Sequence record: NC_054916.1
DNA from: Escherichia phage vB_EcoM-G28
Strand: one strand, 5' to 3'
Length of the DNA: 64,000 bases
Shown here: piece after piece, positions 1 to 64,000 of the stretch
How positions within the stretch are numbered: position 1 is the first letter of the stretch
Layout of the letters: every line of letters starts with the position of its first letter
Translations under genes and position numbers: made by a program
The notes under the pieces: generated by a model
What the model was told of the DNA's origin: nothing
The model's database searches: none
The model's input: only the letters and a program-made list of their open reading frames with translations

Positions 1-764
1 AACTTAAAACTGGCATCACAGTTGAATTAGCACAAGATTTAGAAGCAAATGGATTCGATGCTCCTAATTTCTTGGAAGATTTGCTTGCAACTGAAATGGC
101 GGATGAAATCAATAAAGATATTCTACAGTCTTTGATTACAGTGTCAAAACGCTATAAAGTTACAGGAATTACTGATACTGGATTCATTGATTTGAGTTAT
201 GCATCTGCACCTGAAGCTGGTCGTTCATTATACCGAATGGTATGTGAAATGGTTTCACATATCCAAAAAGAATCAACTTATACAGCAACGTTCTGTGTTG
301 CTTCAGCTCGTGCTGCTGCGATTCTTGCTGCATCAGGTTGGTTAAAACATAAACCAGAAGATGATAAATATCTTTCACAAAATGCCTACGGGTTCTTAGC
401 TAATGGTTTACCGCTTTATTGCGATACTAACAGCCCATTAGATTATGTAATCGTTGGCGTGGTAGAAAATATTGGCGAAAAAGAAATTGTTGGATCAATT
501 TTCTATGCTCCGTATACAGAAGGTCTTGACTTAGATGACCCTGAACATGTAGGTGCATTTAAAGTTGTAGTTGATCCAGAAAGTTTGCAGCCATCTATCG
601 GTTTATTGGTTAGATATGCTTTATCTGCAAATCCTTACACTGTAGCAAAAGATGAAAAAGAAGCAAGAATAATTGATGGTGGAGACATGGATAAAATGGC
701 GGGTCGTTCAGATTTGTCTGTTTTATTAGGTGTTAAGCTACCAAAAATTATCGTTGATGAATAA
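1..764 (+). CDS. 24: Capsid protein of the gp23/gp24 family, C-terminal part (probably vertex protein gp24); ORF is open at the window start
   Basis: Reading frame continues without stop from position 3; position immediately upstream of rnlB as in T4; identity as 24 rather than 23 is by synteny only. Confidence 0.65.
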   Translation, partial: LKTGITVELAQDLEANGFDAPNFLEDLLATEMADEINKDILQSLITVSKRYKVTGITDTGFIDLSYASAPEAGRSLYRMVCEMVSHIQKESTYTATFCVASARAAAILAASGWLKHKPEDDKYLSQNAYGFLANGLPLYCDTNSPLDYVIVGVVENIGEKEIVGSIFYAPYTEGLDLDDPEHVGAFKVVVDPESLQPSIGLLVRYALSANPYTVAKDEKEARIIDGGDMDKMAGRSDLSVLLGVKLPKIIVDE

Positions 765-767
765 AAC

Positions 768-795
768 AAAGGGACCTTTCGGTCCCTTTTTATTT
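768..795. terminator. Hairpin AAAGGGACC-TTTC-GGTCCCTTT followed by T-run, between convergent genes 24 and rnlB
   Basis: Perfect 9-bp stem with tetraloop and flanking A/T runs on both strands. Confidence 0.7.
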
Positions 796-1798
796 AACTT
801 ACCAATTCAATCCAAGCCGGACGAAGTACATCTTGTACCATTTTAACTAATTCCTTTTTAACCAAAGAAGGATTATCTGCTTGAGTTAGAGTAATACCTT
901 CACGAGAAGTTTCTTCCAAAATATCTTGAACAGTTAGTCCCATCACCTTTCCAAAATCTTTTGGACCAATTTCGCCAATTTTAGAAATAACGTTATTTAC
1001 TCGGTTCAGTGTAACGTAACAAGCTAAAATTCCCACCAATTTGTTATCAGCTTCTGACAGTTCAACTTTAGCTTTAATAGGCTTATCAGACTTTTTCTTT
1101 TCACTAAATTTAGAATTCTTGCATTTAATCGCTACGCGATTGCCATTAGGCATCCAAGAAGGATAACAAGGTTTCAATACATAACCTTCAGCGGTAAATA
1201 CTTCGCCTTTTGCTTCGGCATTCCAAACGCATTTATTTGCATCAACTAATCCAGCATGGTCTACTGTAAAATTATAATCTTGGACGACAGAATCTAAATC
1301 ATTTGGCAATTTAATAAGCTCTTCAAATTTACCGCGACCTAAAAGTGGAGCCATTTTAAATTTAAATGTATTACAGAATGATTCCATCATATAATCATCG
1401 ACATAAGTCACATCACCACTTTCGGTAGTAACAATAATGTCAAATACATAAAAATCTTTATCGCCATAATCGACATTCTTCTGAATGCCAGGTCCAGCAA
1501 ATTCGCCAAAGACTTGATAAGATACAACTGCTGAAGTTTCCATAATATCTTGTACTGCTTTAATGGAATCAGCGTAATTCTTTAGAATAATTTCATACCC
1601 AAAGAAATCTTCAGCAGGAAGAATAGGACCAGTACGTTTAGCACAAGTTGCTTTATCGCGCTCAATAATCAACGAAAAATTTGTACCATGAATCTTTTCA
1701 CGAGCTACCCATTCGCCGCCAGTCAATCCTAAACTATAAAGTTTTTCAATGAATTTAGAATTGTAATGATTTTCAAGACTGCTATACTTTTTAAACAT
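794..1798 (-). CDS. rnlB: RNA ligase 2 (Rnl2)
   Basis: 334 aa; sequence recognised as T4 Rnl2 incl. nucleotidyltransferase motif I KIHGTNFS; synteny. Confidence 0.92.
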
Positions 1799-1807
1799 AA
1801 TTAATCC

Positions 1808-2086
1808 TCAAAATGTAATTTCTAACCAATCACCATCACGCTGGTCACTATTGACTTTAAAGCTAAATCCTTCTTTTCTCAGCCAATCACCAATTTCTTC
1901 AGTAATCAATTTATCGCGAGCAGTGCAATAATAACTAAAATATGTTTTACCTTGTTCAGCTGCTTTATTAGCAAGTTCCGAAAAATCTTTAATAAAACAC
2001 TCTAGTTTAAACTGTTTACTTTTAAGTGCTTTTTCACGTAATTGATTAGCAAAAGATTCATTTTCATAAAGATCATACTGTTCCAT
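1808..2086 (-). CDS. Hypothetical protein (24.2 position)
   Basis: 92 aa ORF, compact arrangement, synteny with T4 24.2. Confidence 0.55.
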   Translation of the reverse strand: MEQYDLYENESFANQLREKALKSKQFKLECFIKDFSELANKAAEQGKTYFSYYCTARDKLITEEIGDWLRKEGFSFKVNSDQRDGDWLEITF

Positions 2087-2288
2087 TTTTCACCTTTTTA
2101 TTAATATGTCTTTTTCTATAGACAACTTTTTCTCGAGTCTCAAATTTATTTTTAGCAGTCATAGCTCGAGCCCATAATACAGCCACTTCTTTTGCCTGTA
2201 AGTTCAATTCACGAGCAATTTCAATGAATGACTTTCCAGACTCATGAAGAGTAAACACCACAACCTCAGTTCTCATAATCAATCTCAT
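2073..2288 (-). CDS. Hypothetical protein (24.3 position)
   Basis: 71 aa ORF overlapping upstream gene end, synteny. Confidence 0.5.
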   Translation of the reverse strand: MRLIMRTEVVVFTLHESGKSFIEIARELNLQAKEVAVLWARAMTAKNKFETREKVVYRKRHINKKVKNGTV

Positions 2289-2344
2289 GTTATCGAGTTG
2301 GTGCCATTATATACATCATTTTCTGATTGTGTTTTGTGTGCTTT

Positions 2345-2371
2345 CAAAATGAAGAAAGGGGCCGAAGCCCC
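2345..2371 (-). terminator. GGGGCCGAAGCCCC hairpin plus U-run downstream of hoc
   Basis: Hairpin 2358-2371 with 4-nt loop; T-rich tract follows on minus strand. Confidence 0.55.
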
Positions 2372-2376
2372 TAAGA

Positions 2377-3795
2377 TTATGGATAGGTATAGATGATACC
2401 AGTTTCTAAAGCAGTTTTATGAATGATGTATCCATTACGCGATTCTTGAACATCAACTTCCGGATAGTCTTTCATCATCTTCTGAAGGGTGTAACGATGC
2501 AGGTAATATTTACTATCTGGATCGTCAGTTTTCCAATCTTTACCTTCTTCAGTCATTTTTTGGATTTCATCCATAACCCACCAACCGCACCAGATGTAAG
2601 CTGAAGTACGGTGTGGAAGAGGATGAACATAAGGCAATTCACCTTCTGGTTCCGGAGCAACTTTATCAGTCACTTGAACTTGACCTGTTGTTTTAACTGT
2701 TTTGCTATCATAATCAGTTGCTGCAACGACAGCAGTAACTTCAATAGTTTGACTTCCAACAGATGAGGTATCGACAGTATATACGTTAGTTGACCCTTCT
2801 ACAGGAGAAGAATCTTTCTTCCACGAGTAAGTAATTTGTGCTTCTTCTGGAGCATCCGTAACATTAGCAGTAAATGTAGCCGAAGCATCTTGCTGAACGT
2901 TAATAGAAGGAGGAGTCAATGTAACCTGTGGATTCATTGTCTTCTTATTAACTGTCAATGATACTTCATTAGAAGTAACTTCCTTTTCATTGTAATTTTC
3001 TGCTGTTACTTGGGCTACGCATTTAATTCTTTTTACTCCACTTGTAGTTGGAGTATAGCTAAATGTAGAGCTAGTTTCTCCACCAACTTGTGAATCATCT
3101 ACATACCACTGATACGTAGCAGATGCTCCATCAGGTTGAGAAGCTAAGGCAGCAGTAAATTGAACTGGGGTTCCAATTACTCCAGCTGAAGGACTAGCAG
3201 GAGTTACTGCCAATGTAGTTGTCTGTGTCTTTTTATTAACAGTCAGTGATACTTCATTAGAAGTAACGGTTTTTTCATCATAATTTGTCGCGGTTACTTG
3301 AGCTACACACTTGATTTTTTTAACTCCGCTTGCGGCAGGAGTGTAATTGAATGTAGCAGAAGTCGCTTCGTCTACAGGAGAACTGTCAACGTACCATTGA
3401 TACGTAGCAGATGCACCTGATGGCTGCGAAGCTAAAGCAGCGGTAAATTTAACAGCTGTTCCAATTACTCCTGCTGGAGGACTATTGGGAGTTACGGCTA
3501 AGGTAGTCGTCTGAGTTTTGTTTTTGACTGTGATAGTTGTAGTAGCTTCTGCTGTTTCAGCATCAGTATCTGGAACTGTGTTTGTTGCAACTACTTTAAT
3601 AGTCTTTTGACCGGCAGGTCCTTTTAGTACATAACTAAAAGTTGCTTCAGCTCCATCCTGTGGAACATCGTCTACAGTCCAAGCATAGGTAATAGTTCCA
3701 CCTCCAGTTTCACCACTGGGTGTAGCAGTAAACTGCTGAGTCTGATCTATAACTCCAGTAGGTGTTTTAGGAGTTATATCAACTGTAAAAGCCAT
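2377..3795 (-). CDS. hoc: Highly immunogenic outer capsid protein Hoc, 472 aa with four Ig-like domains
   Basis: Repeated ~96-aa Ig-like modules, conserved C-terminal capsid-binding region (WCGWWVMDEIQK...), synteny. Confidence 0.9.
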   Translation of the reverse strand: MAFTVDITPKTPTGVIDQTQQFTATPSGETGGGTITYAWTVDDVPQDGAEATFSYVLKGPAGQKTIKVVATNTVPDTDAETAEATTTITVKNKTQTTTLAVTPNSPPAGVIGTAVKFTAALASQPSGASATYQWYVDSSPVDEATSATFNYTPAASGVKKIKCVAQVTATNYDEKTVTSNEVSLTVNKKTQTTTLAVTPASPSAGVIGTPVQFTAALASQPDGASATYQWYVDDSQVGGETSSTFSYTPTTSGVKRIKCVAQVTAENYNEKEVTSNEVSLTVNKKTMNPQVTLTPPSINVQQDASATFTANVTDAPEEAQITYSWKKDSSPVEGSTNVYTVDTSSVGSQTIEVTAVVAATDYDSKTVKTTGQVQVTDKVAPEPEGELPYVHPLPHRTSAYIWCGWWVMDEIQKMTEEGKDWKTDDPDSKYYLHRYTLQKMMKDYPEVDVQESRNGYIIHKTALETGIIYTYP

Positions 3796-3804
3796 AAGTT
3801 ATCC

Positions 3805-4485
3805 TTATTTTAATGTTACGAAAGAAGAATTGCGTGTTTCACGAATTAAAACTGATCCGTCGCGATTAATGTAATAAATTAAGCTAAACAAAGTTTGGTG
3901 TGCTGACGCGTGTTCAAAACTAGTTGGATGAGATTTCCAATCAGGAGTTTCAGCGATCCATTGATAAATCCACCAAGGAACCGTACAGAATCCTGGATTT
4001 TTCCCCAATAATTGAAGATTCGGACTAAAGTTTTCCGGAAGAGTAAATACAGACGGCTTTTCAGATTCAATAATCTCAGCTACAGCTTGTTCAAACTTTT
4101 CTTCAACAAAAGGAGTGTCTTCAATCAAAACATCGGTATTTTCAGGAATTTTATCCGTTTCGACTACTTCAATTTTAATATCAGATTTAACCGGAGAATC
4201 AATCAGAAGTGCTGCTTCTGGATTAACTTCTTCATCGTCATATTTTAATCCCTCTGCAGCATCAGCAGCATTGATTAAGTCTTTAATAGATAACCCATCA
4301 GTCTCTGGCATAGGTTCACTAGCGAGCTTCTGGAGGGCTTCTTCAATATCAACAACGATATTATCAAAAGATTTATTCTTTTTGACCTTTATACCAAACT
4401 GTTCAGCGTATTCAGCTAATTTAGCTTTAGCTTCTTTATTATCATCAAGAGCCTTCAACTCTGCAATATAATCTTTATCTATCAT
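3805..4485 (-). CDS. inh: Inhibitor of prohead protease (Inh)
   Basis: 226 aa acidic protein at the T4 inh position between hoc and segE. Confidence 0.7.
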   Translation of the reverse strand: MIDKDYIAELKALDDNKEAKAKLAEYAEQFGIKVKKNKSFDNIVVDIEEALQKLASEPMPETDGLSIKDLINAADAAEGLKYDDEEVNPEAALLIDSPVKSDIKIEVVETDKIPENTDVLIEDTPFVEEKFEQAVAEIIESEKPSVFTLPENFSPNLQLLGKNPGFCTVPWWIYQWIAETPDWKSHPTSFEHASAHQTLFSLIYYINRDGSVLIRETRNSSFVTLK

Positions 4486-4498
4486 AATATTTCCTCAG

Positions 4499-4506
4499 TA
4501 TAAATA
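4499..4506 (+). promoter_or_regulatory. T4 late promoter element TATAAATA upstream of segE
   Basis: Exact TATAAATA about 29 nt upstream of the segE ATG. Confidence 0.45.
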
Positions 4507-4534
4507 TAGATATATTTATTACTCGGAAAATAGT

Positions 4535-5152
4535 ATGTACCACTTTGTATATGAAACAACAAATCTAATAAATGGTAAAAAGTATATAGGAAAACACTCT
4601 ACTGATGACTTGAATGATGGTTACCTTGGTTCCGGTAAGGCAATTCAGCAGGCTATAAAGAAATATGGTGAAAACAATTTTTCTAGAACAATACTAAAAG
4701 AGTTTAAAACTTCCGAAGAAGCGTACATGTATGAAGAAGAAATTATAACTCCTGAAATAATAAAAAGCAAAAATTATTATAATATGAAACCTGGTGGAAT
4801 TGGTGGAATTGTTATGACTACAGAGGTTATAGCAAAGATGAAAGAATCTTCCGCTAAGAGATTTGAAAACTCACCGGGCACGGTATTAGGTACAACTTGT
4901 TACACTAATGGAACTAAAAATATTTTTATTAAACCTGGAGAACTTGTTCCAGAAGGATTTGTAAAAGGGATGGTTCATCCTAATAGAAAGTCCAGAAAAG
5001 GATGTAAAGTCAAACCGACTACCACAGGAACTTTTTGGGTCAATAATGGTGCAATAAATAAATTAATACAACCAGACGGTATTATTCCCGACGGATTTAT
5101 TAAAGGTCGTCTCATGAAAAGAGATTCTAAAGGCAAATTTAGTAAGGCATAA
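4535..5152 (+). CDS. segE: GIY-YIG homing endonuclease SegE
   Basis: 205 aa; N-terminal GIY-YIG-type motif HFVYETTNLINGKKYIGK; position between inh and uvsW. Confidence 0.8.
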   Translation: MYHFVYETTNLINGKKYIGKHSTDDLNDGYLGSGKAIQQAIKKYGENNFSRTILKEFKTSEEAYMYEEEIITPEIIKSKNYYNMKPGGIGGIVMTTEVIAKMKESSAKRFENSPGTVLGTTCYTNGTKNIFIKPGELVPEGFVKGMVHPNRKSRKGCKVKPTTTGTFWVNNGAINKLIQPDGIIPDGFIKGRLMKRDSKGKFSKA

Positions 5153-5154
5153 TT

Positions 5155-6663
5155 ATGGATATTAAAGTACATTTTCACGACTTCAGTCATGTACGCATCG
5201 ATTGTGAAGAGAGCACGTTCCACGAATTAAGAGATTTCTTTTCGTTTGAGGCCGATGGATATAGATTTAACCCTCGCTTCAGATATGGCAACTGGGATGG
5301 ACGAATCCGTCTTTTAGATTATAATCGTCTTCTTCCATTCGGCTTAGTCGGGCAAATTAAAAAGTTCTGTGATAACTTTGGCTATAAAGCCTGGATTGAC
5401 CCACAAATTAACGAAAAAGAAGAATTATCAAGAAAAGATTTTGATGAATGGCTTTCTAAATTAGAAATCTATTCAGGAAATAAAAGAATTGAACCACACT
5501 GGTATCAAAAAGATGCAGTGTTCGAAGGATTAGTTAATCGTCGTAGAATTCTTAATCTTCCAACATCTGCAGGTAAATCTTTAATTCAGGCTCTGCTTGC
5601 GCGATATTATTTGGAAAATTATGAAGGTAAAATTCTTATCATTGTTCCAACAACTGCTCTGACAACTCAGATGGCTGATGACTTTGTTGATTATCGTTTA
5701 TTCAGTCACGCAATGATAAAGAAAATTGGTGGCGGAGCATCAAAAGATGATAAATATAAAAATGATGCACCAGTCGTTGTTGGTACATGGCAAACTGTAG
5801 TAAAACAACCAAAAGAATGGTTCTCACAGTTTGGAATGATGATGAATGATGAATGCCATCTTGCTACAGGAAAAAGTATTTCATCTATCATATCAGGTTT
5901 AAATAACTGCATGTTCAAATTTGGTCTATCTGGTTCATTACGTGACGGCAAAGCCAATATCATGCAGTATGTTGGAATGTTTGGCGAAATATTTAAGCCA
6001 GTAACGACTTCTAAGTTAATGGAAGATGGGCAAGTAACTGAGCTAAAAATTAATAGTATTTTTCTTCGTTATCCTGATGAGTTCACTACTAAATTAAAGG
6101 GAAAAACTTACCAAGAAGAAATAAAAATTATTACTGGGCTCAGTAAAAGAAATAAATGGATAGCTAAATTAGCTATTAAGCTTGCGCAAAAAGATGAAAA
6201 CGCTTTTGTCATGTTTAAACATGTATCACATGGTAAAGCTATTTTCGATTTAATTAAAAATGAATACGATAAAGTTTATTACGTATCAGGGGAAGTTGAT
6301 ACCGAAACCCGCAATATAATGAAAACCTTAGCTGAAAATGGCAAAGGAATAATTATAGTAGCTAGTTATGGTGTATTTTCTACTGGTATTTCAGTTAAAA
6401 ATCTGCATCACGTTGTTTTAGCGCACGGTGTTAAATCAAAAATCATTGTATTACAAACAATCGGTCGTGTATTACGTAAGCATGGTTCTAAGACAATAGC
6501 AACAGTCTGGGATCTTATAGATGACGCGGGCGTAGTTTCTAAATCAAAAACATCTTCTAAAAAATACTCGCATTTAAACTATCTTTTAAAACATGGACTT
6601 GATCGTATTCAGCGTTATGCTGATGAAAAGTTTAATTATGTGATGAAAGAGGTTAAACTTTGA
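5155..6663 (+). CDS. uvsW: UvsW DNA/RNA helicase
   Basis: 502 aa; SF2 helicase motifs (PTSAGKS Walker A, DECH box); synteny. Confidence 0.92.
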   Translation: MDIKVHFHDFSHVRIDCEESTFHELRDFFSFEADGYRFNPRFRYGNWDGRIRLLDYNRLLPFGLVGQIKKFCDNFGYKAWIDPQINEKEELSRKDFDEWLSKLEIYSGNKRIEPHWYQKDAVFEGLVNRRRILNLPTSAGKSLIQALLARYYLENYEGKILIIVPTTALTTQMADDFVDYRLFSHAMIKKIGGGASKDDKYKNDAPVVVGTWQTVVKQPKEWFSQFGMMMNDECHLATGKSISSIISGLNNCMFKFGLSGSLRDGKANIMQYVGMFGEIFKPVTTSKLMEDGQVTELKINSIFLRYPDEFTTKLKGKTYQEEIKIITGLSKRNKWIAKLAIKLAQKDENAFVMFKHVSHGKAIFDLIKNEYDKVYYVSGEVDTETRNIMKTLAENGKGIIIVASYGVFSTGISVKNLHHVVLAHGVKSKIIVLQTIGRVLRKHGSKTIATVWDLIDDAGVVSKSKTSSKKYSHLNYLLKHGLDRIQRYADEKFNYVMKEVKL

Positions 6664-7352
6664 ATTATAAATTAATATATGATAATTTAATTAATAGAGC
6701 CCAGAATCGGGCTCGCCTTAATGGATACACTGAAACACATCATATAATTCCTAGATGTATGGGTGGTACAAATGATAAGTGTAATTTAGTAGAACTAACG
6801 GCTGAAGAACATTTTATAGCCCATAAACTTTTAGCTAAAATTCATCCAAACCATTACGGTATAATTAAAGCTGTTATATGTATGGGGATGAATTCAAATA
6901 CTCATGAAAGACACGTCAATAAATCTTACGCATGGGAACGTCGTAAAATGGCAGAACTTCAATCCGGCGAAGGTAATCCATTTTACGGAAAACACCATAC
7001 GGAAGAACATAAACAATATATGTCAAAACTCATGAAAAGTCGTCCAATTACATGGGGAAATAAAATTAGTAAAACTAAAAGAATGAACCCAACGAAATGG
7101 ACTGAAGAAGCTAAAAGATTACATTCAATCAATCAATCGGGTAAAAATAACGGCATGTATGGAAGGAAACATTCCGCTAAATCTATTCAGAAAATTAAAG
7201 ATAACATGCCAGATAATTCAGGAGCTAATAACCCAGCTGCTAAACCTATAGAAGTAAATGGTGTTAAGTATAAATGTATGAAAGATGCTTCTAAAGCTAC
7301 TGGATTATCAATGTACAAACTAAGAATACTTAGAAAAACAGTTAATTTATAA
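6660..7352 (+). CDS. Free-standing HNH homing endonuclease (mob-like), apparent TTG start overlapping the uvsW stop
   Basis: HNH motif HHIIPRCMGG...NLVELTAEEHFIAH; repeated NUMOD-like GxxHxxExK segments; N-terminus paralogous to the nrdA-nrdB HNH ORF. Confidence 0.75.
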   Translation: MNYKLIYDNLINRAQNRARLNGYTETHHIIPRCMGGTNDKCNLVELTAEEHFIAHKLLAKIHPNHYGIIKAVICMGMNSNTHERHVNKSYAWERRKMAELQSGEGNPFYGKHHTEEHKQYMSKLMKSRPITWGNKISKTKRMNPTKWTEEAKRLHSINQSGKNNGMYGRKHSAKSIQKIKDNMPDNSGANNPAAKPIEVNGVKYKCMKDASKATGLSMYKLRILRKTVNL

Positions 7353-7377
7353 GGGCTTCGGCCCTTTGGAGAAAAAG

Positions 7378-7611
7378 ATGTTACTAGAATTTAAACAATT
7401 TCTTTATGAAGCTTCTATTGATGAATTTATGGGTAAAATTGCCTCTTGTCAAACATTAGAAGGTTTAGAAGAACTTGAAGCTTATTATAAGAAAAGAGTC
7501 AAAGAAACTGAATTAAAAGACACTGATGACATCTCTGTGAGAGATGCTTTGGCAGGAAAAAGAGCTGAATTAGAAGATTCAGACGATGATGAAGTAGAAG
7601 AAAGCTTTTAA
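7378..7611 (+). CDS. UvsW.1-like small acidic protein (76 aa from ATG at 7378)
   Basis: ORF with GGAG Shine-Dalgarno 7 nt upstream; position downstream of uvsW. Confidence 0.6.
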   Translation: MLLEFKQFLYEASIDEFMGKIASCQTLEGLEELEAYYKKRVKETELKDTDDISVRDALAGKRAELEDSDDDEVEESF

Positions 7612-7666
7612 ATTAAAAAAGGCCCAACCGAAAAGGAAGGGCCAAAACTATAGACTAAAGGTCACA

Positions 7667-7834
7667 CTATAGCAAAAGTTGTGTTTCATTTAATTGTTCT
7701 TCCGAACTTTCTGAAACTGGTAGTTCTTTAATGTAATTATAGCAAGGCCCAGGATGTACAGGACCTTTGTCTGTTTCAACAACCAATGCAGAATCGATTG
7801 GAGTTTTACAGACAACACAAATCTTATCTGACAT
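7667..7834 (-). CDS. Small protein with CxxC...C motif (uvsY.-2 position), 55 aa
   Basis: Hand-translated ORF below the 60-aa cutoff of the ORF track; preceded by late promoter element. Confidence 0.45.
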   Translation of the reverse strand: MSDKICVVCKTPIDSALVVETDKGPVHPGPCYNYIKELPVSESSEEQLNETQLLL

Positions 7835-7859
7835 GATTGTCTCCTCTGAATTATATATC

Positions 7860-7867
7860 TATTTATA
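7860..7867 (-). promoter_or_regulatory. Late promoter element TATAAATA (minus strand)
   Basis: Reverse complement of TATTTATA about 25 nt upstream of the 55-aa ORF. Confidence 0.4.
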
Positions 7868-8087
7868 CAACTCTCATATGCATATCAATGCCCATATCTT
7901 TAGAATAAAAATATTCATCAAGATATCCAGCAAATTTTCCTTTAATATAAAGGACATCTTCACCACATGGATGGTCGGCCAGGATACGAATATCCTGACG
8001 CTTAAGATTATACTTTTTCATTAAGAATTGAATTTCCGTTTCAAATTCTTCTTCATAATTAAAAGCATCATCAATGTTATATCTCAT
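7863..8087 (-). CDS. Hypothetical protein (uvsY.-1 position)
   Basis: 74 aa ORF directly downstream of uvsY. Confidence 0.55.
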   Translation of the reverse strand: MRYNIDDAFNYEEEFETEIQFLMKKYNLKRQDIRILADHPCGEDVLYIKGKFAGYLDEYFYSKDMGIDMHMRVV

Positions 8088-8500
8088 TATTTTCCAGCCT
8101 CAAATGCCCGCATGTCTTGAATATGCTTAATAGCAAATCCACGTGATTTAATAGCATCAAGAGCTCCGCTACAGAAATCCAATAAAATCCCCCAATACTG
8201 TAACGATGTATCAACCTTTAAAACATCCTTATCAGCTGATAGAACTGTCTTCATTTCTGATTTCTCGTAACGATCCATACTAAATTCATCACCATCTCCT
8301 CGTCCCGAGTAGTAGTCTAATTTAGCTTTAAGAGCAACTTTTTTCTGTGCTTCAATTCTAAGCATTTCCTTTTTAATACTTGAATGCTTATTAAGCCATT
8401 TACTATATAACATCACATTATTAGCTGCTTCATACTGTAATTTAGTCGAATCTATAAACACATCTTTCTTCAATTCTTCTTGAAGATCTTCTAATCTCAT
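8087..8500 (-). CDS. uvsY: Recombination mediator UvsY
   Basis: 137 aa; sequence recognised as T4 UvsY (MRLEDLQEELKKDVF...). Confidence 0.92.
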   Translation of the reverse strand: MRLEDLQEELKKDVFIDSTKLQYEAANNVMLYSKWLNKHSSIKKEMLRIEAQKKVALKAKLDYYSGRGDGDEFSMDRYEKSEMKTVLSADKDVLKVDTSLQYWGILLDFCSGALDAIKSRGFAIKHIQDMRAFEAGK

Positions 8501-8540
8501 ATTGTTCTCTATTCAATTGTTATTGGATGGACTTAGATTC

Positions 8541-8567
8541 ATTATACCACGTTTATACGTGAAGCAT
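8541..8567 (-). promoter_or_regulatory. Middle (MotA-dependent) promoter: MotA box TGCTTCA and -10 TATAAT upstream of uvsY
   Basis: Minus strand reads aTGCTTCA - 12 nt - gTATAAT. Confidence 0.5.
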
Positions 8568-8965
8568 TATACTCTGTTACTGGAAGCCAGTTGTAGTTTT
8601 ATCTGCTCAATATCATCAGGATTATCGATGACCGAAAAGCGTATTTCTACTATCAGAGTATAATCATCATAAACTGGTATTACATTAACTGCTAATTTAT
8701 CAATACGTGGCTCATAGTTTCTTACTGCGCTTTCGATGTTACGCTCAACAGTATCAGCAGTAAGAGGAGTCATATTCTCAAAAAGTTGATCAGATAAATC
8801 GCATCCAAATTCTGGGTCAAACGGTCTCGACCCTTTTCTGGTTGTGATAATTCCCAAAAGGCTATTTTTAATTGACCTTAATCCAAGAGATCTAGAAACA
8901 TCTTTGTCCCAATCCATTTTCATTTCTGGGTCAATGTCAGAATAAAGCTTATTAATATTTGCCAT
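8567..8965 (-). CDS. 25: Baseplate wedge protein gp25
   Basis: 132 aa, synteny and sequence. Confidence 0.88.
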   Translation of the reverse strand: MANINKLYSDIDPEMKMDWDKDVSRSLGLRSIKNSLLGIITTRKGSRPFDPEFGCDLSDQLFENMTPLTADTVERNIESAVRNYEPRIDKLAVNVIPVYDDYTLIVEIRFSVIDNPDDIEQIKLQLASSNRV

Positions 8966-9591
8966 TACAATAGCTCAAAGAATTCTTTGAGTCCTCTTAT
9001 TACATGAGCGTGAGATTTTCCACACTCTGGACACTTAATTGGAACAGCCAAATAAACAGTAGGCTTTAAAAGCATATCTTTTATAGCTACAATATCTGAC
9101 TCTGTGATGATAGAATATAAATCTTCCAGTTCTTTTTCATTTAAGTCTTCAATTGGAATGCTTTCCCCGTTAGCATGAATCGTTTCTATGCATGATACTA
9201 TCATGTGGGCTATATTTTTATCATCAAAAATTTTAGGGTAATGGAACTTAATTTTAATGTCACCCAGTGTATACCAGAGGTCTTCTGGTGCATCTATTTG
9301 TGTATGTAATAGATTTATATGGGTTGGTATTTCAGTTCCGCAGGTGCACTTCCAGGAGTTTTCGTGATTAACTTCGCCAAGAGAATGTGCCCATAAATGA
9401 ATCAACAATAGTTCTGATTCTTGACGATTTAAATCTTTTGCATTTGTGCAGTCTTTGATTAGCTTTTTAACAATTACTTCTACGGAACCATTATTTTTGG
9501 CAGTAATAAGTTCTAGATATTCTTTAAGAGTAAATGCACGACAGTTGATTATTTTAGAACCAACTCTCACGTCAAATTTGTATTCATACAT
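8965..9591 (-). CDS. 26: Baseplate hub protein gp26
   Basis: 208 aa, synteny. Confidence 0.8.
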
Positions 9592-9612
9592 ATTTAGCTC
9601 CTTTATTTATCA

Positions 9613-9624
9613 TATTTATAAATA
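9613..9624. promoter_or_regulatory. Divergent late promoters for genes 26 and 51
   Basis: TATAAATA at 9617-9624 on plus strand and overlapping on minus strand (9613-9620). Confidence 0.6.
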
Positions 9625-9641
9625 GAATAAAAGGAGCATCT

Positions 9642-10391
9642 ATGGCAAACATTATTCGTTGTAAATTACCAGATGGTGTTCATCGTTTTAAACCATTTAC
9701 GGTAGAAGATTATCGAGATTTTTTGTTAGTTCGAAACGATATAGAACATCGGTCACCACAAGAACAAAAAGAAATAATTGCTGATTTAATTGCCGATTAT
9801 TTTGGAGACTATCCGAAGACTTGGCAACCATTTATATTTTTGCAGGTATTTGTAGGGTCAATAGGTAAAACTAAAGTACCGGTCACATTTGTATGTCCAA
9901 AATGTAAAAAAGAAAAGACGGTTCCATTTGAAATATATCAAAAAGAATTAAAGGAACCTGTTTTTGATGTAGCTAATGTTAAAATTAAATTAAAGTTTCC
10001 TTCTGAGTTTTATGAAAATAAAGCAAAGATGATTACTGAAAATATTCATTCTGTTCAAGTAGATGAAACATGGTATGATTGGAAGGAAATTAGTGAATCA
10101 AGTCAAATAGAACTTGTTGATGCCATCGAGATAGAAACATTAGAAAAAATTCTCGATGCATTGAATCCTATTAATTTAACGCTACATATGTCCTGCTGTG
10201 ATAAGTATGTAAAAAAATACACTGATATAGTAGATGTGTTTAAGCTATTAGTTAACCCAGATGAGATATTTACTTTTTATCAAATTAATCACACACTCGT
10301 AAAAAGTAATTATAGTTTAAATTCAATAATGAAAATGATTCCTGCCGAGCGCGGATTCGTATTAAAACTGATTGAGAAGGATAAACAATAA
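9642..10391 (+). CDS. 51: Baseplate hub assembly catalyst gp51
   Basis: 249 aa, synteny. Confidence 0.8.
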
Positions 10392-11566
10392 TGAGTATGT
10401 TGCAACGCCCAGGATATCCAAATCTCAGCGTTAAATTATTTGATAGCTACGACGCTTGGAGTAATAATAGATTTGTTGAATTAGCTGCTACTATTACCAC
10501 ATTAACTATGCGGGATTCTCTTTATGGCCGAAATGAAGGAATGCTGCAGTTTTATGATTCTAAAAACATCCATACAAAAATGGATGGAAATGAAATAATT
10601 CAGATTTCTGTAGCTAATGCAAACGATATTAATAATGTTAAAACAAGAATTTATGGATGTAAGCATTTTTCCGTGTCAGTAGATTCAAAAGGTGATAACA
10701 TCATTGCTATTGAATTGGGAACTATTCATTCTATAGAAAATCTTAAATTTGGCAGACCGTTTTTTCCTGATGCAGGTGAATCTATAAAGGAAATGCTTGG
10801 CGTCATTTATCAAGACCGTACGCTATTGACTCCAGCAATAAATGCTATAAATGCTTATGTTCCTGATATTCCGTGGACTAGTACATTTGAAAACTATTTG
10901 TCATATGTCAGAGAAGTTGCTCTAGCTGTAGGAAGTGACAAATTTGTATTTGTGTGGCAAGACATCATGGGAGTTAACATGATGGACTATGATATGATGA
11001 TAAATCAAGAACCATATCCAATGATTGTCGGTGAGCCATCTTTAATAGGTCAATTCATCCAAGAATTAAAATATCCATTAGCGTATGATTTCGTTTGGTT
11101 GACTAAATCGAATCCCCACAAACGTGACCCAATGAAAAACGCTACTATCTACGCTCATTCATTTTTAGATTCTTCATTGCCAATGATTACTACAGGAAAA
11201 GGCGAAAACTCTATTGTAGTGTCAAGGTCAGGTGCTTATTCTGAAATGACTTATAGGAATGGATATGAAGAAGCTATTCGTCTTCAAACTATGGCACAAT
11301 ACGATGGCTATGCTAAATGTTCTACTGTCGGTAATTTTAACTTGACTCCTGGCGTTAAAATTATTTTTAATGATAGTAAAAACCAATTTAAAACAGAATT
11401 TTACGTTGATGAAGTTATTCATGAATTATCCAATAATAATTCAGTAACTCATCTATATATGTTCACTAATGCAACGAAACTGGAAACAATAGACCCAGTT
11501 AAGGTTAAAAATGAATTTAAATCTGATACTACCACTGAAGAAAGTAGTTCTTCCAATAAGCAATAA
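10391..11566 (+). CDS. 27: Baseplate hub protein gp27
   Basis: 391 aa, synteny and sequence. Confidence 0.88.
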
Positions 11567-12044
11567 AGAAGTTTCTATTCCTAAAATGGGTCTTAAACAT
11601 TATAACATTTTGAAAGATGTTAAAGGTCCTGATGAAAATTTAAAACTTCTTATTGATTCTATTTGTCCGAATTTATCACCGGCAGAAGTTGATTTCGTTT
11701 CTATTCATTTATTGGAATTTAATGGAAAGATTAAATCTCGCAAAGAAATAGATGGCTATACTTATGACATTAATGATGTTTACGTGTGTCAAAGATTAGA
11801 ATTTCAATACCAAGGAAATACATTTTATTTTAGACCTCCTGGAAAATTTGAACAATTTTTAACTGTGAGCGATATGTTATCTAAATGCTTGCTTAAGGTC
11901 AATGATGAAGTTAAAGAAATTAATTTTCTTGAGATGCCAGCATTCGTTTTAAAATGGGCAAATGATATTTTTACAACTTTAGCAATTCCTGGCCCTAATG
12001 GTCCAATAACTGGAATTGGCAATATTATTGGATTATTTGAATGA
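11511..12044 (+). CDS. 28: Baseplate hub protein gp28
   Basis: 177 aa, overlaps 3' end of gene 27, synteny. Confidence 0.75.
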
Positions 12045-13813
12045 AAAAGCCACAAGAAATGCAAACGATGCGTAGAAAAGTTATTTCAGATAATAAACCA
12101 ACACAGGAAGCGGCTAAATCCGCTTCTAACACTTTATCTGGACTTAACGATATATCTACGAAATTGGATGATGCTCAAGCTGCTTCTGAATTAATTGCTC
12201 AAACTGTCGAAGAAAAATCGAATGAAATAATTGGAGCAATTGACAACGTAGAAAACGCAGTGAGTGATACTACTGCCGGTTCTGAGTTAATTGCTGAAAC
12301 TGTCGAAATTGGCAACAATATTAATAAAGAAATTGGTGAATCGCTCGGGAGCAAATTAGATAAATTAACAAGTTTACTAGAGCAAAAAATTCAGACAGCC
12401 GGAATTCAACAGACGGGAACTAGTTTAGCCACGGTTGAAAGCGCTATTCCTGTTAAAGTTGTTGAGGATGATACAGCTGAATCTGTGGGTCCTTTATTAC
12501 CGGCTCCTGAAGCAGTTAATAATGATCCTGATGCTGATTTTTTCCCTACCCCTCAGCCAGTTGAGCCCAAACAAGAATCGCCAGAAGAAAAACAGAAAAA
12601 AGACGCATTTAACTTAAAATTATCTCAAGCTTTAGATAAATTAACAAAGACTGTTGATTTCGGATTTAAGAAATCTATTTCAATTACTGATAAAATATCA
12701 AGCATGCTATTTAAGTATACCGTCAGTGCTGCTATTGAAGCTGCTAAAATGACAGCAATGATATTGGCTGTTGTTGTCGGAATAGACCTGTTGATGGTTC
12801 ATTTCAAATATTGGTCAGATAAATTTTCACAAGCTTGGGATTTGTTTAGTACAGACTTTACTAAATTCTCTAGCGAAACCGGAACATGGGGTCCTTTATT
12901 ACAAAGCATCTTTAGTTCTATCGATGAAATTAAAAAATTCTGGGAAGCGGGAGACTGGGGTGGTTTGACTGTAGCTATTGTAGAAGGGCTTGGAAAGGTT
13001 CTTTTTAATTTAGGAGAGCTTATTCAATTAGGTATGGCTAAATTATCTGCTGCAATTCTTCGAGTCATTCCTGGCATGAAGGATACCGCTGATGAAGTAG
13101 AAGGAAGAGCACTAGAAAATTTCCAAAATACTACAAATGCTTCTCTTAACAAAGAAGACCAAGAAAAAGTTGCAAACTATCAATATAAAAGAATGAATGG
13201 AGAACTTGGTCCGATAGCAAAAGGACTAGACAAAATTGCGAACTGGAAAACTCGTGCATCTAACTGGATTCGTGGTGTTGATAATAAAGAAGCACTAACG
13301 ACTGTTGAAGAGAGGGCAGAGGAAGAAGAAAAATTAAAGCAACTTTCTCCGGAGGAAGCTAAAATTGCTTTAATGAAAGCTAATGAAGCTCGTGCTGCTA
13401 TGAATCGTTTTGATCAATATGCCGATTCAGCTGATATGAGTAAAGACTCAACAGTTAAATCAGTTGAAGCTGCCTATGAAGACCTTAAAAAACGGATGGA
13501 TGACCCGGATTTAAATAATTCACCGGCAGTTAAAAAAGAGCTTGCTGCTAGATTTTCTAAAATTGATGCTACTTATCAAGAGCTCAAGAAAAATCAGCCT
13601 AATGCCAAACCTGAAACTTCTGCTAAATCGCCAGAAGCAAAACAAGTCCAGGTAATAGAAAAGAACAAAGCACAGCAAGCTCCTGTTCAACAAGCATCTC
13701 CTTCGATCAATAATACTAATAATGTTATTAAGAAAAATACTGTCGTTCATAATATGACACCTGTCACGAGCACGACTGCTCCTGGTGTATTCGATGCGAC
13801 TGGAGTTAATTAA
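12041..13813 (+). CDS. 29: Baseplate hub / tail length determinator gp29
   Basis: 590 aa, synteny. Confidence 0.82.
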   Translation: MKKPQEMQTMRRKVISDNKPTQEAAKSASNTLSGLNDISTKLDDAQAASELIAQTVEEKSNEIIGAIDNVENAVSDTTAGSELIAETVEIGNNINKEIGESLGSKLDKLTSLLEQKIQTAGIQQTGTSLATVESAIPVKVVEDDTAESVGPLLPAPEAVNNDPDADFFPTPQPVEPKQESPEEKQKKDAFNLKLSQALDKLTKTVDFGFKKSISITDKISSMLFKYTVSAAIEAAKMTAMILAVVVGIDLLMVHFKYWSDKFSQAWDLFSTDFTKFSSETGTWGPLLQSIFSSIDEIKKFWEAGDWGGLTVAIVEGLGKVLFNLGELIQLGMAKLSAAILRVIPGMKDTADEVEGRALENFQNTTNASLNKEDQEKVANYQYKRMNGELGPIAKGLDKIANWKTRASNWIRGVDNKEALTTVEERAEEEEKLKQLSPEEAKIALMKANEARAAMNRFDQYADSADMSKDSTVKSVEAAYEDLKKRMDDPDLNNSPAVKKELAARFSKIDATYQELKKNQPNAKPETSAKSPEAKQVQVIEKNKAQQAPVQQASPSINNTNNVIKKNTVVHNMTPVTSTTAPGVFDATGVN

Positions 13814-13821
13814 GGAATAAT

Positions 13822-14916
13822 ATGGCAATTGTTAAAGAAATAACTGCTGATTTAATTAAAAAGTCCGGTGAGAAAATTTCAGCCGGACAGAGTACTAAAT
13901 CAGAAGTAGGAACTAAAACATACACAGCCCAGTTTCCAACTGGGCGTGCTAGTGGTAATGACACTACAGGGGACTTCCAGGTAACAGATCTATATAAGAA
14001 TGGATTATTATTTACTGCATACAATATGTCATCTAGGGATTCTGGAAGTCTTAGATCGATGAGATCTAACTACTCTTCTTCATCTTCGAGTATTTTACGT
14101 ACAGCTAGAAACACTATTAGTAGTACAGTATCAAAACTATCAAATGGATTAATATCAAATAATAATTCAGGAACAATAAGTAAATCTCCTATCGCAAACA
14201 TTCTTTTACCGAGATCTAAATCTGATGTTGATACATCATCACATAGATTTAATGATGTTCAAGAAAGCCTCATCAGTAGAGGCGGAGGTACTGCTACTGG
14301 TGTGCTAAGTAATATTGCTTCAACTGCAGTATTTGGGGCGTTGGAAAGTATAACACAAGGTATAATGGCTGATAATAATGAACAGATTTATACGACAGCC
14401 AGAAGTATGTATGGTGGTGCTGAAAATAGAACTAAAGTGTTTACATGGGATTTGACTCCACGTTCAACAGAAGATTTAATGGCTATTATTAATATCTATC
14501 AATATTTTAACTATTTTTCTTATGGTGAAACGGGTAAATCTCAATATGCTGCTGAAATAAAGGGGTATTTAGATGATTGGTATCGTTCTACGTTAATTGA
14601 ACCTTTATCTCCGGAAGACGCAGCTAAAAATAAAACACTATTTGAGAAAATGACATCGAGTTTAACCAACGTTCTAGTAGTTTCAAACCCGACAGTTTGG
14701 ATGGTGAAAAACTTTGGTGCAACATCTAAGTTTGATGGAAAAACGGAAATATTTGGTCCATGCCAAATCCAGAGCATCAGATTTGATAAAACACCTAATG
14801 GTAACTTTAACGGATTAGCTATTGCTCCAAACCTCCCTAGTACATTTACTCTCGAGATTACTATGAGAGAAATTATCACGTTAAACCGTGCTTCTTTATA
14901 TGCGGGGACTTTTTAA
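13822..14916 (+). CDS. 48: Baseplate-tail tube junction protein gp48
   Basis: 364 aa, synteny. Confidence 0.8.
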   Translation: MAIVKEITADLIKKSGEKISAGQSTKSEVGTKTYTAQFPTGRASGNDTTGDFQVTDLYKNGLLFTAYNMSSRDSGSLRSMRSNYSSSSSSILRTARNTISSTVSKLSNGLISNNNSGTISKSPIANILLPRSKSDVDTSSHRFNDVQESLISRGGGTATGVLSNIASTAVFGALESITQGIMADNNEQIYTTARSMYGGAENRTKVFTWDLTPRSTEDLMAIINIYQYFNYFSYGETGKSQYAAEIKGYLDDWYRSTLIEPLSPEDAAKNKTLFEKMTSSLTNVLVVSNPTVWMVKNFGATSKFDGKTEIFGPCQIQSIRFDKTPNGNFNGLAIAPNLPSTFTLEITMREIITLNRASLYAGTF

Positions 14917-15881
14917 TGTATTCTTTAGAGGAATTTAATAATCAAGCAATAAACGCAGATTTCCAACGTAATAATATGTTTAGCTGCGTTTTTGCAACAA
15001 CTCCATCAACTAAAAGCTCTTCGTTGATAAGTTCAATTAGCAACTTTTCTTATAATAACTTGGGCCTAAATTCAGATTGGTTAGGATTAACTCAAGGTGA
15101 TATTAATCAGGGAATTACCACGCTAATTACAGCTGGCACACAAAAACTGATAAGAAAATCAGGGGTTAGTAAATATCTTATTGGTGCCATGAGTCAACGT
15201 ACAGTTCAAAGTTTATTGGGCTCATTTACAGTTGGTACATATTTAATTGACTTCTTTAACATGGCATATAACTCATCTGGATTGATGATATATTCAGTAA
15301 AAATGCCAGAGAATAGATTATCCTATGAAACTGACTGGAACTATAATTCTCCTAATATTCGTATAACTGGGAGAGAATTAGACCCTTTGGTTATTTCATT
15401 TAGAATGGATTCAGAAGCATGTAACTATCGTGCAATGCAAGACTGGGTTAACTCTGTTCAAGACCCAGTAACTGGATTGCGTGCTTTGCCACAAGATGTC
15501 GAGGCAGATATTCAGGTTAATCTTCATTCTCGTAATGGACTGCCTCATACTGCGGTGATGTTCACCGGATGCATTCCAATATCAGTGAGCGCTCCTGAGT
15601 TATCATATGATGGAGATAACCAAATAACTACATTTGATGTTACTTTTGCGTACAGAGTGATGCAGGCTGGAGCAGTTGATAGGCAAGCTGCGCTTGAATG
15701 GCTTGAATCTGCTGCTATAAATGGTATTCAAAGCGTTCTTGGAAATAGTGGAGGTGTTACTGGACTATCTAATTCGCTTTCACGATTTAGTAGATTAGGA
15801 GGAACTGCAGGAAGCATTTCAAACATTAATACTATGACAGGGATTGTCAATTCACAGAGTAAAATATTAGGAGCAATATAA
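14916..15881 (+). CDS. 54: Baseplate-tail tube initiator gp54
   Basis: 321 aa, synteny. Confidence 0.8.
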   Translation: MYSLEEFNNQAINADFQRNNMFSCVFATTPSTKSSSLISSISNFSYNNLGLNSDWLGLTQGDINQGITTLITAGTQKLIRKSGVSKYLIGAMSQRTVQSLLGSFTVGTYLIDFFNMAYNSSGLMIYSVKMPENRLSYETDWNYNSPNIRITGRELDPLVISFRMDSEACNYRAMQDWVNSVQDPVTGLRALPQDVEADIQVNLHSRNGLPHTAVMFTGCIPISVSAPELSYDGDNQITTFDVTFAYRVMQAGAVDRQAALEWLESAAINGIQSVLGNSGGVTGLSNSLSRFSRLGGTAGSISNINTMTGIVNSQSKILGAI

Positions 15882-15885
15882 CAAT

Positions 15886-15915
15886 GGGGACCGAAAGGTC
15901 CCCATATTTTTATTT
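15886..15915 (+). terminator. GGGGACC-GAAA-GGTCCCC hairpin with T-run after gene 54
   Basis: 7-bp stem, GAAA loop, followed by ATATTTTTATTT. Confidence 0.65.
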
Positions 15916-16200
15916 ACGGAATGAAATAAAAGCAGCAACTGAAGCAACTAAACTGTCTTCAATATAAACTTCAATTTTTACCGGAGCTTCTGACTCAAAT
16001 TTACCTGTTACTACACCTTGGAAAATGCTTTCAGTCTGTTCTGGCTTTGAAAAATTTTCAGAAGGAAAAATTCCGAACTTTTTATCTGTTCCAAAAATTT
16101 TGATAAATTCATCGTAAACCGCTTCATTAAAAGCGTTATCAGCAGGAATAACGCCTTCAACTACGAGTTCTTGACCTAAAAAGCGCAAAGAAGATTTCAT
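15910..16200 (-). CDS. Hypothetical protein (alt.-3 position)
   Basis: 96 aa ORF downstream of early promoter. Confidence 0.6.
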   Translation of the reverse strand: MKSSLRFLGQELVVEGVIPADNAFNEAVYDEFIKIFGTDKKFGIFPSENFSKPEQTESIFQGVVTGKFESEAPVKIEVYIEDSLVASVAAFISFRK

Positions 16201-16231
16201 TTTGTGTTCCTCATGTTATGTCAGTAAGATT

Positions 16232-16261
16232 ATTATAACACAACACGAGGGACTTGTAAAC
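16232..16261 (-). promoter_or_regulatory. Early sigma70-type promoter (-35 GTTTACA, 17-nt spacer, extended -10 TGTTATAAT)
   Basis: Read on minus strand; part of a 54-bp sequence repeated identically at 31723 and 32074. Confidence 0.55.
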
Positions 16262-18318
16262 TATATTTTGAACTTTTTAGACATTTCGTTGATGTTAACC
16301 AAAGAAGCCAAGATTTGAGAAACTTCGTTTTCCTCTTCTTTTGATTCTTCTACAAGGAATTGATTAAATCCAGCCATTGGACGAACTTCACCAGTTTCCA
16401 TTAGATGGTCGCCATCATATACCGATTCTTCTAACTGTTCAGAAGGAGGAACGATTGTGCCTTCGATTAGATACTTGTTATAAGCAGTTTCTTTCATCAT
16501 GTACGTACTCACTTTATTAATCTTCAGCAAAATTCCACGCGGTAGAATAACTTCAGCTTCTGATGGAAATCCTGATAAATGACCTGGAACGATAACTTTG
16601 ATTCGCTCAGCTCCTTTAATTACCATACCCGCGCTAGTTTCAGCATCTTCATTGGCATACGTAGAATGACTGCCCATATGCATCAAATCTTCAGCATCAA
16701 CTGAACCTTCTCCTTCACCAGAAAATACTGTGCCGGAATCATCTAGAGCCATATAGTTTTTACCATACTCACCGAAGATATTTGGTTTAAGCGATGTGGA
16801 TACGAAGTTCTTGAAGTAGAACATTTTATTTTCAATATTATGACGTAAAGTTTTAAAGGTAACTTCTTGTCCACGGTAAAGTGTAGTTCCTGGAGGAAGA
16901 ACTGATCCTTTGGCAAAGGCAGAATCCATTGTCTCGATGTGTTTAATAGCTCGTTCCATATATTCTTCACGGGTAGAATCCGGTTTACCTAAAAGGAACG
17001 AGTTCATTTCAACATATGAATCTGCACAATAATCTTCAATTACATCAGACTCAGCTTGAGTTAATCCTTTTGGAGTTACTTCAGTACTTGCATATTCATA
17101 CGCTTGAGAAGCAGACTCATTAATCAATTTATAAATGCCATTCATGACAAATTGAACAATAGCTACCTTTTCATCTGGTGTAGCTTTAGAACCTTTAACT
17201 AAATCATTGACGATTTTCTTAATAACATCAAAGCTATTAGAAATATTAATGTCAGCAAGATCACTTAAAATTTTATCAGTTTTATAATCAAAAAATTCTT
17301 TATTCTTTAAATATTCTTGAGAACCTTGATATGATATATCGCTCTGTAACTTGATAGATGGATCACGTAAACGCGCATGAGCCAATGCAATATGATTTCG
17401 GAAGCTTTCTAATTCATAATCGCTAGATTTAAAACGGGAAGCACTTCTCATACCACCGATAGCTCCTTTGCTGAAGTTTGAACCAACCTGAATAACGCCA
17501 GAGTTCATTGGTCCTTCTGCTTTATATACCGGAACTTTAGATTCAAACTCTTGATATTTCTTAGCAGCGAAGCTATCACCCTGAAGTGAAGCATCGACAG
17601 TAGAATATTGAGCTTGTGCTGCTAATCGACGACTAATTTTAGTTTTCTGAATAACAGCTTGATCCGTACGCTTATCATTTTCTAAAGCAATAGAAGCAGC
17701 AACAGCAACAGCTTTAGGAACAGCATTGCCTGTTTTAACATCTACATAAACATCACCAACCTTTGATTCAACTTTTGTGAATAACTCAGTTGAAATAGGA
17801 GGTACACCTGGAATGTCTTCTAAATTGGCATTTTTACGGTAAACCATAATATATGCATATTTCTTATCATAGTCCCAGATTTCCTTTAAAAGAACATATC
17901 GACCTGCTCCTTTAGTACGTACTAAACGGTCGGCAATAACTTGCATTTGACGAGCTGCACCGTTTGTTTTACTCTTTAGTACGCGGAATAAGCATGCGTC
18001 AATTTTGTACTGTTTCATTGTCTGAAGAGCAGTATCAAAAACCGCATTAATAACACCAATTGGATTTCCACCCAAGTTTTTAAGTTTAACGAGCGATAGT
18101 TTCTCATTAACACCTATCATTACGATATGCATCATTTTATCGCCTGGCTTAACGTTTTTATTTGTATCACCGCCAGAGGTGTATGTACAAAATCTAAATC
18201 CAGGAAGCACGCTTTCTTCACCGGCTTGAATAGCAAAAATTTGAGGTATTTTATGCTTAGGATTTAAGTTAACAACCGGCGCCGAAGCGCCGTCAAATAA
18301 TTCTGTAATAAGTTCCAT
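16261..18318 (-). CDS. Alt-family ADP-ribosyltransferase paralogue (685 aa)
   Basis: R-S-E ART motifs (LYRG, VSTSL, EAEVILPRG); N-terminus MELITELFD shared with adjacent paralogue. Confidence 0.8.
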   Translation of the reverse strand: MELITELFDGASAPVVNLNPKHKIPQIFAIQAGEESVLPGFRFCTYTSGGDTNKNVKPGDKMMHIVMIGVNEKLSLVKLKNLGGNPIGVINAVFDTALQTMKQYKIDACLFRVLKSKTNGAARQMQVIADRLVRTKGAGRYVLLKEIWDYDKKYAYIMVYRKNANLEDIPGVPPISTELFTKVESKVGDVYVDVKTGNAVPKAVAVAASIALENDKRTDQAVIQKTKISRRLAAQAQYSTVDASLQGDSFAAKKYQEFESKVPVYKAEGPMNSGVIQVGSNFSKGAIGGMRSASRFKSSDYELESFRNHIALAHARLRDPSIKLQSDISYQGSQEYLKNKEFFDYKTDKILSDLADINISNSFDVIKKIVNDLVKGSKATPDEKVAIVQFVMNGIYKLINESASQAYEYASTEVTPKGLTQAESDVIEDYCADSYVEMNSFLLGKPDSTREEYMERAIKHIETMDSAFAKGSVLPPGTTLYRGQEVTFKTLRHNIENKMFYFKNFVSTSLKPNIFGEYGKNYMALDDSGTVFSGEGEGSVDAEDLMHMGSHSTYANEDAETSAGMVIKGAERIKVIVPGHLSGFPSEAEVILPRGILLKINKVSTYMMKETAYNKYLIEGTIVPPSEQLEESVYDGDHLMETGEVRPMAGFNQFLVEESKEEENEVSQILASLVNINEMSKKFKI

Positions 18319-18321
18319 GAT

Positions 18322-20418
18322 TTATCCTTGAACGAACTTGTAAGGCATGTTTGTAATATCTATGCAAGACGCAATAATTCCAAGAGATGATTCTACTTTC
18401 TGTTTAACATTTGATGAAACAAATGATGCAAAGTCAACTCTGTCTTCTATTTCAATATCACCTGTCATTGCAATTACTTCACCAGTTTCCATTAGACGGT
18501 CACCGTCATAAATTACTGATTCGGTGAGTTCTTCCGTAGTCATAACTTCAGCTTGAATGAGTTTTGTATTATTAGATGTTGTTCCGTCATTATTAGAAGC
18601 ATCAGTTATTTTATTAACTTTGACCATCAATCCGCGTGGTAGAATAACTTCAGCTTCTGTTGCTATTCCGAGACTTCCTGGATATACAACATTAACTTTA
18701 TGAGCTCCATCAATTGCCCATCCTATTTGAACTTTAACGTATTCAGGATTTTCTTTATACGCTCTTATTTCGTTTGGATTAATAGTTATTCCTTCTTCAT
18801 TTTTATCAACTGTTAATTCATTACGAGCTTCTGGTTCTAAAAGACCAATGCCAGCATGTGTAATTCCAAAACGCCCAAAAATGATAGGAGTTAAAGAAGT
18901 AGATACAAAATTTCTGAAATAGAACACTTTATTTTTAACTAGCGCTTCGTATATAGGAGCAGTCATACTTTGAGCACGATAAACTGTAATGCTTTCTGGT
19001 ATACGGTCACCGTTTTCAAAAGCTGAATCTAAGTTATTTATAGCAGATTCAATTTCTTTTTCACTCATTACATCATATCGTTCTGGATTGTAGCGTCCTA
19101 AAAGAAGATTATTGATGTCAGTATATCCTGAACCGCAATACTCTCTAATGCCGCGCTTTTGTGATGGAGTATATTTAGAACCATCACGGGCAATAGTAAT
19201 ATCAATCATTGGACCTGCACCAATTCCAGAAAAACTATAAATCATTCGTTTGATGAATTTAGTTTTTGCTGCGTTCCAGGAATTTTTAGTTATTTCTTCC
19301 CAGACTTCATCTGGCTGCCCTTTACGAGTTTTATTATGTTTATCAAGCCAAGTATCTTTATATTCTTCAAAGAATTTATTAATAGCTGCTGCATACTTCT
19401 CTAAACATTTTATTGAAGTAGTTGGTTCATTTTTGATCGCGTTAAAAATTACGTCTTTAATTTTTTCAGAAACTTCATTAACCTCACTTTTTGAAAAGAA
19501 TTTATAATCATAGTGAAGTTCATCTGCAGTTCCTTCGGCAATAATTTTTGCTGCTTTAGTTTTAGAAGCTAATGAATTAATTCCAAGCTTCATTTCTTCT
19601 GCTTCGGGAATTAAAGGAGCGGTAGCAGGTTTATTGAAATTAGCTGCGGTAGATTCATACTTCTGGAATAATTCGCTTTCAAATCTAGAAGATTCCAATG
19701 ACTGACTTTGCGCAATTGCTCTACGGGAAATTTTAACTTTAACGATTACAGCTTGGTCAGAACGTTTATCATTTTCTTGCGCAATAGATGCAGCAATTGC
19801 CTCATTTTTAGTTACTTGAGCTCCAGTATCTTTATTGATATAAACATCGCCGACTTTCGATTCAACTTTAGTAAAGAGCTCGGTACTAATTTCCGGAACT
19901 CCTGGAATGTCTTCTAGTGATACATTTTTGCGATGTATAAGAATATATGCATACTTTTTATCATAATCCCAGAGTTCCTTAAGAAGGACGTATCTGCCAC
20001 CTGAACGACTACGGATAAGTCTATCAGCAATAACTTGAATTTGTTGAGCTTGACCAGCAGTTTTAGACTTAAGAATACGGAGCATACAGGCATCAATTTT
20101 ATACTGACGCATCGTCTGCATTGCAACAGTAAAAACTGAATTGATATAATTAATTGGGCTTGGACCAAGACCTTTTAATTTGGCAATTGAACCTTTAGCA
20201 GTTAATGTAAAAGGAACAATATGCATCATTTTATCGCCCATTTTTAAATCGCGATTAGTATCACCTCCAGATGTATAGGTACATAAACGAAAGCCCGGTT
20301 GTTCAATTGCATCATCAACGTGAACTGAAAAAATTTGTGGTATTTTCTTCTTTGGATTTAAGTTTGTAATCGGAAGAGTAGTATCTTCGTCAAATAATTC
20401 TGTAATGAGTTCCATCAT
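18322..20418 (-). CDS. alt: Alt ADP-ribosyltransferase (698 aa), copy adjacent to the ligase side
   Basis: R-S-E motifs (VYRAQ, VSTSL, EAEVILPRG); late promoter upstream; synteny next to gene 30 region. Confidence 0.8.
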   Translation of the reverse strand: MMELITELFDEDTTLPITNLNPKKKIPQIFSVHVDDAIEQPGFRLCTYTSGGDTNRDLKMGDKMMHIVPFTLTAKGSIAKLKGLGPSPINYINSVFTVAMQTMRQYKIDACMLRILKSKTAGQAQQIQVIADRLIRSRSGGRYVLLKELWDYDKKYAYILIHRKNVSLEDIPGVPEISTELFTKVESKVGDVYINKDTGAQVTKNEAIAASIAQENDKRSDQAVIVKVKISRRAIAQSQSLESSRFESELFQKYESTAANFNKPATAPLIPEAEEMKLGINSLASKTKAAKIIAEGTADELHYDYKFFSKSEVNEVSEKIKDVIFNAIKNEPTTSIKCLEKYAAAINKFFEEYKDTWLDKHNKTRKGQPDEVWEEITKNSWNAAKTKFIKRMIYSFSGIGAGPMIDITIARDGSKYTPSQKRGIREYCGSGYTDINNLLLGRYNPERYDVMSEKEIESAINNLDSAFENGDRIPESITVYRAQSMTAPIYEALVKNKVFYFRNFVSTSLTPIIFGRFGITHAGIGLLEPEARNELTVDKNEEGITINPNEIRAYKENPEYVKVQIGWAIDGAHKVNVVYPGSLGIATEAEVILPRGLMVKVNKITDASNNDGTTSNNTKLIQAEVMTTEELTESVIYDGDRLMETGEVIAMTGDIEIEDRVDFASFVSSNVKQKVESSLGIIASCIDITNMPYKFVQG

Positions 20419-20438
20419 ATCCTCTCTAGTGTTTATTC

Positions 20439-20446
20439 TATTTATA
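20439..20446 (-). promoter_or_regulatory. Late promoter TATAAATA upstream of alt
   Basis: Minus-strand TATAAATA about 20 nt upstream of the alt ATG; a GGCC-rich hairpin lies just upstream. Confidence 0.5.
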
Positions 20447-20467
20447 AAATTAAAGGCCCGAAGGCCT

Positions 20468-20656
20468 TTAATAATCTATTGGTAAGAGAGTACGATATAT
20501 TTCAAACTTTGGACCTTTTTCATAAGCATCAAAAGTTTCTGTGAATTTATTATAAGCATATGCATCTATAAATTCAATCATGATTTGTGATACAGAAGTA
20601 GAAACATCTCCACCTTCTTTTTGAGCCACGACAATTGTTTCTAAGTAAGCTTTCAT
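20468..20656 (-). CDS. Hypothetical protein (alt.1 position)
   Basis: 62 aa ORF overlapping the ligase stop. Confidence 0.5.
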   Translation of the reverse strand: MKAYLETIVVAQKEGGDVSTSVSQIMIEFIDAYAYNKFTETFDAYEKGPKFEIYRTLLPIDY

Positions 20657-22116
20657 AAACCAGTTACCTCATGAAAATCACCAAATACATCTTCGAATGT
20701 ATTAGCTTTAGTTTTATCTTCGCGTAAACGAATCGCAATCGGAAGAAATAATTTAACGTAATCAGTGCGGCCATCAGATTTTAACCAACCGTTGCATTCG
20801 CACTCTAGAATTTTTCCAATATAATAATTTTGGTTTTCCATAATGCGAGTACGGTCAAGTTCATGCGATTTTACACCGGCTTTATCTTTTAAGCCTGAAC
20901 CAGCATTTACTTTAATTTTTCCACACTCTGACTCAAGAATAAATCCACCTGCTTTAGTAGGGTCTTTACGGTGAGGATAAATTCCTACAATTTTTAAATC
21001 AACATCAATTACTTCTTTAAATTTATAGAGATTTTTTGAACGAGCATTTTCCCATAATCCATCGATATTTTTGAGAATAATACCTTCAAGACCTTGGTCA
21101 ATATACTTTTTATAAATTACCTTAGCTTCATCTAGGTTATTTACTACCTGGTTTTCAATTAAAATTACTTTATCATATCCAGATGTCATTTGTTCTAGTT
21201 TAGAAAAACGTACATCATATTTCAAACGAAATGCAGGAAGACCGTATATTTCTACCAACGGTACATAATCCCAGACCTGAAACTTCATGCATTGAGCTTC
21301 TTTTTCAGAAATGGTTCCTTTTAAGGATTTATTGGCGATTCCATTAGAAGTAGTACGAGATTCCGCTACTTCGGCGAATTCTTTAGCTTTACTAATTTCA
21401 GGATAAGCATCAAAAAGAAAATCTAGTCCTTCTGGTTCCTTTTTAACTTGCTCATGGTATACCAATTCGCCATCAATTAACACACCTTCTGGATGAATCT
21501 GGCGGGCTTCAGCAGTCATTTTGATTAACTCTTCCTTAAGAAGATCTAATCCTAGATATTCATTACCAGCTCGCGATAAAAGACGAACATCATCTAATTC
21601 ATCGCCTCGGACTTCAGCAAAACACCGAGCTCCATCTGCTTTTAACTGCGCAAAAGCTGGAAACTTGATATTCTTACTAATGCCTTTTTCATCATAAGAA
21701 CTTGCCAGCATTTGAGGTTGTTCAGGAATTAAACCCGGCCAAACTTTGTTTGCAATAGATACTGAAGCACCACATTCAAGGTCTCGCATCATAACTCGAC
21801 GCAAAACTTCAACATCATCCTTTTTACCATCGGTGATATATCCAGTTAATTCCTCAATTGCTGCATTGCCAGTTAATTTCCGAGTAGCTAACGTGAATTC
21901 AATGAAGTCAAGCATATCGGTAATAGTCAGCATTCCAAAACTCTGGGTAGCAATACCAGGTTTAGGCCATTTCTTGATATAATACTGTAACCCACGAGAA
22001 TAAGTCAGACGATATACTCGTTTAAGCAATTCATTATCTTTATTCTTTTCAAGAATTGCTTGCTTCTGTTTAGTTGATCCAATAGATGCTATTTCATTCA
22101 GAATTTTAAGAATCAT
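20653..22116 (-). CDS. 30: ATP-dependent DNA ligase gp30
   Basis: 487 aa; adenylation motif LKADGAR; sequence recognised as T4 ligase. Confidence 0.95.
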   Translation of the reverse strand: MILKILNEIASIGSTKQKQAILEKNKDNELLKRVYRLTYSRGLQYYIKKWPKPGIATQSFGMLTITDMLDFIEFTLATRKLTGNAAIEELTGYITDGKKDDVEVLRRVMMRDLECGASVSIANKVWPGLIPEQPQMLASSYDEKGISKNIKFPAFAQLKADGARCFAEVRGDELDDVRLLSRAGNEYLGLDLLKEELIKMTAEARQIHPEGVLIDGELVYHEQVKKEPEGLDFLFDAYPEISKAKEFAEVAESRTTSNGIANKSLKGTISEKEAQCMKFQVWDYVPLVEIYGLPAFRLKYDVRFSKLEQMTSGYDKVILIENQVVNNLDEAKVIYKKYIDQGLEGIILKNIDGLWENARSKNLYKFKEVIDVDLKIVGIYPHRKDPTKAGGFILESECGKIKVNAGSGLKDKAGVKSHELDRTRIMENQNYYIGKILECECNGWLKSDGRTDYVKLFLPIAIRLREDKTKANTFEDVFGDFHEVTGL

Positions 22117-22382
22117 TGTTCATCCTTCAGAGTTTGATTTACATCTCTATTATAAATCAATTCATCATTAAGCTCAGGCAAAGACTTATGATATGTAGTT
22201 CTAACTTTATTTCCTTGCATCCAGTGCTTGACGTAAATGAAACCTTGCTCTACACATTTTTTAAAAATTCGTTCGTCTTTTTGAGCACGGAATTCTGGAT
22301 TGCATCTAAAAAATTGATTTACGTGTCCATAATCACGTGTAGTATTACCTTCATTTTCATAAATAGTATGAACAACAAACAT
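22113..22382 (-). CDS. Hypothetical protein (30.1 position)
   Basis: 89 aa ORF, translationally coupled. Confidence 0.5.
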   Translation of the reverse strand: MFVVHTIYENEGNTTRDYGHVNQFFRCNPEFRAQKDERIFKKCVEQGFIYVKHWMQGNKVRTTYHKSLPELNDELIYNRDVNQTLKDEQ

Positions 22383-23218
22383 TAGAATGCTCCTTGAAAA
22401 ATATTATCACCACAAGTAGGTCTATTATACAAATACTCTATGCCGCCGGGTTTAATATAGTTCCATGTCTGAAACGGATGTGTCTGATATGGATGATATG
22501 GATTATAAGGATTAAATCCAGGAGTTCTCCAGGTAGTGTTCCAAGGAAAAGAATCGTTTTTAACCATCTTCTCAATTACATCTTTTATAGCTTTTTCACT
22601 ATCAAAACTTTCTTTATTTTCCTTTGGCGAAAAAAGCTTATTTTCTACATCATTCCATGTATAAACTCGCTGAGCAGTTTTTGGAATATTGTCACGCTCT
22701 CCTCGAGCCATCCAATAAACAGGAACATTTAATATTTCACTCGCGTGATCGCAGTGGTGAGCGAGATCGTCAATATAACAAATTACGTTATATTTCTCTT
22801 TTGCCTTTTTGAACAACTCTTCTTTTGAAGAATCATGACCACACATCAATACTTCTGAGAAGGCACCAGGAAAAAGAGCATTCAAATTAAATTGACGATT
22901 CAGCAGAGCGTCAATAGAATCACCCAGTGCTGTAACAGCTACAAAATTATAATCTTCTTTTAATTTGTTAATTACACACAGGGCATCTTTATATGGAGAC
23001 AAATAGCGAATAAAATCTGAACGATTATACTTTTCGATTAATTTAACACCAAGTTCTTCATCGCAATTAAAGAGCTTACCAGGAGAAATAAATTTTTCGT
23101 CCTGAATCATTTTTAAAATATGTTCCAACGGAAGATTATATTTTTGGGCAAAATAAGGAAGGCCTGATTGCCAGCTTAAACATACTCCATCAATATCAGT
23201 TAAAATAGTAGGCTTCAT
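22382..23218 (-). CDS. HAD-superfamily-like hydrolase (30.2 position)
   Basis: 278 aa; N-terminal ILTDIDGV (DxDG motif I) and downstream YIDDL motif. Confidence 0.55.
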   Translation of the reverse strand: MKPTILTDIDGVCLSWQSGLPYFAQKYNLPLEHILKMIQDEKFISPGKLFNCDEELGVKLIEKYNRSDFIRYLSPYKDALCVINKLKEDYNFVAVTALGDSIDALLNRQFNLNALFPGAFSEVLMCGHDSSKEELFKKAKEKYNVICYIDDLAHHCDHASEILNVPVYWMARGERDNIPKTAQRVYTWNDVENKLFSPKENKESFDSEKAIKDVIEKMVKNDSFPWNTTWRTPGFNPYNPYHPYQTHPFQTWNYIKPGGIEYLYNRPTCGDNIFQGAF

Positions 23219-23679
23219 AGAGAGTCTCTTAATAGGTTTAACACATCAATAAATTCAGCTTCGGTTAGTATTGTATCATCTTTTGTTAGACCACTAGCCA
23301 TGCTGTGCTTCAAAACTTTTCCTTTCGAGGCTTGTAATGCATCGCGAAAGCCCTTGTTTTGAATCGCTGCTTCAAAATATGCATTTGTGTATAATTCTTT
23401 CCACGCTGGGGAGTATCTTGAAAATGGAACTCCAAGCCAGAAGAGGGTTCCGCGGTCCTGAGCTCTTGCATAAGACCTTCCAGCTTGTTGGGCGGCAAGC
23501 CCGGATAACCCAAATATACGACGTTGTTGTTCAACATTTTTCACCTTGCATCCTTGGAGGAATCCTTCAAGACCTCCAAATTGAATACCATCCATAACGA
23601 AAGGCCAATGGGCGAAATTACTTAATGCACATGATGGCCACCTAAAATTACTTCTAATCTCTAACTCAGACATTTTCAA
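23215..23679 (-). CDS. NADAR / YbiA-like (DUF1768) domain protein (30.3 position)
   Basis: 154 aa; LSNFAHWPFVMDGIQFGGLEGFLQ resembles the conserved YbiA core FSNFAAWP..DG. Confidence 0.6.
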   Translation of the reverse strand: MKMSELEIRSNFRWPSCALSNFAHWPFVMDGIQFGGLEGFLQGCKVKNVEQQRRIFGLSGLAAQQAGRSYARAQDRGTLFWLGVPFSRYSPAWKELYTNAYFEAAIQNKGFRDALQASKGKVLKHSMASGLTKDDTILTEAEFIDVLNLLRDSL

Positions 23680-23872
23680 TGCTTATAATTTCAACATCAG
23701 CCCAATGACCATAGTTTGGTAGACGAAATTCAACTGGCCAGTCACTGCCTTTTTCTAATATAATAGACTTAACTTGTGGTTCTTCGTGTTCATCAGTATA
23801 CGGATTTTTATCTGTTACTTTATATGTGACCTTAATGTACTGAATTCCAAAAATCTTATTAATTATATTCAT
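23666..23872 (-). CDS. Hypothetical protein
   Basis: 68 aa ORF in compact minus-strand operon. Confidence 0.45.
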   Translation of the reverse strand: MNIINKIFGIQYIKVTYKVTDKNPYTDEHEEPQVKSIILEKGSDWPVEFRLPNYGHWADVEIISIENV

Positions 23873-24066
23873 ACTAATTCCTTTAATCCGTAGATAGGAG
23901 ATAATTCATCGCCCATACGAAGGTCTTCATTCCCATCTACCCAAGAAACAATATAAGCCTCTTTTACTTGAACATCTCCCAATTTAAATGCGGGTAAAAC
24001 CTTAGAAATTAATCCAGGTATACCAACTCCCTTTAATTCAACGGTTTGGCCTAAAAAGAATTTCAT
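23869..24066 (-). CDS. Hypothetical protein
   Basis: 65 aa ORF, coupled to neighbours. Confidence 0.45.
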   Translation of the reverse strand: MKFFLGQTVELKGVGIPGLISKVLPAFKLGDVQVKEAYIVSWVDGNEDLRMGDELSPIYGLKELV

Positions 24067-24353
24067 TAGAACCTCATCTGAAAACCATGTGATTTAACAT
24101 TACCGCCATTAATATCAGAACTATTAATTTCACGTGCAATTGAGGGATCAATGTCAATTTCGCCATTAAGTTTAATGATAGACAAAGTATCACGCCCATT
24201 TACTGTGCGGAACTCTAAAGGACAAACCACATCAACGTAGTTTTTAATCGATTCACTGGTAGGTTGCAAATGGGCAGGAAGGTCTTTAGGCGCCTTTGAG
24301 AAAACTACTTCACAGAAGTTTTTACGAGTATCAAAATAAGTGGTCATAAACAT
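24066..24353 (-). CDS. Hypothetical protein
   Basis: 95 aa ORF. Confidence 0.5.
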   Translation of the reverse strand: MFMTTYFDTRKNFCEVVFSKAPKDLPAHLQPTSESIKNYVDVVCPLEFRTVNGRDTLSIIKLNGEIDIDPSIAREINSSDINGGNVKSHGFQMRF

Positions 24354-24393
24354 AATATTTTCCTCAGTAGGGGCCGAAGCCCCTCATTTTATT

Positions 24394-24771
24394 TTAAATA
24401 TCAAATTCGTTAAGAACTACATCAAAGATTGCTTCAAGATGATCAGGTTTAGCTCTGTTACTCAGAATATGACGAATCCAAGTTTTAACTAAGAGTTTAC
24501 GATTAGCACCATTCCAGCAAGGATGAGTCCCTAAATCGCGTTGACGGAAATCATCATCCAGAGCGATTTTAAAGTTGGAACCTTCCATCGTGATTGAAAC
24601 CGTGATACCGTTTTCAAATCGTATATAAACGTAATTAGGAGTCATATACTGTTCAATTTCGCATACTGATCCATTTTGATGTTTCCAAAGGCAAATAGTA
24701 TCAATAGAACCTGCAATACCATTAGAAACATATTTACGTTCAAAGTTGATGTAGTTCATTTTATTCTCCAA
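24394..24771 (-). CDS. Hypothetical protein (30.6 position)
   Basis: 125 aa ORF with upstream promoter-like element. Confidence 0.55.
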   Translation of the reverse strand: MENKMNYINFERKYVSNGIAGSIDTICLWKHQNGSVCEIEQYMTPNYVYIRFENGITVSITMEGSNFKIALDDDFRQRDLGTHPCWNGANRKLLVKTWIRHILSNRAKPDHLEAIFDVVLNEFDI

Positions 24772-24826
24772 GATGTTTAATTGCGGTACAGGTATATAAT
24801 ATCATATCCTGTACCAAAGTAAACAA

Positions 24827-25159
24827 TTATTTTACTACTTTCCAATGCTGCATGTCAAGTTTACCAACTTTTTTCATCTTCTCAATTAAGCGTTCGGCAC
24901 GTTGGCGAGCTGTAACATAATGCCATTCGCCTAATTCATTTTGTTCAATTTTTCCAACGATTACTGTATTCAATTCATAAATCCAACCAGTAAAGAAATT
25001 ATGAACTTGAATTGTAAAGGTGAAATCTGTTCCCATACCTTCTGTTGTTTCTACTTCAATAATATCACCTTCAACTGCCATTAAGAACCACATAGTTTCA
25101 TCATATTTACCATTGAAGCATTTAGTTTTAACTGCAGCGTTCAGATTAATCGTTTTCAT
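24827..25159 (-). CDS. Hypothetical protein (30.7 position)
   Basis: 110 aa ORF with upstream early promoter. Confidence 0.55.
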   Translation of the reverse strand: MKTINLNAAVKTKCFNGKYDETMWFLMAVEGDIIEVETTEGMGTDFTFTIQVHNFFTGWIYELNTVIVGKIEQNELGEWHYVTARQRAERLIEKMKKVGKLDMQHWKVVK

Positions 25160-25182
25160 TTTATTCTCCTTTGTTTGTGTAA

Positions 25183-25215
25183 GATAATACTATCACAAAG
25201 GAACCATACTGTAAA
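25183..25215 (-). promoter_or_regulatory. Early sigma70-type promoter (-35 GTTTACA, -10 TAGTATTAT)
   Basis: Minus strand GTTTACA - 17 nt - TATTAT upstream of the 110-aa ORF. Confidence 0.5.
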
Positions 25216-25235
25216 CAACTTTGTGCAATCTTTGG

Positions 25236-25264
25236 AAAATAAAAAAGGACTCCCGAAGGAGTCC
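25236..25264 (-). terminator. GGACTCC-TTCG-GGAGTCC hairpin followed by U-run
   Basis: Hairpin 25247-25264; minus-strand T-run corresponds to plus AAAATAAAAAA. Confidence 0.65.
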
Positions 25265-25269
25265 TCAAC

Positions 25270-25446
25270 TTATGCTTTCTGCTTACCAAAACGAGAAGCA
25301 TCATCTCGAAGAACCGCACGTGCTCGGCGCATGATCTTCTCAACAGTTTGATTGATACGAGAGTTCGACCCACGCTTGTAGCCAGCGCGTTTAGAATCAC
25401 CAACTTTCTTTTCAACTGCTTTCTTTGCTTTAACTTGTTTTGCCAT
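25270..25446 (-). CDS. Small basic protein (58 aa from MAKQVKAKK)
   Basis: ORF-track ORF 25270-25488 trimmed to internal ATG with AGAG SD. Confidence 0.45.
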   Translation of the reverse strand: MAKQVKAKKAVEKKVGDSKRAGYKRGSNSRINQTVEKIMRRARAVLRDDASRFGKQKA

Positions 25447-25459
25447 TATAAATTCTCTT

Positions 25460-25666
25460 TTAAATGAAAATGCAGGACTTATTGGCATTGCCTGCGCAAG
25501 CCCTCAAGGGGAACATAGGTTTTGAATATTTACCGACAGGATAACCATAAACCTCGTCATCATACCACCAAGACTTACACAGATAACACTTTTCTGACGC
25601 ATGATAGTAACATTCAAGAGGTACACCATAAAACTGCCGGGGTCTTAAAACTATAATGATTCGCAA
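25460..25666 (-). CDS. Hypothetical Cys-rich small protein
   Basis: 68 aa ORF; no clear SD, so uncertain. Confidence 0.3.
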   Translation of the reverse strand: MRIIIVLRPRQFYGVPLECYYHASEKCYLCKSWWYDDEVYGYPVGKYSKPMFPLRACAGNANKSCIFI

Positions 25667-25734
25667 ATCAATAATCAGACAGTTCGATGGCTCCTCGATT
25701 TTAGCTCACACTAAGGCAGTGAATCTCCAATAAA

Positions 25735-25983
25735 TTACTTCAATGTTACCACAAAGTGACGAACTGCTTTTCGTGCAGCAGAAGCCAGAGGCTTAGCATA
25801 TTTAAGTTCATCTTTTTCCTGAAGCTCAGCAGCTAATGCAGTTTGAGCAGGATTCAGATGTTTGAAATAACGCAGGATTTCAAGAGCTTCGGCTTCAACA
25901 TCAATAGATGCGCCATAGTTTTCGTGACCATTATTCCATGCGTTTCGTTGCAGTTCAAGAGCGTGTTGTAATTGTTTAATCAT
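25735..25983 (-). CDS. rIII: Lysis inhibition accessory protein rIII
   Basis: 82 aa; synteny next to gene 31. Confidence 0.8.
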   Translation of the reverse strand: MIKQLQHALELQRNAWNNGHENYGASIDVEAEALEILRYFKHLNPAQTALAAELQEKDELKYAKPLASAARKAVRHFVVTLK

Positions 25984-26122
25984 TTAAAAATTCTCGTTAG
26001 AGATTAAAACTCGGTAGTCACGTTCTTCTGAATTTCATCTTCTTTCGACAGATCTCTCAGTTGTAGACTACCACGTAGAATTGTTCGGTTAACTTATTAT
26101 TCCGACACCCAATTCATATTAT

Positions 26123-26130
26123 TATTTATA
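26123..26130 (-). promoter_or_regulatory. Late promoter element TATAAATA (minus strand) upstream of rIII
   Basis: Exact octamer immediately after the gene 31 stop. Confidence 0.4.
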
Positions 26131-26466
26131 TCACTTATAAAGACATGGAATAGCTTTATAATGACATGTTACGAATTTTTGTTTAATTTCTTTTGGCTGC
26201 TTAAGACCCAGAGCTACAAAAGGATGCGGAACGTTTCGAATTTGACCAACTGGCAGAGAAGTCAAATCACCAACTTCGCAGAAACCTTCAGGAACATCAG
26301 GACCAACAGAGTGAACTACACACAGTTCAGGAACTTCACCTTGAACACGTTTACCGATAATAAGTCCTGATTCTGTAACTTCTTCATCACCGGCTTGCGC
26401 AGGTTCAGAAACTAAAATAACATATTCACCGACAGCACGAATTGGTAGCTGTTGTACTTCAGACAT
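26131..26466 (-). CDS. 31: Co-chaperonin gp31 (GroES analogue)
   Basis: 111 aa; sequence recognised as T4 gp31 ([19 protein letters not shown]...). Confidence 0.92.
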
Positions 26467-26496
26467 CGTTTTTCCTTTTTATTAACAGATGAATTA

Positions 26497-26521
26497 ATAA
26501 TAACAAATAATTCTTAAAGCA
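26497..26521 (-). promoter_or_regulatory. Middle promoter: MotA box TGCTTTA and -10 TATTAT upstream of gene 31
   Basis: Minus strand TGCTTTA - 12 nt - TATTAT. Confidence 0.45.
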
Positions 26522-26522
26522 T

Positions 26523-26831
26523 TTATTTACCAATAAATTGAAGCAAATGCTCAACTTTCATACCATTAACGGAAATCAACTTATCAATAGAAAAACCTCG
26601 CCATGCACCAAGCTCAACATCAAATACTGGAATCATATCAGTAGATTCTTTCCGAGTAGATTCAGTCAATTTACCGGTTTGCATGGTTGGCATAAAGTCT
26701 GCATCACGAGTACCTTTCATAGTACGAATAGTACCATCAGACTTTTCAAAAACTACGTTTGAAATACCCATGGACAATTTAGTTTTCAAAATTTCACGAA
26801 TTGCTACTTTCTGTTCAGTCGTCAGTTTCAT
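26523..26831 (-). CDS. Hypothetical protein (31.1 position)
   Basis: 102 aa ORF. Confidence 0.55.
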   Translation of the reverse strand: MKLTTEQKVAIREILKTKLSMGISNVVFEKSDGTIRTMKGTRDADFMPTMQTGKLTESTRKESTDMIPVFDVELGAWRGFSIDKLISVNGMKVEHLLQFIGK

Positions 26832-27068
26832 TTATTTACCTATCACAGTTTTAATATGAGTTGTTCCACGTTCTTTAAGGGTGGAAAGTAATTTTTGGCA
26901 TTTTTCTAAATCAGATTTCCAACTATATGGTCTATCAATACTAGTCCAATCAGTTTTATAATACTGTTTCCATTTAGAGAAAAAATATTTCTTAAACTCT
27001 ACAGCAAATGAGATGTTCTCGTTAGAATAAGAACTAATTGCTGTGAGCTTTACCAAACGAAATTTCAT
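26832..27068 (-). CDS. Hypothetical protein (31.2 position)
   Basis: 78 aa ORF. Confidence 0.5.
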   Translation of the reverse strand: MKFRLVKLTAISSYSNENISFAVEFKKYFFSKWKQYYKTDWTSIDRPYSWKSDLEKCQKLLSTLKERGTTHIKTVIGK

Positions 27069-27649
27069 TATTCACCACAGAATTCGTTGATATTTTCCCA
27101 GTTTAACTTATTCAAGTTTTTCTTAGGAACATTAAACACTTCAATACCTGCATTTCGCAGAATATCATCCCAGCCAGGTTTATTTTTATCATATGTTTCG
27201 CAGTAAACCAGCTTTTTAATACCAGATTGAGCTATCGCTTTTGCGCAATCTGGACATGGAGAAAGTGTTACATACATAGTAGCACCTTCAATAGAAGAAC
27301 CATTTCGCGCAGCAAACAAAATTGCATTTAGTTCAGCATGAATTTCATTTTTAGATGACCATTCCGAGTGAGCACTACGATGTTCTTTCGCCAAGACAAA
27401 ACGATCAATTGAACCAAATGATACGCATTCAGGCTTATGACCTTGAATGATAGTATGTTTAGGCTTATTCAACAACCAACCTTGCTCAGCAGCATAATCA
27501 CAACAGTTCACACCCCCTGCGGGTGAACCATTATACCCAGTAGAAATAATACGTCCATTCTTTTCAATTACTGCTCCTACCTTCCAGGAGCAACATTTTG
27601 ATTCCTGTGATACTAAATATGCAATTTGAAGTACTGTACTCGCTTTCAT
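27068..27649 (-). CDS. cd: dCMP deaminase
   Basis: 193 aa; zinc-binding motifs HAELNAI and PCPDC. Confidence 0.92.
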   Translation of the reverse strand: MKASTVLQIAYLVSQESKCCSWKVGAVIEKNGRIISTGYNGSPAGGVNCCDYAAEQGWLLNKPKHTIIQGHKPECVSFGSIDRFVLAKEHRSAHSEWSSKNEIHAELNAILFAARNGSSIEGATMYVTLSPCPDCAKAIAQSGIKKLVYCETYDKNKPGWDDILRNAGIEVFNVPKKNLNKLNWENINEFCGE

Positions 27650-27984
27650 TTCATAATCACCAGATAAGCAGATTTAGCAGTTTCAACACGATAAATTTCG
27701 TGACGAAGTTTAGTTATACTTTTAATAACAGAACTAATTATATTCTGCCCATCTTTAAAGCGGTTTTTCTTATCAATAAAAACTGCGCCAGTCATCTTTT
27801 TGTGAAGCTCAACTGGATACTTCGTCACAATAATAGCATCATACACAGAAGGATGAATACTATTCACCAGAGTATCATTCATTAAAGTTATTCTAATGAA
27901 CTGTGCTGTTTCAGAATCAAGCGCTCTATGATCGCCAGTATCATTTTCAAGACAATTATCAATTATATCAGTTAAATTCATCAT
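27646..27984 (-). CDS. Hypothetical protein (cd.1 position)
   Basis: 112 aa ORF, translationally coupled. Confidence 0.5.
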   Translation of the reverse strand: MMNLTDIIDNCLENDTGDHRALDSETAQFIRITLMNDTLVNSIHPSVYDAIIVTKYPVELHKKMTGAVFIDKKNRFKDGQNIISSVIKSITKLRHEIYRVETAKSAYLVIMK

Positions 27985-28217
27985 AGTACGCCATACACCC
28001 TTTGTGCTTCAACTAATCCATCAAAATCCAGTTTAAGATGCGATATTTGATCGCCATCACCTGGATTCACAATTACTAATACTGAACGAGGAGTTTCGGT
28101 AATAACACGAACCGATGTTTCAGGAAATCGTTCAGAAACCTTATTTACTAATTCCTGTGCAAATAGTTTAACTTTTTCTTGGAATTCTTTAACAGTAATC
28201 GGTTTTTCACTTAGCAT
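27981..28217 (-). CDS. Hypothetical protein
   Basis: 78 aa ORF. Confidence 0.5.
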   Translation of the reverse strand: MLSEKPITVKEFQEKVKLFAQELVNKVSERFPETSVRVITETPRSVLVIVNPGDGDQISHLKLDFDGLVEAQRVYGVL

Positions 28218-28738
28218 GTTGATCCCAGCTCCTTACTTTCAACGTTTTTAACTAATTTGACAGAAACTAATTCAGCATCTTGAGTAATCATTACCGGACC
28301 TTCTTCATACTCTTCAAGATATTCTAGAGCTTTCTTTTTAGCTTCTTCCTTCGTATCAGTTTGAGCATAGATATAAAACATACAACCAGTAATACCTACT
28401 ACTTTCCACTTAATTTCTTTATCAGCTTTAATTTCAAATTTACTGACAGAATCATCTTTTTGAACTTCTTCGAAAAAAGAATATTCTAACATATAAGCAA
28501 TTGAAAATAACGGGCTATCTTTATAGGATTCGCCCATTACATCAATAGCTTTATACCAGCAGTCATCAATTTCGCGTTTAATGCTAATAACATTCTTTGC
28601 AGGGTCAATTTTTACTTTAAATGAATTTTCATCAATAAACTGAGCGATTCGTTTATTAGCCCTGCAAGTTTCATTAAAAATATCTTTATACCCAGTTTTA
28701 AAGCGATAAACCTTATCTTCTTCAAACCATTCGCTCAT
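28211..28738 (-). CDS. Hypothetical protein
   Basis: 175 aa ORF with upstream promoter-like element (GTTTAC, ATTATA). Confidence 0.55.
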   Translation of the reverse strand: MSEWFEEDKVYRFKTGYKDIFNETCRANKRIAQFIDENSFKVKIDPAKNVISIKREIDDCWYKAIDVMGESYKDSPLFSIAYMLEYSFFEEVQKDDSVSKFEIKADKEIKWKVVGITGCMFYIYAQTDTKEEAKKKALEYLEEYEEGPVMITQDAELVSVKLVKNVESKELGSTC

Positions 28739-28800
28739 TTCAATTTCCTCATTTGTTTTGGTAGAGCTATAATATCACAACTCTACCGTAAAGTAAACCA

Positions 28801-29076
28801 TTAAATCGCTTTGAATTCCGCAGTTTGAGATTCAAAGCGAATGTCGCCTTTGATAACTAGCTCAGCATCAAGACCAAATACGACAATGATATGCGCGGAA
28901 CCTGGATACAACGTGATGGCAACAGAATCCACCTGGTCTGGAAGCAAAGTGTTCAATACATGAGTCACTTGAGCATGAATTCGAAGCTCGGCTGCGTTAT
29001 CAAGTTTTTCAAACATATTATTAGCGATAATTTGACTAAACACTACTTCTACGATTTTAGAGTAAGTCGGAAACAT
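28801..29076 (-). CDS. Hypothetical protein
   Basis: 91 aa ORF. Confidence 0.5.
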   Translation of the reverse strand: MFPTYSKIVEVVFSQIIANNMFEKLDNAAELRIHAQVTHVLNTLLPDQVDSVAITLYPGSAHIIVVFGLDAELVIKGDIRFESQTAEFKAI

Positions 29077-29140
29077 ATTTACCTCACATAATTTTCTTCA
29101 AGCCAATTAATAATATCCCAAGTTTTATGATGCAAAGCCA

Positions 29141-30344
<1,204 letters not shown>

Positions 30345-30348
<4 letters not shown>

Positions 30349-30575
30349 TTATTTTTCTCAACCAATGATTGAATATAATCATGCAGGTCTTTAGATGCTT
30401 TACCCCACTTATTTTGGTATTCATTTTTAAGATTAGCCCGAGATTGAGCTAATAAAACATCATTAGTTGGAGGTAAAGATTCTAATCGTTGAATCTGGCG
30501 TCCATAAATCATTGCAGCCATCTCAGATTCATAAATCAATCCTTTGAGATGTTCAAATTGATGCCATGAAATCAT
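30345..30575 (-). CDS. Hypothetical protein
   Basis: 76 aa ORF. Confidence 0.5.
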
Positions 30576-30871
30576 TTACATTTATCCTCTTTTAGCTCTT
30601 GACGATAATAACATATCATAGTTTTTTGGTCATGCACATATCGTTTTACATCATTAAGCCAAATACGAAATTCCTGGGAGTCTTCAAATGGCATACCGAC
30701 CCAAGCTTTACCATCAATAACTTTAACTTGCCAAGATAGTTTAGCTTCATCATATGACTTTATTTGCACAGGCCAATTAGGATGAACTGTTTCTTTCTTT
30801 ACTTCTAGAGGCTTTGTCGAACAACCAACTAGAAGACCAATAGATAATATTACTGCTGATAGTTTAATCAT
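30572..30871 (-). CDS. pseT.2: Outer-membrane lipoprotein, o-spanin candidate (Rz1 equivalent)
   Basis: Signal peptide with lipobox LLVGC; 99 aa; adjacent to a TM plus coiled-coil protein. Confidence 0.6.
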   Translation of the reverse strand: MIKLSAVILSIGLLVGCSTKPLEVKKETVHPNWPVQIKSYDEAKLSWQVKVIDGKAWVGMPFEDSQEFRIWLNDVKRYVHDQKTMICYYRQELKEDKCK

Positions 30872-31221
30872 TTAGAAAGGTCCTGGATGTCTTCTGCGAA
30901 CTTGTTGAAGGAGTTGTTGATTTGTTTTTCAACCAATCCTGGCTTATGAGCCACCACATCCGCCTTCTTTGCATCTTTGCGCAGTTTTTCATTTTCACGC
31001 TCAATAGCAGCAATTGCCTCACGATTTTTATTATTCATCGCATCAATATAATTATACTGAATTCGCAAATTATTTAATGCTAAAGCGTTTTCATTGGCTG
31101 TTTTTGTAATTTCTGCAACAGACGTTTCTAATCTTTCTACCTTATTTTTTAAAATAATAGATGTTCCGCCAAATGCTATTACAAGTAATAGCAATCCAGC
31201 TGTAAAATTACTTACATGCAT
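30868..31221 (-). CDS. pseT.3: Inner-membrane i-spanin candidate (Rz equivalent)
   Basis: N-terminal TM helix (LLLLVIAFGGTSIIL) followed by charged coiled-coil-like region; 117 aa. Confidence 0.55.
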   Translation of the reverse strand: MHVSNFTAGLLLLVIAFGGTSIILKNKVERLETSVAEITKTANENALALNNLRIQYNYIDAMNNKNREAIAAIERENEKLRKDAKKADVVAHKPGLVEKQINNSFNKFAEDIQDLSK

Positions 31222-31718
31222 AAAGTTTTAATAACCTCTATAATATCGTCTTGAGAAAGACCGTTAATTAAAATATGATGTTCAGCTGGAGATTTAGAAA
31301 TTTTAAAGCATGCCTCAACATCTTCTGCCATATCCGATGCACTACGATTTGGATTACTAATTCCAAGACGATGTTTTCCCGTCAAAGGATTAACGATGAT
31401 GTAGCATTTACAGCTATTAATGTGAACATTAGGTTGAGTCTGATTAATGAACACATCACAATCATATTTCGCAAGCTGATTTTCTAAAAAGACTTTCATC
31501 TCCTCAACCGCATCAGGAAGCATATCACGGGCTTGCTCAAGACGACGATTTCGATATTCTTTGATGGTCGTTTTCCGCTTAACTTGCTTAGCTAAATCTT
31601 TCTTAAGATCGGTGATATATCCAACTCGACGATTTCCTTTGAATACAGAAATCCCATCTGTAGTATCACCGTATGCTTCAACGACCATCTCAGTAGTAAT
31701 AAGCTGCAAATCCATCAT
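31212..31718 (-). CDS. alc: Alc (allows late transcription on cytosine DNA / host transcription terminator)
   Basis: 168 aa; synteny between pseT region and rnlA. Confidence 0.8.
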   Translation of the reverse strand: MMDLQLITTEMVVEAYGDTTDGISVFKGNRRVGYITDLKKDLAKQVKRKTTIKEYRNRRLEQARDMLPDAVEEMKVFLENQLAKYDCDVFINQTQPNVHINSCKCYIIVNPLTGKHRLGISNPNRSASDMAEDVEACFKISKSPAEHHILINGLSQDDIIEVIKTLCM

Positions 31719-31746
31719 AAAGTCCTCATGTTATGTCAGTAAGATT

Positions 31747-31776
31747 ATTATAACACAACACGAGGGACTTGTAAAC
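31747..31776 (-). promoter_or_regulatory. Early promoter upstream of alc (-35 GTTTACA, -10 TGTTATAAT)
   Basis: 54-bp sequence identical to the promoter at 16208-16261. Confidence 0.55.
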
Positions 31777-31779
31777 AGC

Positions 31780-33718
<1,939 letters not shown>

Positions 33719-33740
33719 AATAAAATGGGCCTTGCGGCCC
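33719..33740 (-). terminator. GGGCC-GCAA-GGCCC hairpin plus U-run between nrdB and denA
   Basis: Hairpin 33727-33740 followed on minus strand by AUUUUAUU directly before the denA ATG. Confidence 0.55.
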
Positions 33741-33747
33741 ACACTCC

Positions 33748-34926
33748 TTAAAAATATTTTTTAAAACTCATCATAACTTTATCATCAACATCATTATCAA
33801 TCTGTGCAACAAGGTAAGATGACAGTTCTACTTCTTGTGGCGCGGATTGAACATTATCAGAATTAAGATATTCACGAATCCAAGGATATGGATGTTTAAC
33901 CGGAGCATCGGTAATTGGGCATGGAAGACCGCACTGTTTCATACGAGATACAGTTAAGTAATCAATAAAGCTCCACATGCTATTTGTATTTAATCCAGGA
34001 ACATCGCCATCTTTAAATAAATGAACTGCCCAATCTTTTTCTTGGCGGTTAACTTCCATGAAAATATCAACTGCTTCTTGTTCACACTCTTGAGCAATTT
34101 TAACCCATTCATCGCCATCAGTACCGGATTGAAGTTGACGAATAATATATTGGGTGCCTTTAAGGTGAAGCTGCTCATCACGTGCAATGAACTTCATAAT
34201 CTTGGCATTACCTTCCATGATTTCCATGTTCTTATGGAAGTTAAAGGTACATGCAAAAGATACATAAAAACGAATAGCTTCTAAGGCATTAATAACGTGC
34301 AAACAGAGGTAAAGAGATTTCATTAGTGCTCGTTTAGCTTCGGCTTCTTGTTTAATAGCTCGATTTAAACGAAAAACAGCATCAGGAGATTCTTTAGCTA
34401 GTTCTGTAAATTCTTTAGCGTTTTCCCATTCACGGGTTTTAGTCAGAACATCATCATAATAACGTCCAATTGATTCAGCACGTTTCATGATAGCTTCATC
34501 TAATACAATCTCATCAAATACCTTTGACGGATCAGTATAAAGATTTCGCATGATATGTGTATATGAACGACTATGAATAGTTTCACTAAAAGTCCATGTA
34601 GCAACCCATGTATCAAGACTTGGGTCTGAAATTAATGACATAAGTACAGCAGATGGCGCACGACCCTGAATGCTATCTAGAAGTGATTGATACTTCAGAT
34701 TATTAGTAAAAATATCTTGCTGATATTGAGGAAGCTTGTTAAATTGTGCAGCATCCATCATTAAGTTTACTTCTTCAGGACGCCAGAAAAATGACAACTG
34801 CTTTTCGGTTAAATCTTCAAAAACTTTATGACGTTGAATATCATAACGCGCAATACCAAGACCTGAACCGAAGAACATAGGTTCTTTTAAAACATCAACT
34901 GGATTTGTATTAAAAACTGTAGACAT
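33748..34926 (-). CDS. nrdB: Ribonucleotide reductase small subunit, uninterrupted
   Basis: 392 aa from MSTVFNT; AGAGGA SD; diiron-centre motifs; no intron. Confidence 0.92.
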   Translation of the reverse strand: MSTVFNTNPVDVLKEPMFFGSGLGIARYDIQRHKVFEDLTEKQLSFFWRPEEVNLMMDAAQFNKLPQYQQDIFTNNLKYQSLLDSIQGRAPSAVLMSLISDPSLDTWVATWTFSETIHSRSYTHIMRNLYTDPSKVFDEIVLDEAIMKRAESIGRYYDDVLTKTREWENAKEFTELAKESPDAVFRLNRAIKQEAEAKRALMKSLYLCLHVINALEAIRFYVSFACTFNFHKNMEIMEGNAKIMKFIARDEQLHLKGTQYIIRQLQSGTDGDEWVKIAQECEQEAVDIFMEVNRQEKDWAVHLFKDGDVPGLNTNSMWSFIDYLTVSRMKQCGLPCPITDAPVKHPYPWIREYLNSDNVQSAPQEVELSSYLVAQIDNDVDDKVMMSFKKYF

Positions 34927-35657
34927 TAATTTTTCCTCTTTAAAATTCTGCCGCGTTTCCAACCTGGCGGTATAATATCATCTTTACCTATAAGCGTGCA
35001 TTCACTTCCATTATTAATCCATTTCTTACCGCGGATTCCTTTATAATCTCTTGGTTGTATTTTGTCAAACTTTGCATCAAGTTGATATGCCCAACGAAAT
35101 CCATAGGCATATTGAAATTTACCCTCAGCACAATATTTGATATTTGACCCGTTTCCATTAACTGATCTGGACGCTGCCGCAATAGAGTGAAAGGTTTCTA
35201 TGAAATCCCCATCTAATGAGAATTTATGTATTTCGATAGATGGGCATGCATACCTATTCACGTTTGATACATGTTGTTTAGTTTCGTTTTTATGATGCTT
35301 GCCTAACATTCCTCTAGGATGAGGATTATTTTTCCAATATTTCTTAAAGAAATCAGAATTAGCTTTAGCAAATAATTTTCTGTGCAAGCTATACAATCTG
35401 TTATTAATTCTATTACCAGCTTTATCTGTTGCCATTAACGTTAACGCAGAGGCAAGACCAAAATGGCCTTCATTTATCTTGCATAGTAATAGATGCGCTA
35501 TAAAATGTTCTCTAGCTGTTAATTCAACTAAATTTTCTTTATCATCAGAACCTCCCATGCATTTAGGGACTATATGATGTGTCTCTTTATATTCGGATAA
35601 AGGTTCCCGAGCCTGAGCTCGGGAAATTAGATCATTATAGATTTTTTGATAATTCAT
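34926..35657 (-). CDS. mobE: Free-standing HNH homing endonuclease between nrdA and nrdB (mobE-like)
   Basis: 243 aa; HNH motif HHIVPKCMGG...NLVELTAREHFIAH; stop overlaps nrdB start (TAATG). Confidence 0.75.
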   Translation of the reverse strand: MNYQKIYNDLISRAQAREPLSEYKETHHIVPKCMGGSDDKENLVELTAREHFIAHLLLCKINEGHFGLASALTLMATDKAGNRINNRLYSLHRKLFAKANSDFFKKYWKNNPHPRGMLGKHHKNETKQHVSNVNRYACPSIEIHKFSLDGDFIETFHSIAAASRSVNGNGSNIKYCAEGKFQYAYGFRWAYQLDAKFDKIQPRDYKGIRGKKWINNGSECTLIGKDDIIPPGWKRGRILKRKN

Positions 35658-37921
35658 TACAATTTACACGCTGCACAATCGTCGGCTTTAGGAGTTTCTA
35701 TTTCATAATCATCAGTACCAGAACCATCACGGGTATTATGATAATAGAAATTTTTAATGCCATAATACCATCCGTATAGCATGTCATCAATCATTACAGA
35801 CATTGGAACCTTTCCTTTTGGAAAAATCTGCGGGTCATAATATGTATTCGCTGAAGCTGATTGACATACCCATTTCAGCATAATAGCTACCTGCGTAAGA
35901 TAAGGTTTATTACCTTTCTTAGCTAATTTCCATGTATAATCATAGAGGTCTATGTTATGCTCAATATTGGGCACGACTTGATTAAAGGAGCCCTCTTTTG
36001 ATTCTTTAACACTTACCGGTCCACGTGGAGGCTCGATACCGTTTGTACTGTTAGAAACTTGGGAAGATGACTCACATGGCATAAGTGCTGATAATGTGCT
36101 ATTACGGATGCCAAAGAGCTTAAGGTCTTCCCGCAGCGACGACCAGTCACAAACGTATTTTGGAGCTGCGATTTGGTCAATCTTTTTATTGTACCAGTCG
36201 ATAGGTAATTCGCCTCGAGACCAACGAGTGTCTGAATAATATTCGCAAGGTCCTTTTTCTTTGGCGAGCTTAATGGATGCTTTAATGAGTCCATACTGTA
36301 ATCTCTCAAATAGTTCATGTGTTAAATCGTTAGCATCTTCATAAGAAGCAAAGTTACTTGCCAGCCAAGCTGCATAGTTGGTAACACCTACACCGAGGTT
36401 ACGACGCTTTTTAGCTTTTTCTGCTTCAGGAACTGGATATCCTTGGTAATCCAAAAGATTATCAAGAGCACGAACTTGAACTTCTGCCAATTCATTAATT
36501 TTATCTTGGTCTTGCCAATCGAAGTTATCCAACACAAATGCAGATAACGTGCACAATCCAATTTCAGCATCAGGACTATTCACATCATTTGTTGGAATAG
36601 CAATTTCACAACACAGGTTACTCTGACGAATCGGTGCCTTTTCACGAATAAATGGAGTATAGTTATTCGTATTATCAATGAACTGTACATAAATCCTTGC
36701 TGTTCCTGATCGTTCAGTCATGAGCAATTCAAATAGTTCACGGGCTTTAATACGCTTTTTGCGAATATTAGGGTCTTTTTCTGCTGCTTCGTATAATTCG
36801 CGGAAACGGTCTTGGTCTTTAAAATAAGAATAATAAAGCTCGCCACCCATTTCATGCGGACTGAACAAAGTAATGTAGTCGTTCTTTCCAAAACGTTCCA
36901 TCATCAAATCATTCAGCTGGACGCCATAATCCATATGACGGATACGGTTTTCTTCTACACCTTTGTTATTTTTCAAAACGAGAAGATTTTCAACTTCCAA
37001 ATGCCAAATGGGATAATAAGCAGTAGCAGCGCCGCCACGAATTCCGCCCTGTGAACATGATTTAACAGCAGTCTGAAAATGTTTCCAAAAAGGAATAACA
37101 CCAGTATGGCGTACTTCACCCATGCCAATCTTAGAACCTTCGGCACGAATCATACCAACGTTAATACCAATTCCAGCGCGTTTAGAGATATATTCAACGA
37201 TTGAAGCGGAAGCCTTATTGATAGACTTCAGCGAATCACCTGCCTCAATAACAACACATGAACTAAACTGTCGAGTCGGAGTACGGCAACCAGCCATAAT
37301 AGGAGTTGGCAATGAAATCTGTCGAGTAGATACTGCTTCATAAAAACGGATAACATGTTTTAATCTATCAACAGGTTCATCTTGATGTAATGCCATTCCA
37401 ATAGTCATAAATGCAAACTGTGGAGTTTCATAAATTTGACCAGTGGTTTTATCTTTAACTAGATATTTTTCTTTTAATTGCATCGCCCCGGAATAAGTAA
37501 ATTCCATATCCCGCTCGTGCTTAATTTTTGATTCTAAAAATGTAATTTCTTCTGCTGAATATTTTGACAATAATTCAGGGTCATATTTACCTTCATTTAC
37601 ACAGTAAGAAATATGGTCAATAAATGAACGTGGTTCATACTGCCCATAAACATGCTTACGAAGAGCAAACATTAAACAGCGTGCAGCTACATATTGATAA
37701 TCAGGCTCTTCAACCGAAATAGAATTCGCAGCGGCCTTAATGACAATAGTCTGAATATCATCAGTTGTCATTCCATCACGGAGATATGATTTAATATTTT
37801 CATATAATTCATAAGGATTTACAGATGTTCCTTCAGCTGCCCAAGATAAAACTTTAATAATTTTTTGTGGATCAAAGCTCTGAGAAACGCCACTACTTTT
37901 GATAACATTAATTAATTGCAT
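35657..37921 (-). CDS. nrdA: Ribonucleotide reductase large subunit
   Basis: 754 aa; ATP-cone N-terminus, active-site NLCCEI motif. Confidence 0.95.
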   Translation of the reverse strand: MQLINVIKSSGVSQSFDPQKIIKVLSWAAEGTSVNPYELYENIKSYLRDGMTTDDIQTIVIKAAANSISVEEPDYQYVAARCLMFALRKHVYGQYEPRSFIDHISYCVNEGKYDPELLSKYSAEEITFLESKIKHERDMEFTYSGAMQLKEKYLVKDKTTGQIYETPQFAFMTIGMALHQDEPVDRLKHVIRFYEAVSTRQISLPTPIMAGCRTPTRQFSSCVVIEAGDSLKSINKASASIVEYISKRAGIGINVGMIRAEGSKIGMGEVRHTGVIPFWKHFQTAVKSCSQGGIRGGAATAYYPIWHLEVENLLVLKNNKGVEENRIRHMDYGVQLNDLMMERFGKNDYITLFSPHEMGGELYYSYFKDQDRFRELYEAAEKDPNIRKKRIKARELFELLMTERSGTARIYVQFIDNTNNYTPFIREKAPIRQSNLCCEIAIPTNDVNSPDAEIGLCTLSAFVLDNFDWQDQDKINELAEVQVRALDNLLDYQGYPVPEAEKAKKRRNLGVGVTNYAAWLASNFASYEDANDLTHELFERLQYGLIKASIKLAKEKGPCEYYSDTRWSRGELPIDWYNKKIDQIAAPKYVCDWSSLREDLKLFGIRNSTLSALMPCESSSQVSNSTNGIEPPRGPVSVKESKEGSFNQVVPNIEHNIDLYDYTWKLAKKGNKPYLTQVAIMLKWVCQSASANTYYDPQIFPKGKVPMSVMIDDMLYGWYYGIKNFYYHNTRDGSGTDDYEIETPKADDCAACKL

Positions 37922-38238
37922 AAGTCCTCAACTTGAAAATCGTCTTTAAACAATCGGTTAACTATATGAGCTATTATATCACCATGACACGGCTTTGGTT
38001 TACATGTGCATCCTAGCCTCATTCCACGTAAAGGCTCTAAATGTGCTTTAGTTATTTCTCCGGATTTAATTCGACGTATAAAATCTTTTTTGAATAATTC
38101 AATGGCAGCCTCCCGGCTGCCAGCATCTTTACCGACGTAATTTCCCCAAAATGTACCGCGGTGAATATTAACATCAAAGTCGGATTTATATTTATTCACT
38201 ACCCGGCATAGACGGCCCGCGCGGTGATAATTCAGCAT
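37912..38238 (-). CDS. Hypothetical protein (nrdA.1 position)
   Basis: 108 aa ORF. Confidence 0.55.
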
Positions 38239-38467
38239 ATTGTTTTTCCGTCAAAACAGTAATATCGTAGTAACAGTCAGAAGAAGTTTTAACTGTGGAA
38301 ATTTTATTATCAAAATACTCACGGGTCATTTTATGAGTATAATATTTTTTACCATAAATGATAATAGGCTGATTTGGTCCTGGAACTTCTAACTCGCTTG
38401 GGTTAGGAAGTGTAAAAAGAACGGCACCAGAAGTATCTTTAAATCGTAAAATCATATATCCTCGCAA
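38192..38467 (-). CDS. Hypothetical protein (nrdA.2 position)
   Basis: 91 aa ORF. Confidence 0.5.
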
Positions 38468-38478
38468 TTAAATTAAAA

Positions 38479-38790
38479 TTATACCGCCATTTTTCCTTTC
38501 AAGACACCGTGGGATTGATAATCTTTGAGAACGAAATCTTTAGGTCTAAGTTTAAGAACATATTTTAATTGTTCTTTAGTAGAAAGATATCGGAATTTAT
38601 AAGGTAGACCACTTATTACCAGCTCACAAAGCTCTTTAGGTTCACGCCTCAAAATTTCTTTACATTGTTCTACGTGATTCATATAGATATGAGTATTACC
38701 ACCAGAAAATATCAAATCTCCTGGAATAAGATTACACATCTTAGCTACAATATGAACTAACGTAGCATATGATGCAATATTAAACGGTAG
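38479..38790 (-). CDS. td: Thymidylate synthase, exon 2 (103 codons)
   Basis: Continues TS sequence after splice junction ...FLG|LPFNIASYAT; exon 1 plus exon 2 give 286 aa. Confidence 0.9.
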   Translation of the reverse strand, partial: LPFNIASYATLVHIVAKMCNLIPGDLIFSGGNTHIYMNHVEQCKEILRREPKELCELVISGLPYKFRYLSTKEQLKYVLKLRPKDFVLKDYQSHGVLKGKMAV

Positions 38791-39235
38791 CATTATGTTC
38801 AGATAAGGTCGTTAATCTTACCCCGGAATTATATCCAGCTGCATGTCACCATGCAGATCAGACTATATCTCCAACTTGTTAAAGCAAGTTGTCTATCGTT
38901 TCGAGTCACTTGACCCTACTCCCCAAAGGGATAGTCGTTAGGCATTTATGTAGAACCAATTCCATTTATCAGATTTTACACGATAAGTAACTAATCCAGA
39001 CGAAATTTTAAAATGCCTTTTCCATCTCTTTTCAAAATCTTTAGCACTTCCTACATATACTTTATTGTTTAAAGTATTTTTAATCTGATAAATTCCGCTT
39101 TTCATAAATACCTCTTTAAATATAGAAGTATTATTAAAGGGCAGTCCTACAATTTAGCACGGGATTGTCTACTAGAGAGGTTCCCCGTTTAGATAGATTA
39201 CAAGTATAAGTCACCTTATACTCAGGCCTCAATTA
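38791..39235 (-). ncRNA. Group I self-splicing intron in td (445 nt), with internally deleted homing-endonuclease ORF
   Basis: Begins UAAUUGAGGCCUGAGUAUAAGGUG and ends ...GAACAUAAUG as in the T4 td intron; interrupts an otherwise continuous TS reading frame. Confidence 0.85.
38938..39105 (-). pseudogene. I-TevI remnant: 55-codon ORF fusing the GIY-YIG N-terminus to the C-terminal tail
   Basis: MKSGIYQIKNTLNNKVYVGSAKDFEKRWKRHFK joined directly to ISSGLVTYRVKSDKWNWFYINA; too short for a functional GIY-YIG enzyme. Confidence 0.75.
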
Positions 39236-40607
<1,372 letters not shown>

Positions 40608-40619
40608 ATATTATTTTCC

Positions 40620-40862
40620 TTAAACAGACTTTTTCACAATTTTCCAATCAGCTTTAAACTGCTCGACGTCAGAATGGTAAATCCAGAATCCTGCGCTTTC
40701 TCCATCCTCATAAAGAGGGCATCTATCACATTCATCTTCCCATCCCATATCACGCAAAAGATGTTCAGCTTTTTCAACAAGTTCAGAATCTTTACCGATG
40801 ATATTAAAATACCATTTACCTCTAACTTCCGAATCTTTGATGCTCTGGCGTTGTAATCTCAT
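40620..40862 (-). CDS. Hypothetical protein (frd.2 position)
   Basis: 80 aa ORF with early promoter upstream. Confidence 0.55.
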   Translation of the reverse strand: MRLQRQSIKDSEVRGKWYFNIIGKDSELVEKAEHLLRDMGWEDECDRCPLYEDGESAGFWIYHSDVEQFKADWKIVKKSV

Positions 40863-40887
40863 TTTATTCTCCTTAGTTGATAGGGTA

Positions 40888-40918
40888 ATAGTATCACACT
40901 ACTACCCTTCTGTAAACT
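40888..40918 (-). promoter_or_regulatory. Early promoter (-35 TTTACA, extended -10 TGaTACTAT)
   Basis: Minus-strand match with 17-nt spacer. Confidence 0.5.
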
Positions 40919-41282
40919 ACTTTTTGAAAGTTTTTCGCAAAAGTTCAATGATTTCATCTACATTGTTTTCGTCTACAATGCAGTGAATTTTTGTTACACC
41001 AGAAACCAGGTCTTTGACTTCATCTTCTTCAGAAGTCGGTTCTTTATATTCTCGGAAACAATGAAATTCATCTTCGCAAACATTGAAGTAAAAATGCTTT
41101 CCATTTGCGCATTCAATGTGTTTTATTACTCTAAATCCATCAACAAAGAAAGCTTCTTTAACTTCAAACCATCCGCCATTTTCTTGAATAATTTTAACTA
41201 TTGATGAATTAGAACGTGGGCGATAATTAATAAATGTATCAATAAGTCTTGGAACAAGCTCATACTTTTTACCGGTATACAT
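40917..41282 (-). CDS. Hypothetical protein (frd.3 position)
   Basis: 121 aa ORF. Confidence 0.55.
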   Translation of the reverse strand: MYTGKKYELVPRLIDTFINYRPRSNSSIVKIIQENGGWFEVKEAFFVDGFRVIKHIECANGKHFYFNVCEDEFHCFREYKEPTSEEDEVKDLVSGVTKIHCIVDENNVDEIIELLRKTFKK

Positions 41283-41326
41283 TACGTTTTCCTCATTTTA
41301 ATAGGGGCTTGATAGCCCCTTGATAA

Positions 41327-41554
41327 TTACTGTTCAATAAATCCTGTGTAAAATTCTACATCTTCAGCATCCATACCGTCGCAGTATTCATTAACCATAA
41401 ACTGTTTAAGACGATCTAAAGGACCTTCAATAACAACTGAAACATTACAATTAGGATCATTTAGTGCGCTTATGATACTAAGTTCAGGATAACGATTACG
41501 AATAATCTCTTCAATATATTCAAAATCAACAACATCAATATCAATTTTAGCCAT
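41327..41554 (-). CDS. Hypothetical protein (75 aa from MAKIDIDVV)
   Basis: ORF-track start at 41617 lies upstream of the promoter; internal ATG with AAAGAGGAAA SD is the likely start. Confidence 0.5.
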
Positions 41555-41597
41555 ATTATTTTCCTCTTTAATCATCAGCAGTATTGCCGATAGTTGT

Positions 41598-41627
41598 ATA
41601 GTACCATGGAAGGACAAGGATGTAAAC
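41598..41627 (-). promoter_or_regulatory. Early promoter (-35 GTTTACA, -10 TGgTACTAT)
   Basis: 17-nt spacer; A/T-rich upstream region. Confidence 0.55.
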
Positions 41628-41640
41628 AGTTTTGTGAAAA

Positions 41641-41679
41641 AAATTTTTGAAATAAAAAAAGGGGACCTCTAGGGTCCCC
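41641..41679 (-). terminator. Gene 32 terminator hairpin GGGGACC...GGTCCCC plus U-run
   Basis: Hairpin 41661-41679 followed on minus strand by TTTTTTTATTTC. Confidence 0.7.
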
Positions 41680-41701
41680 AATTAATTAGTAATATAATCT
41701 A

Positions 41702-42610
41702 TTAAAGGTCATTCAAAAGGTCATCCAGGTCCGTGTCATCAGCACTAGATGAACTGCCAGAGCTTGAGCTCATAAAATCATCTTCAGTTTTTGTATTGAA
41801 GTCATCAACATTGAATGCATCCAAATCATCAGCAACCTTATCAGCTTTCTTAGCGGCAGTTGCTGCGGCACCGCCCATCACAGCAGTTCCCATAACTTGA
41901 CTGAATTTAGTGCTCAGTTCTTCAAACGATTTGAATTTATCTTTAGAAGTCATTTCAGAAAGGTCAACCATTTGTTCGAACAGTTCTTTCTGGAAAGATT
42001 CATCGTCAATGTTTGGAATCGCAGATTGATTCAGGAATTTAGATTCGTCGTAGTTACTAAATCCAGAAACTTGTTTAACTTTCAGTACAAAATTAGCACC
42101 TTCCCACGGACAAGTTACATCAACCGGAGTTTCACCCATTTCAACATCAACTGCAATCATTGCATTGATTTTATCCCAGATTTTCTTACCGAAACGGTAT
42201 TTAAATACTTTACCTTCGTTTTCTGGAGCAGCTGGGTCTTTTACTACAAGAATGTTAGCCCAGTAAGAAGTTTTACGTTTAACAAGACTGTACTCTTTAT
42301 TGTCAGTGTTGTACAGATCATTTTTACTGATGTATTGACATACTGGGCAAGAATCGTAATCACCGTGGGTAGATGAACATGTTTCAATATACCATTTACC
42401 ATTTTTCTTGAAACCGTGATTTACAAGAATTGCGAATGGTGCTTGTTCATCATTTTTAGACGGAAGAAAACGAATTACTGCTTGACCGTTACCCGCATTA
42501 TCGAGTTTCAGTTTCCACTCGCCTTTATCTTCAGAAGAAAAACCACCTTTATTTCCAGCCAGTTTAGCCATTTGTGCAGCGAGTTCAGCAGTAGATTTAC
42601 GTTTAAACAT
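41702..42610 (-). CDS. 32: Single-stranded DNA-binding protein gp32
   Basis: 302 aa; sequence recognised as T4 gp32 incl. zinc ligands and acidic C-terminus. Confidence 0.95.
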
Positions 42611-42680
42611 TTTTATTTCCTTTTTAATTTAATTAACAGTTGGTGCTATGACGATGTATGACCTCATAGCTGGTCAGTGA
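42611..42680 (-). promoter_or_regulatory. Gene 32 translational operator (A/U-rich UUAAA repeats before the start codon)
   Basis: Minus strand reads UUAAUUAAAUUAAAAAGGAAAUAAAAAUG, the autoregulatory leader of T4 gene 32. Confidence 0.6.
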
Positions 42681-42693
42681 GATAATTATAATC

Positions 42694-42701
42694 TATTTAT
42701 A
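42694..42701 (-). promoter_or_regulatory. Late promoter element TATAAATA upstream of gene 32
   Basis: Exact octamer on minus strand about 80 nt upstream of the ATG. Confidence 0.45.
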
Positions 42702-42709
42702 ATAAGCAA

Positions 42710-43363
42710 TTAATACTTGCATGATTTCACAGTTTCAATAAAAACACTTTTAGCTTTCTGTGAATCAATATTTAAAATTTTTCTATAAGCCTTTAACTTT
42801 ATAGAATAATTATTCCAGACTAAATTATCAGTCTGTTCATCATGTTTATCAATTATATTTAAAAACGAATCAAGCAAGATAAACGTCTCAAACGAAATTA
42901 TATTCGATTGAAGTAGTTTAAAAATATAACTTGATTGAACTTTTGGATTATACTCAAAGATTTCTTTAAAAGCAGAAACTTCAACTTTCTTACTAAAATA
43001 ATAAATGTTGCGAATATCTTCTTCAAACTTAAATTTAATTTGCTTTAAGCGTCCGATATATTCACGATAAAACACAAGTGCATCAGCGTCAGAGATGTCA
43101 CCAATCCAAGCATCCTGGTTAGCAACAAGATTGCTTATAAAGATTAAAGCAAGTTCCTTTAATTTATATTTTTCTGATAACTTCTGGAAAAAATACTTAT
43201 CCCTTCGCTTTTGATAAGCGGCATCAGACACCCGCATGCACCAATTATACTTAATTACATCATACTTTCCATTCATATGTTGTTTTATCATTAAGTATAA
43301 TTTATAAACTGATTTACCATCAATATATCTTTCACCACCAGCAGGCATGCGGAGTTTAATCAT
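42710..43363 (-). CDS. 59: Helicase loader gp59
   Basis: 217 aa; synteny. Confidence 0.85.
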   Translation of the reverse strand: MIKLRMPAGGERYIDGKSVYKLYLMIKQHMNGKYDVIKYNWCMRVSDAAYQKRRDKYFFQKLSEKYKLKELALIFISNLVANQDAWIGDISDADALVFYREYIGRLKQIKFKFEEDIRNIYYFSKKVEVSAFKEIFEYNPKVQSSYIFKLLQSNIISFETFILLDSFLNIIDKHDEQTDNLVWNNYSIKLKAYRKILNIDSQKAKSVFIETVKSCKY

Positions 43364-43698
43364 AGTAGAAAATCTAATGTATTAGTTTTTTCACAACGAA
43401 CAATAGAAGGACGTAAAAGATTTTCGTCAATAGCTTCTGACTGAATTTTTTCAATTATACCCGAAGGAATAAATTTAGCAAATTGAGTTTCAGGAATAGA
43501 ATTTTCTTCTAAGAATGCTGTTGTAGCTTCAAGATAACTCATTCCAAACTCTTCTACCATTTTTTCAATAATAAATCCATTTTCTTGGCGGTCAAGAAGT
43601 TTTGCTATTTCATCCTTTTCTTTCTTGATTGAAAGTTCTTTTTCTGAAAGACCGGTCTCATCGACCGGACGAATATCATTTAGAGAAAACTGTGTCAT
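43360..43698 (-). CDS. 33: Late transcription co-activator gp33
   Basis: 112 aa from MTQFSLND; synteny. Confidence 0.7.
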   Translation of the reverse strand: MTQFSLNDIRPVDETGLSEKELSIKKEKDEIAKLLDRQENGFIIEKMVEEFGMSYLEATTAFLEENSIPETQFAKFIPSGIIEKIQSEAIDENLLRPSIVRCEKTNTLDFLL

Positions 43699-43945
43699 AA
43701 AGTTCAACTACCTCTTCGGTTTCAGCTTCAAACACATCACGGTTATCTTTATGATACAAAGCTAATAGACGATTAAACATCTTACCATCAACGCCAAGTT
43801 CATCTTTGGCACGAATTCGAATATCTTTAATCAATTCATTATAACCAGAAATTTTCAGTTTATGATCAGATGCTTCTTTAATAAATTTAGCCAAGTCTTC
43901 GCCATGGATAGCTTCATCAAATTCAACCATTTCTTTTTTAGCCAT
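43676..43945 (-). CDS. dsbA: dsDNA-binding protein DsbA (late transcription enhancer)
   Basis: 89 aa; synteny between rnh and 33. Confidence 0.7.
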   Translation of the reverse strand: MAKKEMVEFDEAIHGEDLAKFIKEASDHKLKISGYNELIKDIRIRAKDELGVDGKMFNRLLALYHKDNRDVFEAETEEVVELYDTVFSK

Positions 43946-43953
43946 TATTCACC

Positions 43954-44871
43954 TCAAAATTCATTAATGCTATTAGTTAATTTAGAAAGACCCGCTTTTA
44001 CAAAATATGAATAAATTTTGCCACGCGGTGGTAATTTATATGAATTATAGTAATTCACAATGTTTGAAGCAATATTATCAGGAATATAATCAAAGTCAAT
44101 TAGAACTAAATTTTCTTTATATCGATTATATTCAGATTCAGTGAGAAGCACCTTAGCTTGCTCACGGTCATTAGCAATAGCTTCAACAATAGAAGTTTTC
44201 ATTGAAGGAGTTCGTTCACCTTCAACTCTGGTAAACCAAAAGTCAGATCGCACTTTAACTGAAGCGACGTTATCTTTTTTGTCGCCTTTAAGGATTTTAG
44301 TCATACAGTCAATTTCAGCAGAACCGCTTTTAATTTTAACCCATTTCTTGTGCATCGGTGACCATTGCTTAACATTTGGGTATTTGTGAAGTTGAGTAAA
44401 GTCACCATCCGACGAAATGATTAAAATCTTATGTCCTTCTAAAGAGAACTTTTTAACAAGAACAGCAATGTGGTCATCTGCTTCATACTTATCAATATCC
44501 ATAACAATGTATGGCATATAAGCTTTCAATTCATCTATAACTTTATGGCTGGATTCAAAATAACCTTCCCAGTCCCAAGTAGATTCTTCTCGTGCTTTTC
44601 CACGGTTTTTCTTATAGTAATAAGCGAAATCACGGCGCCAATATCCCGATTTTGCGTTATCGATACACAGTACAATTTTAGTGTATCCAAGAGTTTTTGC
44701 TTTTTTGACATTAAACTTAATTGAGTTCAATATCAAATGACGAACCATTGATAAATTAATTTTTTCTTTATCTGGGAAGTTTACTAGAGCAGTCGAAAGT
44801 GCAATTTGACTAAAGTCAATTAAGCAGATTCCTTCTTTGTAATCTTCATCCAGCATCATTTCTAAATCCAT
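43954..44871 (-). CDS. rnh: RNase H (5'-3' exonuclease, FEN family)
   Basis: 305 aa from MDLEMM; sequence recognised. Confidence 0.9.
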   Translation of the reverse strand: MDLEMMLDEDYKEGICLIDFSQIALSTALVNFPDKEKINLSMVRHLILNSIKFNVKKAKTLGYTKIVLCIDNAKSGYWRRDFAYYYKKNRGKAREESTWDWEGYFESSHKVIDELKAYMPYIVMDIDKYEADDHIAVLVKKFSLEGHKILIISSDGDFTQLHKYPNVKQWSPMHKKWVKIKSGSAEIDCMTKILKGDKKDNVASVKVRSDFWFTRVEGERTPSMKTSIVEAIANDREQAKVLLTESEYNRYKENLVLIDFDYIPDNIASNIVNYYNSYKLPPRGKIYSYFVKAGLSKLTNSINEF

Positions 44872-44933
44872 ATGAACCTCGTTCAATTAGTGAGATTTCT
44901 ATTATATACTATCCAAATCTTAAAGTAAACAAG

Positions 44934-44941
44934 TATAAATA
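44934..44941 (+). promoter_or_regulatory. Late promoter TATAAATA for gene 34
   Basis: Exact octamer about 35 nt upstream of the ATG. Confidence 0.65.
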
Positions 44942-44975
44942 CTTATTATTGAAAACACAATAGGAGCCCGGGAGA

Positions 44976-47900
44976 ATGGCCGAGATTAAAAGAAAGTTCA
45001 GAGCAGAAGATGGTCTGGACGCAGGTGGCGATAAAATAATCAACGTAGCTTTAGCTGATCGTGCCGTAGGAACTGACGGTGTTAACGTTGATTACCTAAT
45101 TCAAGAAAACACAGTTCAACAATACGATCCAACTCGTGGATATTTAAAAGATTTTGTAATCATTTATGATAACCGCTTTTGGGCTGCTATAAATGATATT
45201 CCAAAACCAGCAGGAGCTTTTAATAGTGTACGCTGGAGAGCATTACGTACTGATGCTAATTGGACAACTGTTTCATCAGGACCTTATCAATTAAAGTCAG
45301 GCGAATCAATTTCAGTTGATACTGCAGCTGGTAATGACATTACATTTACTTTACCATCTTCTCCAATTGATGGAGATACTATCGTTCTTCAAGATATTGG
45401 TGGAAAACCTGGTGTTAACCAAGTTTTAATTACAGCTCCGGTGCAAAGCATTGTAAATTTTAGAGGTCAGCAAGTACGATCAGTACTAATGACTCATCCA
45501 AAATCACAGATAGTTTTAATTTTTAGTAATCGTCTGTGGCAAATGTATGTTGCTGATTATAGTAGAGAAGCTGTAGTCGTAACACCGGCAAGTCTTTATC
45601 AGGCGCAATCTAACGATTTTATCGTGCGCAGATTTACTTCTGCTTCAGCAATTAATATTAAACTTCCAAGATTTGCTAATCATGGCGATATTATTAATTT
45701 CGTTGATTTAGATAAACTGAATCCACTTTATCATACAATTGTTACTACATACGATGAAACTACTTCAATACAAGAAGATGGAACTCATTCTATTGAAGGT
45801 CGTACATCGATTGATGGTTTCTTAATGTATGATGATAATGAAAAATTGTGGAGATTGTTTGACGGGGATAGTAAAGCACGTTTACGTATTATAACAACTA
45901 ATTCTAGTATTCGTCCAAATGAAGAAGTTATGGTATTTGGAGCAAATAACGGAACAACCCAAACAATTGAACTTCAGCTTCCAACCGATATTTCCATTGG
46001 TGATACTGTTAAAATTTCCATGAATTATATGAGAAAAGGACAAACAGTTAAAATCAAAGCTGCCGGTGAAGATAAAATTGCTTCTTCAGTTCAATTGCTG
46101 CAATTCCCAAAACGTTCAGAGTATCCGCCTGAAACTAAATGGGTGACTGTTCAAGAATTAGTTTTTAACGGCGAAACTAATTATGTTCCAGTTTTACAGC
46201 TTGCTTACATAGAAGATTCTGATGGAAAATACTGGGTTGTGCAACAAAACGTTCCAACAGTTGAAAGAGTTGATTCTTTAAATGATTCTACTAGAGCAAG
46301 ATTAGGCGTAATAGCTTTAGCTACACAAGCTCAAGCAAATGCTGATTTAGAAAATTCTCCGCAAAAAGAATTAGCAATTACACCAGAAACATTAGCTAAC
46401 CGTACTGCTACAGAAACTCGTAGAGGTATCGCAAGAATAGCAACTACTGCCCAAGTGAACCAGGATACTACATTCTCTTTTGCTGATGATATTATCATCA
46501 CTCCTAAAAAGCTGAATGAAAGAACTGCTACAGAAACTCGTAGAGGTGTTGCTGAAATTGCGACGCAGCAAGAAACTAACGCAGGTACTGATGATACTAC
46601 AATCATCACTCCTAAAAAGCTTCAAGCTCGACAAGGTTCTGAATCATTATCTGGTATTGTAACCTTTGTATCTACTGCAGGAGCTACTCCAGCTTCTAGC
46701 CGTGAATTAAATGGTACAAACGTTTATAATAAAAACACTAATAATTTAGTTGTTTCGCCTAAAGCTTTGGATCAGTATAAAGCTACTCCAACCCAACAAG
46801 GTGCAGTAATTTTAGCAGTTGAAAGTGAAGTAATTGCTGGACAGAGTCAAGAAGGATGGGCAAATGCGGTTGTAACGCCAGAAACGTTACATAAAAAGAC
46901 ATCAACTGATGCAAGAATTGGTTTAATTGAAATTGCTACGCAAAGTGAAGTTAATACAGGAACTGATTATACTCGCGCAGTCACTCCTAAAACTTTAAAT
47001 GACCGTAAAGCAACTGAAAGTTTAAGTGGTATAGCTGAAATTGCTACGCAAGTTGAATTCGACGCAGGCGTCGACGATACTCGTATCTCTACACCATTAA
47101 AAATTAAAACCAGATTTAATAGTACTGATCGTACTTCTGTTGTTGCTCTATCTGGATTAGTTGAATCAGGAACTCTCTGGGACCATTATACCCTTAATAT
47201 TCTTGAAGCAAATGAGACACAACGTGGTACACTTCGTGTAGCTACACAAGTTGAAGCTGCTGCAGGAACATTAGATAATGTTTTAATAACTCCTAAAAAG
47301 CTTTTAGGTACTAAATCTACTGAAGCACAGGAAGGCGTTATTAAAGTTGCAACTCAGTCTGAAACTGTAGCTGGAACGTCAGCAAATACTGCTGTATCTC
47401 CAAAAAATTTAAAATGGATTGTGCAGAGTGAACCTACTTGGGCAGCTACTACCCTGGTAAGAGGTTTTGTTAAAACTTCATCTGGTTCAATTACATTCGT
47501 TGGTAATGATACAGTTGGTTCAACACAGTCATTAGAATTATACGAGAAAAATAGCTATGCAGTATCACCATATGAATTAAACCGTGTATTAGCAAATTAT
47601 TTGCCGTTAAAAGCAAAAGCCGTAGATAGTAATTTACTGGATGGTCTAGATTCATCTCAGTTCATTCGTAGGGATATTGCACAAACGGTTAATGGTTCAC
47701 TAACCTTAACACAACAAACGAATCTGAGTGCCCCTCTTGTATCATCTAGTACTGCTACGTTTGGTGGATCAGTTTCAGCAAATAGTACACTAACCATTTC
47801 TAATACTGATGGAATAGCAACTCGTCTGATTTTTGAGAAAGGACCTCAAACTGGAACGAACCCGGCTCAAACGATGACAGTCAGCGTGTGGGGGAATCAA

Positions 47901-48848
47901 TTTAGTGGGGAATCAAACACAACACGTTCTACCGTATTTGAAGTTAGTGATGAAACATCTTATCACTTTTATTCTCAACGCGATAAAGATGGTAATATAG
48001 CATTTAGCATTAATGGTACTGTAATGCCAATAAATGTGAATGCTTTAGGTTCTTTGAACGCGAACGGCGTTGCAACATTTGGTAGTTCAGTTACTGCTAA
48101 TGGCGAATTTATCAGTAAATCGTCGAATGCTTTTAGAGCAATAAACGGTGATTATGGATTCTTTATTCGTAATGATGCTGCTAACACCTATTTTATGCTT
48201 ACTGCATCTGGTGATCAGACTGGTGGATTTAATGGATTACGTCCATTATCAATTAATAATCAATCTGGTCAGGTTACAATTGGTGAAAGCTTAATCATTG
48301 CCAAAGGTGCTACTATAACTTCAGGTGGTTTAACTGTCAACTCGAGAATTCGTTCTCAAGGTACTAAAACTGCTGACCTATACACCCGTGCACCAACATC
48401 TGATACTGTAGGATTCTGGTCAATTGACATTAATGATTCAGCTACTTATAACCAGTTCCCGGGTTATTTTAAAATGGTTGAAAAAACTAATGAAGTGACT
48501 GGACTTCCATACTTAGAACGTGGCGAAGAAGTTAAATCTCCTGGTACGCTGACTCAGTTTGGTAACACACTCGATTCGCTTTACCAAGATTGGATTACTT
48601 ATCCAACGACCCCAGAAGCGCGCACCACTCGCTGGACGCGTACATGGCAGAAAACCAAAAACTCTTGGTCAAGTTTTGTTCAGGTATTTGATGGGGGTAA
48701 CCCTCCTCAGCCATCTGATATCGGTGCTTTACCATCTGATAATGCTATAATGGGGAATCTTACTATTCGTGATTTCTTACGAATTGGTAATGTTCGCATT
48801 ATTCCTGACCCAGTGAATAAAACGGTTAAATTTGAATGGGTTGAATAA
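44976..48848 (+). CDS. 34: Long tail fibre proximal subunit gp34
   Basis: 1290 aa with internal TPKKL-type repeats; synteny. Confidence 0.92.
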   Translation: MAEIKRKFRAEDGLDAGGDKIINVALADRAVGTDGVNVDYLIQENTVQQYDPTRGYLKDFVIIYDNRFWAAINDIPKPAGAFNSVRWRALRTDANWTTVSSGPYQLKSGESISVDTAAGNDITFTLPSSPIDGDTIVLQDIGGKPGVNQVLITAPVQSIVNFRGQQVRSVLMTHPKSQIVLIFSNRLWQMYVADYSREAVVVTPASLYQAQSNDFIVRRFTSASAINIKLPRFANHGDIINFVDLDKLNPLYHTIVTTYDETTSIQEDGTHSIEGRTSIDGFLMYDDNEKLWRLFDGDSKARLRIITTNSSIRPNEEVMVFGANNGTTQTIELQLPTDISIGDTVKISMNYMRKGQTVKIKAAGEDKIASSVQLLQFPKRSEYPPETKWVTVQELVFNGETNYVPVLQLAYIEDSDGKYWVVQQNVPTVERVDSLNDSTRARLGVIALATQAQANADLENSPQKELAITPETLANRTATETRRGIARIATTAQVNQDTTFSFADDIIITPKKLNERTATETRRGVAEIATQQETNAGTDDTTIITPKKLQARQGSESLSGIVTFVSTAGATPASSRELNGTNVYNKNTNNLVVSPKALDQYKATPTQQGAVILAVESEVIAGQSQEGWANAVVTPETLHKKTSTDARIGLIEIATQSEVNTGTDYTRAVTPKTLNDRKATESLSGIAEIATQVEFDAGVDDTRISTPLKIKTRFNSTDRTSVVALSGLVESGTLWDHYTLNILEANETQRGTLRVATQVEAAAGTLDNVLITPKKLLGTKSTEAQEGVIKVATQSETVAGTSANTAVSPKNLKWIVQSEPTWAATTLVRGFVKTSSGSITFVGNDTVGSTQSLELYEKNSYAVSPYELNRVLANYLPLKAKAVDSNLLDGLDSSQFIRRDIAQTVNGSLTLTQQTNLSAPLVSSSTATFGGSVSANSTLTISNTDGIATRLIFEKGPQTGTNPAQTMTVSVWGNQFSGESNTTRSTVFEVSDETSYHFYSQRDKDGNIAFSINGTVMPINVNALGSLNANGVATFGSSVTANGEFISKSSNAFRAINGDYGFFIRNDAANTYFMLTASGDQTGGFNGLRPLSINNQSGQVTIGESLIIAKGATITSGGLTVNSRIRSQGTKTADLYTRAPTSDTVGFWSIDINDSATYNQFPGYFKMVEKTNEVTGLPYLERGEEVKSPGTLTQFGNTLDSLYQDWITYPTTPEARTTRWTRTWQKTKNSWSSFVQVFDGGNPPQPSDIGALPSDNAIMGNLTIRDFLRIGNVRIIPDPVNKTVKFEWVE

Positions 48849-48856
48849 GAGGTATT

Positions 48857-49972
48857 ATGGAAAAATTTATGGCAGAGTTTGGACAAGGATATGTCCAAAC
48901 GCCATTTTTATCGGAAAGTAATTCAGTAAGATATAAAATAAGTATAGCGGGTTCTTGCCCTCTTTCTGCAGCAGGACCATATGTTAAATTTCAGGATAAT
49001 CCTATCGGAAGCCAAACATTTAACGCAGGTCTTCATTTAAGAGTTTTTGACCCTTCTACAGGAGCATTAGTTGATAGTAAGTCATATGCTTTTTCGACTT
49101 CAAACGATACTACATCAGCTGCTTTTGTCAGTTTCATGAATTCTTTTTCAAACAACAGACTTGTTGCTATATTAACCAGTGGAAAGGTTAATTTTCCTCC
49201 TGAAGTAGTATCTTGGCTAAGAACCGCAGGAACGTCTGCTTTTCCATCTGATTCTATATTGTCAAGATTTGACGTATCATATGCCGCTTTTTACACTTCT
49301 TCTAAAAGAGCTATTGCATTAGAACATGTTAAACTAAGTAATAGAAAAAGTACAGACGATTATCAAACTATTTTAGATGTTGTATTTGACAGTTTAGAAG
49401 ACGTTGGAGCTACAGGATTTCCTAAAAGAACATATGAAAGTGTTGAGCAATTTATGTCAGCGGTTGGTGGAACTAATAACGAAATTGCACGTTTACCAAC
49501 TTCATCCGCGATAAGTAAACTCTCTGATTATAATTTAATTCCTGGCGATGTTCTTTATCTTAAAGCACAGTTATATGCTGATGCCGATTTACTTGCTCTT
49601 GGAACTACAAATATATCTATCCGTTTTTATGATGAATCGAATGGATATATTTCTTCAACACATGCTGAGTTTACTGGACAAGCTGGGTCATGGGAATTAA
49701 AGGAAGATTATGTAGTTATTCCAGAAACCGCAGCGGGATTTACAATATATGCACAAAGAACTGCTCAAGCTGGTCAAGGTGGCATGAGAAATTTAAGCTT
49801 TTCTGAAGTATCAAGAAATGGCGGAATTTCAAAACCTGCTGAATTTGGCGTCAATGGCATTCGAGTTAATTATGTCTGTGAATCTGCTTCACCTCCAGAT
49901 ATAATGGTACTTCCTACGCAAGCATCGTCTAAAACTGGTAAAGTGTTTGGACAAGAATTTAGAGAAGTTTAA
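48857..49972 (+). CDS. 35: Long tail fibre hinge protein gp35
   Basis: 371 aa; synteny. Confidence 0.8.
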   Translation: MEKFMAEFGQGYVQTPFLSESNSVRYKISIAGSCPLSAAGPYVKFQDNPIGSQTFNAGLHLRVFDPSTGALVDSKSYAFSTSNDTTSAAFVSFMNSFSNNRLVAILTSGKVNFPPEVVSWLRTAGTSAFPSDSILSRFDVSYAAFYTSSKRAIALEHVKLSNRKSTDDYQTILDVVFDSLEDVGATGFPKRTYESVEQFMSAVGGTNNEIARLPTSSAISKLSDYNLIPGDVLYLKAQLYADADLLALGTTNISIRFYDESNGYISSTHAEFTGQAGSWELKEDYVVIPETAAGFTIYAQRTAQAGQGGMRNLSFSEVSRNGGISKPAEFGVNGIRVNYVCESASPPDIMVLPTQASSKTGKVFGQEFREV

Positions 49973-49977
49973 ATTGA

Positions 49978-50001
49978 GGGAGCCTTCGGGTTCCCTTTTT
50001 C
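49978..50001 (+). terminator. GGGAGCC-TTCG-GGTTCCC hairpin plus T-run after gene 35
   Basis: 7-bp stem with one G-U pair, UUCG loop, TTTTTC. Confidence 0.65.
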
Positions 50002-50003
50002 TT

Positions 50004-50011
50004 TATAAATA
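50004..50011 (+). promoter_or_regulatory. Late promoter TATAAATA for genes 36-38
   Basis: Exact octamer about 24 nt upstream of the gene 36 ATG. Confidence 0.65.
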
Positions 50012-50034
50012 CTATTAAAATAAAGGGGCATACA

Positions 50035-50691
50035 ATGGCTGATTTAAAAGTAGGTTCAACAACTGGAGGCTCTGTCATTTGGCATCAAGGAAATTTTCCA
50101 TTGAATCCAGCCGGTGACGATGTACTCTATAAATCATTTAAAATATATTCAGAATACAATAAACCACAAGCTGCTGATAACGATTTCGTTTCTAAAGCTA
50201 ATGGTGGTACTTATTTAAATAGAGTAATTTTTAATAATGGAATAACGATTCCATTAGCAAGTAATTCTGGAAATGGTATATATCCTGGTAATGATGATGG
50301 AGCAACATTTGATACTACAAATATGGATATTGTTTCGTGGTATGGTATTGGTTTTAAATCATCACAAGGAACAGCAGGTAGAACTGTAGTAATTAACACG
50401 CGAAATGGAGATATTAGCTCAAAGGGTGTAATTGAAGCATCACAAATACGCGCAACTTCATTATCTCCAGTAAATAATTATGACCTTACAAGGAAAGATT
50501 ATGTTGATGGAGCAATAAATATTGTTACAGCAAACGCAAACTCTAGAGTATTACGCTCTGGAGATACTATGACAGGAAATTTAACTGCGCCAAACCTTTT
50601 TTCACAGAATCCTGCATCTCAACCTTCGCATGTTCCACGATTTGATCAAATTGTTATTAAGGATTCTGTTCAAGATTTCGGCTATTATTAA
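50035..50691 (+). CDS. 36: Long tail fibre distal connector gp36
   Basis: 218 aa; synteny. Confidence 0.8.
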   Translation: MADLKVGSTTGGSVIWHQGNFPLNPAGDDVLYKSFKIYSEYNKPQAADNDFVSKANGGTYLNRVIFNNGITIPLASNSGNGIYPGNDDGATFDTTNMDIVSWYGIGFKSSQGTAGRTVVINTRNGDISSKGVIEASQIRATSLSPVNNYDLTRKDYVDGAINIVTANANSRVLRSGDTMTGNLTAPNLFSQNPASQPSHVPRFDQIVIKDSVQDFGYY

Positions 50692-50699
50692 GAGGACTT

Positions 50700-53600
50700 A
50701 TGGCTACTTTAAAACAAATACAATTTAAAAGAAGCAAAACTGCAGGAGCACGTCCTGCCGCTTCAGTATTAGCCGAAGGTGAATTGGCTATAAACTTAAA
50801 AGACCGCGTACTTTTTACTAAAGACGACCAAGGAAATATTATTGATCTGGGTTTTGCTAAAGGCGGTAGCATTGACGGGAATGTTATTCATACAGGAAAC
50901 TATAATCAAACTGGTGATTATACTTTAAATGGCACTTTCACTCAGACAGGTAATTTTAATTTAACTGGTATTGCTCGAGTAACTCGCGATATTATTGCCG
51001 CCGGGCAGATTATGACCGAAGGCGGAGAACTTATTACAAAAAGTTCAGGTACAGCACATGTTCGTTTTCATGATTCAGCTGATCGTGAACGTGGAATCAT
51101 TTATGCCCCGGCTAATGATGGATTAACTACGCAAGTAGTTAATATCCGCGTTCAAGACTACGCCGCTGGTGATGAAAGCACCTATGCATTTTCAGGCAGT
51201 GGCCTATTTACTTCACCTGAAGTATCAGCATGGAAATCTATGTCAACTCCTCAGATTTTGACAAATAGAGTTATTACTAATAATAAATCTACGAGCGATT
51301 ATGACATTTATTCTATGGCAGACAACGTTCCATTGTCTGAAAGCACTACTGCTATTAATCATCTCCGTGTTATGCGCAATGCTGTAGGCGCTGGTGTATT
51401 CCATGAAGTTAAAGATAATGATGGAATAACTTGGTATACTGGAGATGGCTTAGACACTTATCTTTGGTCGTTTACCTGGTCCGGTGGATTGAAAGCAGGC
51501 CATTCTATTTCTGTTGGTACTCCTGGTGGCAATAAAGGATACTCTGAATTAGGGACTGCTTCAATTTCTCTTGGCGATAATGATACCGGGCTAAAATGGC
51601 ATCAGGATGGATATTATTTCAGCGTCAATAATGGAACGAAAACATTTTTATTTAGCCCTAGCGAAACAACTAGCCTAAGAAAATTTGTAGCTGGATATTC
51701 TACTAATGGAACAGATTTAACTACTCCTCCGACTGAAAACTATGCATTAGCCACTGTTGTTACTTACCATGATAATAACGCGTATGGTGACGGTCAAACT
51801 CTTTTAGGTTATTATCAGGGCGGTAATTATCACCACTATTTCCGCGGTAAGGGTACTACAAACATTAATACTCATGGCGGTTTGTTAGTTACTCCAGGCA
51901 ATATTGACGTTATTGGTGGTTCGGTTAATATTGATGGTCGTAATAATGCTTCTACGCTGTTGTTTAGAGGTAACACAACTGGTGCTAGTTCAGTTGATAA
52001 TATGACAATTTCTGTATGGGGTAATACCTTTACTAATCCTAGTGTAGGTAATCGTAAAAACGTTATGGAAATTTCTGACGCAACTAGTTGGATGAGCTAT
52101 ATTCAAAGACTTACTACCGGTGAAGTAGAAATGAACGTCAATGGTTCATTTGAATCATCTGGTGTTACTGCTGGAAATAGAGGAGTTCACACAACAGGCG
52201 AAATTTCATCTGGAGCAGTGAATGCGCTTCGCATTTGGAACGCAGATTATGGAGCCATTTTTAGACGTTCAGAAGGCAGTCTTCATATTATTCCAACTGC
52301 TTACGGTGAAGGTAAACATGGTGATATCGGTCCACTTCGCCCGTTTAGTATGGCTTTAGATACCGGTAAAGTTACTATTCCAGATTTACAATCAAGTTAC
52401 AATACGTTTGCTGCTAACGGTTATATTAAATTTGTTGGTCATGGAGCGGGTGCCGGCGGTTATGACATTCAATATGCTCAAGCGGCTCCTATTTTCCAGG
52501 AAATTGATGATGATGCTATAAGCAAATATTATCCTATTGTTAAACAGAAGTTTTTAAACGGTAAATGCGTTTGGTCTTTAGGTACTGAAATTAATTCGGG
52601 TACATTTGTTTTACACCATATCAAAGAAGATGGATCACAAGGCCATACATCTCGTTTTAATCAAGACGGCACAGTTAATTTCCCTGATAATGTTCAGGTT
52701 GGTGGTGGTGAAGCTACTATTGCTCGCAATGGTAACATCTGGTCTGATATCTGGAAAACGTTTACTTCTGCCGGTGATACTACAAATATTCGCGATGCTA
52801 TTGCGACTCGTGTTTCGAAAGAAGGCGACACGATGACTGGCAAATTAATCGTTAAAAGAGACTCCGACGCTATTAACTTAGCTGCGCCTTCAGCGACTGA
52901 TGCAAGTTACCTTCTTTCTACTGGCGGTGGAGAAAATCAATGGTATATTGGTAAAGGCGGCGCTGATAATACCGTATCATTTTACAACTATAAAACCAAT
53001 GGGGCTGTGCAAATTAACTCTATTGGTGAAATCGCGCTGATTCCACAAGGTGCTGCAACATTTAACTTTAACCGCGATCGTCTCCATATAAATGGGACTC
53101 AATGGACTGCACATCAAGCTGGTGACTGGGTTAACCAATGGCATCAAGAAGCTCCTATATTTGTGGATTTTGGTAGTGTCGGCAATGACTGCTATTATCC
53201 TATTATTAAAGGAAAATCTGTTATTACGAATGAAGGATACGTATCTGGTGTTGATTTCGGTATGCGCCGTATCACTAACCAATGGGCTCAGGCTATTATC
53301 CGTGTTGGTAACCAGGAAAATGCTAGCGATCCGCAAGCTATCTTCGAATTCCACCATAATGGAAACATGTACGTTCCTGACATGGTTAAAGCTGGAGTAA
53401 GATTATCAGCTGGTGGAGGTGACCCTGCATGGACAGGCGCATGTGTTGTTATTGGTGATAATGACACTGGGTTAGTTCATGGCGGTGATGGACGAATTAA
53501 CATGGTTGCAAATGGAGTGCATATTGCTTCATGGTCGTCCGCTTACCATCTCCATGAAGGTCTTTGGGATACTACTGGTGCTTTGTGGACTGAACACGGA

Positions 53601-54014
53601 AGAGCTATTATTTCTTTTGGTCATTTAATCCAACAAAGCGATGCCTATTCCACATTTGTCCGCGATGTTTATGTCCGTTCTGATATTCGTGTTAAAAAAG
53701 ACCTTGTTAAATTTGAAAATGCTTCTGAGAAGCTTTCTAAAATTAACGGTTACACTTATATGCAGAAGCGAGGCCTAGATGAAGAAGGCAATCAGAAATG
53801 GGAACCTAACGCCGGTTTGATAGCTCAAGAAGTTCAAGCTATTTTGCCTGAATTAGTTGAAGGTGACCCTGATGGCGAAGCTTTACTTCGTTTGAACTAT
53901 AACGGTGTAATTGGTTTAAATACGGCTGCAATCAATGAGCATACTGCAGAAATTGCGGAACTTAAATCAGAAATTGAAGAACTTAAAGCATTAGTTAAAT
54001 CATTGTTAAAATAA
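50700..54014 (+). CDS. 37: Long tail fibre distal subunit gp37 (1104 aa) with C-terminal intramolecular-chaperone-type domain
   Basis: Synteny; C-terminal ~110 aa resembles self-cleaving chaperone domains of T2-type fibres. Confidence 0.88.
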
Positions 54015-54033
54015 TAAGAGGGACTTCGGCCCC

Positions 54034-54822
54034 TTGGAGGTTTATATGGCAGTAACAGGACCGTGGGTAGGATCGTCTGCAGTAGTTAATACAGGACAAA
54101 ATTGGATGAGTGGCGCGGCCCAACGATTAAGAATGGGTGCTCCATTTTGGATGAGTAATATGATAGGTCGATCTGTTGAAGTAATTCATACGCTTGGAGC
54201 AGACCATAACTTCAATGGCCAATGGTTCCGAGATAGATGTTTTGAGGCAGGTAGTGCACCTATAGTGTTTAATATTACTGGAGATTTAGTATCATATTCT
54301 AAAGATGTTCCTTTATTCTTTATGTATGGAGATACACCGAATGAATATGTTCAATTGAATATACATGGTGTAACGATGTATGGCCGTGGCGGTAATGGCG
54401 GTAGCAATAGTCCTGGCTCAGCTGGGGGTCATTGTATTCAAAATGATATTGGTGGGAGACTAAGAATTAATAATGGCGGAGCTATTGCTGGCGGCGGTGG
54501 CGGCGGCGGCGGCGGATATTATTCTCCTTTTTCACAAATGAGATTGACCTTTGGCGGTGGTGGCGGTCGTCCGTTTGGCGCGCCGGGCGGATCTATTGAT
54601 ATGCAATCAGGAGCAACTGCTGGTACTATTTCTGCACCAGGCTCAGGGTCTGTGAACGGTATCTATAGCGGCGGGTCTGGTGGTGAAGTTGGCTCCGCAG
54701 GAGGTAGATGTAATATTCGTGGTCAAGGATCTGAATACGATGGCGGAGCTGCTGGTTATGCCGTCATAGGGTCTACGCCGACGTGGCAAAACGTTGGAGC
54801 AATATATGGTCCAAGAGTATAA
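54034..54822 (+). CDS. 38: Receptor-recognising adhesin gp38, T2/T6 type
   Basis: 262 aa with glycine-rich motifs ([39 protein letters not shown]) separating variable segments. Confidence 0.85.
54490..54516 (+). repeat. (GGC)n trinucleotide tract encoding Gly9 inside gp38
   Basis: ggc ggc ggt ggc ggc ggc ggc ggc gga, in frame. Confidence 0.85.
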
Positions 54823-54852
54823 TTTGAATAAATATCCTTAAAAGGAGGGTCT

Positions 54853-55509
54853 ATGGCAGCACCTAGAATATCATTTTCGCCCTCTGATATTCTGTTGGGT
54901 GTTCTAGATCGCTTGTTCAAAGATAACGCTACCGGGAAGGTTCTTGCTTCCCGAGTAGCTGTCGTAATTCTTTTATTTATGATGGCGATTGTTTGGTATA
55001 GGGGAGATAGTTTCTTTGAGTACTATAAGCAATCAAAGTATGAAACATACAGTGAAATTATTGAAAAGGAAAGAAATGCACGCTTTGAATCTGTCGCCCT
55101 GGAACAACTCCAGATAGTTCATATATCATCTGAGGCAGACTTTAGTGCGGTGTATTCTTTCCGCCCTAAAAACTTAAACTATTTTGTTGATATTATAGCA
55201 TATGAAGGAAAATTACCTTCAACAATAAGCGAAAAATCACTCGGAGGATATCCTGTTGATAAAACTATGGATGAATATACAGTTCATTTAAATGGACGTC
55301 ATTATTATTCCGACTCAAAATTTGCTTTTTTGCCAACTAAAAAGCCTACTCCCGAAATAAATTACATGTACAGTTGTCCATATTTTAATTTGGATAATAT
55401 CTATGCTGGAACAATAACCATGTACTGGTATAGAAATGATCATATAAGTAATGACCGCCTTGAATCAATATGTGCTCAGGCGGCCAGAATATTAGGAAGG
55501 GCTAAATAA
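54853..55509 (+). CDS. t: Holin T
   Basis: 218 aa; single TM segment; sequence recognised as T4 holin. Confidence 0.92.
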   Translation: MAAPRISFSPSDILLGVLDRLFKDNATGKVLASRVAVVILLFMMAIVWYRGDSFFEYYKQSKYETYSEIIEKERNARFESVALEQLQIVHISSEADFSAVYSFRPKNLNYFVDIIAYEGKLPSTISEKSLGGYPVDKTMDEYTVHLNGRHYYSDSKFAFLPTKKPTPEINYMYSCPYFNLDNIYAGTITMYWYRNDHISNDRLESICAQAARILGRAK

Positions 55510-55782
55510 TTATTTGTTCGTATACATCTCTAGATATCGATATACACCCTCAAAACCCTCGTTGAATTCGTCGATGAGGGTTTTCTTATCTTCTTGGGTT
55601 AATTCAGAAACAATTTTACGGAATGAATTCTGATTTAACTTTCTACCTTCATGCGTTACTCCAATCTCATTCAGAAATGCAATAAAATTAGCACGATTCT
55701 CAACAATATCTTCTCTGGAAAATTTAATCAAAATAGACGCAACAGTAATAATTTCACGAACTGTATCAATGTTTTTATTCAT
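55510..55782 (-). CDS. asiA: Anti-sigma70 factor AsiA
   Basis: 90 aa; sequence recognised (MNKNIDTVREIITVASILIKFSRED...). Confidence 0.92.
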   Translation of the reverse strand: MNKNIDTVREIITVASILIKFSREDIVENRANFIAFLNEIGVTHEGRKLNQNSFRKIVSELTQEDKKTLIDEFNEGFEGVYRYLEMYTNK

Positions 55783-55794
55783 TAACTATACCAC

Positions 55795-55947
55795 TCAATT
55801 AGTTGACTTTATTATAATATCATCAGACACTTGATTTGTAAACTGGTCTGTGTTATTTTCTTCAAAAATTTTTTCTACGAATTCCTTGAACGACTCACGT
55901 TCCTGAGCTACATTATGCTCGATTACCATTTCAAGATTATGACTCAT
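55795..55947 (-). CDS. Small acidic ORF (about 50 aa) coupled to the arn stop
   Basis: Hand-translated; ATG overlaps the arn TGA (ATGA); not in ORF track. Confidence 0.3.
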   Translation of the reverse strand: MSHNLEMVIEHNVAQERESFKEFVEKIFEENNTDQFTNQVSDDIIIKSTN

Positions 55948-56222
55948 TCGAAATAATCTTCAATTTCGTAATCATGGACATAAATCATTATAGTTTTTAA
56001 TACATCATCAATACTTTTTCCTGGAGCTGGAATTACGTAAAAATAACCCGCCTTTGAGTTATCTTTATAAGTTCCAACCAAGAAATCATTATTCTCAAGA
56101 TGTAGTTCTTCAACTAATTCATTAACAATTGAGTTGTATAAATTTGGTAGAAACTTATATAGCTTTTCTAGAATATCAATTTTGATTGTATATTGAACCA
56201 CAGATTGAGAATCAATAATCAT
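55944..56222 (-). CDS. arn: Anti-restriction nuclease Arn (McrBC inhibitor)
   Basis: 92 aa acidic protein at the T4 arn position. Confidence 0.75.
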   Translation of the reverse strand: MIIDSQSVVQYTIKIDILEKLYKFLPNLYNSIVNELVEELHLENNDFLVGTYKDNSKAGYFYVIPAPGKSIDDVLKTIMIYVHDYEIEDYFE

Positions 56223-56305
56223 AGACCTTCCCCTTATGTTTCTGTTTGCGATTAGATTCTTTAAACGCTTTCTTCTTATCTTTATGGACAGAAGCTTTAT
56301 TAAAA

Positions 56306-56524
56306 TTATGTTTTGCGACTAAATTGTTCATAGTGCTGAATTACCTCTCTTAAACATTTGCATGTGAATGAAAACTTTTTAGCTACACCACATTCAAATA
56401 TATGTTCTCTTAAATCACGTGTATCAGTATATCCCATCTCAACGATAAAATGCCGTATTAGATTTTTATCTTTATCGTTGAGAGAATTAAAATAATCGGA
56501 TTTTGAATTAATTTCCCTGGCCAA
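56306..56524 (-). CDS. Hypothetical protein
   Basis: 72 aa ORF. Confidence 0.45.
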   Translation of the reverse strand: MAREINSKSDYFNSLNDKDKNLIRHFIVEMGYTDTRDLREHIFECGVAKKFSFTCKCLREVIQHYEQFSRKT

Positions 56525-56804
56525 ATTGAATCACCTTCAGTTGACGTTTTAGTTCTTTTATCATTTCTTCGTTCATCGCAATATAAAGATCGCGTAAAGC
56601 AGGTTTTAACATTCCATTTATTGGGGAACTAAATGGACATACATAATCTTTTCCTACGAGCTTTTTAGTGAATTCCATATCGCAGAACTTAAATCCTGGT
56701 TCATTGGTATAAATTCCCCAATTAGTTGACATCATTTTATTGGCATATTCCAATGCCTGGATTTGATTAGTAATTCCATCAATTTGAAACTTTTTAATAT
56801 TCAT
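56508..56804 (-). CDS. Hypothetical protein
   Basis: 98 aa ORF. Confidence 0.5.
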   Translation of the reverse strand: MNIKKFQIDGITNQIQALEYANKMMSTNWGIYTNEPGFKFCDMEFTKKLVGKDYVCPFSSPINGMLKPALRDLYIAMNEEMIKELKRQLKVIQFGQGN

Positions 56805-57265
56805 TAGTAAAGGTCCTCAGAGTAAAGTTCTTTTTCACTACCACCGCGTTCAATACGTACTTGTCCAGCGTAAGTTGCAATAATCATTGCTTCTTCACGT
56901 GTCCAATAATTACTATATTGGTCAATAAACCCTTGGTCATCATCACAAACTTGCTGAGTAACTAATTGAGGTTTAACTACATCTAAAACTGCTGCCATAT
57001 CTTTAGAATAATGACGAGCACCTGGAATAACAAGAGTTCGTCCATCTTTTAATTTAAAACGGTTGGCTGCGCAAACAATCCGTCGTTGATACTTTTGGTT
57101 TTCATCCCAGTATGCAGACTGCCAACAAATTTCAGGAACTTCTTTCAGAATATCTTCTTCTGTGCATTTATAACCATGTGCTTTAAATTTTTCAACAAGA
57201 CTTTCTGGAGTTTCACGAGATAAAGGAACATTCAGCATTTTTAAACGATTAATAAATGGATTCAT
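56804..57265 (-). CDS. Hypothetical protein
   Basis: 153 aa ORF. Confidence 0.55.
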
Positions 57266-57591
57266 TTAAACCATCCTTTAATACGTTGCCACAAAGTTTT
57301 CTGTTGAGCTTTGTTAACACCAATTGAGCGAATAACTGGTTGAGATTCCTGGAATTCTTTATAATCAGCAAGGTAAATTTCGTAAGCTGAATCCGTAAAG
57401 GAACTTATAGCTGCCATGAAATTATTGCGAATGCCTACTGGAGCATCTTTACTTTCACGAATAATCATGTATTTACCAGTCTTAATCTTTACAATAGTTC
57501 CAAGATAAGCTCCATGATACCAGATGTCCCATCCTTCTTGAGTAGGTTCTGCACAACGACGAAGTTCATTAACAATTTCTAACTTGTTCAT
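57262..57591 (-). CDS. Hypothetical protein
   Basis: 109 aa ORF. Confidence 0.5.
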
Positions 57592-57601
57592 TATTTATTC
57601 C

Positions 57602-58237
57602 TCACAGTTCAGATGCTACGGTGATTACAGCTTCAATGTTTTCTGCTGAGCGTTTAATGTCAAGATACACATTACCGTTTTTAGCGATTTTACATGACAT
57701 TCCGATATCAGTAAATTTCTGAATATGATGTTCCATCATTTTGTATCCAAAAATTCGCATATTTCCATTGTTGTTAATTTCAAAATTACGAATTCCGTGA
57801 GTGCGTTTTTCTAAAATAGCGAGATAGTTACTACGATAAGTTTCAACCTTTTTAAGAACAAATCCATTTTCATCTAAAAGTTTTAACATAAAGTCTTTAT
57901 CTTCTTCCATATCAGAAGTAATTTCGCGAGCTTTACGAGTTGCTCGTTTTTTCAGCAGTTCAGGAGCGTTTTCCTGTGCGTATAAAGTTGCTGCATTTGA
58001 AATAATATCCTGGGCTTCACCAGTAATGATTAATCCATCACCAGATTTCTCTACCAGGCCTTTTTTAATCAATACCCCAATATTACTATTAACTACTGCA
58101 TTACCTAAATCTGGATGCACCTCACGAACTTCTGCAGCTGTAATGAAATCTTTCTTAGCAATGGTAATTAAAATCGCAGCAGTTTTTTCATTCAGAACAT
58201 CGTTAGAAGCTTTGATGATGTGAGTTACTTTAGACAT
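57602..58237 (-). CDS. motA: Middle transcription activator MotA
   Basis: 211 aa; sequence recognised. Confidence 0.92.
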   Translation of the reverse strand: MSKVTHIIKASNDVLNEKTAAILITIAKKDFITAAEVREVHPDLGNAVVNSNIGVLIKKGLVEKSGDGLIITGEAQDIISNAATLYAQENAPELLKKRATRKAREITSDMEEDKDFMLKLLDENGFVLKKVETYRSNYLAILEKRTHGIRNFEINNNGNMRIFGYKMMEHHIQKFTDIGMSCKIAKNGNVYLDIKRSAENIEAVITVASEL

Positions 58238-58277
58238 TTTCTAATCTCCGTAATTCTGTATCAGTAGTTGATAGTTG

Positions 58278-58308
58278 TATAGTACCACAGTATGCTTTGG
58301 TTGTAAAC
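58278..58308 (-). promoter_or_regulatory. Early promoter for motA (-35 GTTTACA, -10 TGgTACTAT)
   Basis: 17-nt spacer, A/T-rich UP-like region upstream. Confidence 0.6.
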
Positions 58309-58320
58309 CGTTTTGTGAAA

Positions 58321-58359
58321 AATTTTTTGAAATAAAAAAGGGAGAGCCGAGGCTCTCCC
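58321..58359 (-). terminator. GGGAGAGCC-GA-GGCTCTCCC hairpin with U-run
   Basis: 9-bp stem followed on minus strand by TTTTTTATTTC. Confidence 0.7.
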
Positions 58360-58364
58360 TAAAA

Positions 58365-58514
58365 TTACTGCATGACTGTGATAACTGTCATGATAACACG
58401 TTGAATGCCGAACGCAAGAAGACCTCCTGCTACGGCTGGAACAACACCTATCCCCGCTAGTAAAATGCCGCCAGATACTAATGCCGCGCTTGTAATACCA
58501 ATGAATGGACTCAT
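58365..58514 (-). CDS. Small hydrophobic protein (49 aa) coupled to gene 52
   Basis: Hand-translated MSPFIGITSAALVSGGILLAGIGVVPAVAGGLLAFGIQRVIMTVITVMQ; ATG overlaps the gene 52 stop. Confidence 0.5.
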   Translation of the reverse strand: MSPFIGITSAALVSGGILLAGIGVVPAVAGGLLAFGIQRVIMTVITVMQ

Positions 58515-59839
58515 TTGATTTCCTCTAAATCTTTAGTGTATTCTGTAACTACATCAGTAGTTTTCCAATATTCGTTTTCTTCTTTCTTAGCTTTAGCTTC
58601 TTCAGCAAGTTTCTTTGCTTCATCAGAAGTCATATGAAAAATATTCATTCCGACTAGTTTATCAACATAAGAAGAATACATCTCAATTTTAGAAAGTTCT
58701 TCGGTCAGTTCTTTACGAGTTTTACCCTGTACAACGATTTCACCTGAAATTACTTTCTTAATGAAATGCGCCTTGGCAAAGGCTAAACGAAATGCTGATT
58801 CAGTTTCTTTGATTTTGTTATTAATTCGTTTTTGGACATAAGTTTTACGAACTTCAACGAAGTCTTTGATTAAATCAACTACGTTGTCATAAACTTGCAG
58901 CTTTCCTTTCTCGTTGATGACTGTAATATTCTGAGAACGACGCTCAATCAACCCGAAGTCTTTCATGATTTTTGCATGGCGTTCTTCTTCGTTATCGCTC
59001 AAAGAGTATTCTTTGCGGAATTTAACTTTAAAGCCAAAGCCATGCTCACCACAAGCATCATCCCATGTAATGAAGCCTTTATCTTCAAGCGGGTCTAAGA
59101 TTTTACTTACATAAGTTTCACGATCATACTTATACGGAATCTCAGTGATATGCATTTGAGTTCGTGAAGTAAACTTATATGTTCCACGAATTTCATACTG
59201 CCCATCAATTTCAACGACTTCACCACGAAATTCTGGGAATTCTACCTTCGGTTTAGTTACTTTCTTTCCTTGAAGAGCTTGCAGTACAGCTTTCTTGACA
59301 GAAGAAACACTATGAGGAAGAATGTAAGTTGCATAACCAGTTGCAATACCGGAAACGCCATTAAGAAGAACAGTAGGAATAATAGGCAAATAGAAAGCAG
59401 GCGGAATGTGTTCTTTATCTTGATGTACCGGAGCATATTCAGTATCTTTATATACGTTATAGAAATTTTTACTTACACGAGCAAAAATATAACGACTTGC
59501 TGCTGCCTTTTGGACAGTACGAGAACCGAAGTTTCCTTGACCATCTAACAAAGGAAAGTTATTATTCCAAGTATTAGCCATCAAAGCGCCTGCGTCTTGT
59601 GCAGAGTTTTCGCCATGATGATATCCAAGGTCCGCTACACCACCTGCAATAGAAGCGAGTTTGTGAAACTTATCTTTATTTCCTCGTGCCAAATCAAGAG
59701 CTCGAGCAATAACAAATCGTTGAACTGGCTTAAATCCATCAATCATATTTGGGATAGCACGATTTTCAACCGTGTACATAGCATAAGCCAATGCTTCATT
59801 ATCAATGATACTTTTTAAATCGCGATTATTCAGTTGCAT
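58511..59839 (-). CDS. 52: DNA topoisomerase II medium subunit gp52
   Basis: 442 aa; synteny and sequence. Confidence 0.9.
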   Translation of the reverse strand: MQLNNRDLKSIIDNEALAYAMYTVENRAIPNMIDGFKPVQRFVIARALDLARGNKDKFHKLASIAGGVADLGYHHGENSAQDAGALMANTWNNNFPLLDGQGNFGSRTVQKAAASRYIFARVSKNFYNVYKDTEYAPVHQDKEHIPPAFYLPIIPTVLLNGVSGIATGYATYILPHSVSSVKKAVLQALQGKKVTKPKVEFPEFRGEVVEIDGQYEIRGTYKFTSRTQMHITEIPYKYDRETYVSKILDPLEDKGFITWDDACGEHGFGFKVKFRKEYSLSDNEEERHAKIMKDFGLIERRSQNITVINEKGKLQVYDNVVDLIKDFVEVRKTYVQKRINNKIKETESAFRLAFAKAHFIKKVISGEIVVQGKTRKELTEELSKIEMYSSYVDKLVGMNIFHMTSDEAKKLAEEAKAKKEENEYWKTTDVVTEYTKDLEEIK

Positions 59840-59843
59840 AAAT

Positions 59844-59984
59844 TTACCATACTAGTGAATGTAGTGCCATAATAACATCAGAAATGAAAAGCACGACTTG
59901 AATTAATCCGAACATTACTCCATAATATAGTGCTACCAATAAAGCAGCAAGGGCTACCGAGTAGCCCAAGATTTTCTTAATCAT
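59844..59984 (-). CDS. Small hydrophobic protein (46 aa)
   Basis: Hand-translated membrane-like ORF upstream of gene 52. Confidence 0.4.
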   Translation of the reverse strand: MIKKILGYSVALAALLVALYYGVMFGLIQVVLFISDVIMALHSLVW

Positions 59985-60132
59985 TAGATAACAACGCAAA
60001 TGTTAAATATGCACACATACCCTGAGCTAAAGCTTGCGAAAATACACTGCTAGCATCTATACAGATAGTTAAAACACATGCTACTATCCAACAAATAAAT
60101 GAAATAACTCCTAATAATTTTGCAATATTCAC
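59977..60132 (-). CDS. ac: Candidate Ac (acridine sensitivity) membrane protein, 51 aa, GTG start
   Basis: 51-codon hydrophobic ORF between stp and gene 52 with GAGGAAAA SD; GTG start is an inference. Confidence 0.4.
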   Translation of the reverse strand: MNIAKLLGVISFICWIVACVLTICIDASSVFSQALAQGMCAYLTFALLSND

Positions 60133-60139
60133 ATTTTCC

Positions 60140-60220
60140 TCACTGGCGTCCGAAGACGCCTTTAGTTTTAAGATTGTTACGATAGAACTGCATCACATGT
60201 TCGTTATGGAAATTACTCAT
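60140..60220 (-). CDS. stp: Stp peptide (26 aa)
   Basis: Hand-translated [26 protein letters not shown]; ATG overlaps the ndd stop (TAATG). Confidence 0.8.
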
Positions 60221-60675
60221 TAATATGCCTGCAAAACAAATTTAAAGTTATCAGCCAACATACGGTTCATTTCTTCAAGTGTTTGATACTCAGAATGATG
60301 ATTACGAGTAAACGCTAAAGCTAACTGACCCTTTCCAAATCCCGTCGTCAGAGGTTTAATCTTAGAAGAAGGTAGATAAAATACTGTGTATGGAACATTG
60401 TTATTTGCAATAGTACGCGCAAGCTGAGACCGACGCTGACGAATATGACTTAGAACTGCACTGAATCCTTGCTTAGAACGCTGATTACCTACATAAAACC
60501 GCGCAGATACACACGGACTATCAAATGGACCACCAAATTTGCTCACTAAAAAGTAAAATCCAGGGTTAGACAAAATGTCTTTATGCGGAGTTCCAAAAAC
60601 CCATTCACCGCCCTTGATTGTACCAATAACAGTTGCGCCTGCATTATTCAAATCAGTAACAGTCATATATTTCAT
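60220..60675 (-). CDS. ndd: Nucleoid disruption protein Ndd
   Basis: 151 aa; synteny. Confidence 0.8.
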
Positions 60676-60734
60676 GTTAATTTCCTCTAATTATTTTCTA
60701 CTCCAAGGCCGCATGAATACATACGGCCGATAAA

Positions 60735-60950
60735 TTAATCGTCGCAGTCGACACTTAATTCCCAGAATTCTTCTACAGTATAAGTTTCAGTATCATTTTC
60801 AATACAGAAACGTTCATTACTGTTATTTGCTAAAGTAGCATTAACTGTCATTTTCTCGCTGGTGCTCTTAAGAGGCGAAATACGAATTAACTGATCACCA
60901 CTATCTAAGCAAAAAATTTCGCCAACTTTTACATCTTTAAAAATTTTCAT
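60735..60950 (-). CDS. Hypothetical protein (ndd.1 position)
   Basis: 71 aa ORF. Confidence 0.5.
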   Translation of the reverse strand: MKIFKDVKVGEIFCLDSGDQLIRISPLKSTSEKMTVNATLANNSNERFCIENDTETYTVEEFWELSVDCDD

Positions 60951-61065
60951 AATTCACCTCAAGGAGTATAAAATCCAAATGCGGTTGTTGACCATCCCAT
61001 CCAATATGGAAAATTTGCACCAATGTAAAACATAAGAATATAAAACCAAATGCTTAGTAAATTCA

Positions 61066-61284
61066 TTATTTTACACCATTCCAAATTGTTTCAACCACAG
61101 ATTTTAAGCCATTTTGATGAATGTCCATTCCGACAACTGCCATCAAATAGATTCCAACCACAACTGAACCTAAGGCGAAAATCAGCATGAAAATGAATAA
61201 AGCTGGAAAAATATTATCGAAAAACCATTCCATAAATGTAAAAGCACTGCGTTTACGCTTCATATTTTCCTCACATAAATCCAA
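61066..61284 (-). CDS. Small membrane protein
   Basis: 72 aa ORF with hydrophobic core. Confidence 0.45.
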   Translation of the reverse strand: MDLCEENMKRKRSAFTFMEWFFDNIFPALFIFMLIFALGSVVVGIYLMAVVGMDIHQNGLKSVVETIWNGVK

Positions 61285-61384
61285 AGTAAGCGTTTAATAC
61301 ATCAATCATTAAAACGATTGGGAATATACTTAAAACTACTAGTATTATAACTACATTCCATATAGCTTTAACAATCTTTTTCAT
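61271..61384 (-). CDS. Small membrane protein (37 aa from MKKIVKAIW)
   Basis: Trimmed to ATG downstream of the early promoter; GGAGGAACAG SD. Confidence 0.45.
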   Translation of the reverse strand: MKKIVKAIWNVVIILVVLSIFPIVLMIDVLNAYFGFM

Positions 61385-61410
61385 TTTCTGTTCCTCCGTA
61401 GTTGATAGGG

Positions 61411-61442
61411 TAATAATACCACAGAGGAACAGTCTTGTAAAC
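61411..61442 (-). promoter_or_regulatory. Early promoter (-35 TTTACA, -10 TGgTATTAT)
   Basis: Minus-strand match with 17-nt spacer. Confidence 0.5.
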
Positions 61443-61627
61443 AACTTTTTTAAAAATATTCGTAATAAATGTGAATGCCAATCACTACTGCCGAAACTTG
61501 CGCAACCCACCATGCACAAGCAATAAGTACAGAATTCAAAATTTTCATAATAACCTCATCACAAAAGTAAATGTTAAACAAATTAATGGAATACTAATTA
61601 ACCAAATAAAACACCACCACAATGAAC

Positions 61628-61900
61628 TCATAGTTCAATCTCAGCGATTTTCATTTCATTACTATTAATAGCCGCTTTAAGACTATCTGAAAGAATTACA
61701 TCCCAGTGGTCATTCATATGACCATTAACTAAGCGTGTAATTTCTTCGGAAGTTGAAAAATAAGGCGTATCAGATTCCCAGTGCGATAGTCCCAAGCGAG
61801 TATAAATCATGCCTTCATCATCGCTAGAATATTCAACTGACACAAACTCATCAGTTATTTTATGTTTAGCGTAATAAAATTTAAATTTCATTTTACTCAA
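61628..61900 (-). CDS. Hypothetical protein
   Basis: 90 aa ORF. Confidence 0.5.
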   Translation of the reverse strand: MSKMKFKFYYAKHKITDEFVSVEYSSDDEGMIYTRLGLSHWESDTPYFSTSEEITRLVNGHMNDHWDVILSDSLKAAINSNEMKIAEIEL

Positions 61901-62103
61901 TAATCCGCTAAAAGATCGACGATTGCATCACGAAGACACTTATTCGCAATACGTTTAAGAGCAATTTCAGTTTCTGGAGCATTTTGAATAATCATTGAAT
62001 TCAATTCAGCCTCAGCAAACTGAAGTTCTTTGACTAATTCAGCTTTATATTTTCCTTGCCCTTTCTTAGCTTTTGCTCGTTTTAATTCAGCCGTAGTAAA
62101 CAT
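61897..62103 (-). CDS. Hypothetical protein (68 aa from MFTTAELKR)
   Basis: Start moved to ATG downstream of the promoter at 62138-62167. Confidence 0.5.
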   Translation of the reverse strand: MFTTAELKRAKAKKGQGKYKAELVKELQFAEAELNSMIIQNAPETEIALKRIANKCLRDAIVDLLADY

Positions 62104-62137
62104 TTTATTCTCCAAATCCGTATCAGTTGATAGTTGT

Positions 62138-62167
62138 ATAGTACCACAGTCCTTGTGGTTTGTAAAC
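62138..62167 (-). promoter_or_regulatory. Early promoter (-35 GTTTACA, -10 TGgTACTAT)
   Basis: Near-identical to the motA and 41598 promoters. Confidence 0.55.
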
Positions 62168-62183
62168 CGTTTTGTGAAAATTT

Positions 62184-62741
62184 TTAAATGGAAAGATACC
62201 ATCCGTTGTAGTTGCTTTTTCTTACAACTTTACGAAGGTCTTCTCTATCACCGATGAACTTCGGAGTGTACTGGATGACACCTGGATGAATTTCTTTAGT
62301 GTTGAATATAATTATACAGTCAGCGACTTGGTGATTCAGAATGGGCCCTAGATTTATTCCAGAACCGTATGGATACTCTCCGCTGCATCCGGTTGTTACC
62401 GAAATCCAACGTGAGTCAGTTTGATGTGTTTTGACTTCTACACGAAGCCCGCAGTATTTTGGATGCGCCAGTACATCCCATGCATATGTATACGGGTCAT
62501 TAACATCCTCTTGTCCTTTGTTAACATATCCGCTTAGCCAATCTGCTACAAAAAACTCTGCGTACACCGCAATACGGCATCTTTCGATAACTTCTGCTTT
62601 ATCCTGATTAGGATTTTGTTTTAAAGAGTATCTTGCTGTATCAGCAATTTTGACCTTCATTTCACTAGTCAAGTCATTGTTCGATAGGGTAAATGTCGGA
62701 ATCTGAAATAGTCTTTGTAAACCCGGATTCGTTTTCTGCAT
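62184..62741 (-). CDS. denB: Endonuclease IV
   Basis: 185 aa; synteny next to rIIB. Confidence 0.8.
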   Translation of the reverse strand: MQKTNPGLQRLFQIPTFTLSNNDLTSEMKVKIADTARYSLKQNPNQDKAEVIERCRIAVYAEFFVADWLSGYVNKGQEDVNDPYTYAWDVLAHPKYCGLRVEVKTHQTDSRWISVTTGCSGEYPYGSGINLGPILNHQVADCIIIFNTKEIHPGVIQYTPKFIGDREDLRKVVRKSNYNGWYLSI

Positions 62742-62827
62742 TAAACTTTCCTTTTACGTCGGAATCACTGATGTTAATATAATAAATCATAGTTTCCCTT
62801 AAAACAAAAGGGCCGAAGCCCTTTACT

Positions 62828-63022
62828 TTATTTGAATTGTGCAATTCTTTTCTCTAAACAATCTGCGTAAGATTTCATTGAGATAAATTGTGAAAGCAAC
62901 AGTTCTTGCTCAACTTCATTAATCGTTAGAAACTTTGTGCTTTCTAAAAATTTGCTCAGTGCATTAATTTTGAGCATTAATTGATCGTATTCTTCTTTTA
63001 CTCGTGCTTGATAACCTAACAT
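62828..63022 (-). CDS. Hypothetical protein (denB.1 position)
   Basis: 64 aa ORF flanked by GGGCCGAAGCCC hairpins. Confidence 0.5.
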   Translation of the reverse strand: MLGYQARVKEEYDQLMLKINALSKFLESTKFLTINEVEQELLLSQFISMKSYADCLEKRIAQFK

Positions 63023-63050
63023 AATTTTCCTTAGTTAAGGGCCGAAGCCC

Positions 63051-63989
63051 TTATTTAAATTGTTCAGTAACGTCTTCAACTACTTCGTATTGGCAGGTAC
63101 GCATTTTAGCATCGTTGTAATCAATCGGAATTGATACTACATCGCGCGGATGTACTTTAACTTTTACAACTCGGCTGGTTGAACCACCGAAGTGACGAAT
63201 ATAAGATTTAGAACACACATGCAGACCACGAGAACAAGTTTGTGTATCATCGTCATTCACACGAATACGCGGCATTTTAACTACTTTACCAGGACTGTTA
63301 TCAAAGGTATTTGAGTGACAGTCAAAGTAATTATTGCGAACTACTTTCCAAGCATAGAAGTAACCATCTTCTGTAATTTCAATATCGTTTGCTACCAAGA
63401 AATCAAAAAGTCGAGATACCGCTTTCTGGCTTGGGTTTTCCAGCAGATTTTCCAAGAACGGAAAATAAAATTCAAAGTTTTCGCCTTTTTCCATCGAATC
63501 AAGAATACGATCAACCAAACCAGACCGCAATTCAATATTTTGATAGAATAAGCTTCCACCTTCAATTCGAACATCGCCGGAAATATATTTTTCAACAGCG
63601 CGACGAACATTAATTTTTTGTGCCGCTTCTTCCAGCTTATCCGCTACAAGCAGATTGAGAATTTCCTGGAAGTTTGAATGAGTATTAGGTGTTGCATTAT
63701 AAGTTACACCATCGACAGTAATCGAAATGAATTTTTTAGATGCATTCCAAATAATGTCAGATTTAGTAACTGGAGCAATAACTGCATCGCTATTAACTTT
63801 AACTGTAATATCACCGCTAATAGTAACTTTAGAGCGTTTAGCTTCTTCAGCATTTTTCAAAACACGACGGATTGTATCAACCGATACACCTTGCCAATCA
63901 GCCAATTCCTGCTGAGTATAATTACCGCTTGAATACAGTTTAACAATTTCAGCTTGTTCGTTTTTGGTCAGGCATTTAATATTGTACAT
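63051..63989 (-). CDS. rIIB: rIIB (rapid lysis / rex exclusion membrane-associated protein)
   Basis: 312 aa; sequence recognised as T4 rIIB. Confidence 0.92.
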   Translation of the reverse strand: MYNIKCLTKNEQAEIVKLYSSGNYTQQELADWQGVSVDTIRRVLKNAEEAKRSKVTISGDITVKVNSDAVIAPVTKSDIIWNASKKFISITVDGVTYNATPNTHSNFQEILNLLVADKLEEAAQKINVRRAVEKYISGDVRIEGGSLFYQNIELRSGLVDRILDSMEKGENFEFYFPFLENLLENPSQKAVSRLFDFLVANDIEITEDGYFYAWKVVRNNYFDCHSNTFDNSPGKVVKMPRIRVNDDDTQTCSRGLHVCSKSYIRHFGGSTSRVVKVKVHPRDVVSIPIDYNDAKMRTCQYEVVEDVTEQFK

Positions 63990-64000
63990 AATTTTCCTTA

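What the first reader, a model, noticed from the sequence alone, without database searches (positions are those of the whole stretch)
38791..39235. td group I intron retained but its I-TevI homing endonuclease reduced to a 55-codon in-frame remnant
The thymidylate synthase frame is interrupted by a 445-nt insert whose ends match the T4 td intron (5' UAAUUGAGGCC..., 3' ...AACAUAAUG before exon 2 CUACCG). Inside it the only ORF (38938-39105) joins the first 33 residues of a GIY-YIG enzyme (MKSGIYQIKNTLNNKVYVGSAKDFEKRWKRHFK) directly to a 22-residue C-terminal tail (ISSGLVTYRVKSDKWNWFYINA). The join sits at the motif RHFK, which as I recall occurs twice in full-length I-TevI, so an in-frame deletion of about 190 codons between two short CATTTTAAA repeats is the likely cause. 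The intron would then be immobile but still splice-competent, a snapshot of homing-endonuclease decay.
Basis: partly seen in the sequence, partly recalled or inferred. Interest (0 to 1): 0.72.

Follow-up and report, generated by a model that had tools for sequence, protein, structure and literature searches.

The report
td intron with gutted I-TevI gene
This T4-like phage keeps the self-splicing intron in its thymidylate synthase gene, but a 570-base deletion between two short repeats has destroyed the intron's homing endonuclease gene; this is a known kind of selfish-gene decay, and the same allele is already in several public phage genomes.

Summary
On the minus strand, td (exon 1 39236-39784, exon 2 38479-38790) is split by a 445-nt group I intron (38791-39235). 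This is the T4 td intron minus exactly 570 nt (190 codons) of I-TevI. The deletion lies between two CATTTTAAA copies, and one copy is kept at 39007-39015. The 55-codon ORF equals I-TevI residues 1-33 plus 224-245. It lacks most of the nuclease domain, the zinc finger and most of the DNA-binding domain. The ribozyme core helices I checked (P1-P9, P9.1, P9.2) are all intact, and the joined exons encode a 286-aa Td. So self-driven homing is lost and splicing is probably kept; both are inferred.

The allele is not unique. The same junction occurs in phages e11/2, F1, FN and FL18 and in about ten metagenome or read-archive contigs, on very different td exon backgrounds. A divergent I-TevI lineage shows an independent 570-nt deletion at the same repeats, so this is a recurrent hot spot. 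Shorter td introns (320, 262, 254 nt) also exist.

One unexpected point: all 13 distinct T4-type deleted alleles, and no full-length allele matched exactly, also carry a change inside the 8-bp I-TevI late-promoter box.

Verdict: a real but ordinary kind of feature, of modest interest.

The parts
39236..39784 (-). td (thymidylate synthase) exon 1, 549 nt (183 codons). The reading frame runs straight into the UAA formed by intron nt 1-3.
   Evidence: The joined exons give a 286-aa Td that is 280/286 identical to T4T Td.
38791..39235 (-). Group I (T4 td-type) intron, 445 nt. It equals the 1016-nt T4 intron minus 570 nt of I-TevI and minus 1 nt in the late-promoter box.
   Evidence: Alignments. 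Rfam RF00028 scores 40.9 bits, E 5e-9, against 40.3 bits for the genuine T4T intron. Helix check; MFE fold z = -3.3.
38479..38790 (-). td exon 2, 312 nt including the stop codon.
38938..39105 (-). 55-codon remnant of I-TevI: residues 1-33 (start of the GIY-YIG domain) fused in frame to residues 224-245 (end of the helix-turn-helix). The native stop codon lies in P6.
   Evidence: PDB 1MK0/1LN0 match residues 1-34 and 1I3J/1T2T match the last 27 residues. Pfam PF01541 and PF20987 match the ends only.
39007..39015 (-). Deletion junction: the single retained copy of the 9-nt direct repeat CATTTTAAA (codons H-F-K). T4T has copies at intron nt 222 and 792.
39129..39135 (-). Mutated I-TevI late-promoter box. 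Wild type is AATAAATA (T4T intron nt 101-108); here it is AATAATA, with one A of the AAA run lost ('delA104'). It lies within the operator-like stretch GGACTGCCCTTTAATAA...
   Evidence: Late-promoter consensus TATAAATA at -13 to -6 from PMC1524935; the operator overlapping the late promoter from PMC2988022. That this 8-mer is the mapped promoter is my inference.
39107..39132 (-). [quoted passage not shown] It is retained, and is 2 kcal/mol weaker than wild type in a local fold.
   Evidence: Its role is taken from PMC2988022 and PMC3014915.
38949..39151 (-). P6a (UGUAGGACU 39143-39151 paired with GGUUCUACA 38949-38957) closing the L6a loop, which is shortened to about 185 nt and holds the promoter, hairpin and ORF remnant.
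   Evidence: 9/9 pairs; also predicted in the MFE fold. P6 base pair 1 (G78-C865) is from PMC2729099.
39159..39242 (-). 5' core of the ribozyme. P1: exon CUUGGGU (39236-39242) with guide GCCUGAG (39221-39227), with U.G at the splice site. P2: 39204-39221. P3 5' strand: 39192-39197. P4/P5: 39159-39188.
   Evidence: The sequence is identical to T4.
38802..38936 (-). 3' core of the ribozyme. P7: 38931-38936 with 38861-38866. P7.1/P7.2 region. P3 3' strand: 38892-38897. P8: 38872-38891. P9: 38839-38856. P9.1: 38825-38836. P9.2: 38802-38822. The terminal G is at 38791.
   Evidence: Apart from the delA104 and G218A changes noted elsewhere, the window differs from T4T only at T4T nt 949 (C>A), where the window carries the common allele found in RB3, T6 and LZ2.

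Best explanation
This is a natural deletion allele of the phage T4-type td group I intron.

How it arose (inferred): replication slippage or recombination between two 9-nt direct repeats removed 570 nt, or 190 codons, of the intron-encoded homing endonuclease gene I-TevI. The repeats are CATTTTAAA, and they encode the His-Phe-Lys of the two Arg-His-Phe-Lys (RHFK) motifs.

What is left: a 55-codon in-frame stub without the nuclease active site, the zinc finger or most of the DNA-binding domain. The stub cannot cut the intron-less td site, so it cannot drive homing. It also cannot repress its own promoter.

Why the intron should still work: the deletion lies wholly inside the dispensable L6a loop, and the core helices I checked (P1-P9, P9.1, P9.2) are untouched. 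The RNA should therefore still self-splice and td should still be expressed.

Why it may persist (inferred): the intron still disrupts the I-TevI target site, so the phage stays immune to cutting by I-TevI from co-infecting phages.

What is shown and what is not: the deletion endpoints, the make-up of the stub, the intact core, the intact td, and the recurrence and spread of the allele are shown. Loss of nuclease activity, retained splicing and the slippage mechanism are inferred.
For: - Endpoints: exact 570-nt gap bounded by CATTTTAAA in alignments to T4, T4T, RB3, T6, U5, LZ2, HY03 and G10400. The repeats sit at intron nt 222 and 792 in every full-length allele examined.
- Stub: it equals I-TevI residues 1-33 plus 224-245. 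PDB and Pfam matches are confined to those ends.
- Core: the helices I checked are all complementary. P2, P4, P5, P6, P6a, P8, P9 and P9.1 are recovered by MFE folding, z = -3.3.
- Rfam: the score equals that of the bona fide T4T intron.
- Td: intact at 286 aa in the window and in all 14 deleted alleles.
- Independent assemblies: the same junction is in e11/2 (sequenced by 454), F1, FN and FL18 and in 10 ENA/Logan contigs. The protein cluster has 7 variants, with members recorded on 17, 37 and smaller numbers of contigs.
- Recurrence: in a lineage whose I-TevI is 78% identical, a deleted allele (L031) and a full-length allele (L036) differ by exactly 570 nt, between two AGACATTTTAA copies. They have no other difference over the first 988 nt.
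- Literature: the last 20 nt of the ORF contribute to P6a/P6/P7 and the rest lies in the P6 loop (PMC3073962). Constructs with shortened P6a regions fold and splice (PMC2729099).
Against: - No experiment: splicing, nuclease activity and mobility were not and cannot be tested here.
- Rfam's group I model is below its gathering score, although the same is true of T4's own intron.
- The shortened L6a loop brings new sequence close to the core and could in principle favour misfolding. I did not model tertiary folding or the P3/P7 pseudoknot.
- Whether the T4-type allele arose once and spread, or arose several times, is unresolved.
Confidence: 0.9

Rival explanations
1. Assembly artefact: a full-length I-TevI was collapsed across the two CATTTTAAA copies during assembly.
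For: Short repeats flank the gap. Read coverage for this window is not available.
Against: A 9-nt repeat is far shorter than any read or k-mer that would cause a collapse. The identical junction is present in independent genomes from different laboratories and platforms (e11/2 by 454 per PMC4241651; F1, FN, FL18) and in about 10 metagenome or SRA contigs. The deleted alleles carry their own private mutations (delA104, A101C) that were not found as exact matches in any full-length allele.
Confidence: 0.01
2. The short ORF is ancestral: this lineage never had the missing 190 codons, and full-length I-TevI arose by insertion.
For: None specific. ORF-less td introns of 254-263 nt do exist, so an ORF-less ancestor of the intron itself is plausible.
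Against: The stub is two non-contiguous pieces of a two-domain enzyme, each 100% identical to T4 I-TevI. It is joined precisely at a repeat that is duplicated in every full-length allele. Full-length homologues span 100% down to below 50% identity, whereas the stubs are near-identical copies of two of those lineages. L031 and L036 differ by the deletion alone over 988 nt, which points to a recent loss.
Confidence: 0.01
3. The 55-aa peptide is a functional small protein, for example a regulator or a dominant-negative partner of I-TevI, kept by selection rather than being debris.
For: The reading frame, Shine-Dalgarno sequence, start codon and native stop codon are all kept. The frame is open in all 14 alleles and in the independent L031 allele. 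It retains the segment I take, from recalled structure work, to be the HTH recognition helix.
Against: Being in frame is automatic, because both repeats encode H-F-K in the same frame. The peptide lacks helices 1 and 2 of the HTH, the minor-groove helix and two thirds of the GIY-YIG fold. Five different amino-acid changes occur among seven near-identical variants (T11I, S20N, K33T, V43I, K47N), which suggests relaxed constraint. All T4-type alleles have a damaged promoter box. Further-decayed 320-nt alleles have lost the start codon altogether.
Confidence: 0.04
4. The shortened intron no longer splices and td is a dead gene in this phage.
For: No direct splicing data. Rfam is below the gathering score. 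td is dispensable on thyA+ hosts (recalled knowledge).
Against: The core is identical to T4's. T4's own intron scores the same on Rfam. Td is intact at 286 aa in all 14 deleted alleles, on exon backgrounds that differ by up to 20%. That would not be expected of a pseudogene.
Confidence: 0.03

Closest known systems
Phage T4 td group I intron with intact I-TevI (T4, T6, RB3, U5, LZ2; 1016 nt)
   Same: Same insertion site in td. Same ribozyme core; 99.6-99.8% identity over the retained 445 nt. Same I-TevI leader, hairpin, start codon and stop codon.
   Different: Lacks 570 nt (I-TevI residues 34-223). Has a 1-nt deletion in the late-promoter box.
Phage T4 nrdB intron with internally deleted, defunct I-TevIII (the intact version is in RB3)
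   Same: A T-even group I intron that is retained and splices while its endonuclease gene carries an inactivating internal deletion. It can still be inherited through other agents (PMC2790892, PMC2988022, PMC1865063).
   Different: Different intron, host gene and nuclease family (HNH versus GIY-YIG). For the td allele, no neighbouring helper endonuclease has been shown.
The identical allele in GenBank phages e11/2 (vB_EcoM_112), vB_EcoM_F1, vB_EcoM_FN and FL18
   Same: Same 570-nt junction and same 55-codon ORF. The ORF is annotated 'homing endonuclease' or 'endonuclease I-TevI'.
   Different: Different td exon backgrounds (80-87% exon identity to the window). F1 and FN carry A101C instead of delA104. 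e11/2 has a U5-type 3' part of the intron. The papers I could read do not discuss the truncation (PMC4241651).
Shorter natural td introns without I-TevI: 319/320 nt (PYps55T, HP3, 235Ecol030PP), 262/263 nt (215Ecol030PP, BYEP01), 254 nt (HMD-9)
   Same: Same td site and same ribozyme core, with intact td exons annotated on both sides.
   Different: These lack the start codon and nearly all or all of the ORF. The 320-nt form is deleted from inside the promoter box to the second CATTTTAAA copy. The 254-nt form has a different P6a hairpin.
Cyclical model of homing-endonuclease gain, degeneration and loss (yeast mitochondrial introns; cited in PMC2988022)
   Same: Once the element is fixed at its site, the endonuclease gene decays while the intron persists.
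   Different: Here the decay step is a specific, repeatable microhomology deletion seen in two endonuclease lineages, not random erosion.

Membership tests
T4 td-type group I intron (subgroup IA2) | Inserted at the canonical td site (after nt 549 of the coding sequence), with the exon context CUUGGGU | CUACCG | tested here: met
T4 td-type group I intron (subgroup IA2) | P1 formed by the 5' exon end and an internal guide sequence, with U.G at the splice site, and a terminal G at the 3' end | tested here: met
   Exon CUUGGGU with guide GCCUGAG, U.G at -1; the intron ends AAUG.
T4 td-type group I intron (subgroup IA2) | Conserved catalytic core P3-P9, including the P7 guanosine-binding helix | tested here: met
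   P3, P4, P5, P6, P6a, P7, P8, P9, P9.1 and P9.2 are fully complementary and identical in sequence to T4.
T4 td-type group I intron (subgroup IA2) | Match to the Rfam group I intron model RF00028 at its gathering score | tested here: inconclusive
   40.9 bits against a gathering score of 50. The experimentally validated T4T intron gives 40.3 bits, so the threshold does not discriminate for this intron.
T4 td-type group I intron (subgroup IA2) | Self-splicing activity | not testable with these tools
   Inferred from the intact core and from intact Td in all carriers.
I-TevI / GIY-YIG homing endonuclease | Complete GIY-YIG catalytic domain of about 90 residues, including E75 and N90 | tested here: not met
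   Only residues 1-33 remain. PDB 1MK0 aligns over residues 1-34 of 97. The identity of the catalytic residues is from recalled literature.
I-TevI / GIY-YIG homing endonuclease | Linker with zinc finger, plus the C-terminal DNA-binding domain (minor-groove helix and helix-turn-helix, residues 130-245) | tested here: not met
   Only residues 224-245 remain. 1I3J aligns over the last 27 of 116 residues. There is no Pfam zinc-finger (PF22635) hit.
I-TevI / GIY-YIG homing endonuclease | Site-specific cleavage of intron-less td, and autorepression at the operator | not testable with these tools
   Predicted absent because the domains are missing.
Degenerate homing-endonuclease gene in a retained intron (as T4 I-TevIII) | Internal deletion relative to an intact orthologue at the same intron position in related genomes | tested here: met
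   An independent case is L031 versus L036.

The most novel reading that the evidence does not exclude
I-TevI carries a built-in, protein-constrained deletion hot spot: two RHF(K/N)-coding repeats 570 nt apart. That would make loss of the endonuclease recurrent and predictable.

Once the endonuclease, which is also its own repressor, is gone, the intron-internal late promoter may be disabled by selection. All 13 distinct T4-type deleted alleles carry one of two different changes inside the 8-bp promoter box: delA104 or A101C. The very recent independent deletion (L031) still has the intact box. The further-decayed 320-nt allele has lost the box altogether.

If this reading is right, an unrepressed promoter inside the td intron is costly to the phage, and I-TevI autorepression protects the host gene.
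Probability: 0.3. Interest if true: 0.5.

Novelty: new member of a known kind. Interest (0 to 1): 0.33.

Why it matters
Decay of a homing endonuclease inside a retained intron is textbook, for example T4 I-TevIII and the cyclical gain-loss model. This finding does not change any concept, and the allele is already deposited in GenBank under a misleading 'homing endonuclease' label.

Its value is as a clean natural series in the best-studied mobile intron:
- full length (1016 nt);
- a recurrent 570-nt microhomology deletion (446/445 nt);
- a promoter-to-repeat deletion (320 nt);
- ORF-less forms (262/254 nt).

All forms have an intact ribozyme core, and td exons are annotated on both sides of every one. 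The series allows a direct test of three questions: how fast an endonuclease gene is lost, whether the loss is repeatable, and whether the endonuclease's regulatory elements are then selected against.

It also flags an annotation error to correct: 55-aa stubs are being called homing endonucleases.

Tried and rejected
- Rfam at gathering threshold found nothing in the whole window. This is explained by the td intron's known sub-threshold score.
- Exact junction-pattern scans of IMG/VR, JGI metagenomes and GTDB genomes found nothing. Carriers were found only through the phage collection and the protein-indexed ENA/Logan contigs.
- Sandegren & Sjoberg 2004 (JBC) and the T4 genome review are not held. 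The four td sequences deposited as AY2621xx records, which I recall belong to the JBC study (RB3, T6, U5, LZ2), are all full length.
- Idea that the two promoter-box changes act through the ribosome-binding-site hairpin: rejected. delA104 weakens it (-14.0 versus -16.0 kcal/mol) and A101C strengthens it (-21.7).
- Idea that any loss of I-TevI function is quickly followed by promoter damage: not supported. Frameshifted full-length alleles from metagenomes (L022, L024, L033) keep the wild-type 8-bp box; L032, another frameshifted allele, has T107C inside it. The fresh L031 deletion also keeps an intact box. The frameshifted alleles may, however, be assembly errors or very young.
- An ungapped homing-site-versus-leader scan gives 14/20 identity at intron nt 84-106, but equal scores occur elsewhere in the intron. 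The operator position therefore rests on the literature (PMC2988022), not on my scan.
- My P7.1 assignment (CCCU/GGGG with a 2-nt loop) is not physically sensible, so I do not rely on it.

Full report
**1. What is in the sequence**

The feature lies on the minus strand. The region reads frd (39781-40362), td exon 1 (39236-39784), a 445-nt insert (38791-39235), td exon 2 (38479-38790), then nrdA.2, nrdA.1 and nrdA.
- The insert begins UAAUUGAGGCC and ends AACAUAAUG, directly before CUACCG.
- Its only sizeable ORF is 38938-39105, 55 codons, translating to MKSGIYQIKNTLNNKVYVGSAKDFEKRWKRHFKISSGLVTYRVKSDKWNWFYINA.
- The joined exons encode a 286-aa thymidylate synthase that is 280/286 identical to that of T4T.
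- The window as a whole is a Tequatrovirus about 95% identical to RB3-like phages. It is not itself a record in the phage collection.

**2. The deletion**

I aligned the window to T4 (NC_000866.4), T4T, RB3, T6, U5, LZ2, HY03 and G10400.
- There is one gap of exactly 570 nt. In every full-length allele, CATTTTAAA occurs at intron nt 222 and 792. The window keeps a single copy at 39007-39015.
- RHFK occurs at I-TevI residues 30-33 and 220-223. The stub is exactly residues 1-33 plus 224-245.
- Solved structures and Pfam models match only those ends. 1MK0/1LN0 (catalytic domain) cover residues 1-34 and 1I3J/1T2T (DNA-binding domain) cover the last 27 residues. PF01541 and PF20987 match, with no zinc-finger hit.
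- Being in frame is automatic, because both repeats encode H-F-K in the same frame.
- Among exact repeats of 9 nt or more in the T4 intron, three pairs lie wholly in the ORF (194/227, 222/792, 315/450). A fourth, 12-nt pair (26/613) would remove the ribozyme core. The observed deletion is the largest one that spares the core.

**3. The ribozyme is untouched**

The literature places the ORF in the P6/L6a loop, with only its last 20 nt contributing to P6a, P6 and P7 (PMC3073962). P6 base pair 1 is G78-C865 (PMC2729099).
- The deletion (T4 nt 222-791 or equivalent) is entirely inside that loop.
- I located P1, P2, P3, P4, P5, P6, P6a, P7, P8, P9, P9.1 and P9.2 in the window. All are fully complementary.
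- Outside the loop, the window differs from T4T at one position (nt 949). There it carries the allele common to RB3, T6 and LZ2.
- An unconstrained MFE fold recovers P2, P4, P5, P6, the 9-bp P6a, the ribosome-binding-site hairpin, P8, P9 and P9.1, with z = -3.3.
- Rfam's group I model scores 40.9 bits, below its threshold of 50. The genuine, self-splicing T4T intron scores 40.3 bits, so this is not evidence of a defect.
- Splicing competence is therefore well supported, but it remains an inference.

**4. It is a circulating allele, not a singleton or an artefact**

An 80-nt query across the junction finds full-length matches in six phage records. These are e11/2 = vB_EcoM_112 (two records), vB_EcoM_F1 (two records), vB_EcoM_FN and FL18. 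Each is annotated with a 168-nt 'homing endonuclease'.
- The exact 55-aa protein is indexed in 31 blocks of public assemblies. Its 90% cluster holds seven variants, one of them on 37 contigs.
- Ten ENA/Logan contigs were retrieved.
- Across 13 distinct deleted alleles, the retained intron is 98-100% identical (median 99.6%). The td exons are only 79-100% identical (median 86%) and are T4-, RB3-, T6- or U5-like.
- e11/2's intron has a U5-type 3' part behind a T4-type 5' part.
- The allele has therefore been reassorted among backgrounds by recombination, has arisen more than once, or both.
- The e11/2 genome paper does not mention the truncation (PMC4241651).

**5. The deletion is recurrent**

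A search with the stub found a second 55-aa protein that is 91% identical. Its locus, L031, belongs to a divergent td-intron lineage with compensatory changes in P2.
- The corresponding full-length gene (L036; I-TevI 78% identical to T4's) differs from L031 by exactly 570 nt, between two AGACATTTTAA copies. There are no other differences over the first 988 nt.
- This is a second, recent and independent occurrence at the same pair of RHF-coding repeats.
- The RHF motif is conserved at both positions in most homologues, so protein-level constraint maintains the microhomology.

**6. Other stages of decay exist**

A search with the full T4T intron shows further natural length classes.
- 319/320 nt (PYps55T, HP3, 235Ecol030PP): deleted from inside the late-promoter box to the second CATTTTAAA copy.
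- 262/263 nt (215Ecol030PP, BYEP01): the whole L6a loop is gone.
- 254 nt (HMD-9): a different P6a hairpin and a compensatory A-U to U-A change in P8.
- Frameshifted full-length alleles also occur in metagenomes (L022, L024, L032, L033).
- The window's allele is one intermediate in this series.

**7. An unexpected linked change**

All 13 distinct T4-type deleted alleles carry a second change within AATAAATA (T4 intron nt 101-108).
- Nine, including the window, lack one A of the AAA run ('delA104', intron 445 nt).
- The other four have A101C (intron 446 nt, or 445 nt in L006, which also lacks U129). None of eight full-length alleles aligned has either change.
- In the phage collection, 166 records hold this leader and 137 are exactly wild type.
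- Exact matches to the delA104 form are only e11/2 (two records) and FL18. Exact matches to the A101C form are only F1 (two records) and FN. These are precisely the records that carry the deletion.
- The T4 late-promoter consensus is TATAAATA at -13 to -6, with A or T at -13 (PMC1524935). The I-TevI operator overlaps its late promoter (PMC2988022). That this 8-mer is the promoter is my inference from its sequence and position.
- The two changes have opposite effects on the ribosome-binding-site hairpin (-14.0 and -21.7 versus -16.0 kcal/mol). The shared target therefore looks like the DNA element rather than the hairpin.
- The fresh L031 deletion still has the intact box.
- This pattern is compatible with deletion first and promoter damage later, either by selection once the autorepressor is lost or by drift once the promoter is useless.
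- Two hits in 8 bp, jointly present in every older allele, are suggestive. I rate selection at about 0.3.

**8. How it most likely works**

- Shown: the endpoints, the composition of the stub, the intact core and intact td, and the spread and recurrence of the allele.
- Inferred: slippage or recombination between the repeats removed the gene. The stub is inactive as nuclease and as repressor. The intron still splices. The intron cannot home by itself, yet it still blocks the I-TevI target site, so its carrier is immune to cleavage by I-TevI from co-infecting phages.
- Movement between backgrounds would be by ordinary recombination, which is frequent in T4, or by co-conversion driven by neighbouring endonucleases, as shown for the T4 nrdB intron and mobE (PMC2790892).
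- Some carriers (L009, L011) have a GIY-YIG gene about 0.2 kb downstream of td. The window does not.

**9. Comparison and verdict**

This is a member of the td group I intron family with a degenerate I-TevI. It is the same kind of thing as T4's deleted I-TevIII.
- It is not an I-TevI enzyme: the defining domains were tested and are absent.
- The phenomenon is known and the allele is already in GenBank.
- What is new here is the documentation of its recurrence at a conserved microhomology, its place in a decay series, and its linkage to promoter-box changes.
- Interest is modest.

Noticed in passing
window 39129-39135 (minus strand); the same site in L001, L003, L004 and L006-L015: Every T4-type allele with the 570-nt deletion also has a change inside the I-TevI late-promoter box AATAAATA. 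It is either loss of one A (window, FL18, e11/2 and six contigs) or A101C (F1, FN, L006, L009, L010). No full-length record in the phage collection matches either variant exactly.
   Followed up: yes
L031 1071-1560 versus L036 1-1076: In a divergent lineage (I-TevI 78% identical to T4's), a deleted and a full-length allele differ by exactly 570 nt, between two AGACATTTTAA copies, and by nothing else over 988 nt. This is an independent, recent repeat of the same deletion, with the promoter box still intact.
   Followed up: yes
L025, L026, L030 (320/319 nt); L027, L028 (262/263 nt); L029 (254 nt): Public T4-like phages carry still shorter td introns without any I-TevI start codon. The 320-nt class is deleted from inside the promoter box to the second CATTTTAAA copy, so it may derive from the 445-nt allele. 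The 254-nt class has a different P6a hairpin.
   Followed up: partly
L003 (phage e11/2), intron: Its intron is chimeric. The 5' part, with delA104 and the deletion, is T4-type. Six SNPs at T4 nt 842-933 are U5-type, as are its td exons. This suggests recombination between intron lineages at or near the junction.
   Followed up: partly
L028 and L029 (P8); L031 (P2): Compensatory base-pair changes are present in the ribozyme. P8 changes from CAACUUG/CAAGUUG to CAUCUUG/CAAGAUG. P2 changes in L031 from GUAUAAG/CUUAUAC to GAUGUAAG/CUUACAUC. These give natural covariation support for those helices.
   Followed up: no
L006, intron end and leader: This deleted allele also has A>G three bases before the 3' splice site (AACAUAGUG), synonymous changes at the first two exon 2 codons (CUUCCA), and a 1-nt deletion between the Shine-Dalgarno sequence and the AUG.
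   Followed up: no
L009 3858-4589 and L011 3783-4514 (minus strand in the locus): In some carriers, a 243-aa GIY-YIG/NUMOD3 gene on the opposite strand sits between nrdA.2 and nrdA, about 0.2 kb downstream of td. It is a candidate helper for co-conversion of the defunct intron. It is absent from the window, which has nrdA.1 there.
   Followed up: no
window 33748-35657: A 243-aa ORF with a NUMOD1 domain (34926-35657) lies between nrdA and nrdB, the usual slot of mobE/hef-type free-standing endonucleases. nrdB (33748-34962) is uninterrupted, so this phage has no nrdB intron.
   Followed up: partly
L022, L024, L032, L033: Full-length I-TevI genes are split by single-base frameshifts in metagenome contigs (+C at nt 657, -G at 464, -1 at 310, +T near 294). 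L022, L024 and L033 keep a wild-type promoter box; L032 has T107C within it. These could be real early decay or assembly errors.
   Followed up: partly
L002 (NC_000866.4), intron nt about 93: The T4 reference record has one extra T (GGACTTGCCC), which gives a 1017-nt intron. T4T and all other full-length td-intron records examined here have 1016 nt. It is probably an old sequencing discrepancy.
   Followed up: no
protein P0116 (phage ph0021 / WL-3): [quoted passage not shown] This hints at another rearrangement involving I-TevI sequence.
   Followed up: no
GenBank and RefSeq annotation of L001, L003, L004: The 55-aa stub is annotated 'homing endonuclease' or 'endonuclease I-TevI', and td is annotated as two separate thymidylate synthase genes rather than as a spliced gene. 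This annotation is misleading and worth correcting.
   Followed up: no

Follow-up and report, generated by a model that had tools for sequence, protein, structure and literature searches.

Genes 37 and 38 of Escherichia phage vB_EcoM-G28 form a probable adhesin-type tail-fibre cassette of T2/T6/S16 design

Results

The window analysed here is a stretch of 64,000 nucleotides from Escherichia phage vB_EcoM-G28 (NC_054916.1). For its long-tail-fibre locus we determined how the genes are arranged, which families the proteins belong to, how they relate to solved structures, which block is replaced relative to T4 and how far the length of a glycine-codon tract is conserved; the gp37 and gp38 sequences were compared with the T2, T6, T4, RB27 and NiC89 proteins, among others. 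The locus is laid out as follows.

50004..50011, + strand: match to the T4 late-promoter consensus TATAAATA, 24 nt upstream of gene 36
50035..50691, + strand: gene 36, distal hinge connector onto which gp37 assembles (218 aa; Pfam Phage_T4_gp36, E 4.5e-31)
50700..54014, + strand: gene 37, long tail fibre distal subunit (1104 aa plus stop; ORF call)
54036..54040, + strand: Shine-Dalgarno sequence GGAGG of gene 38, read from the sequence, 5 nt upstream of ATG 54046
54046..54822, + strand: gene 38, predicted receptor-recognising adhesin (258 aa plus stop; Pfam, deposited protein, structure match)
54828, + strand: right boundary of the block replaced relative to T4, where T4 homology resumes
54853..55509, + strand: gene t, holin (218 aa; Pfam Phage_holin_T, E 2.4e-117)

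The motif TATAAATA is likely the start of a late transcript covering g36-g37-g38(-t). Because such motifs were not more frequent in the window than chance would give (11 found, 9 expected), this function is assigned from position and knowledge of T4 only. Gene 36 was about 90–94% identical to T4 at the nucleotide level except in a divergent patch at 50250-50500.

Both proteins downstream are already deposited for this phage and matched the records from first to last residue: gp37 is AVH86079.1/YP_010069810.1, and gp38 is AVH86080.1/YP_010069811.1. For gp37 the databases differ in naming, GenBank giving “hypothetical protein G28_00253” and RefSeq “long tail fiber protein distal subunit.” NCBIfam contained no model naming either gp37 or gp38. 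A mechanical call of gene 38 from TTG 54034 had given a 262-aa product, but this start falls within the Shine-Dalgarno sequence TTGGAGG, and gp38 is annotated with an ATG start in RB27, NiC89 and vB_EcoM-G28. The start is thus most likely ATG 54046, which shortens the protein to 258 aa.

The sequence-only reading of this DNA had proposed a T2/T6-type module in which gp37 ends in a self-cleaving chaperone and gp38 is an adhesin. Its length for gp37, 1104 aa (ORF 50700-54014, + strand), was correct, and three segments of the protein could be distinguished.

50700..50885, + strand: conserved N-terminal segment, aa 1-62, common to T4, T2 and T6 by alignment
53433..53678, + strand: distal tip, aa 912-993, homologue of the S16 gp37 beta-helix tip where gp38 docks
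53679..54011, + strand: intramolecular chaperone domain, aa 994-1104 (111 aa), from PF13884 and C-terminal alignments

The chaperone-like C-terminus was confirmed by a match of aa 994-1053 to the “Chaperone of endosialidase” family Peptidase_S74 (PF13884; E 1e-12, 48.6 bits against a cut-off of 22), and a coiled-coil tail followed the domain. In a phmmer comparison, aa 912-1104 matched 6F45_A (E 1.7e-43) with the cleavage-site motif included. S16 gp37 is built alike: behind its tip lies an intramolecular chaperone, and the cleavage motifs of the two proteins align (PDB 6F45). When the C-termini of S16, T2 and T6 gp37 were aligned, DVYVR^SDIRVKK fell opposite DLNVS^SDRRIKK, the experimentally cleaved S16 site, at which 113 residues are released (PMC7917993). 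From the aligned motif we infer that gp37 is cleaved between R993 and S994.

S994 and K999 are spaced as S-x4-K, as in the S74 family (S-D-x-R-x-K); the domain begins Ser-Asp with a Lys five residues on, and these would be the S74 catalytic residues. The chaperone of endosialidases and of T5 pb1 (PF13884, MEROPS S74) is likewise a C-terminal domain behind a trimeric beta-helix. In contrast to those proteins, the predicted cleavage in gp37 would uncover a docking site for gp38, not the receptor-binding tip itself.

Searches with gp38 placed it among the adhesins. It matched PF05268 (GP38) over profile positions 1-218 of 218 (E 1.7e-71, 241 bits against a cut-off of 25) and PF21721 (Gp38_N) over positions 1-40 of 40 (E 8.5e-22, 77.3 bits against a cut-off of 25). 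Among solved structures it matched S16 gp38 (6F45_D) across residues 1-255 (E 4e-53) and 9V85 (E 8.7e-80). An AlphaFold2 model had a pLDDT of 89 and a pTM of 0.80, and a Foldseek search with it returned only 9V85 (TM 0.88) and 6F45_D (TM 0.74) at E < 0.001, both of them gp38 adhesins. The modelled fold is predicted to be a beta-helix with a polyglycine-II (PGII) sandwich. With these Pfam and structure matches to both proteins, the proposed T2/T6-type module was upheld, its self-cleavage as a prediction.

Alignment with T6, T2, RB5, RB27, FL23 and S16 divided the glycine-rich part of gp38 (61 Gly in 258 aa) into five glycine-rich motifs (GRMs) between four hypervariable segments (HVSs), followed by a conserved C-terminal motif. 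Glycine-rich motifs flanking variable segments had been anticipated from the sequence, and in 52 homologues the invariant glycine columns were located in the GRMs.

54046..54165, + strand: N-terminal attachment domain, aa 1-40, with tryptophans W7, W20 and W35 (PF21721, alignment)
54382..54402, + strand: GRM1, GRGGNGG, aa 113-119; G113, R114, G115, G116 and G118 invariant
54403..54429, + strand: HVS1, SNSPGSAGG, aa 120-128 (alignment; boundaries approximate)
54490..54516, + strand: GRM2 of the five-GRM scheme, the nine-glycine tract, aa 149-157 (alignment, model)
54517..54552, + strand: HVS2, aa 158-169, predicted distal receptor-contact loop (alignment)
54553..54591, + strand: GRM3, aa 170-182; G170-G174, P176 and G178 invariant
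54592..54669, + strand: HVS3, aa 183-208 (alignment)
54670..54705, + strand: GRM4, aa 209-220 (alignment, conservation)
54706..54741, + strand: HVS4, aa 221-232 (alignment)
54742..54819, + strand: GRM5 (GGAAGYAV) and conserved C-terminal strand (alignment, conservation)

In the attachment domain, W7 was invariant and W20 at least 90% conserved among the 52 homologues; the role of the three tryptophans in gp38 attachment has been described (PMC6851490). This domain follows the RB27/S16 type instead of the T6/RB5 type, and nucleotide identity to T6 was 69% across it versus 85–88% further downstream. HVS2 is of the T6 type, with T6 having a proline at the sixth position. T6 residues Q167/M168 fall in HVS2 and G208 has been assigned to HVS3 (PMC3157838), while PP01 residues 158-170, the equivalent of HVS2, form loop-B at the fibre tip (PMC12892980).

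Among the closest relatives of the module are RB27 and NiC89, whose genes 37 and 38 have the same lengths (1104 and 258 aa) and whose DNA is 93.6% (RB27) and 94.2% (NiC89) identical over the whole module. Their gp38 proteins are 98.4–98.8% identical to the one here and their gp37 proteins 95.4% (RB27) and 96.3% (NiC89), so that gp37 is RB27-type. Identity along gene 37 was patchy: 51250-51500 was 100% identical to NiC89 versus 80% to RB27, and 53000-53500 was 98% identical to RB27 versus 89–92% to NiC89. T6 gp38 is 86% identical overall, with a T6-like specificity domain, and T6 and RB5 gp38 share the five GRMs, four near-identical HVSs and a Gly9 run. The 994-aa gp37 of T6 matches in patches only, and T2 gp37 is only about 34% identical over the shaft.

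S16 gp38 shares the three-tryptophan attachment domain, the beta-helix and the PGII sandwich, with its long helix 3 aligned to the tract, but it is about 45% identical, its helix 3 contains 8 Gly, its HVS2 is shorter and its loops differ; its receptor is Salmonella OmpC. The best neighbour of the model was the PP01 gp38 receptor-binding domain (PDB 9V85; TM 0.88, rmsd 2.3 Å, 67% identity), which differs in its HVS sequences, has 8 Gly in the run and recognises OmpC of O157.

A 15-nt direct repeat was common to GRM1, GRM2 and GRM3, with copies of TGGCGG(Y)GGTGGCGG at 54387, 54489, 54498 and 54552 (80–93% identity), and GGC was enriched in gene 38 (22 of 61 Gly codons, versus 10 of 91 in gene 34). 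These Gly-codon repeats may act as short shared homologies at which recombination or misalignment swaps or deletes whole variable segments; their importance would then lie in joining modules and not in a variable tract length. Consistent with such a role, an identical INNGGAIA-G9 stretch led into different HVS2 types, and precise in-frame GRM2-GRM3 fusions lacking HVS2 were present in at least three relatives that came from separate samples (L035, L036/L037 and L038), and in the protein P0115. GRMs have also been proposed as recombination sites, at least as later papers relay it (Tetart 1998, cited in PMC3157838 and PMC12032242). However, the crossovers reported in PMC3157838 all lay in the flanks. 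The same study found a T6 HVS2 deletion not to be viable, so the natural HVS2 deletions may come from defective genomes or be artefacts of assembly; in L035, one of the relatives concerned, gp37 is much shortened as well. We therefore treat a junction role for the GRMs as a tentative proposal, somewhat unlikely to hold.

HVS1, HVS2 and HVS4 were identical to those of RB27, RB5 and FL23, HVS3 was one residue off RB27/RB5, and gp38 shared a 90% cluster with the RB27 and FL23/FL44 proteins. T6-like adhesin phages, RB27 among them, use Tsx (PMC3157838), as do FL23/FL44 (PMC12032242). Because RB27 and FL23/FL44 have near-identical specificity domains and use Tsx, we predict from the aligned sequences that this gp38 most likely binds the Tsx porin on E. 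coli K-12 and B.

Receptor use can shift or broaden with small changes in the HVSs. Four amino acids separate this gp38 from that of RB27, two of them near HVS3 and GRM4.

The adhesin might instead bind another receptor, such as OmpA or the LPS core, alone or besides Tsx. The gp38 of PST, three residues off T6, needs OmpA as well as Tsx, and T6-like phages show weak plating on Yersinia, a host without Tsx (PMC3157838); fPS-65, with a gp38 from a neighbouring cluster, has been reported to use the LPS inner core on Yersinia (PMC7917993), and HP3, with the same HVS2, has been linked to OmpA and LPS (PMC8092219). We judge a non-Tsx receptor improbable, though less so than the alternatives below, since the phages sharing three of the four HVSs exactly, RB27, RB5 and FL23, are Tsx-dependent on E. 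coli K-12 (PMC3157838, PMC12032242), and HVS3 is a single residue off RB5 and RB27.

The tract at 54490-54516 had been read as an in-frame (GGC)9 and as a slippage hotspot in a receptor-binding loop. It does comprise nine in-frame Gly codons, but not nine GGC: the order is GGC GGC GGT (GGC)5 GGA, so that GGC fills 7 of 9 codons, GGT interrupts them and no perfect run exceeds (GGC)5. Tandem Repeats Finder gave 8.7 copies with 91% matches and a score of 45, where the default threshold is 50. The tract aligned with residues 151-GGGGGGGG-158 of S16 gp38, which in the core of the polyglycine sandwich make up the long PGII helix 3 (PMC6851490). By this alignment we assign the tract to the long polyglycine-II helix of the conserved structural core (GRM2), not to a receptor loop. 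Model pLDDT was 95-97 across the nine-Gly stretch.

Tract length was nearly constant among natural relatives. In 12/12 T6-like loci, which take in two samples with a gp38 identical to the one here, the tract was 27 nt long, across 10 different synonymous spellings, and pattern scans found a 27-nt gap in 6/6 matches. Nine glycines were also present in 41/44 members of the four nearest protein clusters and in 30 cluster representatives. In favour of a frequently changing contingency repeat, altering the receptor-binding surface and with it host range, this tract repeats a trinucleotide and has (GGC)5 as its perfect core; one relative (L027) carries a perfect (GGC)8. The glycine run does differ between gp38 lineages, with 9 in T6-like, 8 in S16-like and PP01-like and 7 in T2 proteins. 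Among close relatives, however, 7-Gly was the only in-frame length variant, confined to one diverged sublineage of three samples (L024-L026) whose sequences are only about 89% identical to each other and to anything else, which fits one old inherited change, not recurrent slippage. One deposited protein (HP3, P0142) is frameshifted within the tract. That record is flagged UNVERIFIED and HP3 differs from HP3.1 by only two SNPs (PMC8092219), so the frameshift is probably a sequencing error. Moreover, no viable phage was obtained from T6 when an entire GRM was deleted (PMC3157838). The sequence-only reading had named a lack of variation in the tract as a refuting condition, and by that condition the hotspot idea largely fails among natural relatives. 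With a run also placed in the core helix, we consider slippage-driven variation very unlikely.

The sequence-only reading had also described the rest of the window as close to T4 and the locus as mosaic. Both points stood: outside the module, nucleotide identity to T4 was 92–96%, and blastn lost T4 homology between 50886 and 54828, resuming 6 nt past the gene 38 stop. The left recombination boundary lies at the end of the conserved gp37 N-terminal segment (50885/50886), and the locus is thus mosaic as a block, 50886-54828, replaced relative to T4. T4 gp37 shares the first 62 residues and is a distant homologue over the shaft (about 34–35%, aa 1-640); it binds the receptor itself and lacks a Peptidase_S74 domain. 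In the same genome position T4 gene 38 encodes an unrelated assembly chaperone of 183 aa.

The expectation that gp38 would be unlike this chaperone was tried directly by alignment to T4 gp38 (NP_049864), and no similarity emerged: the best BLASTP hit had an E of 1.9 over 12 residues, and a separate search gave no match at E ≤ 10. A T4-type arrangement, with gp38 merely an assembly chaperone and the gp37 tip binding the receptor, has synteny on its side only, gene 38 lying in the T4 position between g37 and t, and has practically no chance of being correct: it is already contradicted by the lack of similarity to T4 gp38, by the strong matches of gp38 to adhesin families and structures, and by a gp37 without the T4 needle domain, with only one HxH motif (aa 950) and with a predicted cleavable intramolecular chaperone at its end.

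Discussion

We conclude with high confidence that this region carries the cassette for the distal long tail fibre and adhesin of a Tequatrovirus, built on the adhesin-type (T2/T6/S16) design. The g37-g38 module is a common and well-studied arrangement. T4, not vB_EcoM-G28, is the outlier: among T-even phages the adhesin form of gp38 predominates (PMC3157838, PMC6851490), and at least 80% of the module is present in 116 phage records.

These data are consistent with the following scheme. Genes 36, 37 and 38 would be expressed late, and a gp37 trimer would fold into a beta-helical fibre, aided by its own C-terminal intramolecular chaperone of 111 residues. Self-excision of the chaperone between R993 and S994 would expose a flat trimeric tip. 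On this tip, we infer, one gp38 monomer docks by way of the three-helix bundle at its N-terminus, with the help of W7, W20 and W35. The C-terminal part of gp38 would form a beta-helix with a three-layer polyglycine-II sandwich made of the glycine-rich motifs, and the variable segments between the motifs would be the distal receptor-binding loops. RB27, RB5 and FL23/FL44 have almost the same loops, and for that reason the nucleoside channel Tsx would most likely serve as receptor on E. coli K-12 and B. The nine-glycine run would be the long central PGII helix leading into loop HVS2, its length held constant by selection.

Organization of the g37-g38 cassette

Two co-oriented genes on the plus strand, encoding the long tail fibre distal subunit (gp37) and the glycine-rich tip adhesin (gp38), occupy 50700-54822.

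Genes of the cassette, its neighbours, and ORFs nested in g37
44976-48848, g34, upstream neighbour
48857-49972, g35, upstream neighbour
50035-50691, g36, upstream neighbour
ATG 50700 to stop 54012-54014, plus strand, g37, 1104 aa, with a second TAA immediately after the stop
54046-54822, plus strand, g38, 258 aa from its most likely start, ATG 54046
54853-55509, t holin gene, downstream neighbour
50657-50872, minus strand, mechanical ORF nested in g37
52606-52836, mechanical ORF nested in g37
52977-53357, minus strand, mechanical ORF nested in g37
53092-53400, mechanical ORF nested in g37

The ORF listing puts the second ORF at TTG 54034, inside the Shine-Dalgarno sequence TTGGAGG; ATG 54046 lies five bases past GGAGG. 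Because the RB27 and NiC89 orthologues are annotated from the equivalent ATG as proteins of 258 aa, and because translation from 54046 is identical to the deposited 258-aa vB_EcoM-G28 gp38, we place g38 most likely at 54046-54822. The sequence-only reading of this DNA had given gp37 as 1104 aa, which stands, and gp38 as 262 aa, which had been counted from the TTG and becomes 258.

The T4 late-promoter consensus TATAAATA occurs just 5' of g34 and of g36. With 11 occurrences in the window against 9 expected, the motif shows no enrichment, so these sites are putative late promoters from their position only. The 31-nt spacer between g37 and g38 holds a C(UUCG)G-type hairpin sequence, GGGACUUCGGCCCC, at 54019-54032, adjoining the g38 ribosome-binding site; its fold stability was not above that of shuffled sequence (z = 0.90), and it was dropped as a feature. 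A search of the whole window against Rfam gave no match at gathering thresholds.

By exact look-up, gp37 is identical to AVH86079.1/YP_010069810.1 and gp38 to AVH86080.1/YP_010069811.1, all from the 170,121-bp Tequatrovirus vB_EcoM-G28; the feature was known before, and RefSeq already lists these very proteins. The closest module DNA in the phage collection belongs to NiC89 (94.2%), GEP001 (93.8%) and RB27 (93.6%), and at least 80% of the module is present in 116 records of that collection. Two more sequencing runs encode an identical gp38, with DNA ~98% identical to the window.

A T-even exchange unit

The window is colinear with T4 at 92-96% identity. T4 homology stops at 50886 and restarts at 54828, six bases past the g38 stop codon; from these boundaries, the replaced block comprises g38 and all of g37 except its first 186 nt. 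The same block, g37 minus its 5' end plus g38, is described as an exchange unit among T-even phages (PMC3157838, citing Tetart 1998). Inside it, certain 250-nt segments match NiC89 at 100% yet RB27 at 80%, with the reverse elsewhere. No nucleotide similarity to g37 of the window is detectable in T6-like phages; they rejoin the window inside g38, past the attachment domain, with identity of 69% followed by 85-96%. By sequence comparison, gp38 is itself built of two modules, an RB27/S16-type attachment domain, whose type matches the RB27/S16-type gp37 tip, and a T6-type specificity domain. “Mosaic”, as the locus had been called from sequence, is a fair description, although the unusual member is T4 rather than the window phage; the adhesin form predominates (PMC3157838; PMC6851490).

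Short patches of strong divergence from T4 (67-86% identity) were also seen in g34 (47750-48250) and g36 (50250-50500). NiC89 is much closer than T4 at 47750-48000 (98.8%) and 50250-50500 (87.6%), suggesting that small-scale mosaicism extends to the proximal fibre and hinge genes.

Other departures from T4 in the window

A 230-aa ORF on the plus strand (6660-7352) immediately follows uvsW, a position without a gene in T4. It carries an HNH motif (HHIIPRCMGG...NLVELTAEEH) and 72% nucleotide similarity to T4 mobE, so we read it as an extra homing-endonuclease insertion. The colinear alignment with T4 skips the nrdB intron with I-TevIII, the mobE region and segG (window ~34250, 34927-35488 and 42673-42709), so mobile endonuclease content differs from that of T4. 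The td gene (38479-39784, minus strand) is split as in T4, with ~440 nt between its two exons, and this stretch holds only a 55-aa GIY-YIG remnant of I-TevI (38938-39105); across the window, Rfam at its gathering threshold matched no group I intron. On the minus strand, 16261-18318 and 18322-20418 encode tandem Alt-like ADP-ribosyltransferase paralogues, both full-length (685 and 698 aa); in T4 a single alt gene is accompanied by the short alt.-1 and alt.-2, left over from an old duplication.

gp37 carries an intramolecular chaperone

The Pfam family Peptidase_S74 (“chaperone of endosialidase”) matched gp37 aa 994-1053 (E 1e-12), and aa 912-1104 aligned with the S16 gp37 fragment in structure 6F45 (E 1.7e-43). 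S16 gp37 is cut at DLNVS^SDRRIKK, and removal of its last 113 residues exposes the gp38 docking surface (PMC7917993). The aligned sequence in the window is DVYVR^SDIRVKK, a motif also present in T2 and T6 gp37. From this alignment we predict cleavage at R993/S994 with release of 111 residues, which agrees with the ~120 C-terminal residues reportedly removed from T2 gp37 (Drexler et al. 1986). Window and T4 gp37 have their first 62 residues in common, and the shafts of T2 and T4 gp37 are ~34-35% identical to that of the window. Residues 418-561 are similar to the gp34 trimerisation domain. Apart from its C-terminal region, the window's gp37 is thus homologous to other gp37 proteins, but diverged from them.

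gp38 is an adhesin with predicted specificity for Tsx

In Pfam, gp38 matched GP38 over the full profile (E 1.7e-71) and Gp38_N (E 8.5e-22); no NCBIfam model matches gp37 or gp38. The protein aligned over its full length with the S16 receptor-recognition protein of the solved gp37-gp38 tip complex (6F45_D, E 4e-53) and with the receptor-binding domain of PP01 gp38 (9V85, E 8.7e-80). These were also the only PDB neighbours (TM 0.74 and 0.88, respectively) of an AlphaFold2 model built on 52 homologues (mean pLDDT 89). A T4-type gp38, which would have refuted the sequence-only reading, is rejected, as the protein is without similarity to the T4 chaperone. On sequence and model comparison the g38 product is thus an adhesin-type gp38, and the sequence-only reading, a T2/T6-type gp37 with a chaperone domain plus an adhesin gp38, was right in its main call.

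Alignment with T6, RB5, RB27, FL23, T2 and S16 gave the following map of glycine-rich motifs (GRMs) and hypervariable segments (HVSs).

Elements of gp38 (aa)
1-40, attachment domain, with W7, W20 and W35
113-119, GRM1, GRGGNGG
120-128, HVS1, SNSPGSAGG
129-148, beta-helix strand
149-157, GRM2, Gly9 run
158-169, HVS2, 12 residues
170-182, GRM3, 13 residues
183-208, HVS3
209-220, GRM4, 12 residues
221-232, HVS4, 12 residues
233-258, GRM5 and C-terminal strand

Numbering was checked against T6: Q167 and M168, assigned to HVS2 by Trojet et al. (PMC3157838), and G208, assigned by them to HVS3, all fell at the expected places. In HVS1, HVS2 and HVS4 the window's gp38 matches RB27, RB5 and FL23 at every residue, and in HVS3 it differs by one residue from RB27 and RB5. 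According to Trojet et al. (PMC3157838), Tsx is the E. coli receptor of every phage with a T6-like adhesin, RB27 among them. FL23 and FL44, whose gp38 proteins fall in the same 90% cluster as that of the window, are Tsx-dependent (PMC12032242). We consider Tsx the likely receptor on the strength of this similarity, with the caveat that a small number of changes in the HVSs can be enough to bring in dependence on OmpA or LPS.

The glycine tract is a structural strand of conserved length

The tract at 54490-54516 had been read as (GGC)9, a slippage-prone hotspot in the receptor-binding loop. It does hold nine in-frame glycine codons, spelled (GGC)2 GGT (GGC)5 GGA, so that the third and ninth are not GGC; Tandem Repeats Finder scored it at 45 (8.7 copies, 91% matches). 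Of the 61 glycine codons in g38 (54046-54819), 22 are GGC, against 29/132 in g37 and 10/91 in g34 (44976-48845), an enrichment specific to the adhesin gene.

The tract aligned with S16 gp38 151-GGGGGGGG-158. In S16 these residues form the long polyglycine-II helix 3, central element of a polyglycine sandwich of three layers, in which the hydrogen-bond network is saturated (PMC6851490). Model pLDDT is 95-97 in the tract and 82 in the adjoining HVS2, whose PP01 equivalent (residues 158-170) is loop-B at the tip (PMC12892980). Placement of the tract in the receptor-binding loop is therefore not borne out: as judged from model and alignment, it is a structural strand leading into the distal loop.

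Tract length was surveyed in 120 cluster representatives, 70 of which contained the motif. Nine glycines were found in 30, including all the nearest ones, with any HVS2 type; 33 (PP01/AR1-like) have eight, and a few have seven, six or four. Among motif-bearing members of the four nearest clusters, 41 of 44 have nine. At the DNA level the tract is 27 nt in 12/12 T6-like loci, in ten different synonymous spellings that include a perfect (GGC)8GGA, and two samples with gp38 identical to that of the window read GGT GGC GGT (GGC)5 GGA. Pattern scans for tract-length variants, permitting gaps of 9-39 nt, had no hits in genome contigs; metagenome contigs and viral contigs gave only three apiece, and the gap was 27 nt in every one. 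These scans required exactly matching flanks, so diverged variants are missed. Because third positions drift while length stays fixed, we infer selection on tract length.

Exceptions were few. A T6-like sublineage has a 7-Gly run, (GGTGGC)3GGR, in three loci from sequencing samples (L024, 634-654; L025, 606-626; L026, 1906-1926). These sequences, from three samples or runs, are ~89% identical to each other and to all else. A near-identical 9-Gly parent, which would point to recent slippage, was sought, but the nearest sequences are only ~89-90% identical; recent slippage is thus not supported, and by sequence the 7-Gly form looks like an old inherited state. The deposited gp38 of HP3 (P0142, YP_010278715.1; 187 aa) is frameshifted inside the Gly tract, with eight glycines followed by RRILFSFF, another reading frame of YYSPFS; that of HP3.1 (P0143) is normal at 260 aa. 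UNVERIFIED is the flag on the HP3 record, and just two SNPs, elsewhere, are reported between HP3 and HP3.1, with no mention of a frameshift (PMC8092219). For these reasons we put the frameshift down to a probable sequencing error, the repeat being GC-rich, and do not count it as evidence of slippage. Record KY608967, consulted on this frameshift, is permuted and unannotated, with g38 outside the 20-kb stretch examined. T6 with a whole GRM deleted gave no viable phage (PMC3157838). Comparison of natural relatives therefore gives the slippage hotspot no support.

GRM repeats might nevertheless serve, as a secondary property, as short homologies for exchange, a possibility that we judge rather unlikely. 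In keeping with this published idea, 15-nt near-repeats (TGGCGGYGGTGGCGG) link GRM1, GRM2 and GRM3, and precise in-frame GRM2-GRM3 fusions lacking HVS2 occur in four loci (L035, 1924-1990; L036, from 738; L037, from 572; L038, from 1864) and one protein (P0115), spanning at least three gp38 lineages and samples. However, these forms may be defective or artefactual (gp37 of L035 has only 477 aa), T6 HVS2 deletion is reported to be non-viable (PMC3157838), and intra-domain exchanges were absent from experimental crosses (PMC3157838). It is in our judgment improbable that the GGY-codon repeats of GRM2 and GRM3 are real mutational hot spots of T6-like g38, yielding low-frequency in-frame variants (nine to seven glycines, HVS2-losing fusions), some infectious on other hosts or receptors. 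If so, phage populations would carry a standing pool of adhesin variants, and the HVS2 deletions of several independent assemblies would be functional even though T6 without HVS2 is reported to be non-viable.

Implications

This gene order and both families of proteins have been on record since the 1980s, as have the self-cleaving chaperone, the polyglycine sandwich and modular exchange of the cassette in T-even phages; tip and adhesin structures were solved in 2018 and 2026, so the cassette has little discovery value. Its practical use lies in annotation, as a receptor prediction (Tsx) for vB_EcoM-G28, and the cassette boundaries at 50886 and 54828 would serve host-range engineering. The point of some general interest, a negative one, is the conserved tract length: a GGC repeat in a host-range gene that keeps a constant length while its third positions drift advises caution before coding trinucleotide runs are called contingency loci.
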